Notes under the pieces: generated by a model
What the model saw: only the letters and a program-made list of their open reading frames with translations
Database searches by the model: none
What the model was told of the DNA's origin: nothing
Position numbers and translations under genes: made by a program
From: Lytechinus pictus
Lineage: Eukaryota
Reading direction: 5' to 3'
DNA: 64,000 nt
Assembly: GCF_037042905.1 (NCBI RefSeq)
Contig: NC_087252.1
Coordinates: forward strand, 5,148,001 to 5,212,000
Part shown: in pieces, positions 1-64,000 of the stretch
How positions within the stretch are numbered: position 1 is the stretch's first letter
Layout: each line of letters begins with the position of its first letter

Positions 1-590
1 GCATTATTATTGTAGGGAGATACCAAAAATCACCCATCCTTTTTCATGATTGACAAACATGAATCGAATGTCCCATTGGGGGATTTGAAATCTCATCTTT
101 TTAGGATGGAATATAAAAAATGTTCAGCTCGCGCTTTGCGCTCGCATTATTATTGTAGGGAGATACCAACAATTACCCATCCTTTTTCATGATTGACAAA
201 CATGAATCGAATATCCCATTGGGGGATTTGAAATCTCATCTTTTTAGGTTGGAATATAAAAAATGTTCAGCTCGCGCTTCGCGCTCGCATTATTTAATCG
301 TTGAAATGTGTATCGTCTTAATGGCTAACTGCAAAACATCCTTAACTGGTCCCTTTTCGACCAGGCCAGAACGAATATTTAACATTTCTGCTCGCGCTTG
401 GCGCTCGTGGTAATTATCTAGTTACATACGCGTCCTGTTCAGGTTCACAAACATTGCCCAAAATGTTCAATTTTCAGGACAAAATACATGAACCTTCATT
501 TTTAGATTACATAGGGCTTAAGAGATTATTACACATTCATGTTGCTTATAAAGTAAAGCTAGGAAATGACTGTTGAAAAAATAGAGAGAA
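1..590 (-). repeat. Fragment of the dispersed GCGAGCGCGAAGCGCGAGC-motif repeat family, with a ~144-bp tandem duplication
   Basis: The motif GCTCGCGCTTCGCGCTCGC recurs, and GCATTATTATTGTAGGGAGATACC occurs at 1 and 145. The same motif fills the hAT-like elements at 31184 and 56151. Confidence 0.6.
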
Positions 591-1586
591 TCAAGACTAA
601 GAAAAAATAGAGAGAAAAGGAAAGGGATTAGGATGAAATATGATATTATTTTCCAAATATTATGTCAAAATCTATCACAACCTTGTATTTTTGTAATAAA
701 AATGTCAGGATATTTTCTTGCTCGCTTCGCTCACTGGCAACTTCTTATTAATTTTATGCGATACACCATATCGAGCCCCCTCGAAATTGTTGGCTCATTA
801 AGGCACTGGGACAACCCCTTCAAAGAAACAAAAAAAAATCAACTTTGAGCGGCCGATCGGGAAAAATATGGGTGAAAAAATGGCCCCTCACCCTATTGGC
901 GGAAGCTGGGTCCGCCCCTGACTTAGGCTTTCAGGATATAATACATGAAAAATCTATTAAAAAAAAGATCGCGCTTCGCGTTCTCATTATTTATTTAGGC
1001 CTTGTGAGATGCCTCAATTTGTTTTTAAGAATGAAATCTCAGATTTTCTTTGACGTCTACCCCCCCCCCATTTCATTTATTTTTTTTAACTCGGTGCCCT
1101 CGCCACCCCCCCCCCCCCCCCGTGCACCCATGCTGAATAAATACGCCACTGATGAGGAGAATTAGTCGATTGCTTCGAGATTGCATTATTCCCAAGAGGT
1201 TATCATTAATATTATTGAAGGGTATTCTAACACAACAGTACAGAAACTACAGCTCCCGTTCACACAATATTCTAGTAGGGCCTACTCTGGTTAGAAGTTA
1301 AACCAAATTGAACCCCCCCCCCAAAAAAAAAAATCACTCGTGCTTCGCGCTCCCATTGATATTACATTATATATTTATGGATTTTTTTTTTTCAAGAACA
1401 CATAAAAAAGTGGTCATTATTTTTTTTAATGTGATTATGAGATAATTCAAAATCCATTTAAGGCACTTAATTTAGCCTTCCCGGGAGGGAGTGGGCGCTT
1501 TTTTTCGAAAAGTACACATATGGGCGCCAAAAATCAGGTCAAATTTGGCCCCCCCCCCTTCCCCACGAAATCCTGGATCCGCGCCT

Positions 1587-2489
1587 GGGTTCTATAACAA
1601 TAACCCAATTAGGGCAGTCACCCCCTGACAACTACTTCAAGGAAAATATTATCCCCATATTTTTACCGCCGGGGACTGATACCCCCCCCCGGAAATTTAC
1701 CCTCCAGACAATTACCCCGGATAATTATCCCTAGTACGGAGCCTTGAAAATGCCATCTTGCCATGTCTTAATTAATCATTGGCGGCGGAAGGCAAAAAAG
1801 ATTAGGGGGGTCCACCTGAAATTTTGGGATGGACACAGGTAAAAAATTTGACAAGCAAGTCAACCAAAATTTATAGGAAGGACCACCAAATTTTTTTGAC
1901 GAAAAAAAAGGTTATCAACCAAAATTAGGGGGGGGGGGACAAAAAGATTTTAGGGGGGGGGGGTCCACCTCAATTTAGGGGGGGGGGACGTAGAAAACAA
2001 ATTGACAAGCAAAAAAAAAGGTTCTCAACTAAAAATCTAGGGGGGACCGTCCCCCACCTCAAATTTAGGGGGGAAAGGTCCCCCCCCCCCGCTTCCGCCG
2101 CCTAAGTAATTAATACGCTTATTATTTCGATATAGCGATATATTCTATTTTGTCAAGTCGATATGTCCACATGGCGAGATATGAAGTGTACAAGTCCCGG
2201 CGAGAATCCCGATATATCGCTATGTTGACATGTAACTTATTTAAGTCGACTTGGCAAGATAAAATATCTCGCCATGTTGACATATAACTTTTTATAAGTG
2301 GCAGGATAACGTATCGCGCCATGTCGTCAAGTCGATGGCATTTTAGAGGCTCCGTATGGCGTCTATAGAGGGTAAATTTCCGGGGGGGGGGGGGGTAACA
2401 GTCCCTGACGATAAAAATATGGGGATAATATTTTCCTTGATGTACATGTCAGGGGGCGATTGTCCTTTGGGTCATCGTTATAGAACCCC
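1587..2489. mobile_element. Three nested MITE-like inverted-repeat elements
   Basis: Outer IR GGGTTCTATAAC.../...GTTATAGAACCC (~1587-1710 vs ~2360-2489). Middle IR TACGGAGCC.../...GGCTCCGTA (~1735/2356). Inner IR GGCGGCGGAAG.../...CTTCCGCCGCC (~1780/2102). Confidence 0.65.
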
Positions 2490-2566
2490 ATGGACTCGTA
2501 TCATTGGCCTTTTGACCTCTTGATGGCATTGGATCTCACTATATCCTGATCATAATTTTACACACA

Positions 2567-2660
2567 CCGCGGACTATCGGACCCGCGGTCTATCGGACCC
2601 GCGGTCTATCGGACCCGCGGACTATCGGACCCGCGGTCTATCGGACCCGCGGTCTATCGG
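2567..2660 (+). repeat. 16-bp tandem repeat (CCGCGGWCTATCGGAC) x6
   Basis: Directly visible; no spacers between units. Confidence 0.9.
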
Positions 2661-3113
2661 GCTGTAACCCTCGAGACTCTGCTGCAGGAACTTCTTTTAT
2701 TTTAAGGATAATTTTTTTAACAGTGCATGGTCCTCCTTAAGTCGCTTTAATACGACACACCAAAGCTATATTACAATTCCAATGTGCAATTTTTGTCAAT
2801 CAGGCCAAGGTTATCACATGGAGCTAGGTCTTTTAATGAACACTATCATTTTTCCTAAGTCACTATGCCATTATTCTAGAATTATTTTATATACATTTAC
2901 TACCAATTCTAACCCTTTTACCATAAAAACCAAAGCGACAATGGAACACCCTCTCAATGACTTAGGACAAAACTGAGTTTTCTTTGATTTGAAAAATAAA
3001 GTTCTCGGCAACAGGGCCGAATTCGTCAGAGAAAAGGAAATAGTTTTCACAGTTTTACCCCAAAAGAATCATCAGAATATAGATCAGTACCCAATTCCCC
3101 CTCCCCTTAGTCC

Positions 3114-3361
3114 TCAATTCACATTAATAGTAGACAAATTATTTATTCCAGCCGTCTTGAGATTGCATTGCCCACTGACATGACTGAGTTTGCGGCCATT
3201 GCATTGAATATATATCGGAGAAGAATGCACACCTATTTTTGCAGAGATTTTCGTTTTCAGGTTGTCCACCGTCATATTCGGGTTCACCAGTAAAGGAAAC
3301 ATGCCTCCGTCGAAACTGCGAATGAGAATCTTCCAGGTATGGCAGTCGATTGTTTCACCTC
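3114..3361 (-). CDS. Ubiquitin-like domain: candidate terminal exon of the Ig-TM gene, or a remnant of a decayed UBL-containing ORF
   Basis: Frame reads GETIDCHTWKILIRSFDGGMFPLLVNPNMTVDNLKTKISAKIGVHSSPIYIQCNGRKL...LKTAGINNLSTINVN*GLRGG, which aligns by eye to ubiquitin from beta-1 to LRGG. It is preceded by a polypyrimidine tract and CAG acceptor in phase 1. Confidence 0.5.
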
Positions 3362-3706
3362 CTGGGAGGAATAAGAGAAGCCGGAAAAATAACGAATTTG
3401 AACATAAATATCACTTTGGGTAACGTTAAAATTAGTTCGTATAGTCCGATAAAATGATCCCTCAAGTACATGTTTGTTTGCATTTATAAAAATACATGCC
3501 GAAGGATTCTGGAAGAAATTGCATTGTTGAGAAATTAGCAATATAATGGCATTAGGGCATGGAACTAGAGTAAGGTTAGGCCGAAGAATATAAAGTCACA
3601 TTTGTTTTCTTCAAATTTATTTCGCAACATTTCCGCACTTCTGGTCGGGCTGGCTCCGATCCTGGCGGGTAAAATCTTTATATCAATTACTGCCGTCACC
3701 CCCATA

Positions 3707-3877
3707 CACTGTAAAAACGCTGTTTAAAATTTAAGCACGTTGTTTAAGCCCTCGCTCTAACAACTTTTGTTTATTTTTTTAAACAACTGCTTAAACTTTT
3801 TAAACAACTTGTTTAAACAGTTTAAACAATTTGTTGTTAGAGTGACAGGCTTAAACAGCATGTTATTTTTTACTGTG
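3707..3877. mobile_element. CACTA/CMC-type MITE
   Basis: TA|CACTGTAAAAA...TTTTTACTGTG|TA; internally palindromic. Relatives at 27358 and 38817. Confidence 0.6.
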
Positions 3878-4976
3878 TATAGGCCACTTCTCCCGCTTTT
3901 CAGCTCATTACTAAAAAAAAAAACATCATTTGAGGGAAAGCAGTTTCCTAATTCTATAAGAGGAAGGTTTAAAATTCGAGTCGTATTAAAAAAAAGTAAA
4001 ATATTTTTATCAAGTTCTATGAAACTTCATGTCATTTCCCTGCACTTTCATATCCCGTCTTGTTTTGCGTCCTCAGTTTGAATTTTTTAATGACACTTAA
4101 AGTTTCTTAATCAGAATGGGTCAAAGAAATTATATATCACCCTTTTTAGAATAAAATTGCAATAAATCACATAAGTTTCAACCTTTTGCGCACTATTGTC
4201 CTTGTAATGAAATTTAAATCAATTGAGTGGACATCGGCTTATTTTTTTATGTTCGTGTCGATTTGTTTAGACGTCATGGGCTCGGGAATATTGCTAAAAT
4301 TATATTGTTCGTTCCCTCATATCCATGGGTCGGGTCGTTTTAGGAGTGGCGCTGCTTTGGAGTGTGGAGTTTTCGTTTAAACCAGAGCAATTTTCGTTTT
4401 TAATAGTCTTTTCTTTTTGCTCAATGCCGATGAATATAGTTCAATTTATTTTTCATTTCCAATTAAAAATCACAATATAAACATTCATAAAAAACGGGCA
4501 AATGTAAGCCATATTCACGTGCATGTATCAAAAAAGTTTTCCACATAAAATATATTTGTATACAATAGGTTTTAAATTTTAAAATTTTAAACAACAGATG
4601 AAGTAGGGAAATTACAAAAACCCCAAAATAGAGTTTGTGTAGATAACCTCCCTTAAAGGAATTTGACAAAATATAATTGATATATTATAAAGATCTAAGA
4701 AACTTATTTGCCCGCAATCAAACACAAAATAAACTAAACCAAAGAAGAAAAAAAATCAAGTTCAAACAATGAAGGGGAACAAACAAAAACCAAACCAAAC
4801 AAACCCTACACAAAAAGGTAAAAAGTGGAAAATAAATCTACACAAATTGAAGATTGATGCTCCTTGATACTTCTTTAAATTAATTCCTAATAGATGTTAT
4901 ATTACTTGGCAGGTCATTCCAAGCTGTTGGTGCTTTGTGACTAAATGAAAATAGCAAATATGATTTTTCCGCAAAC

Positions 4977-5510
4977 ATTCGTAATTCCGAAGCTTCGTTA
5001 TTCCGAAGGTTCGGATATTCCGAAGGTTCGTTATTCCGAAGGTTCGTAATTCCGAAGGTTAGTTAGTCCGAAAACGAAATGAGGTTCGTAATTCCGAAAG
5101 TTCGTTAGTCTGAAAACGAAGTGAGGTTCGTAATTCCGAGGGTTCGTTAATCCGAAGACGAAATGAGGTTCGTAATTCCGATGGTTCGTTAGTTCGCAAA
5201 CTAAATGATTAACGAACCTTATTTCGGTTTCGGACTAACGAACCTTCGGAACAACGAACCTTATTTCGTTTTCGGATTAACGAACCTTCGAAACAACGAA
5301 CCTTAGTTCTTTTTCGGATTAACGAACCTTCGGAACATCGAACCTTATTTCGTTTTCGGATTATCGAACCTTCGGAATAACGAAGCTTCGGAATAACGCG
5401 ACAAATGTTCGGATAAACAAACCCTTTTACGTTTTCGGATTAACGAACATCGAGGTAGAGGCAATTTACGTGTTTTGGAATTACAAACCTTCGGAATTAC
5501 GAAGTATAAC
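4977..5510. repeat. Dispersed repeat made of inverted arrays of TTCCGAAGGTTCG units
   Basis: Forward units at 4977-5200 and reverse units (CGAACCTTCGGAA) at 5210-5500. Further copies at 52655-52790 and 55085-55510. Confidence 0.75.
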
Positions 5511-5624
5511 CAGTTATCATAAATGATAGTTAATTTCATTCCATGTATCATAGTTATGTACTGGGGTATCTAATGAAAGCATGCGATTGAGTAAACAAGG
5601 CAAAAACCAATAGTGTAACATTAA

Positions 5625-6227
5625 AGGGGAATCCAGCCTTTGCCATAAAATGTTGTGTTGGGAAAGAGAAAAATGAATTAAACAGAATGGTGAAAATTTG
5701 AAAGAAATTGGACAAGCACCAAGAAAGTAATAGCTGCTTTAAAATTGAGATCACTAATAGTATGTAGATTTCAAATTGGCAACTGGGTAAGTAAATTATG
5801 ACAAGAGGCAAGAGGCAAGAGACAACTTTCCTATAGGCCATGTACTTCGTTATCAGGGATTTGTGGTTTTCCCCTAAGTACCCATACCCCTGAGGCAGTA
5901 ATCTGAATATAACCCAGGTAGTATATAGTTTTATGTCCTCATGAAAGAAAAATATAATTTGAAATAAAACTTTTGGGAAAAATGACATTTTAGCCATAAT
6001 ATGTATTGGAATACATGGAAGAGTAGTCCTTGCCTTACATCACTATGACATCCCATATGTGGCCAATTTGAAGTTTCCATGGGTATAGTGACTACCAATA
6101 TTTACAACTTTTAAAAATTCATAACTTTCTTGTTGTTTGTCCAATATTGTTCAAACTATCACCTATCAACTTGTCTGATTTTTGTTTTCCTTATAAAAAC
6201 AAGTTTTTGTTTGGGTTGGGTTCCCCT
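5625..6227. mobile_element. Kolobok-like non-autonomous element
   Basis: TTAA|AGGGGAATCC...GGGTTCCCCT|TTAA: TTAA TSD and AGG termini. Confidence 0.7.
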
Positions 6228-7297
6228 TTAAGTAAGTTTATATCAGACCCTAAATTTTTTAAAGATCAAGTCTAACCAAAAATAAATGTTGATTTGAATG
6301 AAAAGTGAAAAAGCGTACTGCTGTAAATTTCATCAAAATTCGATGTGAAATAGACATGTTAAAGTTTTGCTTGTTTTTTTCTTTAAAAAAAAGTTATACG
6401 CACAACTCATTCACATGCTTTGAATTATACACTGTTACAGATGTGGCAATAGGAACACTACTAAACTATCAAATTTCAAAACGATGGTAATTCCTCATGA
6501 TTAGTGAGAAATAAAACGTCGTTTCTCTGCACAGTGAGGAGAAAATTCGAATATTTCATATATCCCATTTCCCCTCCTCACCAGCGATAGGTTATACATT
6601 GGGAATCATAACGTACAATCTGGACTAACATGATCATGGCTGCTGTTCGGTATAAGCTTGTCTGAAGACTCCTCCCCAAGCATAATTTTCAAGTGGACTA
6701 CCTCGAAAATATGCTAATGACAAAAATAAATGAAGGTAATTTATTTCCCCGAAATGACCGCCCTGTATTATTAGCATTGTTAATTTATATATAGCTTACA
6801 AGGGGGGGGGGGGGGGGGGCTTGGGTCCAGCTTTATGTCGTCAAAGTTCCACAACCAATCCAAAAGGAAAACAAGGAGAAAAATAAAGGAAATAAGACAT
6901 GTAAAAAAGAAATAGAGGGGAGGGGGGGGGGGGTTATATTGCGGGTTTTATTGTTATGCGTCGATCTATCAAAATTACATTCTAAAAAGGTCAAAATTTC
7001 TGCTCAATCTTTTTCGCTCATTTCGCCACAGAACACGTTAATGCAATGTATGAGGTATGGACTGAATACATTGCCTTTAATATGGTAACCCATTTGCATG
7101 TCTTATGTAAATTTACATATTACATCATTTGCATGTCACTGAGGTGTGCATATAACTATTTTGTGAAAAATAAGCGAAACTTTAAAATGCCATAACTTTC
7201 TTATTTTACATCCGACTTTGATGAAATTTTCAGCTTATGCTAGTTTGATTTTTCTCTATTTATTCAAATCAACAATTTCTGGGATGGACGTGACCTT

Positions 7298-7720
7298 TAA
7301 TCGCGACGATTTCATGTACAAAAATACTACTGGATGTACCAAATTTCGGACAACCTACCCCGTGCATACCTACATTATTATCATAATTTACTTCAGTCAC
7401 TAGGCTCGCTGCGTCAAATTGTAGACGATCGAGGGGCATTTTCGAGGGTGCCTGGATGCTTAACGTGCCCCCCTGAGCCATTAAATGTGGCCCCTGAAAT
7501 ATGTTTAAACCCGATTGTGAGTCAAGAAATATCAGCTGTGGCACCTCGGTCGGGTAAGGCCTCCAGGAACCCTCCGAAATGCCCCTCGATCGTCTACAAT
7601 TTGACGCAGCGAGCTTAGTGACTGAAGTAAATTATGATAATAATTTAGGTATGCACGGGGTAGGTTGTCCGAAACTTGGCACATCCAGTAGTATTTTTGT
7701 ACATGAAATCGTCGCGATTA
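7298..7720. mobile_element. MITE with ~170-bp TIRs, lying between two opposed Kolobok-like ends
   Basis: TAATCGCGACGATTTCATGTAC.../...GTACATGAAATCGTCGCGATTA. The flanks (7133-7297 and 7722-7889) match the termini of the element at 56828-57421. Confidence 0.7.
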
Positions 7721-8491
7721 CAAATCAAGTCAATCCCAGAAAAATTTTGATTTGAAATAAATAGAGAAAAATCAAATTAGCATAACGCTGAAAATTTCAT
7801 AAAAAACGGAGGTAAAATAAGAAATTTATGGCATTTTAAAGTTTCGCTTATTTTTCACAAAGTAGTTATATGCACATCTCAGTGACATGTAAATGAGACA
7901 GTCGATGATGTCCATCACTCACTATTTCTTTTGTTTCTTAATGTTTGAATTATACAATTGTTACAGTTTGGTAACAAGGACCAACTTGACTGCACAATAT
8001 AGTATTAAATAATGCTAATTCCACATGTTCTGGGAGGATTAATCGTTGTTTCACTTGACAATGAGAAAATTTGAAGATTTCATAAAATAAAAGACAAAAG
8101 AAATAGTGAGTGGATGACGTCATCAGTTTCCTCATTTGCATACCGACCATTACTTCCTTATTTTACATCCGATTTTGATGAAATGTTTAGTGTTATGCTT
8201 GTTAATTTTTTCCTCTCTTTATTCAAATAAACTTTCCATTTCAGACTTTCAACAGCAAATTGAGGCAAAATATAGAATAACATATTGTATTGGAAAGAGA
8301 GCCAGCTGGGAAGCACTAAATAGTTTTTGAATTTAACTTCAATTCCATTGAAGAAAAAAAATGGTTCAATTGTCTTCCAGAAAATTATATTTATGCCTTC
8401 GTCTTTTATTGTTGATCTTTATGATAAATATCTTCAATTTGTGATTGAGGGGTCTTTGATATCATATTCTGATTTGAAGACAGTGTCTTAC

Positions 8492-8641
8492 CTTGAGTGT
8501 ACAGCATCTCAACCTGATCATTTATAATCTTCTGCCAGTTTGATTCGATCTCAAGTTTTTCCTTTTCAAATAAAGCTCGATCTTCCTTTCTTTCGTTTTC
8601 CAATGATTCAATTTTCTGACTGAGTGTTGTCATGGCAAGCT
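8492..8641 (-). CDS. Ig-TM gene exon 6 of 6 identified: cytoplasmic coiled-coil, copy B
   Basis: AG|...|GTAAG, 150 nt, phase 1-1. ELAMTTLSQKIESLENERKEDRALFEKEKLEIESNWQKIINDQVEMLYTQ. Confidence 0.75.
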
Positions 8642-8859
8642 CTGTATCACGAAACGATAAAGGATGTAAGTGATATTTTAGCGTTTTCACAATTTTATTT
8701 TTTTGGAGGGAGGGGGGGGGGGGATAATTTCTTCATACATTGTGATATCAATGCGCATATTGTAAATCATGAGCAGTATAGGATGCACATGTTCAGAAGA
8801 ACATCCTTTTAGACCTTTTAGACCAGCCATGGATTAAGAAATCTGGGGTGAAGGATGAT

Positions 8860-9430
8860 AATATAACTCACTTTATACGAGTTAGCTTTATCGAAATTTT
8901 GTTTCATGAATTGAATTTTATTGAATTTATTGATAAAGTCACCACTTCCATTAATAAAGGTTCTCATACTGTCGTTATTTACCTGGACTTCTCCAGGGCC
9001 TCCGATACTATCAATCATGAAATTATCATACATAAACTTTGTCATTATGGAGTAAGATGAAAGGCCTTGGAGTGGTTCATGAGTTACCTCACGCACCAAT
9101 TTGCATTAGTAAATAATAGCAATTCGTCTACCATGTCTACTTTCCCAATAAGTTGTGGTGTCTCACAGGGTTGGATAGCCTTCTCGGTCAACTTATTTTT
9201 ATTACTTATATTACTGATTCAATGATATTCAAAATACATCAAATTTCCTCTGTTTTATGATTTTCGATGACTACTTAAATAATTTATTTTCTTTTCCCGT
9301 GATGGGGTTAACCAACTCGTTAGGATTGTAAATTTTGAAGTAACAAATGACACAGACTCGATCAAGGCCAACAAACTTTTACTTGATCACCAGAAGACAA
9401 ATTACATGTTCTTTAGTCACAAAATCAATA
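8860..9430 (+). mobile_element. Decayed CR1/L2-group LINE reverse-transcriptase fragment
   Basis: [38 protein letters not shown], then CGVSQG and KANKLLL..KTNYMFF, with stops and frameshifts. Confidence 0.8.
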
Positions 9431-9615
9431 TCAAAACATGTTTGACGTTGTAAAGAGTCTATAAACATGGCTCGAATTTTCCATACGTATTCATTTGGTA
9501 ACGTTATTCCCAAATCAACTGCTGAGAGGAGACGTGGGATAATTATCATAGAATAACTATTTACATTACGTGATTAATAGGTGTTTCATATTCTGATTTG
9601 AAGAAAGTGTCTCAC

Positions 9616-9765
9616 CTTGAGTTTTCAGCTTCTCGACCTGACCATGTAAAATCTTTTGCCACTTTGATTCGATCTCACGTTTTTCCTCTTCAAACGAAGC
9701 TTGATCTTCCTTTCTTACGTTTTCTAATGCTTCAATTTTCTGACTGAGTTTTATCGCGGTTAGCT
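9616..9765 (-). CDS. Ig-TM gene exon 5: cytoplasmic coiled-coil, copy A
   Basis: TTACAG|...|GTGAG, 150 nt, phase 1-1. ELTAIKLSQKIEALENVRKEDQASFEEEKREIESKWQKILHGQVEKLKTQ. Confidence 0.8.
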
Positions 9766-10244
9766 CTGTAACAAGAAACAAGAAGGATAAGAGCTATAAT
9801 TTTTGGTTTTCCCTACTTTTTTGGGTGTAAAATCAAATAATTGTGTCGTTTACCCGAGGGGCCTTAACCATGCAGTTATCTTAACTCCGTAGTTAAGTTA
9901 ACAACTTGTTTATACCCTTGTATATTAGGTAACCCAAATAATTATTGTTGCAAAACCAAGACTCATGTGGACAAGCAATGTTATAGAGGGTTTAAGACGA
10001 GCACATAATTCGTCATTTGAATGCTGAATTGTAATGCTTAAATTAATGATGCTAGAATTATCTTCCGTTCACACGACTGAGGTGGCTTTGCAGTTATACG
10101 TTTCACACCGACAAGAGGAGTGGCTTCTTTTGGGTACCAAATCAATCACTCGTGCATAGCCAAAATGGCCAACCGAACAGAAAATAACACATTTTTTTGA
10201 AATGGTTGAAAGGTCACCGTAAAATCCGCCCCAGAATGACGTTT

Positions 10245-10790
10245 ATACCCTTTTTACACAGGATTTTCTTATCCCCGGACTATCGCTAACCCCGTACTAT
10301 CCTTAACCCCGTACTATTTTTTTTCCTTTTCACACATGCCAAATTGTTATTTCTATCCCCGGATAAGGAATGCTTGCTTTTCACACACGAAACTCGCTAA
10401 CCCCGGACTAGTGGTTTTTGTCGATCATTCGTAGTCCAAGTACTTCACTCGTACCTTTTTTACACACGCTAAAATTTCCTTAACCCCGTACTATAGGTGG
10501 GGCCAAATTGCCATATAGCCCCACCTATAGTACGGGGTTAAGCTTAGCCCACTTTCGTTTTACACTAGCGATCTTAACCCCGTACTATCGCTCTTAGCAC
10601 CGCAATTGCTGGGATAACCCTGCTTTTTTGCAGGGCCAAATAATCCCGTACTAAAGGTGGGGTTAGCCCACTTTGCAAAAATGCTGTGTAAAAAGAAAGT
10701 GGGCTAAGCTTAACCCCGTACTATAGGTGGGGCTAAATAGCAATTTAGCCCCACCTATAGTACGGGGTTAAGGAAATTTTAGCGTGTGTA
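10245..10790. repeat. MITE-like repeat with multiple AACCCCGTACTAT units and internal palindromes
   Basis: Hairpin TTAACCCCGTACTATAGGTGGGG...CCCCACCTATAGTACGGGGTTAA at ~10480-10541 and again at ~10710-10771. Confidence 0.6.
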
Positions 10791-11711
10791 ACGTTTAGAA
10801 GGTCAAAGCATTCACGCGGCTGTTTCGCTACGTCAATCCAGGCGCGTAGCCTGGGGGGGGGGGGGCGGTCGCCCCCCAAAAACGTCCCAAAAAAGAAAAA
10901 AAAAAGAAGGGAAAAAAGAGAGGAGAAAAGGAAAAGCGAAGGGATGAAATGGGGGAAAGGTAGCTTTATGGGTTTTTCTTTTTATTCTTTATTTTTTCTC
11001 AAAAGAGAAACTCCTACACTCTTGCTTTAATATATGAAAATATATCAAAATGACTGAAGGTTAATAACCATTATCAAAACTTTTACCTTTTTGATCCGTC
11101 AAGGGTTGTGATTCTATATCGCCAAGTGGTGCTGGCTTTTGAATTTTCACAGCTGTAAATTAGATAAGTAAAAAAAGTATCATACTTCCTCCATATTTTT
11201 CATCGAATGAAATTTTGTACGCTACAAATCGTATGCAATTAATGATTACTGACAGAGTTAGAGGCAAATAGTAACATAGTTCTATGGTTTAATATCGAAG
11301 TCTCGAGTAAAAGGGTAATCGAATCTAAAATCAAATTATTTTACAAAGTGTGAAATAAATTAGGTAACATGAACAAATCTTCTATGAGAATATCATAGCA
11401 ACATGATTTTTTCTCGTTCCTTCTGACAAACTGCACAAGTAGGCTGAAATCAAAATACCTTAATAAATCAATGTTTTGGTTACAATCATTTTGTATCATA
11501 TGACACATTTAATACATATATTTTTTAAATATTAATAATATTACTAACTGATTATAATAGGATTATGACTATTAAGTCTACCGATGATAGTCAATAATGT
11601 GTAGATCATTATAATGAAATACATCATCATTCATAGACGATTTCCTTCTCTAAAACTAGGTATTTATTAGATAAAGAACTGCAAAGAAAAAAACAAAACC
11701 CAGATATATAC

Positions 11712-11837
11712 CTCCTAATGGACCAGGGACTCCACATTTTTTGTAATATATCAGGCATGACACCAATAGGATAAGTAGAATGACAATAATAACGATGCTG
11801 GTGATAAGACCTCCGCTGATCCCACGATCATGAGAAA
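11712..11837 (-). CDS. Ig-TM gene exon 4: transmembrane helix
   Basis: CCCTCAG|...|GTATAT, 126 nt, phase 1-1. VSHDRGISGGLITSIVIVILLILLVSCLIYYKKCGVPGPLG: hydrophobic span followed by a KK stop-transfer. Confidence 0.85.
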
Positions 11838-12642
11838 CTGAGGGAACATAGAGATAAATATAAAGGTAAAGTGATAAATGGAAGGAAACATCGATATCAT
11901 ATACATTTTTCTTGTTATTCAATAAGTCGGGTTTATAGGTAGCCTTTATTTCAGGAGATATGTATTGATTGAATTAATTAGATGAGCCAGCGTCTATGAA
12001 TGTTTTCGACGAAAATATGGCGCGATATAAATGATCTGGATCATCATTATGCTACTTATCTTTCGTAACGACAAACAGTGGCGTATAAATGGGGGAGGGG
12101 GCGCTTGCCCCCATCTTTTCAGGAGAAAAAGAGAAAAAGGAAACATAGAGTAACAGAAGGGAAGGGAAAGAAAAAAGGAAATGGGGAAGGGAAAATATGA
12201 TATTATTTTCTGAATATTATGTCAAAATCTATCACAATTTTTCACAAGATATTTGTACTAAAAATGTCAAAAGTTTTGCTCACTCGCAACTACTTTTACT
12301 GTATGAATAATAATACATTTTGGCTATTTTTTCCTATCTTTTTATTCTTTTATTTATTCATTTATTATTATTTTTTTTGGTTGGGGGGGGGGGGGAACAC
12401 TGGTTTTTGAAGAAAAAAAACCCGATAAAACTTGATTGATTGAAATAGACATTATCCACGACAATTATAATAAGAAAAATACATCTCAAAGCTCATAGAA
12501 ACAAACCTTATGAATAGTAATGCGATTAGAAATTGTACGCAAATTTTTGTATTCTAATTTTTATGCCCGAAGCGCGCCATGAATTTTCGTAGTTTGTCAA
12601 TTTCCCCCCATCCAAAATATGGATCGACGCCCATGTGCCTAC

Positions 12643-12751
12643 CTGTTGTAAAATCACCCTCAATTATAGTAATTTTCATTGACGAGGTTCCTTTCACGGC
12701 ATCTCCATTAGCTTCACAGGTATACTGTTTATCAAAATCAGCCTTAGTAAC
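12643..12751 (-). CDS. Ig-TM gene exon 3: C-terminal part of the second Ig domain
   Basis: TTGACAG|...|GTAGG, 109 nt, phase 0-1. VTKADFDKQYTCEANGDAVKGTSSMKITIIEGDFTT contains the Ig Y-x-C motif. Missed by the ORF track. Confidence 0.85.
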
Positions 12752-13789
12752 CTGTCAATTAGAATGCAACAAATGTACCTGAAAAATATTACAATGAAAA
12801 AAAGTATTGCGGCTCACACAGAGTACTGAGACTTTAACTTAATACAGAAGTGTTTAAGTTTCATATACCTAACGAGATGACGATACTTTTTTAGTCTGCT
12901 GGGCAAACCCTTCACTCGAGTTAAGGGTCTGAATGTTGTATTGGAACTGCAAGTTTTGTGTGTGCTAGTCTTTGCGTGGAGGCACACTTGTTGATCAAAG
13001 TTCCAATCAGGGTCTGCGCCTGCAGACTAATACTTTCCATTGCCATGTTGAATTACAGTTAGCGAATTAATATTTGTTGCAAAGTCGACTTTTAGAAATA
13101 TAGTTGTTGCAGTGTCAATTTTTAAAGTATGGAATGCTGGAATGAGTTTAATACGAAATTTGTCAACATGCAAACATTTGACTTTTTCAAGTCGACTTGG
13201 CAAGATAGGGTAATTAAGTCAAGTTGCAATAATGTATTAGAAGTAGACTGAGTAAGGTCTACACATGTACCACGAAAGAAAAAAAACCAACAACATATTT
13301 TAGGTTTTAATTGTAAATTTTACAGCTAAATATTACATTTCATTTCGCATGCATGAGAGAAAATTTCATTTCATTGCAACTGTTACATTTTCCGTCAGTT
13401 CAAACAATAAAAACTAAATAATGTATAAAAAATATAATCCAATCAAATCTATCCCATCATCATGATCATAAAAGTAATTTGAATGAAAAGAGAAAAAATC
13501 AAATAAAAATAACCATACGAATCGGATTAAAATAAGAAAGTTCATTGGATTGAAATTTCGCTTAATATTTGTATTAAACAGTAAAGCACAACATGCATAA
13601 TACCCAAATGAGAGACAACATACTTTTCTATTTGCTTTTTCAATATCATTATACAGTGTATTTCATTTATTGTAAATACACGTTTGATATGAAATAAAAC
13701 GTTCTTTTACGTTCCTAAGAAATTCATCTGATTGGTAGAAACCAATTCAAACAAAGTTTCATCTTTTTACAATCAATTTTAGTTTCTAA

Positions 13790-15150
13790 GGGGTTTGCAG
13801 GGGAAATCACCAATTTCACTTTGAACAAGGATGAACTATTGGTTTCCTTAGATGTAGTGAGTCTGTTCGCTAACACTCCTACTGATCAGTTTTTCATTGC
13901 ATGTTGTAAGAGACCGTCTCTTTAATGACATCACACTGAAAGAAAAGATTAAAATAAATGTTGACAATATTGTCAGGCTCCTAATTTTGTCCTCACAACC
14001 TATTTCAAAATTGATGGAACCATATATCGTCAGAAGTTTGGAATAGCTATGGGCAGTCCAGTCTCTTCCACCGTGTACAGCTTTTTTATGGAGAACTGTG
14101 GAAGTAGCATTCTTTCTACTGCACCATCTTCTATCAAACATAGACTTTGCAGAACATATTTTGATGACGTTCTGGCCATAGTGATAGAAAGGTGTGCGGA
14201 TCAACTTAAGGACCACTTGAATCATGCAGACCTCACGGGAAGCATCAGATTCACACACGAATTGGAGAAAGAGTTTTTCTTGGCACCAGAATAGTGAAAA
14301 GAGAAGATGAAAGTGTGAAGCGTTTGGAAGAAAGCACACACCGGCCAATATCTGCACTTCCACTTTACATTACCCTCTCCATCAGAAACCTGAAATCTAT
14401 CACACTCTTTTTGACAGGGGACATAGCACTGTCTCAGAACCAGATGATGTTAAGACTGATGATGTCTTCATCAAAATCAAGCCTTAATATCCTTTTCCAG
14501 ACTAGAATTTTCAGAAGACAGAAGAACTGATTGAGCCGTTAGCCGGGACTCAAAAGGCAAATCATAGTGAAAATACCAGGAGGAAACTATGGTTACTATT
14601 CATTTTATTAAGGGTACATCTGAAGCCATACAGAGGACCTTCAAAAGTATAATGTATCAACCACTATGCGCCCTCTTTCTAAAATTAGGACATTCTTAGT
14701 CGACCTAAATGACAAGAGATCAACGGGTGACTCAACAGGGGTGGTATACCAAATTCATTGCCAGGAGTGCAACAAGTAGTATGTTGGGGAAACTCTAAGG
14801 AAGTTTTGAATAAGGAAGGCTGGACTCAAACAAGAAGCAGAGAATCCAGCTTACCAAAGCCCACTTCACAAGATCGAGAAAGAAGAACGCTGAGTCGATC
14901 CTTTCTAAGTCAGCGATTAGTCACCATGTAGCCCCAAGGAACCACACAATAAACTGGGATAAGAGCCAGATCCCAGCTAGAGATGACAATGTATAAACAA
15001 GATTGATTAGAGAGGCGATTCACATCCAGAAGAACCATGCACATTACATGAACATAGACGCTGGATGATCAGATATAAACGTTATATTCTCACAGACTTC
15101 CGCGCTGCCTATACTATACTACCCCATCTACGGCGATTCAGTGCTAGTCT
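13790..15150 (+). mobile_element. Decayed Penelope-like retroelement (RT plus GIY-YIG), intronic
   Basis: LVSLDVVSLF, MGSPVS, YFDD, GVVYQIHCQECNK*YVGET and IREAIHI motifs, spread across frameshifts and stops. Confidence 0.85.
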
Positions 15151-15886
15151 GAAGGGCTCATGCGCGTAAAACATTTCCCATAGACATGTGTGTTAAAAAA
15201 AATTCATAAAAAATAAAGTTGAAATTAGAGGGTTGAATGTTTACTATCAGTGAATAAGATCAGACATTCTATATCTGACCAGAAAAAGGTACCTTAATCA
15301 TCTAAATTTCAAAATAAATAGGCGTTTATGAAGACATCTCCTGAAACAGTTAAGTAGCCCTAATTTTTCAGCCAGCAAAAAATAGTTCCAAAGTCTTGGG
15401 CAAAGGAAGTTCAGCAGTTGCCTTCCTGTAATCAGTGTAAGACGGCCAATCATATTCATACACTTTTGTCAGTCAGCAATATCAAATTGTAAAAAAAAAT
15501 TGGGAATGGGTTGGGTCAAATGAATATCTTTTGCCTTCTCGCTGTAATAAGGCTCGTGGGTCGTGGCACCTGAAGAAGCCTGCAGAAATGAGTAGGCAAA
15601 AGCTCACATAGGTAAAAACCAAACTGGATTGTTAAAAGATTAAAATTTGTTTGAATTGGTTTTACAATATTTGATATGAAACATTTTAATATAATATTTA
15701 GTATTTGACATAACATAATGCAAAATTCTTAGTGAATGAATGAAACCATTAAATTTGTTTTTGTTCGTTGTTCGATAAAAAATTATGGATGTAATAAAGC
15801 AAGACTCATCAATAAAGGTATTTGTCAATGTGCCCACAACGTTATACACCAAAATCTAATATGGATAATTATTGATCGGGATATAC

Positions 15887-16122
15887 CTGAATTTGGGAAG
15901 AAATATTGAACAGCCCATCTTTCTCCTGCATATGCTGAATTTCATGTTTCGGTACTCTTCCATCATTTCTAACCCATGTCAGACCTGGTGGAGGTCGAAC
16001 GTGGTAGACCGCACAGCTCAGTATTATATCATCTGGCGAGTTCTCATCAATGACATAGATGCATCTCCCTGGTGCTGTGACGTTACAAGACTCAATGATT
16101 GGTTCACGGGGCTCTGCCAAAG
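15887..16122 (-). CDS. Ig-TM gene exon 2: N-terminal part of a C2-set-like Ig domain
   Basis: TTATTAG|...CAG|GTATAT, 236 nt, phase 1-0. ...IILSCAVYHVRPPPGLTWVRND...KDGLFNISSQIQ. Confidence 0.85.
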
Positions 16123-16685
16123 CTAATAACACAAGTTGATAGTTTAGATGTTTAAAAACTTATAGTGCATATATGTGAATTGGAACATTATTTAATAGTG
16201 TTCATAAAGTGAGGTAAAATTGACTAACATGTTGAATGAACCTCTTTCTATTCCAATGATAACGATTTTGTTAAAAAAATATAAACATTCTGAGATTTAG
16301 AGCTCGGTAATGATTATGTCAAAGAAAATCGAAAGCTTCGGCTTGATTTTAAATCAACATCATGGTCCATGGGCCGTGGTGAATGTCTTAATTAATTTTA
16401 ATGAAATGCATATTAAGAAGTATAATATTGTCCAAATGAATCAAGGTACCCTGATTATGTTGATTTGCAATATTGAGGGTTCTTCTTTCATCTCGTTCAG
16501 CAGTGTGATATTCCTGAATGGACCTTCACATTACAATATTATGATTGAAAGCACAAAGATCTGGTTGTTTAATTGATCTCTTACATATCTTTTCATTATG
16601 CAGGAGGTTAAGCTAATTATAACTTATTTAGATTTGATTAATGTAATAGCCCAGTTACTGATGTTACTCCACTTTGATCTCTTAC

Positions 16686-17009
16686 CTACAACACTCAACT
16701 CCGTATAGCCTCTTTTGTCCGCTAACGCTATCGGTACAACAAGGGATGAGTAGGTCGTCTCGTCGTGAACAGTGATGTTTCTAATGATCAAGCTGTAATC
16801 CTTGGTGATGCTGAACCTCTCAAAGCCCGGTACAGGATCTGTAATACCCTGATAGTCTCGGGCTACGAGCGATGCTCCGACGTCTGGTGCTCCAGTGAAG
16901 TTGTGTTTGTACCAGTAGACTGCATGTGCAGGAACGGAGAAATAACAGGGTAGGGAAATATTTCCGCCTCGCACCGCTGTTAAAGACTCCTCTGTGTGAA
17001 GGCGGAATG
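16686..17009 (-). CDS. Ig-TM gene exon 1 of those identified: V-set Ig domain (signal-peptide exon not located)
   Basis: CTCACAG|...|GTAAG, 324 nt, phase 1-1. GGNISLPCYF...VYWYK...RFSITKDYSLIIRNITVHDETTYSSLV...TELSV. Confidence 0.88.
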
Positions 17010-17053
17010 CTGTGAGAGCAAAAGTACAATAATTTCTGTAATATATATATATA

Positions 17054-17993
17054 CAGTGCTTATAAAAAAAGTTTACACTTAGAAAAAAATCCTGTAATAT
17101 CCTAAAGATTTTTCCACATTTTAACATTGCTACAGATCAATTTAAGCAACTGACGATATAACTGTCAAAAAATATTTCCGCTTGAGTGAGCACCACTTAC
17201 TTTTGAAAAGTTAGTGAAAAATGATTTGCGCATAACTTTGAAATAGTTATGCGAATGAAGAACACGTTGAATTTAGCTAGTAAAATTGATTTGAAGATAT
17301 ATTTTACCTTTTAACTTGTTTCCTTGCCCAAAACATCTCGAAGAGTGCATTGCGCCCCACCCCACTCCCCCACACACCGATGCCATCGTGACGATATTTG
17401 CTTTACACTGAGCTGTGATGTACATGAAATGGCTTAGGCTTGATTTTCATCTTGTTAATCATTGTCAAGCTTAGAAAAAGTGTGAAGAAACAAGTATTAA
17501 ATAAAAATGAAATGTAAACACACTTTAAATGATAAAAACTTAGTGAAAAAATGCTGGAGACGTCTGATATAAACTTTTGTTCAGATTTAGTTATGTCTTC
17601 AGATCCAGCTGGCACAAAAAGGGTAAAGGTTGTGCTTACTAAGTTTAGAAATTTCAATTTGGGTGGCAAAATTGTTACAAAATGCTTGAATGTATCTGTT
17701 TTATTTCAATTGACTAAAAGTGCAAGTGTATGAGAAATGTTTCGCAGGGTAAATTTGATTTCGCCCCTTTCCCTTGACACAGCGTGAAAACGAGCATTTC
17801 TGCGCAAACAGAATTCTGCGAGCATTACAAAAATGGACAGTGCTCACTCAAGTGTATCATTCTGTCAAAACTTTTACTTTCATTGGATGGATGAGACTCA
17901 AACCTAAGATTATACGTGAAAAAAATACCCACATGTTGTATATTTTTAATTCCCAGGGCTTTTTCAAAGTGTAAATTTTTTTGATACGCACTG
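17054..17993. mobile_element. Tc1/mariner-type non-autonomous element
   Basis: TA|CAGTGCTTATAAAAAAAG...TTTTTTGATACGCACTG|TA, inserted in a TA run. Confidence 0.75.
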
Positions 17994-18272
17994 TATATAT
18001 TTTTTCAACATATTTTGTTAATTTTTCATCCAAAATCGATTAAATAAACGCAAAGTAAATATTTACACAAAGTTTACCAATCTTCATTACGAGCATGACT
18101 AGTGTACAAAATTAGTTTTACAATGGTATACGTGGCTTAAATCAAGGTTCCCCAGAGCTACATACCCTTTGGAAACTTTGGTGTTTGGTGAGGCCGAAAA
18201 AATCTCTCTGACGGGAATCGAACATTGACCCCCAGCATAGAATGCTTGTGTCTTAACCACTAGACCACAGAG

Positions 18273-21200
18273 GTATGAGGCGCCGAATGTACCAATATTA
18301 TATAGAACAATTATTTGTTATATAATCATTATTTATTAAATAATAACTATTATTTATATATAATTTACATTTTATTTGTAAATAACTACTATTATATAAA
18401 ATATCATTTCTAATTATTTATATATAATTCCAAGTAATACTTCATTATTTGTAAATAATAATAGTTCGACATTCCATTATTTATAAATAATGATTATTTG
18501 TTTTTCATTATTTATAAATAATGATTATTTGTTTTTCATTATTTATAAATAATGATTATTTGTTTTTCATTATTTACAAATAATGATTATTTGTTTTTCA
18601 TTATTTATAAATAATGATTATTTGTTTTTCATTATTTATAAATAATGATTATTTGTTTTTCATTATTTACAAATAATGATTATTTGTTTTTCATTATTTA
18701 TAAATAATGATTATTTGTTTTTCATTATTTATAAATAATGATAATTGGTTTTTCATTATTTATAAATAATGATTATTTGTTTTTCATTATTTACAAATAA
18801 TGATTATTTGTTTTTCATTATTTATAAATAATTTGTTGAGTTTTCCATTATTTATAAATAATGATTATTTGTTAAATAATGAAAACGTCTACTTCATTAT
18901 TTATAAATAATTTTTTCGAGTGCACCATTATTCTCATTATTTATAAATAATCATTATTTAATGTTCGAGTTTTCCATTATTTATAAATAAAGATTATTTG
19001 TTAAATAATGAAATATCTACTTCATTATTTATAAATAATAATTTTGTTTCAATATCCCATTAATCATTATTTATAAACAATTGTTACAGTTTGCCATTAT
19101 ATACAAATAATCATTATTTATATACAAATAACCATTATTTATTAAATAATGCCATTATTTATTAAATAATGCCATTATTTATTAAATAATGGAAAACTCG
19201 CTATAACATGCAAATGTGGGACCGCCCATGATATGAATATTCATGATGCGATTTCCTTTTTCGTGATTTTTCTTCACAAATTTTTGTCCATTTCCTCTTC
19301 ATAATGACATTTCTTGAAGCAATTTTCTAGGGATATGGTCTGATTGTAATATTCTTCATTTTCTATATAACTTCGTCTTCGTAGAAATATCAAAAAGTGT
19401 AATTTCATACGATTTTTCCTACAGTTCACAATCCCCATAGGCGCGCGTGTACGGTAGGGACAACCGGTGAATCGACGGAGTGCTCTTCATCGAAATACTA
19501 CGTTGGTTGGTCCCCGGAAGTGGCGGGCGGAATTTAGCCCGAATCCTCGATGGAAGTCGATCAAGTGCATATGAGCTGAGAGAGTGAAATATCAGTGTAC
19601 TTGTACAGGCCCTTCTACTTTTTATAAATATTTCTTGTTGCTTTTTTTGTTAAGTTAATTTTTCCTGGTGTAGAGATAAGTTTCAGTTCTAATAATGCAC
19701 TTCAAATACATTTTGGAGTGTCTGTTTGAGGCGTTTGGGGCGATTTCACCCTGGCCCCAAAATGCTCGCAACGACAATACGGGGGCATGATGACCCCTAA
19801 ATTTTAAAAAACTTATTTTTCTATTGAAAATTATCACAAAATTCACCAAAAGTGTGCACGAAAGCCTTCGTATTTCACTTTTAAAACTCCAAAAAGTGCC
19901 CAAATGACAAGCTTGGTCGCTTCGCTGTGTCGCTTTCAACTTGAGAACGTTTACGCGTCTGCTTCCCCCCCGGGGCCCCCCTCCTCCGAAAGAAATTATG
20001 TATACGGCCATGCTCTAAAGAGCCTGGTACATTGATTTATGTATACTTCATTTTCATTATTTTTATCTCATTATCATCATGGCCTTACGCAGAATTTTTT
20101 CCGGGGGGGGGGTGGGGGGAGCAGGACGCGCGTAAACTTTCTCATAAAAATCTTGAAAAAGCGAAGCGACCAAGCTTGTCATTTGAGCTTGGTCGCGTCG
20201 CTGTCTCGCTTTCAAGATTTTTTTGAGAAACTTTACGCGCGTCCTAGCTGCTCCCCCCCCCCCGGTAAAAATTCTGTGTAAGGCCATGATGATAATGTGA
20301 TAAAAATAATGAAAATGAAAAGTACATATAAATCAATGTGCCATATGCTCTTTTGAGCATGGCCGTTCACAGAATTTCTTTCGGGGGGTGGGGGCAGACG
20401 CGCGTAAACGTTCTCAAGTTGAAAGCGAGACAGCGAAGCGACCAAGCTTGTCATTTGGGCTTGGTCCCGTGGCTGTCTCGCTTTCAAGATTTTTTTGAGA
20501 AAGTTTACGCGCGTCATGCTCCGGCCCCGGCCCCCCTGGAAAAAATTCTGCGTAAGGCCATGTTGATAATGAGATAAAAATAATGAAAATGAAAGTATAC
20601 ATAAATCAATGTGCCAGGCTCTTTAGAGCATGGCCGTATACAGAATTTCTTTCGGAGGAGGGGGGCCGGGGGATATATCGAAGCAGACGCGTAAACGTTC
20701 TCGTTGAATGCGACACAGCGAAGCGACCAAGCTTTTTGGAGTTTTAAAAGTGAAATACGAAGGCTTTCGTGCACACTTTTGGTGAATTTTGAGATAATTT
20801 TCAATAGAAAAATAAGTTTTTAAAAATTTAGGGGTCATCATGCCCCCGTATTGTCGTTGCGAGCATTTTGGGGCCAGGGTGAAATCGCCCCAAACGCCTC
20901 AAACAGACACTCCAAAATTTATTTGAAGTGCATTATTAGAACTGAAACTTATCTCTACACCAGGAAAAATTAACTTAACAAAAAAAGCAACAAGAAATAT
21001 TTATAAAAAGTAGAAGGGCCTGTACAAGTACACTGATATTTCACTCTCTCAGCTCATATGCACTTGATCGACTTCCATCGAGGATTCGGGCTAAATTCCG
21101 CCCGCCACTTCCGGGGACCAACCAACGTAGTATTTCGATGAAGAGCACTCCGTCGATTCACCGGTTGTCCCTACCGTACACGCGCGCCTATGGGGATTGT

Positions 21201-22395
21201 GAACTGTAGGAAAAATCGTATAAAATTACACTTTTTGATATTTCTACGAAGACGAAGTTATATAGAAAATGAAGAATATAACAATCAGACCATATCCCTA
21301 GAAAATTGCTTCAAGAAATGTCATTATGAAGAGGAAATGGACAAAAATTTGTGAAGAAAAATCACGAAAAAGGAAATCGCATCATGAATATTCATATCAT
21401 GGGCGGTCCCACATTTGCATGTTATAGCGAGTTTTCCATTATTTAATAAATAATGGCATTATTTAATAAATAATGGCATTATTTAATAAATAATGGCATT
21501 ATTTAATAAATAATGGCATTATTTAATAAATAATGGTTATTTGTATATAAATAATGATTATTTGTATATAATGGCAAACTGTAACAATTGTTTATAAATA
21601 ATGATTAATGGGATATTGAAACAAAATTATTATTTATAAATAATGAAGTAGATATTTCATTATTTAACAAATAATCTTTATTTATAAATAATGGAAAACT
21701 CGAACATTAAATAATGATTATTTATAAATAATGAGAATAATGGTGCACTCGAAAAAATTATTTATAAATAATGAAGTAGACGTTTTCATTATTTAACAAA
21801 TAATCATTATTTATAAATAATGGAAAACTCAACAAATTATTTATAAATAATGAAAAACAAATAATCATTATTTGTAAATAATGAAAAACAAATAATCATT
21901 ATTTATAAATAATGAAAAACCAATTATCATTATTTATAAATAATGAAAAACAAATAATCATTATTTATAAATAATGAAAAACAAATAATCATTATTTGTA
22001 AATAATGAAAAACAAATAATCATTATTTATAAATAATGAAAAACAAATAATCATTATTTATAAATAATGAAAAACAAATAATCATTATTTGTAAATAATG
22101 AAAAACAAATAATCATTATTTATAAATAATGAAAAACAAATAATCATTATTTATAAATAATGAAAAACAAATAATCATTATTTATAAATAATGGAATGTC
22201 GAACTATTATTATTTACAAATAATGAAGTATTACTTGGAATTATATATAAATAATTAGAAATGATATTTTATATAATAGTAGTTATTTACAAATAAAATG
22301 TAAATTATATATAAATAATAGTTATTATTTAATAAATAATGATTATATAACAAATAATTGTTCTATATAATATTGGTACATTCGGCGCCTCATAC
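18273..22395. mobile_element. 4,123-bp non-coding foldback (palindromic) element with 4-bp TSD AGAG
   Basis: AGAG|GTATGAGGCGCCGAATGTACC...GGTACATTCGGCGCCTCATAC|AGAG; arms ~1.9 kb. The empty site (GACCACAGAGACGGG) is seen in the intact repeat copies near 63343-63357 on the minus strand. Confidence 0.92.
18475..18835 (+). repeat. 31-bp AT-rich tandem array in the left foldback arm (mirror at ~21835-22195)
   Basis: Unit CATTATTTATAAATAATGATTATTTGTTTTT contains the 18-bp palindrome CATTATTTATAAATAATG. Confidence 0.9.
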
Positions 22396-23544
22396 AGAGG
22401 CGGGTCAGAGGCTAGGGCAAAATCGATCCGACTGACCGTCAGATAAACAGATTTTCGACCTCACCGATTTAATTTCCTTTGTCGGGTGTAGATGGGTTTT
22501 GAACAATGACAAGCCATCATGCCTCAGCTGGATCAAAGCAAATGCTTAGACACAGTACATTGCATGCAACATATTTCTCACATATACATGTAATACAAAT
22601 ATTCTGACTCCATTCCGACTCCTTTCCTGAATTTTTTTAATTCCCACGAATGAATTAATTCCCATTATGGCAACCATTATAGGTAATGATGCGTTTGTAA
22701 CTGTATGAGCCCTTATATATGCAAATGTGCCAATATTTACAAAAATAAAAAGGAAAGTCCTTGAATATAGAAAACCTAAAAAAAATATCGCCCAAACGCT
22801 AATCTGACATTCTTTGCTTAAGATATTAAAAACTCTTGCAGCCTCACGGTTACAAACTTATCTTAAAGAAAATATTTTATATTTAAAATTTTAGTCAGGT
22901 CATCGTCAGTTTTATGGTGTCGAAACCGCTCTTCTTAGGATAACGAATGGTGATATTGGTTTCATTGGACAAATTCGAGGAAGTTATCCTCACATTAGGT
23001 TATCCTTACCTTGTTAGATTTTTTTCAGCTGCCTTCGACACTAAAGACATGACATTCTTTCAAAACGCTTAGAACATACATTTTGAATTAGCGACAAGGT
23101 TTTGAAGTGATTCCAATCATATCTTTTGGACCGAAGTCACGGTGTTGTAGGAAATTAGCGAATTGAGGTACCTTTTCAAATTTCCAACAACAAAATATGT
23201 CGCCCTCTACGTTCAAACTAAGTAATACATTTCAAGATACTATACATGACCTGAGTAGTGGTCAGGAGGAACAACTCATTATGCTACAATGTATCTATAG
23301 TACACCCCTATAAACACATGTTTAATATATATGTATATTTATTATATACATGTATGTATGTTCATTATATATGTATGCCAATGTATATATTTCTTTGTCG
23401 CAGGCACGGTTCTGGACTTGACTTGTATTTTATTTTTAAACGATTTTTTTTTCTTAATTTGGTGGATTCATAATATACGGTGCGTCATCTATCGGTTGGA
23501 GCCACGGAAATATTACATGATGTGCATAATGTATAAGAGTTTAA

Positions 23545-24129
23545 AGGAGAATGAAACCCTTGAAACCAGCTGAATCCATATCAAAGAAAAAAAATCAAAG
23601 AAACATATTGTTGAAAGTTTGAGGAAGATTGAATGAATAATAAGAAAGTTATGAGCATTTGAATATTGAGATCACTAATGCCATGTAGATCCTCCCATTG
23701 GCAATGCGACCAAGATCTGTGGTGTCACACACGTACAACTCCCTCATTACTTTAGTACTTATTTCACTTATATTCTCACTTTTATAGAGTCTATCACAAG
23801 GTGAGGTGTTCTCTTTATGAGAGGACAAGTACAGAGGTTTCACAACATTATATCATTGATGAATCGTTTGTCATATGATTAGAATGAGCAAAAAGAGATG
23901 TTTTGGGGTATATTTTCAGTGTCCAAAAGGGGAGAGTTGTTCATCTGCGACATCATAGATCTTGGTCGCATTGCCAATAGGAGGATCTCCATAGCATTAG
24001 TGATCTCGACATTCAAATGCTCATAACTCTTCTATTGCTAGTCCTACTTTACTCAAACTTTTGTTGATCTTATTCTTTGATTTTTCTGCTTTCACAAAAG
24101 CTAACTTGCTCCAAGAGTTTCATTCTCCT
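23545..24129. mobile_element. Kolobok-like non-autonomous element
   Basis: TTAA|AGGAGAATGAAAC...GTTTCATTCTCCT|TTAA, with long imperfect TIRs. Confidence 0.75.
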
Positions 24130-24249
24130 TTAAGTAATTTATTCGAATTATTCTTTACAATTGTTACTTTGTGAACTGTATTGTATGAATTTAATTTGAG
24201 AGAAAAAAAAAATAAATAAATAAAAGAAAGGGGAAAGCTGATCATACGT

Positions 24250-24305
24250 ACGGAACCAGTGTCGCCCGCGATCGTACATTGTCACGTGACTGCCGCCATC
24301 TTGCT
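24250..24305. promoter_or_regulatory. Promoter-like motif cluster (E-box plus YY1)
   Basis: GTCACGTGAC (24281-24290) next to GCCGCCATCTTG (24292-24303), in a CpG-rich patch upstream of the Ig gene. Confidence 0.4.
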
Positions 24306-26573
24306 AGTCCCTTCAGCGTTCATCTGCAATACGACCGAGTGCGATTTCAGTGTCATTGCTCCATTAACTAACTACACGAAACGAAAATATGTCTGTGTTT
24401 TGTCTGTGTTTTCTGCACGAATATACAACTGAAATGATGTGAAAAGATTTTGTTATATATGTTTGTACTCAACCTTTCTGTAAATAAGACAGATTTTCTT
24501 AGAATATAGGCTTTCGGAGAAACTAAGAAAAGAAGTGTATTCCCACACAATGCAAAAAGTGATGGGATGTGACTGTTCCTGTTTCATTTTTTTTCCATAT
24601 CTTGCGAAATATAATATGCCTACATTTTAATATTCGATAGTTAAAACATGAATAATACAGTATATAGTACAATATACTACATGTAATTCAATAGACATAC
24701 AACAAAGGAAATATCATTTAAGTTTCAAATTTGAGACGCACAAAAAGCAAAATAAAGATGAAAATATAGATATATATGGCGGATCCAAAATATAGTTCAT
24801 TACTTTTTTCTTTACTTGGCAGCCCAATTAAGGGATGGGGGTAGATCAGCCACCGGATAGTGGATATATAAAGTATAGTTTTACAGTTTTCTCACTCGGC
24901 TGTTCATATTTATATTAAATAAAAAATATGCTGTTGATGAAACGCTTCCCAGGTAATAATGAGCTTTAGAATGTCATAGAATATTCGATGGAAATAACAG
25001 GATTTGACGCAGTTCTCCATAATGAGTGAAAATAATTCGAGTTGAAAATGCTTTTCAATGTTTGTGCAGAAAATATCTAATAATCACATGTTTGTTACCA
25101 CCGTAAGATATATGCCATGGATAGAGACATGACTGGAGTGCGAAAGCTAAAATAATGATAATAATTATGATAATAATAATAATGATAATAAAATAGAATA
25201 AATCCATAGATGTGAAAATATAATCCAGCTATACCGGTAGATCAATACATGGAATATAAAGTAAAGTGGCAAATACGTTACCCATACGGCGATAAGCCTT
25301 ATTATTATTATGAATGATAATTTAATTTATATTATAGATATAATTAAGTATAAGCCTGACCCATACGCATTGATAAACCTCATATTATTTCATGACCATC
25401 ATAGGAATCAACCTGGGAGTAGGGGCTTGTAGAAGGCGATGCCCACCCCCCAAAATTGGGCAAATATCGATTCCCCCCAAATGATTTGTTTTTACAATTA
25501 CCATTTTTCATGATATGCCAAAATGCTATGCAAGTATATGTTTAAAAAAGTATCATAAACATACAAAATTGTCAATTCTTTGGGCGTGCTTCGCGTGAAA
25601 AAGTTTGTGCCGGCGCCTATTAAATTTTTTTTTTTACCACCCCCCTATCCGAAGCATGCATGGATCGATGCCCTTTATGTCCACAATATTATGTAATGCA
25701 CACTTTATCCCAACTTCCAGTAAAATGTAAATAAACAATTTATTCAAAATTTCAATATCAATAGTTCAGGAGTGTACACTGGTCATAAATCAGATTTAAC
25801 TAAGTGAATTGCCCCCCAAAAATAGAATGGATAAAAATCAAAATAAATAAATAAATGCAGAAACAGAAAACATATAGGCCAACTGATAACCCCGCCTGTC
25901 AGCACACACACAAAAAAATATATCTCAATGTATTTTAAATACGCGAACGAGGAAGATGTCTTAGTTTCAAGGGCAAACTTATAGAGAACTTTGAGCGGGG
26001 TCAAAATGGTACTGCGCTTTCTTACGAACCCCCAACTGAATTCAGGCCTTCGTCATTTGATATTCATAAATTCTATACTCATCAGGTAGAAAGACTACAC
26101 GGAACATAACCCCATGATCGCCACCATTCATAACACAGTAGCTTTCTTTACGCCAAGTTTGCTCTAACGTCAGCTTTGATAAACGGTTTTTAGATATAGA
26201 TTGTTCCCCATTTTAAGTTGGTGATAATTAAGAGGGTTCCGAGACGTCTCGTCAATGATAGGGTATATTTATTCGTTAACATGGTTAATGTACTTTTCTA
26301 TACCCTCTTTACATGGGAGAGAAAACAAAATGTACAGGGGGTATAACGTGTTCACAAAAGATTAACACAATATTTGTGTGGTATGGAAGGATTGGTTGAC
26401 ATATAAATTTGCATTAACCCGTTCCATCCTGATATGATATACGGAGGTCAGACGACTACCAAGACTACGAGTTAACTGGACGAGCTTGCAGACCTCGTTT
26501 GTTTTCTCGCAGAAGCGCTATGTTCTATTTTTCATTACTTTGACTTCGGCGATAGTGCTAAAGTATAGCTTTA

Positions 26574-27354
26574 GGCCCATATTCTGAAGTCGGGTTTAAC
26601 TTAAACTCAGGAGTAAAGTTGTGGTTTAAGTATGGATAGCCAATTGGTACATAAATCACAACAGTAGAGATATCATATTTCAGCTCATTTGACTCTCAAA
26701 TCATTCATAGTTGTCTAGGAAGTATAAATAGATGATTGTCTCCACCATTGAAGAATCAGGAAAGAGCAGAGGTGCCATGAGCCTAATTACATCAGGAGGG
26801 CTAAAGATATTCGTTCGACCCAACCCATTCGAATTTTTTCAATTTGATATTGCTGATTGACAAAAGTGTATGAATATGATTCAAAATCTAACACTGATTC
26901 TAGAAATGGTAACTACTGAACTTCCTTTGCCCAAATTGGGAAGATATATCAATGATTTGGAACTATTTTTTGACTGGCGGAAGAATTGGGGCTATTTTAC
27001 TGTTTCAGGTGATGAATTTGATCCCATCATAGTTATCTTCATAAACGGCGATTAATTTTTAAAATGAGCTGGCTACGATACCCTTCTCTGGTCAGATGTG
27101 GAATGTCAGATATATATCCTATCCAAAGGTAGTAAACATTCGACCCTCTAATTTCACATTTATTTTTTATGAATTTTAATGAATGAGTGCCATTTTAACA
27201 CACAAGTCTATGGGGAATGTTTTACGCGCGTTACATCCAGAGTAAATATAAGAAACATGCAACTTAACAAAAATTTTGACACTATTGGCTTCCCATAATT
27301 GTAGCACAGAGTCAGACCATTGTTTAAGTTAAACCTGACTTCAGAATACGGGCC
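26574..27354. mobile_element. PIF/Harbinger-type MITE with an internal insertion (~26770-27240)
   Basis: TTA|GGCCCATATTCTGAAGTC...GACTTCAGAATACGGGCC|TTA. The end of the insert matches 15165-15250 in reverse. Confidence 0.7.
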
Positions 27355-27357
27355 TTA

Positions 27358-27523
27358 CACTGTAAAAAATGATGTGCTAATTTAGCACTTAAAGTGCTTG
27401 TATAGTGACTGCACTACGAGTGCTGATTATTTAGTTCAAATTTAAACTAGAAAATCAGCACTCGTAGTACAGTCACTATACAAGCACTTTAAGTGCTAAA
27501 TTAGCACACCATTTTTTACAGTG
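27358..27523. mobile_element. Fully palindromic CACTA/CMC-type MITE
   Basis: TA|CACTGTAAAAAA...TTTTTTACAGTG|TA; near-perfect 166-bp hairpin. Confidence 0.8.
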
Positions 27524-27696
27524 TAGAGTCTAAATATTTGTATTTATTCAAGTTAGATCCAGAATCTACATCTATGTCGTTTCAGCTGTCAGCATGAGCC
27601 TAGTAATATCTTAGACATGCCCATGAAAGCAAATATTATGATTAATCGTACGTGGACCTGTTTTTCGAGGAATTTTGAATGATATCAGCACTTATA

Positions 27697-28435
27697 GGGC
27701 TTGTTACAACCGATAATGTCGCACCAACGCATAATGTCGCAGATTGCGACATTATGCCAAGAGCGTCCGACGCATAATGTCGCAGTCAACGCATAATGTC
27801 GTAGTTTTTCTAACGCATAACGTCACATGTCGCAACGCATAATGTCGCAGCAAATTGTCAACGCATAATGTCACATGTCGCAACGCATAATGTCACAGCG
27901 GTATTTTCTTCAGGACTCGAGCTACACATAAGATATAAAATATGCTTTCACTAATTATTTTGAGACACGAGAAAGAGAATTAAGTGATTTGGAAATGAGG
28001 ATTACTCTTTGTATGGATATTTTATCGGTTTATTGCCATTTCGTCTACTGCCTTTCCCCCATTATCGCATATGGTCTGATATCATTTCGTCTACCATTAG
28101 TTTATAGTCAACTATCAACATAGTCCAATAACCAGTTCGTCTAATCACCATCTCGTCTAATAGCCATTTGGTCTAATAGCCGTTTTGTTTATTATCATTT
28201 AGTCTAATTGTATTTTTTTCAATTGGTCCAATATCCACTTTGTCCAATATCATTACTTCTATTACCTTTTGGTCTAATAGCCAATTGGTCTAATAACCAC
28301 TTGGTCTACTCTAATTTCGTCCATGTTCCATTTGTCTAACTTCAGTTGGTTCACTATTACTTTGTCTAAACCCATTTCGGCTAACAATCATTTGGTAGAT
28401 TTTCCATGGGTACAATCACCAATAGGTCCAATCAC
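27697..28435 (+). repeat. Dispersed repeat with AACGCATAATGTCGC units; inverted copy at 41555-42303
   Basis: About 740 bp of colinear reverse-complement similarity. Confidence 0.8.
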
Positions 28436-28810
28436 CATCTCGTCTAATCATCATTCCGTCCATTAGGCATATTCATTTCATCTTATAACCATTAATGGTA
28501 TACTGGCACTATACCTCTACGGTGACTCTATGTATCATTGCCGACTTGTTGCAGTACTACGCCTGATTTGTGGTTCAGATCAGCTCGCGAGCGCAAAAAA
28601 ACCCTTTACCATCCGCCGACAGGGCATAGGCAGGGAAAGGGCCGGCTCCCCCCCCCCCCGCATAAAAAAGGAAGGGGAACGAAAGAAATGGGAAAAGAAG
28701 GAAAAAGAGAGGAGGGAAAATGAGGAAAAATTAGAGGAGACAGAAGAGTGAATAAAATAGGGTGAGGTGAAGACTTTGAAAAAAAAAAAAAAATTTGTCA
28801 TGTCTCAAAA

Positions 28811-29020
28811 GAGGCGCGATAGCTCAGTCGGTAAAGCGGGGGTTTCTGATTCCGGTGACCCGGATTCGATTCCTAATTGGTGCATTAGTGCCCTTTGGTG
28901 TAAAGGCATAATAGTCATTATGCCTACCAGGTCCATTGGAGAGGACCTTAAGCCGTCGGTCCTCTGGTTGCTTGCTTATAAGCATTCATGCTTTCTTAGC
29001 AACCAGGTAAAAAATCACCA
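28811..29020 (+). mobile_element. tRNA-derived SINE (reverse-strand fragment of the same family at ~29478-29590)
   Basis: A box TAGCTCAGTCGG, B box GGATTCGATTCC; the body is shared with the 29478-29590 fragment. Confidence 0.75.
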
Positions 29021-31744
29021 TGTACTATATAGGCTAAAATTTTCGCTTCGCGCTCGCATCCACATCTACTTCAGAATTTTCATGCATAGTGCTTGAAAAA
29101 GTGCATAAATTTACCCCTTTTCGGACTGGAATATGAAGTATTTTTAGCTCGCGCTTCGCTCTCGCTTTATATTTGAATGCTTTTCCAGTTCTGATTTGCT
29201 TTGCAAAGTGTACATCGATAATTATTACTATTATTGTTTTTACTATTACGAAGTTATATTATGCATGTGTGTAAAATTAGGTAATGAAAATAAATTTTGG
29301 GGCTGGCCTCACATACAAGCATTGCTTATTTTTGGCAGCCCCTCCGTTTCACTCTAATTTACAAAAAAATCATTTCAGGCAGCTTAATGTCATTAATTGT
29401 GTTTATCAAATCTAGAGGCCTTATTATGTTTTATAAGATGTTATGTTACGTTATACATGTATGTTATGTTATACCGAGGTTCTACCTGACTGCTAAGAAA
29501 GCACGAATACCTGTGAGCAAGCAACCAGGGGACCAACGGCTTAAGGTCCTCTCTGATGGACCTGGTAATGAGGACAAATGCCTTGCCTTTTGCCTGGCGA
29601 CTATTTTAGCTACGGCTTTGGTTTTTTTCTTTGAAAGAAATAACATTTTCGTTTGAATTATTTGTTTTTCTTTCTTTCTCCTCCATTCTTTTCTTTTGTT
29701 CTGTTTTATTTTCTTTTCCCCTTTTTTATTCTTCTTATTTTGTTCCTCTACCTTCTTTTCATTTTTTTTTGTCTGTTTTCTTTTTCTTTCTTCCCTTTTT
29801 TATTCTTCTCTTTTGCCTTTTGCTCTTTTCCTTTTTTTCTTCTTCGTCATTTTTCTTCTTTTCTTTTTTTTGTCTCTAATTTTTTTCTTGTCTTTATCCT
29901 CTCTTTTTCTTCTTTGTATCTTCATTGTTTTCGATATATTATGCACATGGTATCGTACTACAAGTTTTTTTTTTATTATTATTATTGGAAACTGTATAGA
30001 TATATGTAAATAAACAAGTGAAGAAATAAATGAACACTCATAGGAATATATTCGTTGATCAAAATTATTGAGTGATCAGCAAACCATCTATTTAAGATAT
30101 TGATGCCTATTTTTTTTTTTAACCCAGCCTCTGACAGGCCTTTGCTGGCTTAGCCTAGAGGACTCCGTGATGTAAAATGATTTAAAAATATAATCATGGA
30201 GTCCAATGCTGGCTCCCACATATTTTAATTTTTTTTCTCTCTCTTGTTATGTTTTCCATTTTGTTTATTTTGTATACTGTGCATGTATCCTTAGTTTCAA
30301 TTTGAAATGTATGTTGTATTTTTTAATGAGAATTTAAAATAAATAAATGAAATGAAAATATATGCAAATCTCATTATCATCCAACAACCATTTTCATACA
30401 ATATTGATGTATTAATTTGTATTATGTTTGAACGGAGATCGTAAGATAGAGTATAGAATCATGAAATGTGATTATAATTTATATGTTTGTTTATATAGAT
30501 TAATATGTTATCTTTTATCTTCTTGGCATTTTTTAAGCTTCAATCATTGAGTATATAAATCTCTGCGGGATAAGTATAGGCCTATAATTACTAAGAATTG
30601 AGTTGCTCATTATAGGACGCATAATCATGCTTGTCTGATTGTTTTCCTGGCGTCCAATAGGTTTTTTTCTAAAGACATTCCATTCTTTATATTGTTTTTG
30701 CTTAAGAATTAATGAATAATCATAGCGACACTAAATCAGCTTATCTTTACTTCTACTACTATACAATTGAAGAATTGACGCAGAAATCAAATTTTGTGAT
30801 AGATTTTGTCATAACATCCCAATACAAGTTAGGCCTTTATCATGCACCTTTTCCTTTTTTTCTATAACAAGTACGTAGCAAGGAGGCGGTGTGAGGATCT
30901 TTCCCACCCTAACGCCCCCCCCCAAAAAAAAGGAGAAACGGTGATTGCGAAGGGGGAAACAATGGCGAAAAAGATAGCTTTGCGGGATTTTCTTTCTCAT
31001 TCTCTCTAAACATTTGCTTCCGCGCATGTTTGCGAGAAAATCATTGTTTTTCTCATTTGTTTACCTTTCTGTACTACTCCGTTTTCTTATCCCGGCTATA
31101 TTGCTAGTGTGTTTCGTGGCGGCATCAAGTTTTAAAGAATAATATTTGGGAACGGAATTAGTATTAACATTATAGGTCAAAGCCAGGGGCGGAAATCTCT
31201 CCCAAAAGGTAGGGGGGACACAGGGGCGGATCCAGCCTTCGCCAATAGGGGGGGGGGGCGGAAATTTGTTTCAGCCATATTTTCCCCGATCGGCAGCTCG
31301 AAGATGATTTTTGTTTGTTTCTTTGAAGGGATAGTCCTCATTAGTCACTTCTTAGCTTTATTCTTATTAATTAATATATAATATCATAATCCTTATTTAT
31401 ATGATGCGAGCGCGAAGCGCGAGTCAATTTTTTTGGGACATTTTCACCCAAAGAATGGAAATTCTAAGCGCTTTTTGTAACTCAAGCAGAATAGGTATAT
31501 AAGTAAACAATTGATGCGAGCGCGAAGCGCGAACGGAAAATTTCGAGATTTAGTCCTATAATATTTACTGAACGAGACACTCTATTCACGTTTTGTAAAT
31601 CATGAAAAGGATGAGTATTAATAATGCGAGCGCAAAGCGCGAGCAGAAAATTTTTATATACGTTTTGAACTGGTACCTGTTGAAAAGGTAGCTGTTAAGG
31701 ACTGCTTGCACTTAAGTAGTTATAGGTTAGACCTCATACCAACT

Positions 31745-31995
31745 TGACCTTTGATCTTTGACCCATGACCTTTGACCCATGCCCTTTGACCTGGTCAGCT
31801 ATGACCTTTAGCCCGGTCAGCCTTTGACCTTTGGCCCGGTCAGCCATGACCTTTAGCCTGTTCAGCCTTTGACCACATGACCTTTAGCCTGTCAGCCTTT
31901 GACCTTTAGCCCAGTAAGCCATGACCTTTAGCCCGGTCATCCATGCCCTTTACCCCGGTCAGCCTTTGACCACACGACCCGATGGGTTGACCCAG
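31745..31995. repeat. Subterminal array of ~14 TGACC(T/C/A) motifs (mirror at ~36478-36728)
   Basis: Includes TGACCTTTGACCC at 31766-31778, an AGGTCA-type DR1. Confidence 0.8.
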
Positions 31996-33142
31996 ACTTC
32001 CGGCCAGCCACAACGTCACCATGAATCGGTATTACGACACAGTTACGCAACCACGGCCGTGATGTCATATCCCAGGGAATTACCCTTTACCCGGTATTGC
32101 ACCACCGTGGCGCAATCGTCACGTATAGGATACGATGCACAAAACAGACGTATGATTTCTGCACAGTTTCCTATCGAAAAAAGGATCTTTCTCCGCCTTC
32201 CAGCGGATATGTCAACCGCCTCGCATGACGTCACCGGCTACGTAAGCACCGTGATGTCATCCCAGGGAATTCCCCTTATCCCATCGTATCGGTATTGCAC
32301 CACCGTGGCGCAATCGTCACGTATAGGATACGATGCACGAAACAGACGTATGATTTCTACACAGTTTCCTATTGAAAAAATTATCTTTCTTTGCCTACCA
32401 GCAGATATGTCGAACCCGATATGTCAAGTGCCTCGCGGTTCACGAATCGATCACCCCACTCACGACCAACGCCCGTCATTGAACTTGGGATATCCTATTC
32501 AAGGTGAAAGCCGGCTCTCTCTGTCTCTTATTACAACAATTATTGGTAATCCAACATGTGATTATAATCCTGATAACAGTGGCATCTCAAGCTCTACTCA
32601 TTCCAGACTTTCCCCCATCAAAACTCTCTGACTTTTCCATACTGTTTTGTACATACCTCCATACTTTTCATTTTAACTCACATGACCTGCACGGCTCTCT
32701 GACCCGCAAAAGTATACTATATTGAAACCCGTAGACGACTCCTTTCAATCAACTTCATTCATCCGCAGTACAGATGGTGATAACATGAAACACTATACAG
32801 TCAAGGATGATTCTTTATTATTACTATCATTTATTCTATTCCATTTCAATGTAGATAGGTTCAATTAGTGTATAAACAGCAGATTTTGATACAAAGGTAA
32901 AAATAATGTAAGATATGTTCTCAAATTACGTTGTCACAACAAAATAATTAACTGTTCATTGTTAATATTAAAGTGAAGTTCTCGTTTTTTTCTTTTCCTT
33001 CGCTTAACTTATTGGATTGTAACACATGTCTATGGATGGCATTCAGAAAATATGAACACAATGAAGTTCAAACTGTCATTTATGCCCGCATTTATGTTGA
33101 CGGCGTTTTCTTGGATTATTCGACAAGCTGATGTTTGTGCCT

Positions 33143-33793
33143 TTAGTTGTAGGTTCCATCTTCACCCTCCGTTTCTTCTCCACCATCATCATTATCGTCA
33201 TCGTCACCTTGATACTGGAATAAACCATCGAATTGTGAACCATGCCTGGCTAACACTCTCTGTACGGCTTTCCGGAATTCCATGCCATTCTCTAATCTTT
33301 CCGTGAGATCGGACACGATTTCATGATTGATGTCAGCGTCTTCGAGGTACACGTTCTGCTGCAAGAACTGAGAGTACAGATCGAAAAAGATGCGTTTGAC
33401 TGCCCACATTAGTTTCACGTGAGCCTTTGCTTTAGCGTCTTCTTCTTCCATTCCTTCTGAGATGTATTTCTGATATTTTTCGTCTCTCAAGTCCTTGGTG
33501 GCCGTCATGGCTTGCTCTAACCATCCTCGATAAGCGAGGTTGTCTTCAGTTTCTTCCATGTTTGCTGTCATTGACGATTCGTGTCCATCGCTTTCTGATA
33601 CGCTCGTTTCGGAATCACCGTTGGATTCTTCAACTCTTTGCATTTGAGAGGATGGGTCGGATTCTTCATCTTCACTCGTTTCTTCTCCAGTATCATGCTC
33701 AATTTGTTCATGCCTCTGCATGTTATATTTCCTACTAAAAGTTTTATCGCATCGTGAACAAGCGTAACGGTTGGACATATCCAATATATTCAT
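33143..33793 (-). CDS. C2H2 zinc-finger protein with acidic tracts, 216 aa from the first ATG (left copy)
   Basis: YACSRCDKTFSRKYNMQRHEQIEH = C-x2-C-x12-H-x4-H, then an acidic linker, a helical domain and an acidic tail. Intronless; translation identical to the right copy. Confidence 0.85.
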   Translation of the reverse strand: MNILDMSNRYACSRCDKTFSRKYNMQRHEQIEHDTGEETSEDEESDPSSQMQRVEESNGDSETSVSESDGHESSMTANMEETEDNLAYRGWLEQAMTATKDLRDEKYQKYISEGMEEEDAKAKAHVKLMWAVKRIFFDLYSQFLQQNVYLEDADINHEIVSDLTERLENGMEFRKAVQRVLARHGSQFDGLFQYQGDDDDNDDGGEETEGEDGTYN

Positions 33794-33885
33794 GCTGACT
33801 CGATGATTATTTGTTGGGAAATGAAGAAAATTAACGTTCAAACTTGTAATTATACGTAATCATGAAACGCGCGCGAAGGTACTTT

Positions 33886-34283
33886 GATTCTTACGGATTT
33901 TTACGCATTCTTACGGATTCTTACTCATTCTTACGGATTCTTACGGATGTTTACTCATTCTTACTCATTCTTACTCATTCTTACGGATTTTTTACGGATT
34001 CTTACGGATGTTTACGGATTCTTACGGATGTTTACGGATTCTTACGGATGTTTACGGATTCTTACGGATTCTTACTCATTCTTACGGATTCTTACTCATT
34101 CTTACGGATTCTTACGGATTTTTTACGGATTCTTACGGATGTTTACGGATTCTTACGGATTCTTACTCATTCTTACGGATTCTTACTCATTCTTACGGAT
34201 TCTTACGGATTTTTTACGGATTCTTACGGATGTTTACGGATTCTTACGGATTCTTAGGGATGTTTACGGATCCTTACGGATCC
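33886..34283 (+). repeat. 10-bp minisatellite, ~40 units (TTACGGATTC / TTACGGATGT / TTACTCATTC)
   Basis: Directly visible; a shorter inverted array (~24 units) lies at 34364-34609. Confidence 0.95.
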
Positions 34284-34326
34284 ACGTTGGAATGACCCAT
34301 GCTGCATGGGTCATTCTAGCGTGGAT
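34280..34326. other. Central hairpin of the palindromic element
   Basis: ATCCACG-TTG-GAATGACCCATGC-T-GCATGGGTCATTC-TAG-CGTGGAT: a 13-bp perfect inverted repeat around T34303, extendable to 23 bp with two G-T pairs. Confidence 0.9.
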
Positions 34327-34363
34327 GAACATATTTTCCTTGAGATTATATGAAAGCATTGAT

Positions 34364-34609
34364 TAATCCGTAAAAATCCGTAAGAATCCGTAAGAATCCT
34401 AAACATCCGTAAGAATCCGTAAACATCCGTAAACATCCGTAAGAATCCGTAAACATCCGTAAGAATCCGTAAAAAATCCGTAAGAATCCGTAAGAATGAG
34501 TAAGAATCCGTAAGAATGAGTAAGAATCCGTAAGAATCCGTAAACATCCGTAAGAATCCGTAAACATCCGTAAGAATCCGTAAACATCCGTAAGAATCCG
34601 TAAAAAATC
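34364..34609 (-). repeat. Inverted 10-bp minisatellite, ~24 units
   Basis: GAATCCGTAA / ACATCCGTAA / GAATGAGTAA units. Confidence 0.95.
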
Positions 34610-34617
34610 AAAGTACC

Positions 34618-34680
34618 TTCGCGCGCGTTTCATGATTACGTATAATTACAAGTTTGAACGTTAATTTTCTTCATTTCCCA
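34618..34680 (+). promoter_or_regulatory. Putative Pol II core promoter of the zinc-finger gene (mirror at ~33815-33877)
   Basis: TTCGCGCGCG (E2F-like), TATAAT at 34641, and Inr-like TCATTTC at 34671 (~30 nt spacing). ATG at 34702 has A at -3. Confidence 0.5.
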
Positions 34681-34701
34681 ACAAATAATCATCGAGTCAG
34701 C

Positions 34702-35352
34702 ATGAATATATTGGATATGTCCAACCGTTACGCTTGTTCACGATGCGATAAAACTTTTAGTAGGAAATATAACATGCAGAGGCATGAACAAATTGAGCAT
34801 GATACTGGAGAAGAAACGAGTGAAGATGAAGAATCCGACCCATCCTCTCAAATGCAAAGAGTTGAAGAATCCAACGGTGATTCCGAAACGAGCGTATCAG
34901 AAAGCGATGGACACGAATCGTCAATGACAGCAAACATGGAAGAAACTGAAGACAACCTCGCTTATCGAGGATGGTTAGAGCAAGCCATGACGGCCACCAA
35001 GGACTTGAGAGACGAAAAATATCAGAAATACATCTCAGAAGGAATGGAAGAAGAAGACGCTAAAGCAAAGGCTCACGTGAAACTAATGTGGGCAGTCAAA
35101 CGCATCTTTTTCGATCTGTACTCTCAGTTCTTGCAGCAGAACGTGTACCTCGAAGACGCTGACATCAATCATGAAATCGTGTCCGATCTCACGGAAAGAT
35201 TAGAGAATGGCATGGAATTCCGGAAAGCCGTACAGAGAGTGTTAGCCAGGCATGGTTCACAATTCGATGGTTTATTCCAGTATCAAGGTGACGATGACGA
35301 TAATGATGATGGTGGAGAAGAAACGGAGGGTGAAGATGGAACCTACAACTAA
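34702..35352 (+). CDS. C2H2 zinc-finger protein with acidic tracts, 216 aa from the first ATG (right copy)
   Basis: Identical translation to the left copy. AATAAA at 35660 and 35676, followed by a GT-rich tract. Confidence 0.85.
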   Translation: MNILDMSNRYACSRCDKTFSRKYNMQRHEQIEHDTGEETSEDEESDPSSQMQRVEESNGDSETSVSESDGHESSMTANMEETEDNLAYRGWLEQAMTATKDLRDEKYQKYISEGMEEEDAKAKAHVKLMWAVKRIFFDLYSQFLQQNVYLEDADINHEIVSDLTERLENGMEFRKAVQRVLARHGSQFDGLFQYQGDDDDNDDGGEETEGEDGTYN

Positions 35353-38300
35353 AGGCACAAACATCAGCTTGTCGAATAATCCAAGAAAACGCCGTCAACA
35401 TAAATGCGGGCATAAATGACAGTTTGAACTTCATTGTGTTCATATTTTCTGAATGCCATCCATAGACATGTGTTACAATCCAATAAGTTAAGCGAAGGAA
35501 AAGAAAAAAACGAGAACTTCACTTTAATATTAACAATGAACAGTTAATTATTTTGTTGTGACAACGTAATTTGAGAACATATCTTACATTATTTTTACCT
35601 TTGTATCAAAATCTGCTGTTTATACACTAATTGAACCTATCTACATTGAAATGGAATAGAATAAATGATAGTAATAATAAAGAATCATCCTTGACTGTAT
35701 AGTGTTTCATGTTATCACCATCTGTACTGCGGATGTCTACGGGTTTCAATATAGTATACTTTTGCGGGTCAGAGAGCCGTGCAGGTCATGTGAGTTAAAA
35801 TGAAAAGTATGGAGGTATGTACAAAACAGTATGGAAAAGTCAGAGAGTTTTGATGGGGGAAAGTCTGGAATGAGTAGAGCTTGAGATGCCACTGTTATCA
35901 GGATTATAATCACATGTTGGATTACCAATAATTGTTGTAATAAGAGACAGAGAGAGCCGGCTTTCACCTTGAATAGGATATCCCAAGTTCAATGACGGGC
36001 GTTGGTCGTGAGTGGGGTGATCGATTCGTGAACCGCGAGGCACTTGACATATCGGGTTCGACATATCTGCTGGTAGGCAAAGAAAGATAATTTTTTTCAA
36101 TAGGAAACTGTGTAGAAATCATACGTCTGTTTCGTGCATCGTATCCTATACGTGACGATTGCGCCACGGTGGTGCAATACCGATACGATGGGATAAGGGG
36201 AATTCCCTGGGATGACATCACGGTGCTTACGTAGCCGGTGACGTCATGCGAGGCGGTTGACATATCCGCTGGAAGGCGGAGAAAGATCCTTTTTTCGATA
36301 GGAAACTGTGCAGAAATCATACGTCTGTTTTGTGCATCGTATCCTATACGTGACGATTGCGCCACGGTGGTGCAATACCGGGTAAAGGGTAATTCCCTGG
36401 GATATGACATCACGGCCGTGGTTGCGTAACTGTGTCGTAATACCGATTCATGGTGACGTTGTGGCTGGCCGGAAGTCTGGGTCAACCCATCGGGTCGTGT
36501 GGTCAAAGGCTGACCGGGGTAAAGGGCATGGATGACCGGGCTAAAGGTCATGGCTTACTGGGCTAAAGGTCAAAGGCTGACAGGCTAAAGGTCATGTGGT
36601 CAAAGGCTGAACAGGCTAAAGGTCATGGCTGACCGGGCCAAAGGTCAAAGGCTGACCGGGCTAAAGGTCATGGCTGACCAGGTCAAAGGGCATGGGTCAA
36701 AGGTCATGGGTCAAAGATCAAAGGTCAAGTTGGTATGAGGTCTAACCTATAACTACTCACTTAGCCATGAAGGCGTTACATATTTTCAACAATTAAAAGA
36801 TGCGAGCACGAAGCGCGAGCTGAAAAATTTTGAACTTTCTAAAGAAAGAAAGGAAACTTTTAATCAGTTTTTGTAATCGTGAACAGGATAGCTCTATAAT
36901 TTAATAATTGATGCGAGCGCGAAGAGCGAGCAGAAAAAAAAATCAAGATTTAGACCTAAAAATGGGCCACTCTGTTCATGTTTTGTAAATCATAAAAAGG
37001 ATGAGTAATATGGGGTCTTCCTACATTAATAAAGTGAGCACAAAGCGCGAGCAGAAAAATAGTGATATTGTGATCTGAAACTGGATAATGATTTAAATAG
37101 AGAACAAGTTGAGTATCTGAATAAACATGCGCGCGCGTGTTTCATATTTAGACCTAGAATCTAGGCATTCTAAATACATCTTCAATCATGAAAATCATGA
37201 AACTTTGATATTCCGATCTGAAAAAAGAGTCAAGTTCAGCTTTAAATTTCAAGCACTTTGTAGAAAAATTGTAAGGTGGATATGGATCGCACTTAAAAAC
37301 CGGAGCTGATATTTTCATTATTATTACTCTGAGTTTTGACATAGGACCGGGACATCCTTACAACATGTCATCATATGAAAATGATGACTATCTTCCTATT
37401 CCTCTTGCTAAGCGAGATGAAACAAAAGGGACAATTTGATTATTAAATTAATATCATATTTATTAATGCCCGTAATATGAGGGCGCGAAATCTGATGATA
37501 TTATGGCATAGAAAGTGGACATTTCACTTCTGTAATTATGAATAGGATGCATCAGTTAATGTATTTTTAACCATTAATGCGAGCGCAAATTGCGAGGTAA
37601 AATTTTTGATAAACTGTGTCATGAATAGGGGATTATAAGTAGTTTGTTGTATAATCAATATTGAAACATATATAACTCGCCAATCAAAATGCGAGCGTGC
37701 AGCACGCTAGCTGATAAGTCTTAACAATCAGACCTGAAAAGGGATATTTTGAAAACTTTATGAAATACACGAAAATAATAGGTACCTGATAAATCAAAAT
37801 TTGCGAGCGCGCAGCGCAAGCAGCAAATGTTAATATTCAGACCATAAAACTGACATTTTTACAGAGCACTTTTTAAAAATCAATTTGTAAATCACACAAA
37901 ATAATGAAAGTTCGATTTCCGAGGTGAAATATGTTTTGTATATTGACTTCCAAACTTGACATTCGAGCTCCATATTGAACAAGATATTAAATCACCTAAC
38001 AGGCAATGCGAGCGCGAAGCGCGAGCGAAAATTTTCTATAGTGGCACGAAAGATTCTTTTTATTTTTCAAGTCTTCCTCTCATCTTATTTTATGCACTCG
38101 TCGTCCTTCTCTTCTTTTCTCCTCTCTTTTCCCTCCTTTATTCCTTCTTTCTTTCCCTTTCTTCTTTTTTTGCTCCGCCAAGAGAGGGGGGGGGGGGGGG
38201 GCCTCGGCCCCCTGGTCCGCCTACGGGGACAAGAGGCGGGAAATTTGACAAGCAAAAAAAAAGGTTATCATCCCAAAAGTAAGGTCATCTCGTCCCAACT

Positions 38301-38816
38301 CGTCCCAAAAAATACATGTTTTATTTCGATTTAGAATGATGTATTTCTTACCATCATAAAAGACAAAAAAAAGTAGGGGGGACATTTGATATTGTGTCCC
38401 CCCTACTATTTTGAGTAGGGGGGACACGTCCCCCCTGTCCCCCCCGGGATTTCCGCCCATGGTCAAAGTATATGAAGTCATTTTGTCTTCAAATTGATCA
38501 CACAACATTTCCGATCCTTATAGGTCAGGGTGGTAAACTCTATAATAATAATGCCGTCAATTACCCACAAAGGCTACTTCTTCCGTTTTTCAGCTCTTTA
38601 CTAGTCAGTCATAATTTATTTGGGGACCGCGGACGGCCTGTTCCTCATTTAAAAGGGGCAGTTATACAAATTGTGCCGTACCTTATATATAAAAAAAGAA
38701 AGTACAATTTTACTATAGAATTATATGGAAGTTCATGTCATCAATCTCCTGTCGCCTATTTTTGCGCCATTAATTTGATATTTAGCATGTCACTTAAGTT
38801 CCTAATCATCCAAATA

Positions 38817-39064
38817 CACTGTTGAAATAAATCTAAAAACGCTGTTTACGATGTGAATCACACAGTAATTGTTTAAACAGTTTAAAATCTAAAAAAAAAC
38901 AGTCCAAATTCAAATATTTAATTATCAATAATTAAATTCAAATATTAAATTATCAATAATTAAAACATGATTGTTTAAGATTTTGAACACTTGTTTAAAA
39001 TGTTTAAACAACTACTGTGCAATTCTCACAGTAAACAGCGTTGTTTAAATTACTTTTGACAGTG
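38817..39064. mobile_element. CACTA/CMC-type MITE
   Basis: TA|CACTGT...ACAGTG|TA; shares AAACGCTGTTTA with 3707-3877. Confidence 0.55.
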
Positions 39065-41554
39065 TAGAACTAGAAGTGCTTCATATAAATGAGTTCAATC
39101 AGGGGCGGATCCATGATTTTCCAAAAGGGGGGCACATTTTTCCAATGAAAAATTTGACAAGCAAAAAAAAAAGTTTTTCAACCAAAAATTAAGGATATTT
39201 CGTCCCCGAAAAAAAAATCGAGAATAAAAAAGAAAAGAAAAAGTCTTCACTGTCAAATGGAAGGGGGCACAGTTCAACACAATTTAACACAATTTTTACA
39301 TCACAAATTTTCATTTTGTTCTCAAAGGGGGGGGGGGGAGCACGAGCCGGCTTTGCCCCCCCCCCCGCCCCCTGGATCCGGCAGTGAGTTCAATGTTTTG
39401 AATTTGACAAGCAAAAAAAAGGTCTTTAACACAAAATTAGAGGTCGTTTCGTAAAAATTTTGTTTAGAGGGGGGGGGGGGGCAGGTGAGGGGTTGATTAT
39501 GCTACTGCCATGCGGTGAATTAAACAACAAATGGTGATTGGAGATTATCAAAGCGGCATAATTTTTTTTTAATTACAATTATTTATTCTAAACATTATTT
39601 TGATATTTCTTTTTAAAGCAGGCAAAATTGTTTTTAAGCATTTCCTTTTGTTTTAAAATCATATTCATTCCTTCCTCATTGTTATAACATGTGAAAAGGA
39701 TAAATAACATGAAATCATTTACATTATTGAATCATAATTCATAATTAAGAAAATCGTAAATTGGTTATTCTAAATTTAAAATTAGAATCCATTTGTAAAT
39801 ATTTCTTTGATATTTCATAATCACAAAGGGAATAATCATAATACGGACTAAACATTTCTGATCTAGAAATCTCTGAATATAATGCACAAGCACACTATTG
39901 ATAAATATTTTGTTCATTTTTAGTATCATTAAATCAAAATAATTTTAGGAAGTTATATAAAAAAAACACACACCAAGCGAACAGTCACGCTTTACCCCCC
40001 CCCCCTTTCCCATAAACAAAGCATACAAAGAATGAAAAGAAGGAGAAAGAAAGAATATAACAAATGACAAAATAAAAAAAAAACTTATCATAAAAAACAC
40101 AAAATGTAACAAAATAAAAATATATATGAAATAAATATTTTTTTCATAAATATGGATCTATTTTGTTTTCATTTTAATAATCATTTTTTCATGAATATAG
40201 ATCTATTTTTTTCCAAATTAAAATGAAAAAATGGTATTGAATTATATGCCTAAATCACGATTTAATTGAATCGAGACGACTTGCCGAAAGTTTTCACTCT
40301 TCTGACATGCATATTCATTAAACTGTGCTGTAAAGGCATGCAGTGACGACATCTTATAAATATTCATATGCGCATGCGCAGAATCTTCTTTCACGTTACC
40401 TCAAACATGGCGATCTCGCGATTGGGACAAAAGTCCGAAAATTGATGCTCTTTTGAAGAATTTAGTGGAATTATATACATCATATATATTTCCAAGATAT
40501 CCTGGCTTAGGAACAGTTTGTTTAGGTAAGATTGATCATAATCGTTAGATTTTTAATTGATTATGATCATCGGTTTTCTAATGCCAAACATCGCGAAGTT
40601 TTGTACTCTGATGATAATGAGTGGTTGCATTCAGGACCTCGACACTGACTAAAAACGTCGTGTCGAGGTCCCCGGGGCAAACTTAACCGCACATTTAGTG
40701 TTCTTGCTGTCCGCAGAGTCCATTAAATCCTTTAATTGATCATCATCAAGGGGTTCAAATCTTGGAAGATTAGCTTCTGCCATCATGCACAAAAAAATGC
40801 GTTTTTAGAACAAAAAGAGATGAAACGTAGGAACAGACCTGGGCCTAGTACTACTACTAGTCTGCAAATTAGCGATCCGCTTAATCGATAATTTACGGCG
40901 AAATGATCGTCTGCGCAGCGCGTATGCGCGTCGAACGCGCGAGTTGTCTGAATTTATCGACCACAAATCGCGGTGAAATTATGGTATCCGCAATCATCGC
41001 ACAGAGCATTTTTTTGCACGTAAACAAATGCGAATTTCACCAAATTTTAACCATGCCCGTTGTTAAGGGGCGGATCAGGGGGGCAACGGGCAGAAATCTT
41101 TTGAACTATGCCCGTTGCCCTTGGAAACCACCTTAGTTTGTTGTTTTGCAGGCATGGTCAAATACATGACCCCACTTTTGACCAATCAGAGGAATGGATT
41201 ATTCGACATTCTTAAAGAGAGGTATATAACATGAAATGATTAAAACATGTATTCAAAATGCCTAAATTCTAGGTCGAAATCTAAAAACAATCCGCGCACT
41301 CAAGTTTATTGAGATACGCAGCTTGTTCTATATTTTTATAACGTGCTTGAATTATCCAGTTTCAGATCAGAATATAATAAAACTTCTGCTCGCATTATTA
41401 ACATTAATATAGGAAGATACCTAGTTACCCATCCATTTTACAATTTACAAAACATTACAAGAGTGTCCTGTTCTTAGATCCAAAATCTATTTTTCGGCTC
41501 GCGCTGCCGTCAATTGTTTAGTTATGTAACTCGAGTCCTGAAGAAAATACCGGT

Positions 41555-42303
41555 GATTGGACCTATTGGTGATTGGACCCATGGCAACGATACCAAATGA
41601 TTGTTAGCCGAAATGGGTTTAGACAAAGTGATAGCGAACCAACTGAAATTAGACCAAATGGAACATGGACGAAATGAGAGTAGACCAAGTGGTTATTAGA
41701 CCAATTGGCTATAAGACCAAAAGGTAATAGAAGTAATGATATTGGACAAAGTGGATATTGGACCAATTGAAAAAAATACAATTAGAATAAATGATAATAA
41801 ACAAAACGGCTATTAGACTAACTGGCTATTAGACGAGATGGTAATTAGACGAAATGGTTATTGGACTATGTTGATAGTTGACTAACTAATGGTAGGCGAA
41901 ATGATATCAGACCATGCGATAGTGGGGGAAAAGGCAGTAGACGAAATGGCAATAAACCGATAAATATCCATACAAAGAGTAATCCTCATTTCCAATCACT
42001 TAATTCTCTTTCTCGTGTCTCAAAATACTTAATGAAAGCATATTTTATATCTTATCTGTAGCTCGAGTCCTGAAGAAAATACCGCTGTGACATTATGCGT
42101 TGCGACATGTGACATTATGCGTTGACAATTTGCTGCGACATTATGCGTTGCGACATGTGACGTTATGCGTTAGAAAAACTACGACATTATGCGATGGTGC
42201 GACATTATGCGTCGGACGCTCTTGGCATAATGTCGCAATCTGCGACATTATGCGATGGTGCGACAATATGCGTTGGTGCGACATTATCGGTTGTAACAGG
42301 GCT
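41555..42303 (-). repeat. Inverted copy of the 27697-28435 repeat
   Basis: GCGACATTATGCGTT units and a shared unique body. Confidence 0.8.
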
Positions 42304-42952
42304 CACATGAGTATTACATACACCCATTCACTCACGTGTTATATCATAGCTCATCAAAAATCATTAAAAATCAATACCTCTTTAATTCACTGACATTAGT
42401 CACAATTAACAGTACATTAAGACTTGATATGTTAATCAGGTACTTGCCCAGCTCAATCAAAAGTTAAATGACCTGAAATAATACTAACCATAATTTCGGC
42501 CAGTTCATCGCCAGAAAAACCAGACATGCATTGTGGGTAATAATTATTAAAATGAAATACAAAAATGCAGTCTAGCCTCCCAAAACACCTCAATTATGAA
42601 AGAGTATAAACATAGCATTATCTATATCGTTTTTTTTATATACAAACATTTGATCTATTATTAATAAATTATACATGCAGCACCCCCAAGGAAAATCTAG
42701 CACCCTCGCTTTCCAGTGCCATGGGGGGGTGGGGGGGGGGGGGGGGTAGTGTTCGTGGACGTGTTTTTCGAGTAATTTTGACTGATATCAGCGCTTATAC
42801 CGCTAGCTTAAACCACATTGGCTACAGGGTACTCGCCCAAGTGGATTTTTTTTTCATCGGGGTTGCAATGTTTTACAATAATTGTTAGAGGAAGAAAAGA
42901 GTGACCTCACGTGGAGAGGGATCATGTACGGCCTAATAAGTTTGTCAACCAG

Positions 42953-43089
42953 GGGAGTGTTTCATGAAGGACTTGTCAGACGTTTTATCCGACAGTTACC
43001 ATAGTAACAGTGGCTCTCGGCCATTCAGAATCAAGGAAAGATGTCAGATCTGACAACTTGTCGGACAAAAATGTTGATGAAACGCTCCC
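42953..43089. mobile_element. Small PIF/Harbinger-like MITE
   Basis: CAG|GGGAGTGTTTCAT...ATGAAACGCTCCC|CAG: 3-bp TSD. Confidence 0.65.
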
Positions 43090-43109
43090 CAGGGCAGCAA
43101 TCGACTCTC

Positions 43110-43600
43110 TCCCAACCCCAGAAAAATTGGAACTGTGGTGCAATAAACTTAATGAAACATGTATACCTGTGTAAGTGTAGAGGTTCACTTTTCCATATCC
43201 TAAATTTCTGCTCGATGGCTCAAGATCAGGGTCTGTTTACCTATACACACAACAGCATATTGCGTTAGATTGCAAATGAACTGAAAAAGTAGCAGAAACA
43301 AACATGATTCCTGTGACAATATTTGCAGATCTTCCCGGTTTTAGAGTGGGTGGGGGAACAATACCCCCTAACATCATGCCGACAACGTAAAAACCGGACT
43401 TGGTACTATTCTTCAGAGATATACCGAAAAGAAAGTAGTGATGGCTGAACTCACAGTACCGTTTGAGTCAAATATCCACAAAAACAACTAGAGTGAGGAA
43501 ACTAGAACGATGTGCAAAATTGAACGAGGATATTAAGGCAACCAATTATGAAACACAGTTGAATTGTTCTGAAGTTGGTAGTCGAGGTGCTATCACTGTA
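43110..43600 (+). mobile_element. Decayed 3' end of a restriction-like-endonuclease non-LTR retrotransposon (R2/NeSL/Hero group)
   Basis: CCHC remnant (C..SLFHILNFC), then KPDLV, ELTVPFESNI and EVGSRG motifs, with stops. Confidence 0.75.
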
Positions 43601-44559
43601 TAAAGTAGCTAAACTACACTAGTAATTTAGCATTTGTGGGGTCATAATTATGTATGGCAGAGCCGCAATGGACAGATATGACTCTAGATTGAGTAATCAC
43701 AAAATGGGATGGCTTCTTCTCTCTCTCTCTCTTTTCACTCACCTTTCCACTATTCCCCACCCTCCCCCTCTCTTTCTCTCCCTCTTCTATTTCTCTCTCT
43801 TCATATTTCCCCTTCTCCTACCTACATAATACTCTATGCTTACCTGTCAGATATTATATTTTTTATGTACAAGTAGGTTGGTGATTATTGTAAAGAAGTA
43901 AATTTTATCCCAATAATGCAATATTATCTTATTTACAAAACTTTGTATTCCACTCCCTTACTTCTTTTTACTTCGACTCTCTCCCCCCCTCTCAACTCAT
44001 CTATGAAATTTTGCAAAGTAATGTTTATTGAATATTTGATATTTTTTGGAGCTGTATCATTTGTTCTCATTTTGTTTTAAATTGCGTTTTTATTTTTTTT
44101 GCATCACCCCCTCTCTCTCTCTTACACAAGGCGTCAGTTTATTTGTACATTGAATTATTAGTATTCATGCGTTTACAATCCATAGAATTTTAACATTTTT
44201 TTGTTCTCGTGTTGTGTTTTGTTTTCATCTGTTTTGCATTTGAAAAAAATGGCAAACGATAAATAATTTTATGAAAACAATCAAATTTTCAATTTTGAGA
44301 TCTGAAAATAAAACTATCGCACATATTTTATATTGGGAAAATGGGAATCGAACCAAGTGGTTATTAGACCAAGTGGGTATTGGACAAACTGTCATTCGTA
44401 CCAAGTGGGCATTGAACCAAACGACATTAGACCAAATGGCTTTTGACCCAACTGACCATTTGACGAAATAGCTATTAAACAAAACTATATTAGACCAAAT
44501 AGCAGTAGACCACATGATCGAGTAGATTTTGGATCAAACTGGTCATTGAAGTAAATTGT

Positions 44560-44930
44560 GGATGAGCCGTGGTGTACTGGTTCTGACTCTCGCCTTGTAA
44601 ACAGATGGTCGCGTGTTCGAATCCCACCGCAGTCTGGCGTCCGTTGGCAAGGCGTTAATCCACACTTTGCCACTCTCGACCAAGGTGCTAAATGGGTACC
44701 GGGTCAGATGTAAAAATTCATGGCAGCTTGTCCAGTACTGTGTGCGCCTCACCAGCGACTGACTGGAATACTCCCCATGGAGTGGAGGATGTGCACACAT
44801 TGTGTGCGGGAATGACTTATTGAATCCAATGACGGGGTAATGATATATATCTGTAAAGCGCTTAGACGCGTCGTTCCGATGTATGAAGCGCTATATCAAA
44901 GCGGATTATTATTATTATTATTATCATTAT
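44560..44930 (+). mobile_element. tRNA-derived SINE with a LINE-like 3' tail
   Basis: A-box-like TGGTGTACTGG, B box GTTCGAATCC, central AAATGGGTACCGG, tail AAGCGCTATAT...(TTA)n. Confidence 0.8.
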
Positions 44931-46679
44931 TAAAATCAAAATTAGTAGTAAACCAAATGGATTTAGCCGTGGTGGTTTTATGAAATAGACAAAATGAGTT
45001 GACCTTATTTAGTTGCGGAGTAGTTACGGTACATTTGGCAACTGCACATATTGGTAATTTACCAACATGCTCATACATTTTCTTTTCTTAGCAGAAGTAT
45101 CCGATTAGCATAACAATGCTTGCGTGAGGAGTGTCTGAATTCCTAAACGATTCGGAATTCACTGACCGAGTTCGACACAGCACAGTACGGACGTCTTATT
45201 TTCAACGCTTCTTCCACGTGTTAAACTCTATAGGCCTTATCGTAATAGATCTACGTTTGGATTCGATGTTAAATATAAAATAATGGCGAATCAAGAAATT
45301 AACCTCGGGTTATGCCACAAATTAAAGGCAGTTTCAGAAAATTTTACTCAATAATCTGGAGTCTCTTCGCCTTCTTGTAAGCAATGCTACAAAGGAAGCA
45401 TTGGCTCGTTTAAAGATTGGGCTGGCTGTTTGATTATGTTGATTCTCGATACATTGCCCGGGTCAGCGGAGCTTCTACAACTAAAAAAGGGCGTCGGAGA
45501 TGTCTTTCGAAAGGTAATAAGGTTCAATATGAATATAATTCTAGACGCCAGGAGGAGTTGGATAAGAAATTTGCCTTATTAGAGTAAGGTAAGCAGCGGG
45601 CGCAGCCCTTGCTTTGCTGAAGTAAGGTATTGCAGATATAATTAAAAGGAAGAAACATATCAGAAAAGCAGATGAATCTGAAGCAGGTTAGTGTGATAAA
45701 GATGAATGAAAATTCCAAACTAGGCTATTGCTTTTGAAATTTATGAACGGTTGTACATAATAGATATGGCCTTATGTTGTTAATGGAAGCTGTTCGTTTT
45801 CAGCGGAATTACTTTATGACTTAATTATGGGAGATTAATCAAATAAATATATAGAGATCATTTTTATATTTTAGGTTGGTCCGCATTGGATGAATACTGA
45901 TGAGGGAGAAAAGAATGAGGCAAGCTCAGGCTTGTGTAAATAGAAAGCGTAAGTTATTTCGTTCAACAAACAAAGGTTATATTGGGCAAGAATGTTGGAA
46001 ATTTTCAAGGTTCTTCTACTACTTCCGACAACTTAATTATTTCGTATACCCTTTGGGTCAAGAAATCGATATTCGCTTGGCAGTGTCGCCAACTTATATG
46101 TACAAAATAGTTGGCGCGGGTATGCAAGTTGCCTCAGACCACCGACGAACGTTTTGCCTGTGGTAGACATGGGCACTGGAGAAGTTGCCCAGGTATCAGG
46201 AAGCAAGATCCCAGCAAGATTCATCCTTCAGAGATAACAATGCTCAACAGAGTTAAATGATCCATTGATCATGGTCAAACTGAGCAAGGTAAATGTCAGT
46301 TTTGTTCTGTATTTGACGAAGTGTGGTATTTGAGAACTGAAGAGTAGAATGATCAGAAGGGCGTAGCAAAGGAATCTATTCTTGATTCTACCTAGTCCAT
46401 AATTATATGTTAAGAAAAGATGTGTTATTTTGGTTGAATTCCACCTCTTACTAATGAACCTAGACATAGATATGACACAGATCAAACAATCTGGAATATA
46501 TTGACTACTCCTGGTCCGTCAGCGGGCCCTTCTAAATTAAGAAATACAGAAACAGAGCATTGTTGAATTTGTTTCGGTTGGGAAACATCGAGTAACGTTA
46601 GTGTTGATTCGACAAGATGTGCAGAGTAGGAGGAAGAATTTTATTTGAGAAATTATGAGTATGATCAATGAAATTCAGA

Positions 46680-48500
46680 ACCTTTGGTTAAAGGTAGATT
46701 GAATGCTTCCTTACAATTTGGAAATCAACTGATGCATCTCAATTTGTTGTAGATGTCAATGAACATGGTTACAAATTACCTTACAATAAGATGATAAGTC
46801 AGCATTGACATCGATCCCGATTTCGTTTCTGAAGCCATTAACGAATTATTATTAAAAAGGGTTTGGTTGTTGAATCCACCACTGCACCCCATGATGTTAC
46901 CCCCTTTCAGATTCAATTCAGAGTTCAGATATAAAAAGAGACTGATTCTTGGTTAACGTTATGTCAACTAACACTTGTGGAAGAACACTATTATACTTGA
47001 AGACTGGAATGTAGTCATGTCTTATTTAAAACAGGGAGATTTTATGCTTTCCTTTGAACTTAAGCAAGGTTATCATCATTATTACATTTTTCAAGTGCAT
47101 GACAAATTGTAGGCTTTAGTTGGGATTTTGGTAGTGGTACAAGGTTTTTCTCCTTTTAGGTGTTGTCATTGGATTGGCAACAGCTACCTTTGTTTTCATT
47201 ACACGATTTAAGCCTATCGTTAATCATTGGCGTATAGAAATGGTATTTTCATTTTTTTTTTGTATATAGATGATTGGGTCGTGCTGCTTCCTTTGATTCG
47301 TATGATACTATGGTCAACAGGTCAAGACGGTGAAAAATGACTTACTTGAAGCAGGTTTGATACCAAATGTTGAGAAATATCTCAATGGACTCCTGTCCAG
47401 TGTTTGGATTGGTTAGGAATACCACGGGAAAGCAGAGTAGCTTATATAAAGATTACTGAAAGAAGGATGAAGGATCTTGAGTTATGTTCAGATTCATTTC
47501 AAGCAGAATTGCCTGAGGTTTCAGAACGAAAGATCGTAGTTATAGTTGGAAAGATACATTGTATCCAGTGTTTGGCACAGTTACTCAAATTAAAACCAGA
47601 TTTATGCATCACGAAATCATCCGGAGGGTACATTGGGATAGGACATAATGTGATCAATAGTGATGAATTAATATTCGTGTTCTTCTTCTGGAGAAGAATT
47701 TGCATATTCTTAACGTAAACATTATTTCTGCTTATTCAGTTCCACAGACTTTCATCTATTCTGATGCAAGTCCATCAGGCTGCGGGGCCTGGGTTTCTGA
47801 GTGCGCAGGCATGAAATGGGATGAGATTGGTTTGAGTTTGAAATGGTTAAAAACTCCACTTGGAGAGAACTCAAGTCAGTAAGTATGACACTGCAAACAG
47901 TTGTATCTCACATGAGACATAAAACTGTCAAGGTCCTCTGTGATAATAAAGGAGTAGGATCGATTGTAAATAAAGGAAGTATGATTGCAGAATTGCATGA
48001 GATGAGTTTACACATCTTTGAGTTGTGTAAAAGAAACAACATTAGTCTTCACGTTCATTGGGCTCCCAGAGAGGAGAACCGTTTTGCAGATGCATTAAGT
48101 CGCATGATAGATTTTGATGATTGGGGTGTGTCAGATGAATTTTTCGGATTTTTGGACAAAATCTGGGGCCCTCACACTGTGGACAGACTTGCGGACGATT
48201 TTAATTTCAAAATTAAGAAGTTCAATTCTAAATATTGGTGTCCCCTAATAGATCATGTTGATCCCTTCTCATGTGATTGGTCGGGCGAGAATAATTGGTT
48301 GGTTCCACCTATCGAATGTATAGAATGTATAGGGCAAGTACTTAAGCATCTGAAGGTTTTGTTCTGCTAGGGGGACTTTGGTTGTTCCATTCTGGCCGTC
48401 TGCACCCTTCTGGCCGATTCTTTTCTCTGAACAAAGTGATTTTCGTTCCTTATTCTCTGAATACTTCAAAATTGATAATCCTCAAGGAATTTTCGTTCAA
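46680..48500 (+). pseudogene. Disrupted RT / RNase H / methyltransferase-like ORF of the DIRS element
   Basis: LKQGYHH, YIDD (~47263), YSDAS, STWREL, CDN, WAPREENRFADALSR, WGPHTVDR...DWSGENNWLVPP; many stops and frameshifts. Confidence 0.88.
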
Positions 48501-49289
48501 GGCAGAAATAATAATAATAAAAAAAAAAAAAAAAAAAACGGTTTGTGAGAGATGGCTGACATGAATGCTGGTATGTAATAAATCCATTTGATGGAGGTTA
48601 ATTCAAAATTATACTGTTGGAATGCAACATGTAATTTTTACACGGCCGCATGGCAGATAGCTGCATAGCTAGGATCCACTTATGCTGCAGAGCAAAGAAG
48701 TGGTGATGAAAATTGGAGAATGTTATGATTATGTAAAAGGATAACCATCGTAAAGGTTGATAAGGAATTGATATGAGATTTCATTCTCAAATTAGTTATA
48801 ATTTACTGGCGGCGGAGCTCAGAATGAAGAAATTGGTGATGATTGAAAACATTCAAAGTCTCAAAATTACAGAATTCTTGTGAATGAAATGTTACAGAAA
48901 GTTTTTTGCAAGTGTTTTAAGGCAAAAATAAATATTTTCGCAAAGGAAATGAATCCCAAAGCTATTGTTTTGCTAAGCCTTCAAGACGATTGAAACGAAT
49001 TATGATATGGAATTGTGATCTAATGAATTTCATACTGAAATTTTAGTGAAAATATAAAACCACCTGGTTTGAGGATAGCTGCATAGTTAATGTTTAATTT
49101 TGCTGTCATGGCTGTAAAACGTATTAGAAGTGATTAAATTTTGAGAATTTGATAAGAATGACTGAACTTGAGAATTTATCACAATTTGAATATATTGTGT
49201 TGAGATAAATATATACCAGCTTATAAGTTTTGTTTAATTTTTCTTAAATCCAGAAATTCTCTTCATGAAGGATATGATATAACTTTGAA

Positions 49290-50222
49290 CAAGGTCTTGA
49301 CAGCTTCGAGAGCTGATAACACTATGAGTAAATACAACAGAGCGTTGAATACCTGGAGAGATTAGTGTAAGCAAAATAAAGTAAATTCTGACACAGCAGA
49401 ACCAGAAGATATTAGTCGCTATCTTATTCATTTGTATCAAAGAGAAGCTCCTTATTCGAGGATAGAATCGGCTTTTTACGCCATTAAGTGGCATTTTGAC
49501 TGCAAGCCAAGGATGTATGTTAATCCCTGTGATCGCAAGTTCATACATATTGTTTTACAATGTTTAAAGAAATTACTAAACAAACCGATCGTTAAGAAAG
49601 AAGTTATAACCCCAGACATTTTGAAAGCAGTTGTTGAGAAGTATGGATCTTCAACGAGTCTATTAGATATTCGATTATGTGCTATGATTTTGATTTCCTA
49701 CGCAGGCATTCTACGATTTGATGAAATGATACATATTCGTAAATGTGATTTAGACTTGTATTTGTCTCATGTGAATACTTTCATCATGAAAAGTAAAACC
49801 GATATTTACAGGCAAGGAGCATGGGTTCTTATAGGTGCTACAAATTCCCCACCTGCCCCGTATTAGCTTTGAGGAAATATTTGATTGCAGCGGGGCTTAA
49901 CGATGCCTCTGATGAAGTATTTCTTTTTAGGCCTCTAAATTACTGTAAATCCAGTAATAGTTACAAGTTAAGACGTGGACAGTTGTCTTATACTAGATGT
50001 TTAGAATTATTGAAAGAGGCGTTGGCGAAAGTAGGGTTGAATCCAAAGAGTTTTGGCATGCATAGCCTCCGAAGTGGCGGAGCCACAGCAGCAGCGAACT
50101 TTGGTGTTCCAGACAGGTTGTTTAAGAAACATGGTAGGTGGAGGTCGGAGACTGCTAAGGATGGATATATTAAAGACAATATGAAGGATTGTCTTTCAAT
50201 TTCTATGAATTTGGGGCTTTAG
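49290..50222 (+). pseudogene. Frameshifted tyrosine recombinase of the DIRS element
   Basis: LRFDE, SKTD, HSLRSGGAT, HGRW..S..Y catalytic motifs, split over ORFs 49432-49866 and 49821-50222. Confidence 0.9.
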
Positions 50223-53200
50223 AATTATTTTTATACCGGGTAAATTAGCCTCAGCCTAGTATGAGTATACGTATAACTTTGTTAAAGATGGATTGTAGGC
50301 GTTCGATGAGATTGTTGAATGAGACATGTATTATTATCATTATACATTTAAAGTTGGTTAAATTGAAATGATTGCGTCGTGTAACTCATTTTCTTGTTTA
50401 CCCGTTCTTTGATTGACTGAGAGGGGGAGCTATACGTTTAGCTTGTCTTGCCGTCGAAGCTTGGTGCTCCCCTCGAAACAGGTATGTTTTTTGTAAAGTA
50501 TATAAATGTTTTCTATTTCAGGTGTTGATGTTGTTGCACTGGTTGTGCTTAAGGATAGTGAGGCGTGACTGAAAATAATTTATTCACGATTGAGAGTCGA
50601 ATTAGGGAATAAATACATTTTCTTTTCTTAGCAGAAGTATCCGATTAGCATAACAATGCTTGCGTGAGGAGTGTCTGAATTCCTAAACGATTCGGAATTC
50701 ACTGACCGAGTTCGACACAGCACAGTACGGACGTCTTATTCGGGATGGATATGTGGACGATTGACTGGATGCAAGAAGATAGAGCAAAGAGAATTCTGAT
50801 GGATGAATAGGCCTTACAGCATGTACAGTACATTGATGAGTTCTTCGAGATCTGAACTCAGAGGGAGGCCTCAGTACATTCGTCAGTAAGTACCGTTCGT
50901 GCTGTCTTGCCGTCGAAGCTTGGTGCTCCCCTCGAAACAGGTATGTTTTTTGTAAAGTATATAAATGTTTTCTATTTCAGGTGTTGATGTTGTTGCACTG
51001 GTTGTGCTTAAGGATAGTGAGGCGTGACTGAAAATAATTTATTCACGATTGAGAGTCGAATTAGGGAATAACGTAACTGTGTTACAACAAATGTTGGTAA
51101 ATTGCAAGTTTTGGTAAGTACCAAAATATGCCGTCAATGTCCTACACATTTTTCGTAAAATGTGCAATTACCTAAATGTGTCGTAATGATATTAGTATAA
51201 AATGGATTCTAGATTATTCACAAGAATAAGGACCAAATGTAAATAGACGGCAGTCATCCGTATCATGGTGGAATATTGATTGATATTCCATGGGCATGAT
51301 GGGTGCACATGCACATGACATTGTTGCTATGATAATAGCCCACCTAATATTATGACGCATGTTTTGTAGGTAAAACAAATGACAAAGAAATTAAAGTTAT
51401 AGTCTAACTGAAATGTTTTTTTTTCGATCAACTGTGCTTTCGTTAAAAAACATTATTCGGTGCCATTTTCATAAATTCATTATCTAAAGAAAAAGTGTGA
51501 TGACAGAAGAATTCAATATATTTTTATCAAAACGCGTTTTTCTTATCAAGACAAAATAAAATTATCAGACTCACACATTATTTTATTAAAACATTGAATT
51601 TGTCTGTTGCACATGTGTTTTTTTGCTTCAAACTTCATAACCATTCTTTTCAACATTACGCAATAATACTTTTCCCTATGCAGAGGTGCGGATTTGAATA
51701 CGGGGGAGGGGCAGGGGCGCATGCTTCCCTATTGTCTAAAAGTCGCGTTGTGTCTTCAATATTCAATTAGCCTCCTTCATTTACTCGTTCACAGGAAAGT
51801 ATTAAAAGGGAAACTTTCTCTTTGTTTCAAGCTTACAAGAGGAATAATTTGGTTTGCAATTTCAAACTTCGCATTATGCATCCCTTAATTTATAGCTGGC
51901 GTGTTTTGTCTCCCATTCTCTCTTCCTCTGTTTATTTCATTCCGATTTCCTAACTTATTTTGAAATATTTTGCTATAATCTTTCTATATCTCTCTCTATC
52001 TTACCCCTCTTCTATCCTTCTCTCCCTTAATCCTGGTGTTCATACTATGTAGCAAGTAGTTTTTTACACCGTAAATGTCACATTTTGCGTTTAATGTTTT
52101 TTTTTAATGAGCAACTAATATTTTATTCTTAACCAGTGTATAGCTTCAAAATAATTCATGTTACTACAATTGCTCCTGATGATGCGCATATGATTCCCCA
52201 GAATATTTATACTTATACATGTTTATATTTTTTCTTTTTTTCCTTGAATGAAAATTAAAGCAATTATTATTACGCAATTATCAATGGGAAACCTATCTAC
52301 AAGCTTTGTTTTTTTATTGGTTTATTGGATATCTTTCTTCCCACAAACAAGCTTTATTTTGTACGATTTTATGTTTTTATTCTGATATGATAATAATACT
52401 CACTCTGTATTTGCGGGGAATTCCATTCGTAACAACAATATGTTTCCATCATAACGCATTGCCAGTTGCTGCTGGGTCAAATGTTACATGGTTTTCCCCA
52501 AACCGATCAGCACGATCAGTACTCTATATTTAGGCTCTCGATGTCTGATATGTCCTTGTGATGCAGCTGTAGACATTGTATACAGTCTGATTATTTTTGG
52601 TATATCATATTTGAGTACCCCCTATTATTTTGTTGTCTCAGTGGCCTAACTGGGTGACATTCGTAATTCCGAAGGTTCGAATATTCCAAAGGTTTGTTAT
52701 AACGAAGGTTCGTTAGTCCGAAAACCAAATTAGGTTCGTTAATCTGAAGGTTCGTTCGACCGAAAATGAAATAATTTTTTTCCCGAAAATAAAATTAATT
52801 GATGCTTGCAATAAAAAACGTTGTTGTAATTAAGAAATAACAGGACATTATGCAGTAATAGTTTCAACGGAGGATGTTACATGTGTAAATTGTGGTCACC
52901 GCATGTATTGCATCAAGAATTGGCGCTTGGATCAAGCAATATTAATTTTTATTTTCTCTGAGCAATGGCTATCTGATCGAGCGAATGGATTAAGAATGTT
53001 GGGGACTTTGTGTTGGTCACATGTGAATAACCTCCACAAAAGGGATTTTGTTTTTAGAGGGGCTGTCATTTTTATCAACTTTTGCTGGAAAGGATTAAAA
53101 AAAAATCCTTTTTTCAAAATGAATGTGCCCTTTTTCATATTAAATACTCTTTTTGAAGTACAACATAATACATTTCAGGTTAGAAAATCATTTTTTTTGC

Positions 53201-53616
53201 TTGCGCTCGCCTCAGCTAAAGGTACTCACCCTTTTTCTGGTTATACATTTTTCAGGTTGGAATATTATAAATTTTCATCTCGCGAATTGTGCTTTCGTTA
53301 ATTCTTTTGTTAGATGCACATCTTTTTCATGATTACGAGAATTTTAATTTTCATTTCGTTATGAAAATGTCAAAAAGTTTGAGCTTGCGATTAGCACTCG
53401 CAACATCTCGCGTGGGATGCCCTTTTAATAGTATGGCCTAATTAGCCCCATAATTGACCAAAAGAGCGAGTTTATAAAACTTCAGATTTGATTTTTTCCG
53501 CACCGCGTAAAAATTCTAAATATATAACAATTGATGTGGAAGAGGTTCATCGTGGTGAAGGATTGAGTAGAAGAAATTAACCAGTTGTCTCACGATGTAG
53601 CAAACGTAGTGTGAAA

Positions 53617-53654
53617 GCGACGTTTCGTCTGCAAGCTGCTAGACTTCGTCAGGC
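53617..53654 (-). ncRNA. Minimal hammerhead ribozyme motif of the Penelope pLTR
   Basis: GC-CTGACGA-A-GTCT(AGCAGCTTGC)AGAC-GAAAC-GTC-GC: both conserved cores, stem II, and palindromic ACGT in place of stem III. Confidence 0.65.
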
Positions 53655-54765
53655 AATGAGCAAAGACGCTGCTGCGCACGGGTTATATAGCGTCGGGAGC
53701 TATTGTCTGGCTCCACTCGGGCGTGAGCCGCGCTGTGATTGGCCGAAGCCGCTGGCCAATCAGGGTCTGCGCTGGTGCTTGGTGCCCGCTGGAGCGTGCA
53801 CCGTGCGCTGTGATTGGCCGATGCGGCCGGCCAATCAGCATCTGCGCTGGTGTCAGGCACCTGCTGGTGCGGGCGCCGTGCGCTCTGAACGGTGGATGCA
53901 GTATGCCGTCGGATGGCCGGTAACCATGCATCAGGGATCTCAATGCCGCTGTCCCTATTGATATTGCTCGGGTGCAAACGGATCTGAATCGCTTCCTTAA
54001 CGCGCCGCGTATACCAATGCTTATCATGAGCAACGCAGCTGACCTCATCCCAGTTAGGTGGATGATCGGAGTCCCAAGCATGTTCTGCAACAGCAGAGCT
54101 ATCAGTGCGCCTAAGCCGAACATCACGGCGATGTTCCTTCATGCGTTCCCCCACAGGTCTACCAGTCTCACCGATGTAGACTTTGTCGCAAGTCGAGCAA
54201 GGGATCTTATAAACAACCCCATCGCGTCTGTCGGGGATCGGGCGGTCTTTCGGACGGACCAGCTGGCTGCGGATGCTGTCGGACTTGAATATAACTCGGA
54301 TGCCATGCTTCTCCAAGCGCCGGCGGAGAAGATGCGCGATACCATCAACAAATGGGATTACTATAGCGGATTTAAATTGCGCAGGCTGTTCGGACGGAGC
54401 GCTCTTCTTCTTAGCAACGCGGTTAACGAAGGAGCGCGGGTAACCGTTAGAAATAAGAGCCGAGGTTATGTGTTGCTTCTCTGTAGCTGTGCAATGGGGC
54501 TTAGTAACGATGCGTGAAGCTCTGTCATAAAGACACTTCACTACACCGCGCTTAACGGACTTCGGGTGATGCGAATCATAAGCAATGTACTGATCGGTGT
54601 GCGTGGGCTTCCTGTATACGGTGGTGTACAATCGGCCGCTGGTGTCACGGTGCACCATAGTGTCTAGAAAGGCAATGCGCTCGTTGCACTCCATCTCCAT
54701 GGTGAAACGGATGGATGGCTGCTGCGAATTCATGTGGCTCAAAAGGTCATCGGCGGCGGATCTAT
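53639..54765 (-). CDS. RT thumb plus GIY-YIG endonuclease (partial Penelope ORF)
   Basis: IRFTMEME..IAFLD, VYRKPTHTDQY, GVVYKIPCSTCDKVYIGETGR..R.KEH, EAIQI. Confidence 0.9.
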
Positions 54766-55084
54766 GCGTGATAATAATAATACGTGATAATAAACGTGTC
54801 ATCTACGTATCTATATAACAATTATCATAAATTACTTTAAAATGCTCTGCTCAACTCAATTACTACAAAACACACAACGACATCACACAGTTGATAATAA
54901 AAAATATCACCAATAGGCCCATTCTTACATACAAGTGCCCCTTTTTGGCTTTGTCCCCCAAAGGGAAAATACGTTCGGCCGCGCCCATCTCTTCCCATCT
55001 TCATAACAATTGAACAGCAACGGTGATCCCCCCACCTCTACCTCGCTAACCCTTCCGATATTCTCGGCTTCGCCACAGATAATT

Positions 55085-55510
55085 TCATTTTTCGGAATAA
55101 CGAACCTTCGGAATAAATAACCCTTTTTTCGGTTTCGGGTTAACAAGCCTTCGGAAAAACGAAACTTATTTCGTTTTTTGACTAACGAACATTCGGAATA
55201 ACGAACCTTATTTCGTTTTTTGACTAACGGACATTGGGAATAACGAACCTTATTTCGTTTTCGGACTAACAAACCTCCGGAATAGCGAACTTTATTTCGT
55301 TTTTGGACTAACGAACGTTCGAAATAACGAACATTATTTCGTTTTCGGACTAACGAACCTTCGGAATGACACACCCAATTACTTTTTCGGATTAACGAGT
55401 TTTCGGAATAACGCCACAATTGTTCGGATTAACGAACCCTTTTTCTTTTTTGGATTAACGAACATCGAGGTATAGGCAATTTACGTGTTTCGGAATAAAG
55501 GAGTGTAACC
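55085..55510 (-). repeat. CGAACCTTCGGAA-unit repeat, same family as 4977-5510
   Basis: Shared units and shared 3' end (AACATCGAGGTA..GGCAATTTACGTGTTT). Confidence 0.75.
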
Positions 55511-55754
55511 GTTTTTCTTAACTATCTACCTGCCATGAATCAGTTGTTTAAATATATTTCATCAATAAACTGCTTGGCTTTCAGTGTGAAAAGGCAGTCT
55601 AGCTGTACATACGAGAATGTCACCCCAAACACCTTGATAAAGAAAAATGACTCCTACCCCCTGTGCTACCACGGGTAATTGCTGCTAGTATGCGAAAATT
55701 TCTTCTTCCCCACGATGTTTCTATTTTTTCTCTCTCTTTTCCCCTTTTCCACCC

Positions 55755-55790
<36 letters not shown>

Positions 55791-56150
55791 GGGGGGGGGG
55801 GGGGGGCAACCGATTGAGGGGCATGTGCCCCAATAGTCACGCCAGAAGGGTTATATACAGTGTCATTTAAGGGCCCGTATCATTTTACAAATGTGGGCCC
55901 AGCCAACATGTCCAAAGTATTTTGTATAAATTCGACTAGATACGCCCCATCCACCAAATCTAAACATGAATCAAATTTAATGAAAAATACAATAAAGTCT
56001 AATTTCGAAACCCCAAGTTGAAAATGATTTCATGGAAAAGTTTCTAAAATTAACTGATTGTCACCATGATTCATCTACGTCTGCTTTATCAACTCGAACC
56101 CAACTCTCTCAATTCATGAAATCTAAGCAAAATCATTCCGGCACTGAAGG

Positions 56151-59100
56151 CAGGGGCGGAAATCTCTCCCAAAAGGTAGGGGGGACACAGGGGCTGATCC
56201 AGACTTCGCCAATAGGAGGGAGGCGGAAATTTGTTTCAGCCATATTTTCCCCGATCGGCAGCTCGAAGATGATTTGTGTTTGTTTCTTTGAAGGGGTAGT
56301 CCTCATTAGTCACTTCTTAGCTTTATTCTTATGAATTCATATACAATATCATAATCCTTATTTATATGATGCGAAGCGCGAGCTAATTTTTTTGGAAATT
56401 TTATGTATTTTTTCCTAAAATTTGAACATTCTGGGCAATGTTTGTTATCCTGAAAAATTACTACGAACGTAAAGCGCGAGCAGAAATGAACTGATGGAAA
56501 AGATACCTGTTAAAGACTGCGTGCAGTTAGCATTTAACAATCAAATAATGCGAGCGCGAAGCGCGAGCTGATTTTTTAAAAACATTTTCACCTAAAGAAT
56601 GGAGATTCTAAGCGCTTTTTATAACTCGAGCAAAATAGGTATATAAGTAGACAATTGATGCGAGCGCGAAGCGCGAGCGGAAAATTTCGAGATTTACTGA
56701 ACGAGACACTCTATTCATGTTTTGTAAATCATGAAAAGAATGAGTATTAATACTGCGAGCGCAAAGCGCGAGCAGAAAATTTTTATATACGTTTTGAACT
56801 GGTACCTGTTGAAAAGGTACCTGTTAAAGGTCAAGTCAACCCCAGAAAAAAGTTTATTTAAATAAATAGAGAAAAATCAAACATGAATAACACTGAAAAC
56901 TTCATCAAATTCGGATGTAAAATAAGAAAGTTATGACATTTTAAAGTTTCGCTTATTTTTCACAAAACAGTTCTATGCTCAACTCAATGATATGCAAATG
57001 AGAGAGTCAATGATGTCACTCACTCACTATTTCTTTTGTTTTTTATTGTTTGCATTAAACAATATTTCAATTTTACGAATTTTACAATTAAGACTCCCTT
57101 GCTTGAACCACAAAATGTTAAAATAATGGAATTCCACGTGTTCGGGGAGGAATGACATGACAAGCACATGACAATGACAATAAAATCAAAATATTTCATA
57201 TAACAAAATACAAAAGAAATAGTGAGTGGGTGATGCCATCGGTCCCCTCATTTGCATACCGAACAGGATGTGCATATAACTGTTTATAGAATTTAAGCGA
57301 AACTTAAAAAGATTATAACTTTCTTATTTTTCATCCGATTTTGATGAAATTTTCAGTGTTATGCTTGTTTGATTTTTCACTTTCTATTCAAATCAGCTTT
57401 CTGTTGGGGTGGACTTGTCCTTTAAGGACTGCTTGCACTTAGCCATGAAGGCGTTACATATTTCAATAATAAAAATATGCGAGCGCGAAGCGCGAGCTTA
57501 AAAAATTTGAAAATTTCTAAAGAAAGAATGGAAAATTTTAATCAATTTTTGTAATCGTGAACAGGATAGCTATATAATTCAACAATTGATGCGAGCGCGA
57601 AGCGCGAGCAGAAAAAAATCGAGATTTAGACCTAAAAATGGGCCACTCTGTTCATGTTTTGTAAACAGCCATAGGCTGATCGAGGGCTTTTTACCGTGTT
57701 TAAATAAAATAAATTAATCAAAATCAATGTTTTGTAAATCATGAAAAGGATGAGTAATAGGGGGTCTTCCTACATTAATAATGCGAGCACAAAAGCGCGA
57801 GCAGAACATTTTTGATATTGTGATCTGAAACTGGATAATGATTTAAATAGAGAACAAGTTGAGTATTTGAATAAACATGCGCGCGCGTGTTTCATATTTA
57901 GACCTAGAATCTAAGAATTCTAAATACATCTTTAATCATGAAAATCATGAAACTTTTATATTCCGATCTGAAAAAAGAGTCAATTACAGCTTTATATTTC
58001 AAGCACTTTGTAGGAAAATTGTAAGGTGGATATGGATCGCACTTAAAAAAAAAGAGCTAAAATTTTCATTATTATTACCTGAGTTTTGACATAGGACCGG
58101 GACATCCTTACGACATGTCATGAAAATGATGACTATCTTCCTATTCCTCTTGCTAAGTGCGAGATGAAACAAAATGGACAATTTAATTATTAAATTAATA
58201 TCATATTTATTCATGCCTAATGAGGGCGCGAAATCTGATGATATTATGGCATAAAAACTGGACATTTCACTTTTGTAATTATGAATAGGATGCATCAGTT
58301 AATATATTTTTAACCAATAATGCGAGCGCAAATCGCGAGCTAAATTTTTTGATAAACTGTCATGAAAAGGGGATTTTAAGTAGTTTGTTGCATAATCAAT
58401 ATTGAAACATACATAACTCGCCAATCAAAATGCCAGCGTGCAGCGCTAGCTGATACGTCTTGACAATCAGACCTGAAAAGGGATATTTTGAAAACTTTAT
58501 GGAATACACGAAAATAATAGGTACCTGATAAATCAAAATTTGCGAGTGCGCAGCGCAAGCAGCAAATGTTGATAAAATTATTCAGACCATAAAACTGACA
58601 TTTTTACAGAGCACTTTTTAAAAATCAATTTGTAAATCACACATAATAATGAAAGTTCGATTTCCGAGGTGAAATATGTTATGTATATTGATTTCCAAAC
58701 TTGATATTTGAGCTCCATATTGAACAAGATATGTAAATCACCTAACAGGCAATGCGAGCGCGAAGCGCGAGCGAGAATTTTATATAGTGGCACGAAAGAT
58801 TCTTTTTATTTTCCAAGTCTTCCCCTCATCTTATTTTATGCACTCGTCGTCCTTCTCTTCTTTTCCTCCTCTCTTTTCCCTTATTTTTCCTTCCTTCTTT
58901 CTTTCCCTTTTTTCTTTTTTGCTCCGCCAATGGGGGGGGGGGGGGGGGGTTGGGGGGGGGGGGGGCTCGGCCCCCCTGGATCCGCCTATGGGGACAAGGG
59001 GCGGGAAAATTTGACAAGCAAAAAAAAGGTTATCATCCCAAAAGTACGGTTATCTCGTCCCAAAATACATGTTTTATTTCGATTTAGAATGATGTATTTC

Positions 59101-59214
59101 TTACCATCATAAAAGACAAAAAATAGTAGGGGGGACATTTGATATTGTGTCCCCCCTACTCAAAATAGTAGGGGGGACACGTCCCCCCTGTCCCCCCTAG
59201 GATTTCCGCCCATG
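56151..59214 (+). mobile_element. Second copy of the hAT-like non-autonomous element
   Basis: CAGGGGCGGAAATC...GATTTCCGCCCATG; flanks ACTGAAGG/ACTGAAGA. Confidence 0.8.
56828..57421. mobile_element. Kolobok-like element nested in the hAT-like copy
   Basis: TTAA|AGGTCAAGTCAACCCCA...TGGGGTGGACTTGTCCT|TTAA; the empty site CTGTTAAGGACTG is at 31692-31704. Confidence 0.85.
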
Positions 59215-60986
59215 ACTGAAGACCACAAACACTTGGAGGTACATGTGGGACAGTGTATTTTCAATGCTTGGGAATGGTCCCGTCATCTGGCTGGAATTAA
59301 ATGCATGTTTTGTCTATTGCCCAGAAATTACACATTAAAAAAAAATTCCTTACGAACTCACCTTTCTTTTTTTAACTGTTACCACAACTGATAACTATGT
59401 TTAAAATTGGAGACAAAAGTGTCGTTGCACCTACTTTTCAAACTTTTCCAATCTAATAAATGGTAATAATTTTATATACGCATAAACATAATAATCGTTG
59501 GGCAAATGGTCAAGGTGGCCAACATTTCCGAAAATGGTTTATGTAAGTGACCATGTCAACATTATTATTAATACTTTTTCATCAGTCTTTGGGGTCATAG
59601 TATACAATGAAGACACTGATTCTGAGTAAAGTCATACAGTTTTCAGTAAAATGAAATTGGTTTATAATTCATGAAGAAAAAGTTGACTGAAATCAAAGTT
59701 GCATGGATTGCGTTAATGAACATGATATATTCGTGATCAGCGCAAAAAAATCAGCAAAGAAAAAAAAAGCATTTTTCTGCTTTAAAATTTCTCAATCACA
59801 AACGCTGATCCAACTATTTTCTCAAATATGAAATTCCTTTTTTTTGTTGGCATAATACTGAAAGCGAAAATAATCAAAGTGGTCAAAGTGACCGAAACAT
59901 TAACAAATCTTACTTTTGCAGAATTTAGCAGTATAAATACTCAGTTTTGCCTCAAATTGTCATTATTGGTGTCACGAACTAACCCCTTATATTTCAATGG
60001 ACATTATGGACATGGTGGAGGCGGTTTTCACTTGGTTTTCACTTGGGGCTACAATTCAATCCAAATTATGAATAGGATTAATATTAATGGTATATTGGCA
60101 ATTTGTGCAAATTTAGTTGAATATTTTGTTTAAGACTTTCTTTTGAAGAAAAATACAAATATTTCGGAATGGCTAAATGTGCTAATGCATGATGCCATGT
60201 ACGAACATTGTGCAGAGGGAAAAGATTACCTAAATGAAGTAGTCAAATTTCTTTCAGATGCTCAATGTAATTCACTCTGATTGATAAACGATTTCGTATC
60301 GATTACTGGAGTTATGACAGGCTACACCCTTATACCGTTTCTAAGTACAAATAAAAGTACAAAAGTAAAAGTATATTGTGACCCAGCTAGTACAATTGAA
60401 GTCAATAAGACTGGACTTTGGCATCAATGCTAAAACACAGATTTTTTGTTTGAAATTTGTCCAGCAAAATACAATTTTATCATCATTTATACAGAAATCT
60501 TATTGTGCTATACCAAGTGGCAAAAATTACGCAAACGGTTTAAATGCTTTTAGAATGATTATGCCATATGCCAGAATGACTTCCGCAACAGTTATCCAAT
60601 TCATGATTTAAATTCATTCACAATCGGCTTCTGAGTAAAATCTTAAATATTCAGGGATAGATGTAAATAATGTCATGTGTCGTTACAGATTAAAAAGTGA
60701 ACAAAATATTGATGACAATCTTGGGACTACCATGACTAGAGTCAATATACGAAACATTTGAAACATCGACAGCTGCTGGTAGTATTCGGGCATTGAAAAA
60801 CACTTGCTGAGCAACCAAGCATGTGCGGAACAATACTGTTCATCTTGGTTTAACCCTATCTAGGCCGGGGTATTTTGGGAGTTCATATTGCCGGGAGGGG
60901 GGGGGGGCTCCCAGGTCCCCCCTTGATATCTCAGCCGTCGGAAAATTGGCACGCGCGATGTCTGGGACATAATCTACAAATTTGTA

Positions 60987-61025
60987 TAATAATAATAATA
61001 ATAATAATAATGATACTACTACTAT

Positions 61026-61066
<41 letters not shown>

Positions 61067-61089
61067 TTACTACTACTACTAATAATAAT
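60987..61089. repeat. (AAT)n(ACT)n compound microsatellite
   Basis: Directly visible. Confidence 0.95.
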
Positions 61090-62632
61090 TATGGTGGCTA
61101 CTTATATAGCGCACAGCAAAGGCGGGGAGGGGGCAAACATATCGTTTTGCCCCCCCAACAATTCCGCATGTGCAAAAATAAAATGTTGTAATGTTACACA
61201 TAAATCAACAAGCGAGATTGAGATACAAAACTCGTTCTTTTTTTTAAATCGCGTGCTCAAAATGTCCGCCTTTCTAATGTGAATGTCAAAATTTTCAGCT
61301 CGCGCTTCGCGCTCGCATGATTTCTCGAGCAAAAACCTGTACTTTTCATGATTGAATAGGTGAATAGAATGTCCCGTTTTCAGCTCAACCTAAAAATAAC
61401 TCCCACTTCGATTCGCAGTAATCTTTTGTTGGATATATATCTTGTTCTTTTATTAAAAAGTCCATTAAACTGTCATTTTTTAAAGATCAAAATATCAAAA
61501 TTTTCAGCTCGCGCTTCGCGCTCGCATCTATTGTTCTTTTAGATACCTGTCTTAATCATTGGTACCATAAATGCTTAAAATATCAAGCTTTCAGGTCAGA
61601 ATATAAAGAAATTTAAGCTCGTTCTCAGCACTCGCATCATCTGTGTAGTGAGATATGTATTCTCCTCATGAGTTACTACAATCAGTCCTAGACAAGTACC
61701 CTTTTCCTGTTTTCCGGACAGTATATGAAAAAACAAAACAAAACCGAGATTAAGCGATGATTTATCATAACTTAATCAAAAATACAATTGACAAATGATC
61801 TACCAATGTAAAGCTTAGAATCTCATCTTTCATCTGATATTACTTAGATTATTCCTCATTCACCCATGAGCGAGCAAAAACAATTTGAAGAAAGGATACT
61901 AAAAACTCATTGGGCGGGGGGTATCTGAAAATCAAAACAGAAAATCACATGCTTAAAAAGTTCAATATCTGCTCTTTTATTTGATACCTTAATCAAAACA
62001 ATGGTCAAGAAGTAAAAAAAGTTTTGTTCCCTCGAAACATGGCTTGTATTTCCATAATTTCATCGCATGGTTAACAAAAGACTTAATGCATGGCTGATTG
62101 TCAACAAAACGGAGTGTCGAGTGAGTTTGAACGCTCGCCTGTAAAATCTCTTCATTTTATGAAATTATTGAAATTCAAGCCTTATTTCAAATAACCAGAA
62201 CTTTGTTATTTCATGACCATTTTCTGTAATTGAGGTTTCTGTTTCTGTTTCTGTTTTCTGTTTGTGGTAACTCCCGTAGGAACTCGGCAGGACAGCAGAG
62301 GTATCAAATTAAAGGTATCAAAATAAAGAGCAGATAGTGAACTTTTAAAAAATGATTCAAAAGTGTTGGATGAGGACTGAACTGAAAAGCTGCAAAACGA
62401 GCAGAAATAGTCATGAATGGTCATTACAGAACATGTGTCAATACAGATAAAAATCCATTCAATTCAAGCCCCTGCTTCTGTAGTGATGGTTCTGTGAGAT
62501 AACCTGGTTTGAGTCGTGGATTGAAATACCCATGCGTGTTTGTATGTTTGTTTGTTATGTGCTTACTTGTGCAAAGGTGTGTTTGATTCCATGTTAATGT
62601 TGATATTAAGGTGCATGAGAATAATTAAAAGC

Positions 62633-63080
62633 AACCGCTGAGAAACTGACTCATCACCACTGAAAAAAGAACAGTGCCATTCAATATTGTGTCATTTTGC
62701 AACTTTTGAATTTTGAAGTTGCCCCACATTTCAAGGCACTGCACCTCCATGTGAACGATTATCACATCATGGAGGATATCATTTAAAAGAAAATTAAATG
62801 ATCTGTTCATTAATAATAATTATACATTGATATTTACTAAAACCAATGTTGAATTATCGATCAAAATCAAAAGAAACCGCTGAGAAACTGACTCATCACC
62901 ACGGAAAAAAGAACGATGACATTCAATATTGTGTCATTTTGCAACTTTTGAATTTTGACCTTGCCCCACATTTCAAGGCACTGCACCTTCATGTGAACCA
63001 TAATCATATCATGGAGGATATCATTTTAAAGAGAATTAAATGCACTATTTATTTATATTAATTACTCATTGATATTTAAA
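62633..63080 (+). repeat. ~240-bp tandem duplication
   Basis: AACCGCTGAGAAACTGACTCATCACCAC at ~62633 and ~62875, with colinear downstream sequence. Confidence 0.8.
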
Positions 63081-63130
63081 ACCGAGGAGGGATTTTCGAT
63101 CAAAGTCAGATTTCCAAACTTTTTTTTAGG

Positions 63131-63214
<84 letters not shown>

Positions 63215-63345
63215 ATATGTGTGAAGTTATACATGTACTACAGCTTTGGCAACTCTTTTATTTAAATATTGTGTGAAAGAAATTGATGAAGAAAATCTGT
63301 CTATCTGACGGTCAATCGGATCGGGGTCGCCCTAGCCACTAACCC

Positions 63346-63417
63346 GTCTCTGTGGTCTAGTGGTTAAGGCACCGGCGTTCAAAGCTGGGGGCCCGGGTTC
63401 GATTCCCGGCAGAGACA
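63346..63417 (+). tRNA. tRNA-like gene, Glu-like body with TCA anticodon (repeat-borne, function unknown)
   Basis: 72-nt cloverleaf: GTCTCTG/CAGAGAC acceptor stem, CCGGC-GTTCAAA-GCTGG anticodon arm, CCGGG-TTCGATT-CCCGG T arm, followed by T6. Confidence 0.55.
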
Positions 63418-63755
63418 TTTTTTCGGCATCACCAATTTTTCCAAACAGGGTAGATAGCTCTGGGGAACCTTGATTTAAGCTACGCCTACCATTGTTCTCT
63501 TCATCAATTTCTTTCACACAATATTTAAATAAAAGAGTTGCCAAAGCTGTAGTACATGTATAACTTCACACATTTGTATACTTTCTCCCATACGTGTACT
63601 GTATCAAAGCAATAGCTTTGATCCAGCTGAGGCATGGCGGCTTGTCATTGTTCAAAACCCACCTTCACCCGACAAAGGAAATTACAATTGGTATGGTGTC
63701 GAAAATCTGTCTATCTGACGGTCAATCGGATCGGGGTCGCCCTAGCCACTAACCC

Positions 63756-63827
63756 GTCTCTGTGGTCTAGTGGTTAAGGCACCGGCGTTCAAAGCTGGGG
63801 GCCCGGGTTCGATTCCCGGCAGAGACA
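63756..63827 (+). tRNA. Second, identical tRNA-like copy with TCA anticodon
   Basis: Identical to 63346-63417. Confidence 0.55.
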
Positions 63828-63929
63828 TTTTTTCGGCATCACCAATTTTTCCAAAAAGGGTAGATAGCTCTGGGGAACCTTGATTTAAGCTACGCCTACC
63901 ATTGTTCTCTTCATCAATTTCTTTCACAC

Positions 63930-63971
<42 letters not shown>

Positions 63972-64000
63972 CCTATGTGTGTGTGTGGATTTGTTTTGTG

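Follow-up and report, generated by a model that had tools for sequence, protein, structure and literature searches.

Organization of the inserted element

Within the window (the whole 64,000-nt stretch of Lytechinus pictus DNA that was analyzed), an element of 5043 nt (31715–36757, ends AGTAGT...ACTACT) is inserted into a hAT-like host repeat (31184–38461, + strand), which has 14-bp terminal inverted repeats and 8-bp flanks that agree at seven of eight positions. On both sides, the element is bordered by the target site duplication (TSD) CACTTA in + orientation (31709–31714 and 36758–36763), which matches the single CACTTA of the empty site (57436–57441) in a sister copy of the host repeat (56151–59214). 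Arm-to-arm alignment defined a left arm of 2171 nt (31715–33885, + strand) and a right arm of 2148 nt (34610–36757, − strand), which form a giant terminal inverted repeat and carry the same terminus variant. Aligned as reverse complements, the arms match at 2146 positions and differ by one SNP (31800/36672), one inserted nucleotide at 36097 and the loss of 24 nt at 35736. The first-pass annotation had described ~2.2-kb inverted arms with AGTAGT ends and the TSD CACTTA, an uninterrupted target in the sister hAT copy, and arm differences consisting of this SNP, a 1-nt indel and a 24-nt deletion. All of these were borne out by the alignment and the coordinates (31709–36763).

The left terminus (31715–31737, + strand) consists of the fixed block AGTAGTTA, a variable 6-nt spacer and the fixed block AGACCTCAT. 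It is followed by TGACC-rich subterminal tandem repeats (31738–31979, + strand), and similar words occur at the ends of the helper Polintons described below. The left arm also contains a direct duplication of ~165 nt whose copies are 86% alike (32057–32416, + strand), mirrored in the right arm at 36055–36223 and 36255–36415. Each arm encodes an intact 216-aa C2H2 zinc-finger protein, which the first-pass annotation had overlooked; the left gene copy (33143–33793, − strand) and the right one (34702–35352, + strand) encode identical proteins. The center of the palindrome is not a turn-round hairpin, but two 10-bp minisatellites around an asymmetric 83-nt core (34282–34364, no strand). The left minisatellite, a candidate binding array of AATCCGTAAG with AATGAGTAAG units, lies 5′ of the left gene (33886–34281, − strand), and the right minisatellite lies 5′ of the right gene (34365–34609, + strand). 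The core holds a local stem of ~22 bp, and related sequence is central in several other copies.

The core genes of Polintons are absent from the element, as had been stated before. Of the 15 ORFs that reach 50 aa or more, none encodes pPolB or integrase, the PF03175 (pPolB) profile gave no match at the window element, and a Pfam search with the two longest ORFs matched only the zinc-finger ORF and found no ATPase, protease or capsid. A 236-aa ORF at 31921 was rejected as a gene: it matches nothing in Pfam, and its right-arm copy is disrupted. The minisatellite ORFs were rejected as well.

A family of copies that shares its ends with Polintons

Among 126 tabulated termini, 45 inward-facing end pairs of ≤8 kb were found, with copy sizes of 1.9–7.4 kb. 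Among older loci that retain two intact ends, 14 of 15 were flanked by matching 6-bp TSDs, as were all five young copies checked; over the checked copies, 19 different TSDs were counted. Therefore, in view of the end pairs and the matching TSDs at other loci, the window palindrome is neither a product of chance nor an assembly fold-back. At the protein level, all 150 scored matches (of 320 candidates) belong to the family, mostly as inverted pairs. The family comprises three subfamilies and includes a young subfamily whose nearly identical copies occupy 28 loci; the terminus data leave out subfamilies 2 and 3.

The terminus of the window element is also common to three larger elements. All three end pairs of 8–20 kb (C6, C17 and C21; 16–17 kb) enclose pPolB and ATPase matches, an rve integrase and a chromodomain were read in C17, and 6-bp TSDs (ATCATG and CATATT) were found in two of the three. 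For the ATPase, the protein P0114 (see below) was used as query because the PF04665 profile found a single ATPase in the genome. Satellite end pairs outnumber those of the helpers by ~15:1 (45 vs 3). When the window arm was compared with the helper stretches read (4.5 kb of C6 and ~6 kb of C17, with C21 and other Polinton families outside the comparison), only its first 77 nt matched, at 77–83%. Within the stretches compared, the window arm is thus not a copied helper end; a distant internal match may exist elsewhere in the helpers. As only the outer tens of bases are common with the helpers, the element is not a simple deletion derivative either.

Several proposals of the first-pass annotation can be assessed with these data. 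Polinton-type ends are supported by the three pPolB-bearing elements, which are full-length Polintons of the kind it had suggested looking for. The other palindromic copies with distinct TSDs, which it had proposed to count, show that the insertion is not a one-off. Its view, drawn from the clean TSD, that the palindrome predates a recent integration is supported as well.

Fifteen end variants circulate in the family, and both ends of a copy were alike in 44 of 45 pairs (shuffled mean 4.5, maximum 13). The arms of a copy were more similar to each other than to the window copy in 15 of 16 copies (median arm-to-arm identity 98.9% vs 86.6–93.8%). Among 22 young copies with paired ends, ten end variants occur, and those of the three helpers are all represented. 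The left end of one copy (L045) resembles helper end sequence over ~410 nt (80–87%), whereas another variant is present on the right; the C6 helper likewise has unlike ends within one TSD. These patterns indicate that end sequence is passed between helper and dependent element.

Zinc-finger gene and its relatives

The encoded protein consists of a C2H2 finger (aa 10–33), an acidic linker and a helical domain (~aa 76–192). The finger (C-x2-C...H-x4-H) matched PF00096 with 25.2 bits, exactly at the cut-off of 25.2 (E = 2e-5), and was modeled as two strands and one helix. The BFVD fold search gave no matches at E ≤ 0.001, the PDB search nothing specific (its top match, with Z 7.5, covers a helical hairpin of generic type), and the ESM Atlas only generic C2H2 clusters below the recognition mark. 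The reading frame is kept in subfamily 2 (72–79% identity), the gene start is intact in subfamily 3, and relatives at ~40% identity keep the frame and adjoin similar arrays. For 57 distinct codon changes shared by both arms, pN/pS was 0.34; tested against the neutral site ratio, which contains no CpG term, this gives P = 3e-5. Arm-private changes, a weak control, gave 0.51, which Fisher's test did not distinguish from the shared changes (P = 0.19). In the helical domain, 15.5 synonymous and 16.5 nonsynonymous changes were counted, where the neutral ratio is 1 to 4.3. On balance, we consider it probable that the gene is under selection.

The gene was covered by few RNA reads in X23, from both strands, and by almost none in X24. 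In X1, which is RNA by guess only, depth was 25–138 over the gene versus 8.6 in the outer arm; this rise is suggestive only.

In three database proteins (P0114, P0097 and P0090), relatives of the satellite protein are located directly after a packaging ATPase, to which they are fused. Both P0114 and P0097 match Pox_A32, P0114 alone exceeding the curated threshold. The P0114 tail aligned with the window protein at 29% identity (E = 2e-12). No gene copy was seen beside the ATPases of this genome (top-scored candidates, nearest matches picked by eye), so the Polinton origin of the gene rests on these three proteins from short contigs. Searches of viral_contigs and a first metagenome scan gave no match to the locus. 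A second metagenome scan returned six short contigs: four with the family gene and finger, one fragment and one with an unrelated finger. Members of the 200-aa family are annotated today as "dentin matrix phosphoprotein-like" or "uncharacterized".

Finger residue +3 and the adjacent minisatellite

Residue +3 of the finger tracks the adjacent minisatellite in all seven lineages, with Asn beside GAGTAA and Asp beside (G/C)CGTAA. The Asn lineages with GAGTAA arrays are the window subfamily, L055 and L058. The Asp lineages (older subfamily 1, subfamily 2, subfamily 3 and L056/L057) have no GAGTAA and contain CCGTAA or GCGTAA. The Asn fingers of the window subfamily and of L058 each grouped with Asp relatives in well-supported clades. 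At the level of lineages, the link between residue and array reached P = 0.029 (Fisher's test, seven lineages), to be read with the covariation having first been noticed in L055–L058 and with the Asn/GAG link within this genome counting as one event. The GAG-CCG-GAG array word had 79 of its 80 genome-wide matches at Asn loci, and nine of the 28 Asn loci lack the exact word. The window array is mostly CCG (50 CCG vs 10 GAG units), and the first base of CCG does not conform to the Arg+6 rule. As judged from the sequences, the direction of the covariation is the one predicted by the C2H2 code. We consider it somewhat probable that the zinc-finger protein binds its own array.

Origin and propagation of the element

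The element is very probably a helper-dependent Polinton satellite, and the best reading, which we regard as probable, is that of a gene-bearing satellite replicated and integrated in trans. Replication and integration in trans had been proposed in the first-pass annotation, and the shared ends and 6-bp TSDs support this. The protein-primed polymerase of the helper would start at the ends common to helper and satellite. The displaced single strand could then fold back via the 2.2-kb arms into a panhandle, restoring a duplex origin. Such a panhandle would copy a change or an end swap from one arm into the other before insertion, and the helper integrase would insert the finished copy. The zinc-finger protein would bind the minisatellite, and its simplest role there would be to regulate its own pair of divergent promoters. 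It may also tether satellite DNA to the packaging or replication machinery of the helper; the ATPase fusions of its relatives may point to packaging in helper particles or to interference with the helper. A broader scenario is speculative and rather doubtful: satellites widespread in animals would parasitize Polintons in a SaPI-like piracy, with an ATPase-derived zinc-finger adaptor that recognizes the array of the satellite and steers the packaging motor onto satellite DNA, and with end swapping keeping the partners compatible.

The element could instead be an ordinary non-autonomous Polinton derivative, for which the ends alone matter, the gene being a passenger and its match to the array a coincidence of ancestry. 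Non-autonomous Polintons have been named (Polinton-1N1_DR, PMC9341505), and shortened copies of the present family retain both ends in pairs down to 1.9 kb, one of the copies (L042) being without a readable finger. Moreover, the copy at C1:14.30 Mb has a stop codon in both arms, which means that a broken copy can still move, and the control for selection is weak. However, a passenger gene would not be expected to keep its frame across subfamilies and in relatives at ~40% identity beside similar arrays, to show the excess of synonymous changes in its helical domain, or to covary with the array in the direction of the code prediction. We therefore consider this explanation unlikely.

The first-pass annotation had favored a recent defective-interfering snap-back genome, in which one helper Polinton end was copied head-to-head. 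The palindromic geometry, the Polinton ends and the TSD agree with such an origin, and terminal-protein replicons such as phi29 and kalilo are known to yield palindromic derivatives. Subfamily 2 contains both divergent and convergent gene pairs, which suggests that fold-back copying probably made the subfamily founders. For the window copy, this reading is largely refuted by the match of only 77 nt to the helper stretches read, the asymmetric core with no turn-round, the conserved gene, and the presence of at least three subfamilies with dozens of insertions; as a general account it is very unlikely.

Host gene conversion after insertion, rather than panhandle replication, might also have made the arms alike, as long inverted repeats can convert in place, for example in Y-chromosome palindromes. 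In older copies, however, arm-private differences persist, including stop codons in one arm, and L045 and the C6 helper retain their unlike ends inside intact TSDs, which makes conversion a very unlikely source of the similarity. Although long palindromes arise as artefacts of long-read assembly and no public run mapped gave any depth over 31776–32066, it is scarcely credible that fold-back reads produced the structure or that it is a fold-back element from a different transposon superfamily, given the TSD and empty sister site, the asymmetric core, the arm differences, the 19 different TSDs and a terminus design identical to that of three pPolB-bearing elements. Empty-site read ends at 31714 do not establish an insertion polymorphism, as further host-repeat copies can also yield them.

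To our knowledge, the replication of animal Polintons has not been observed directly. Polinton particles have not been seen to date either, according to PMC8097293. The satellite family represents a genomic record of Polinton replication, with ends alike in each copy, variable spacers between fixed blocks, and end transfer between helper and satellite. In addition, the natural Asn/Asp switch in a one-finger protein, with its matching array switch, is suited to a cheap and decisive binding test. If the gene-bearing satellite reading is correct, animal Polintons are accompanied by true satellites that bear a gene, and an identity is gained for the 200-aa family annotated under the two names given above.

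Comparison with known systems

Vertebrate Mavericks have the end motif (AGT)2//(ACT)2, a 6-bp TSD, a length of 12.7–24.6 kb and inverted repeats of 46–1447 bp (PMC8097293). The satellite resembles Polintons/Mavericks (polintoviruses, adintoviruses) in its (AGT)2//(ACT)2 ends and 6-bp TSD. It differs from them in its size of 5 kb, in the absence of pPolB, integrase, ATPase, protease and capsid, and in its 2.2-kb repeats, which make up nearly the whole element and hold a single gene in two copies. In Mavericks, the pm ORF sits between atp and pz, and zinc fingers go unmentioned in the main text of that paper (PMC8097293). Relatives of the satellite protein directly follow the packaging ATPase and are comparable to pm in position.

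Judging from its name, a non-autonomous Polinton such as Polinton-1N1_DR would have Polinton ends without the enzymes and be moved in trans. The satellite family, in contrast, retains a conserved gene of its own together with a repeat array that matches it. We found no gene-bearing Polinton satellite of this kind in the literature; a Repbase/Dfam entry may cover the family. Palindromic derivatives of terminal-protein replicons include phi29 mini-replicons, a kalilo hairpin derivative and adenovirus snap-back genomes. They likewise have two like ends head-to-head and depend on a protein-primed polymerase in trans, but they arise transiently as by-products from a parental end, whereas the satellite forms a lineage that is integrated, has diversified and carries its own gene. 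The C. elegans elements LONGPAL3 or NDNAX1 may be palindromic Mavericks, for which the literature searched offered no confirmation.

The small terminase of SaPIs serves as an analogy for the satellite protein. The satellite differs from phage-inducible chromosomal islands in being eukaryotic and in encoding neither an integrase nor a replicase. If the best explanation holds, the satellite would resemble these islands (SaPIs; PMC6431247) and transpovirons in being small, integrated and helper-dependent and in carrying a gene that serves its own benefit.

The window palindrome and its host repeat

The palindrome at window 31715-36757 is real. As the first-pass annotation had described, its arms (2171 and 2148 nt) are near-identical, set apart by a single SNP and two indels, a 1-nt insertion and a 24-nt deletion, its AGTAGT...ACTACT ends are flanked on both sides by CACTTA, and the uninterrupted target survives with a single CACTTA in a sister repeat. 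The host repeat (31184-38461; sister at 56151-59214) carries 14-bp TIRs, and its 8-bp flanks agree at 7/8 positions, features which we take to fit a hAT-like element. That annotation had missed that two 10-bp minisatellites flank an asymmetric 83-nt core at the centre and that each arm holds an intact 216-aa ORF, whose product combines a C2H2 finger with an acidic linker and a helical domain modelled with confidence in the predicted structure. The two zinc-finger genes are divergent, pointing away from the centre. Of note, the arms (31738-31979 and 32057-32416) are rich in TGACCTTTGACC (nuclear-receptor DR1-like) and TGACGTCA-like words, at which host factors might act to induce the element.

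Another palindrome of 4.1 kb (18273-22395), unrelated to the first, has 93% arm identity, ends GTATGAGG...CCTCATAC, an apparent 4-bp TSD (AGAG) and no convincing ORF. Its insertion site is a tRNA-like repeat, of which empty versions lie at 63346-63417 and 63756-63827 (tRNA-SeC by ARAGORN); this palindrome is possibly a tRNA-targeting element. Smaller palindromic MITE-like repeats lie at 56824-57425, within a few bases of the uninterrupted target of the window element, and at 7125-7896 and 4980-5398.

A family of palindromes and its probable helper Polintons

In the 812-Mb assembly, all 150 scored candidates (the best 150 of 320) matched the window-type protein, mostly as inverted pairs. Its nearest homologues with a name belong to Lytechinus pictus. 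A degenerate form of the terminus matched 157 times, against 2 with the reversed control. From the matches listed, which covered 100 of the 157 to the degenerate terminus, 126 termini were tabulated; this incomplete table omits a tandem array (C17:8.13-8.18 Mb), an internal duplicate end (C17:12796767) and three rows departing from the degenerate motif. It holds at least 45 inward-facing end pairs, which span 1.9-7.4 kb with a median of 5.07 kb. Further palindromic copies with distinct 6-bp TSDs were found, giving 19 different 6-mers including that of the window element. The TSDs matched in 14/15 older loci having both ends intact (L042 fails, L040 matches via its outer end, and a single TSD is common to L037 and L038), as well as in 5/5 young copies checked.

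A young subfamily, distinguished by Asn as residue +3 of the finger, is present at 28 loci. The second has a protein identity of 72-79%, and the third is more distant. Three centres read from subfamilies 2 and 3 (L061-L063) are head-to-head inverted pairs, L062 lacking one gene start. Convergent rather than divergent subfamily-2 gene pairs occur at C20:8818179-8820910 and C17:9749496-9752503, which suggests that an element with one gene gave rise to palindromes from either of its sides. The ~47-kb tandem array (C17:8134560-8181441) contains many satellite units, and all its listed ends are the helper-type GGGGTT variant; it could be a replication concatemer or a product of later unequal crossing-over.

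Three tabulated end pairs span 8-20 kb: C6:1299810-1316732, C17:12792967-12809161 and C21:5789358-5806584. All three contain pPolB and ATPase matches, so the expected full-length Polintons with the same terminus (probable helpers) do exist. An rve integrase carrying a chromodomain is encoded in the part of C17 that was read; adjoining ORFs, which we take to be major capsid, minor capsid, pVII-like and PW, were not named in a Pfam scan. This helper also has a duplicated left end ~3.8 kb inward and a capsid-like ORF that stops early. Helper TSDs are ATCATG (C17) and CATATT (C6). The end motif and the TSD are as described for vertebrate Mavericks (PMC8097293). The window element is not an autonomous Polinton; by its ends, TSD and helpers it is a non-autonomous one. 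The proposal that one viral end had been copied head-to-head was not supported: in the helper stretches read, the match is limited to the first 77 nt of the window arm, so this arm did not arise by copying a helper end. Another dozen or so pPolB loci, of which some have open frames of 1300-1800 aa, were unpaired with the satellite terminus among the matches listed and are candidate helpers of subfamilies 2 and 3.

End variants and arm matching

In the terminus two blocks are fixed and two spacers vary, in many combinations. Among the 45 pairs there are 15 first-spacer variants, and 44 pairs have the same one at both ends, against a mean of 4.5 and at most 13 over 10,000 shuffles. In 15/16 older copies the arms resemble each other (median identity 98.9%) more than the window arm (86.6-93.8%). 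The 22 paired young copies, with near-identical genes, carry 10 end variants, including all three of the helpers. On the left side of L045, the sole discordant satellite pair, ~410 nt resemble a helper end; the two ends of the C6 helper, enclosed by a single TSD, also differ.

These traces point to protein-primed strand displacement and panhandle fold-back, and to recombination between satellite and helper ends. According to PMC11161782, Polinton pPolB carries a terminal-protein domain. Gene conversion after insertion could also make arms alike, but it is disfavoured because arm-private changes persist in old copies and two chimeras, L045 and the C6 helper, remain unconverted.

Relatives of the zinc-finger gene and selection

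A profile search at E <= 1e-30 gave 42 representatives; almost all are relatives with a single domain and no name. In three more distant matches the helical domain lies behind an ATPase: P0114 is above the Pox_A32 cut-off, P0097 matches Pox_A32 below it, and P0090, without an ATPase match in Pfam, was read by eye as a truncated ATPase. The tail of P0114 aligns to the window protein (E = 2e-12). In the tree, these ATPase-linked proteins group as sister to those of satellite type and sit on long branches. Among the top candidates scored, no copy of the gene adjoins an ATPase of this genome.

Changes common to both arms of 14 older copies gave pN/pS 0.34 (27 synonymous, 39 nonsynonymous; P = 3e-5), not significantly different from the arm-private control (0.51; P = 0.19). 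Conservation of the reading frame across subfamilies is the stronger sign of selection. RNA read depth over the window gene was low and on both strands in read set X23, and almost none in X24. Two of three eukaryote database proteins in the P0004 cluster have consecutive accession numbers, which would fit a paired gene layout in another species. Two annotated host proteins, P0012 (sialyltransferase-like) and P0015 (hydroxylysine-kinase-like), start with the N-terminus of the satellite protein, through either gene-model fusion or exonisation.

Finger residue +3 and the minisatellite array

In the C2H2 code, Asn at +3 reads A, Asp at +3 reads C, and Arg at -1 and +6 read G. By this code, GAG is the expected target of Asn fingers and GCG that of Asp fingers. 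Minisatellites adjoin the gene in four metagenome contigs that encode relatives (~40% identity): GAGTAA arrays in L055 and L058 (Asn), GCGTAA arrays in L056 and L057 (Asp). In L056 and L058, DNA of another organism, a single gene copy is flanked on both sides by inverted arrays, which may represent a non-palindromic form of the element.

The window element (Asn) has 10 ATGAGTAA units versus 50 ATCCGTAA units; most units are still CCG although the finger is Asn. Older urchin loci with a readable finger (16/20) are all Asp, with 0 or 1 ATGAGTAA each per 8-10 kb. Genome-wide, 79/80 matches to the GAG-CCG-GAG word fall at Asn loci, covering 19/28 of them; the remaining match lies in a copy shortened to 2.8 kb. 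GAGTAA is absent from subfamilies 2 and 3, both of them Asp, and the helper stretches read contain no such array. By lineage, GAGTAA arrays accompany Asn in 3/3 and Asp in 0/4 cases (P = 0.029), a count that is partly post hoc, as the urchin check followed the pattern in the metagenome contigs, and covers few lineages, L055 having no firm tree position. At the sequence level, finger residue and array covary, with binding as a candidate basis.

Comparison with known elements

Literature searches gave no account of a non-autonomous Polinton that is palindromic or carries a gene, on the basis of passages from PMC8097293, PMC8502044, PMC11161782, PMC6431247, PMC11296320, 10.1101/2024.01.15.575659 and 10.1101/2022.06.26.497686; Repbase, Dfam, the two founding Polinton papers and the supplements, which may list such elements, lay outside this comparison. 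A term search of PMC10748475 gave no matches, and PMC9341505 names a non-autonomous element, Polinton-1N1_DR. That the family represents an animal satellite class hijacking helper packaging seems rather unlikely. Unlike a plain deletion derivative of a Polinton, the satellite has diversified as a lineage of palindromes that carry a gene of their own and an array to match. Adenovirus replicates by protein-primed strand displacement with panhandle fold-back, and the fold-back we infer for the satellite would be of the same kind.

Follow-up and report, generated by a model that had tools for sequence, protein, structure and literature searches.

A palindromic Polinton-type insertion in Lytechinus pictus with recently copied arms around an inherited loop

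Short palindromic DNAs were reportedly found in phage phi29 replication by Esteban et al. in 1997, and for pGKL1, a linear plasmid of yeast, derivatives in hairpin and palindrome form are said to have been described by Kikuchi et al. in 1985 and by Kitada and Gunge in 1988. The pGKL1 derivatives are helper-dependent palindromes of a protein-primed replicon, in which one end is kept twice around a small unique loop. A Tetrahymena palindrome was reportedly traced to short inverted repeats by Yasuda and Yao in 1991. The replication of Polintons (also called Mavericks), through a racket intermediate and protein priming, is still a model. Palindromic derivatives whose switch points can be mapped would put it to the test with no more than genome sequence; palindromic by-products served that way for phi29. 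The element described here is useful in this respect: its array variants mark where copying stopped, and its loop can be traced in a second organism label.

According to PMC2175359, the short phi29 palindromes arise when displaced strands are left uncovered. In yeast, a duplication made by fold-back inversion is centred on the repeat that seeded it (PMC10622511). For Polintons, a route through a single-stranded racket intermediate has been proposed (PMC4196379), and the polymerases, which contain a terminal-protein domain, prime from the ends (PMC11071308). In PMC8097293, Maverick ends are defined as (AGT)2//(ACT)2 or (AG)3, the former with a 6-bp duplication being the commonest signature; 134 intact vertebrate Mavericks have terminal inverted repeats (TIRs) of 46-1,447 bp, and accessory ORFs sit just inside the termini. 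Polinton TIRs generally measure 100-1,500 bp (bioRxiv 2023.08.22.554363, in part). Literature searches confined to open-licence papers brought up no description of palindromic non-autonomous Polintons; Repbase and Kapitonov and Jurka (2006) may list such elements.

The window analysed here, 64,000 nucleotides of Lytechinus pictus contig NC_087252.1, contains a palindromic insertion of 5,043 bp (31715-36757) that has (AGT)2 at its start and (ACT)2 at its end and sits between two copies of CACTTA, both on the + strand (31709..31714 and 36758..36763). The left arm of 2,171 nt (31715..33885, + strand) opens with the first motif, and the right arm of 2,148 nt (34610..36757, - strand) terminates in the second. 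Both the 5'-(AGT)2//(ACT)2-3' ends and the perfect 6-bp target duplication are those of a Polinton/Maverick. The inverted arms (about 2.15 kb each) and two minisatellite arrays make up more than 95% of the element; the arms plus arrays exceed the Polinton/Maverick TIR range of about 50-1,500 bp. Assembly of palindromes is error-prone. Past this palindrome, host sequence resumes as it does at an empty paralogous site, another copy of the same host repeat with one CACTTA (57436-57441); because this site has a single CACTTA, the palindrome was already complete when it inserted and did not arise as a fold-back in assembly. The same boundaries bear on a chromosomal accident at this locus, whether an assembly chimera, a pair of head-to-head insertions or a fold-back inversion after a break. 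There is good documentation of fold-back inversion at short inverted repeats (PMC10622511), but the end motifs and the 6-bp duplication delimit the palindrome exactly, host sequence continues beyond it as at the empty site, and its loop also exists in a second organism label. A chromosomal accident is largely refuted, and we consider it highly improbable.

Searching the ORF lists, with Pfam run on the two long arm ORFs, we found none of the Polinton core genes (pPolB, integrase, ATPase, protease, capsid) among the element's ORFs; since these genes are absent, the element can be only a non-autonomous Polinton/Maverick derivative. Judged by its ends and duplication, it is a non-autonomous Polinton derivative and not an autonomous member, which agrees, as far as the ends and the duplication go, with the parent Polinton that an earlier note on this DNA had inferred. 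Might it instead be a foldback-type element of a cut-and-paste superfamily? The missing core genes, an ORF without a named Polinton relative and the presence of other long-TIR elements in the window would all suit such an origin, but no Maverick signature is commoner than (AGT)2//(ACT)2 together with a perfect 6-bp duplication, and an intronless accessory ORF near the end fits a Polinton as well; we rate this origin as very unlikely.

Several other features of the window may be recorded here. A second large palindrome (18246-22422, about 4.2 kb) has segments that are 99% complementary and 31-nt arrays that are AT-rich; its centre is built of 272-nt units in direct and inverted orientation. A pair of inverted arms, each about 730 nt long and 95% identical (27707-28436 and 41552-42275), contain small perfect hairpins, lie 13 kb apart and enclose the Polinton derivative; they probably belong to an older long-TIR element. 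At 10709-10772, a perfect 30-bp stem with a 4-nt loop lies within a 330-nt degenerate inverted repeat. The intervals 47843-50222, 53639-54802 and 16624-17127 hold RNase H-like (RVT_3) and tyrosine-recombinase fragments, a weak GIY-YIG match and an Ig V-set exon, the last at 16.6-17.1 kb. The RVT_3 and recombinase fragments suggest a DIRS-type retroelement remnant, and the weak GIY-YIG match suggests a Penelope-like ORF.

The centre of the palindrome is asymmetric. On its left lies a 10-nt minisatellite (33886..34279, + strand) of about 39.5 units (39 and a partial one; 39.3 copies by TRF), which from its outer to its inner end comprises 10 units without a right counterpart, 17 shared units, a 91-nt tandem duplication and 3 unique units. 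It is followed by a 47-nt hairpin (34280..34326, no strand assigned) with a 23-bp stem that includes two G.T wobbles on the + strand, by a unique AT-rich spacer of 38 nt (34327..34364, no strand assigned), and by the inverted right minisatellite (34365..34609, - strand) of 24 units (23.9 by TRF), 17 of them identical to the left array and the inner 7 unique. The earlier note's description of the centre (about 40 against about 24 units that are not mirror images, a 47-nt hairpin and a unique segment of about 38 nt) proved exact on recount. The hairpin consists of a central T flanked by 23 pairs; its 13-bp core pairs perfectly, and the two G.T wobbles lie at 34289/34317 and 34287/34319. Its region folds with z = -7.0 (equally stable shuffles, 0 of 200), and perfect stems of at least 12 bp occurred once in total in 20 shuffled 64-kb windows. 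No Rfam match was found within 31700-36800.

When the arrays were written as unit variants, the 9-unit (91-nt) tandem duplication appeared in the left array only, and the inner units differed between the arrays (3 on the left, 7 on the right). The longest block identical between the arrays is 175 nt (33986-34160 / 34609-34435); a second register ends at 34251/34435, so that the unmirrored stretch measures 183-274 nt depending on register. The 85-nt centre is the core of this non-mirrored loop (183 nt in the tighter register), and the point at which exact mirroring stops lies inside the arrays (34435 against 34160 or 34251). The spacer has no mirror partner: 12 of its 38 positions pair across the hairpin centre, and its local alignment scores are at most 20 against the left array and against both arms. 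Mirroring about the hairpin centre is likewise absent over longer flanks (28/70 and 58/169 positions pair), and symmetry does hold outside 34160/34435 when the arrays are taken as the seed. The hairpin abuts array units with no foreign sequence at the junction, and its arm resembles an array unit at 8 of 10 letters, a marginal likeness (null 0.048).

These measurements separate the hairpin from the fold-back. The hairpin had been proposed earlier as a short inverted repeat that seeds the palindrome in the manner of Tetrahymena. A duplication seeded in this way is symmetric about the seeding repeat; around the 47-nt hairpin it is not, and because its flanks are unmirrored the hairpin is not the fold-back seed. 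With the hairpin excluded, any annealing would have been between the arrays, the only candidates and the likely zone. The suggestion that the hairpin serves as a nicking, resolution or origin site found no support either. Comparing flip and flop orientations of the spacer says little, since inverting the loop between identical arms amounts to inverting the whole element.

The arms themselves are nearly identical, with 1 substitution in 2,147 aligned positions, a 1-nt indel and a 24-nt deletion. We compared them with relatives in contig runs, 13 of which were listed, 11 of them containing part of the stretch and 4 being compared in detail. In run X1, the nearest copy has 15 differences in 1,734 letters, significantly more than separate the two arms (Fisher p = 5e-5; six of the eight X1 pieces listed, two pieces of a more distant subfamily excluded, gaps uncounted). 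Both arms carry the window letter at all 10 listed positions where every X1 contig differs from the window, and at four of these (35086, 35374, 35501 and 36460) the other letter stands in all contigs of X1, X2 and X3 that cover the position (difference positions from 40 of 522 rows). Since the arms are nearly identical and both carry the lineage-specific letters, they were copied or homogenised after this lineage arose. As in copy-back palindromes, the same end is on both sides and the arms are copied from one another; copying of the terminal arm, which had been proposed beforehand, is borne out as recent arm-to-arm copying. An X1 contig across the arm-array junction ceases to match at 34606, where the left and right junctions part, and a loose X1 end at 35735 matches the left arm. 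We read this stop and this loose end as probable later losses on the right side.

Is the loop a scar of one event or an inherited feature? A second organism label, organism B, is represented by runs X2 and X3 from two studies, in each of which two contigs cover the 3' arm of the hairpin. Position 34317 is C in 4 of 4 of these contigs and 34319 is A in 3 of 4, letters that pair perfectly with the 5' arm of the window's hairpin; T at 34285 occurs in one contig per run. The simplest reading would be a perfect ancestral stem in which wobbles were gained stepwise. A flipped hairpin could yield the same two letters, but a pure flip is hard to square with the X2 contig that has only one of them. Judged from end distances, an X2 contig reaches from about 34253 to 34360 and so takes in array, hairpin and spacer. 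Record 13 of X2 (471 nt, depth 18.7, 29 differences in 220 placed letters) covers 34507-34726 from its letter 252; going by equal depth and fitting length rather than a printed alignment, it is probably the contig that starts near 34298, running from hairpin through spacer and array, with about 4 extra units, into the arm. The zinc-finger arm (see below) thus probably joins the loop on the spacer side in organism B. Because relatives in organism B carry the loop, the array-hairpin-spacer-inverted array arrangement was inherited and is not a one-off scar. The earlier note had assigned array, hairpin and inverted array to the parent Polinton, and the part of that claim which stands is the inheritance of the centre. 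X1, the run with the best match, has no depth at the three hairpin positions listed; its gaps at the hairpin and terminus, like run X11 (3 contigs), were not counted as evidence of absence. In organism B the ORF has many times the depth of the centre. A different centre may therefore be present in many relatives, although depth is not copy number. One X3 contig has an opposite-strand joint, 34502/34606, inside the right array or at its edge (80% threshold); the window structure does not explain it, and it may come from a relative that inverts elsewhere.

The same contigs bear on the idea that the hairpin is an enzyme site for nicking, telomere-type resolution or an internal origin, converting hairpin and palindromic forms into one another. 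The hairpin is kept in relatives, most covering contigs have letters that turn both wobbles into Watson-Crick pairs, and the three variant pairs seen or implied are all G.T on the + strand, which has a chance of 1 in 8 if the partner of 34285 is unchanged. Against this, resolution at the hairpin should leave symmetry around it and none is seen, Pfam found no nuclease gene among the arm ORFs, and Polinton polymerases prime at the ends with a terminal-protein domain of their own (PMC11071308), so that no internal origin is needed. An enzyme site therefore appears improbable to us.

What, then, might the hairpin do? The arms contain degenerate subterminal repeats on the left (31744..31979, + strand; periods of 7/14/22/97 nt), with two copies of TGACCCATG, and mirroring repeats on the right (36493..36728, - strand). 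The hairpin core 10-mer is the subterminal motif found 59-68 nt from each terminus. TGACCCATG occurs six times in the 64 kb, always within the element: twice per end and once per hairpin arm (31759-31782, 34293-34313 and 36690-36713). The chance mean for these six occurrences of the 9-mer is 0.44, and they amount to one independent coincidence only. For the core motif, comparison with the terminal 286 nt gives a null of 0.0036, and comparison with the whole arm one of 0.035-0.08. With a second, 11/13 match, the terminal 100 nt outscores 587/587 tiles outside the element and 20/20 other arm tiles, and 8 of 1,500 shuffles reach its score (p about 0.005); the test was chosen after the match had been seen, which makes it a lead. 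RGGTCA-type hexamers number 12 in the terminal 286 nt against 41 in the 58.9 kb outside. Such hexamers presumably resemble nuclear-receptor half-sites. The shared motif suggests that the hairpin is a palindromic binding site in common with the termini rather than a cleavage site; most likely it would be bound as a double strand, as a relative of the subterminal motif. A further possible effect is a pause of the polymerase some 30 nt ahead of a switch.

Each arm carries an outward-pointing ORF of 216 aa (33143..33793, - strand, and 34702..35352, + strand), the two encoding identical proteins with one C2H2 finger, an acidic tract and a helical domain; the finger was the sole Pfam match in the two long arm ORFs. 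Among 160 candidates, 15 are relatives of this protein; 5 of them are named, all as records of Lytechinus pictus. The family has 39 representatives at 1e-30 or better, a few of which are long multi-finger proteins. A sister subfamily comprises five proteins that are 99-100% identical and are annotated in Lytechinus pictus as products of separate genes, distributed over several large contigs, which points to recent spread (proteins examined: P0002, P0016-P0019, P0001, P0012, P0013, P0015). Judged from these sequences, the zinc-finger family is very likely mobile. Other zinc-finger relatives are rearranged, deleted or fused to host gene models. Consecutive identifiers among the relatives were considered as proof of paired genes in other palindromes and rejected, the proteins differing at about 3 and about 10 residues. 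None of the 10 relatives looked up has an informative name, PHROGs gave only 4 unnamed single-member matches among 16 proteins, and PDB matches fell almost all on the finger, the Atlas being likewise uninformative. We confirmed no locus in viral contigs (queries: ORF protein, alignments A1 and A2) or in metagenome contigs (ORF protein, alignment A2), and exact DNA patterns of the hairpin, array and terminus had no match in viral contigs. Across these viral and metagenome scans, the names of relatives and PHROGs, no link emerged from the zinc-finger family to Polinton core genes. The left arm also has an open frame of 236 aa (31921-32631, + strand) that lacks a Pfam match and spans an internal tandem duplication; its right counterpart (35964-36551, - strand) shifts frame at the 1-nt indel, and the frame is probably non-coding.

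How could the palindrome have formed? On balance, we lean towards a copy-back derivative that depended on a helper and that fold-back at the inverted arrays, in the course of protein-primed replication, either created or maintained. Observed here are the Polinton end motif, the 6-bp duplication, the near-identical arms, the copy boundary within the arrays, the inner units that are not copies of one another and a loop common to relatives; we infer an asymmetric parent, a helper polymerase and what the hairpin does, and assume different genes beyond the second array. The end region of such a parent would run from the terminus through the outward-pointing zinc-finger gene, array, spacer and hairpin to the inverted array, plausibly a divergent regulatory region. 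During protein-primed strand displacement by a helper Polinton polymerase, (i) the new strand would pass the loop; (ii) its 3' end, in the second array, would anneal to the first array by fold-back or template switch and copy the arm back to the terminus; and (iii) the product, short and with one and the same origin at either end, would be inserted by the helper integrase. Out-of-register annealing and slippage in 10-nt units could explain the 91-nt duplication and the 100-nt loss, and snap-back replication intermediates may continue to re-homogenise the arms. The hairpin would be a passenger of the loop, not the seed.

In the main rival reading, the element would be an internal deletion of a long-TIR parent that had arm and array at both ends and lost its core long ago, its TIRs being homogenised through a panhandle. 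A symmetric long-TIR family would account just as well for a loop found under both organism labels and for arms copied recently: the presence of the loop in organism B makes it old, the ratios of outer-arm to centre depth (1.4-2.4 in X2, 2.3-3.8 in X3) allow two arms per centre, again with depth not being copy number, and non-autonomous DNA transposons usually come about by internal deletion (PMC3014272). However, TIRs of about 2.4 kb with an ORF exceed both published ranges (46-1,447 bp and 100-1,500 bp), the hairpin abuts array units without a foreign junction, and the inner units differ between the two sides. We judge such a deletion to be unlikely, well short of the improbability of an enzyme site.

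Copy-back at the arrays, our preferred reading, could have a wider bearing, which we put forward tentatively and with some doubt. Animal Polintoviruses might shed copy-back defective genomes at a built-in hot spot of inverted minisatellites, and these might last across species as integrated palindromic satellites, with arms re-homogenised at each replication, a loop hairpin mimicking the subterminal repeats through the same factor-binding motif, and the zinc-finger gene intact and doubled. Such elements would be a fossil record, in genomes, of extrachromosomal strand-displacement replication of Polintons, which so far exists as a model.

Compared with described systems, the element may work like the palindromic by-products of protein-primed replicons. 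It shares with Polintons/Mavericks the (AGT)2 ends, the 6-bp duplication, inverted ends and an intronless accessory ORF near the terminus, as far as these are covered in the available parts of PMC8097293 and bioRxiv 2023.08.22.554363; unlike them, it measures 5 kb rather than 13-25 kb and lacks pPolB, integrase, ATPase, protease and capsid genes. Like the yeast fold-back inversions of PMC10622511, it is a large palindrome whose centre holds a spaced inverted repeat, but here the 47-nt hairpin lies in an unmirrored loop, the candidate seed is the inverted minisatellites and the product moved as a unit. The likeness to the short palindromic terminal-protein DNAs of phi29, on the available text of PMC2175359, would consist in a palindrome with one origin at both ends made by protein-primed strand displacement. 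The phi29 palindromes are unintegrated phage by-products and the pGKL1 derivatives are cytoplasmic, unintegrated and without a target duplication, whereas the element in Lytechinus pictus is an integrated germ-line element with an inherited loop and minisatellite arms.
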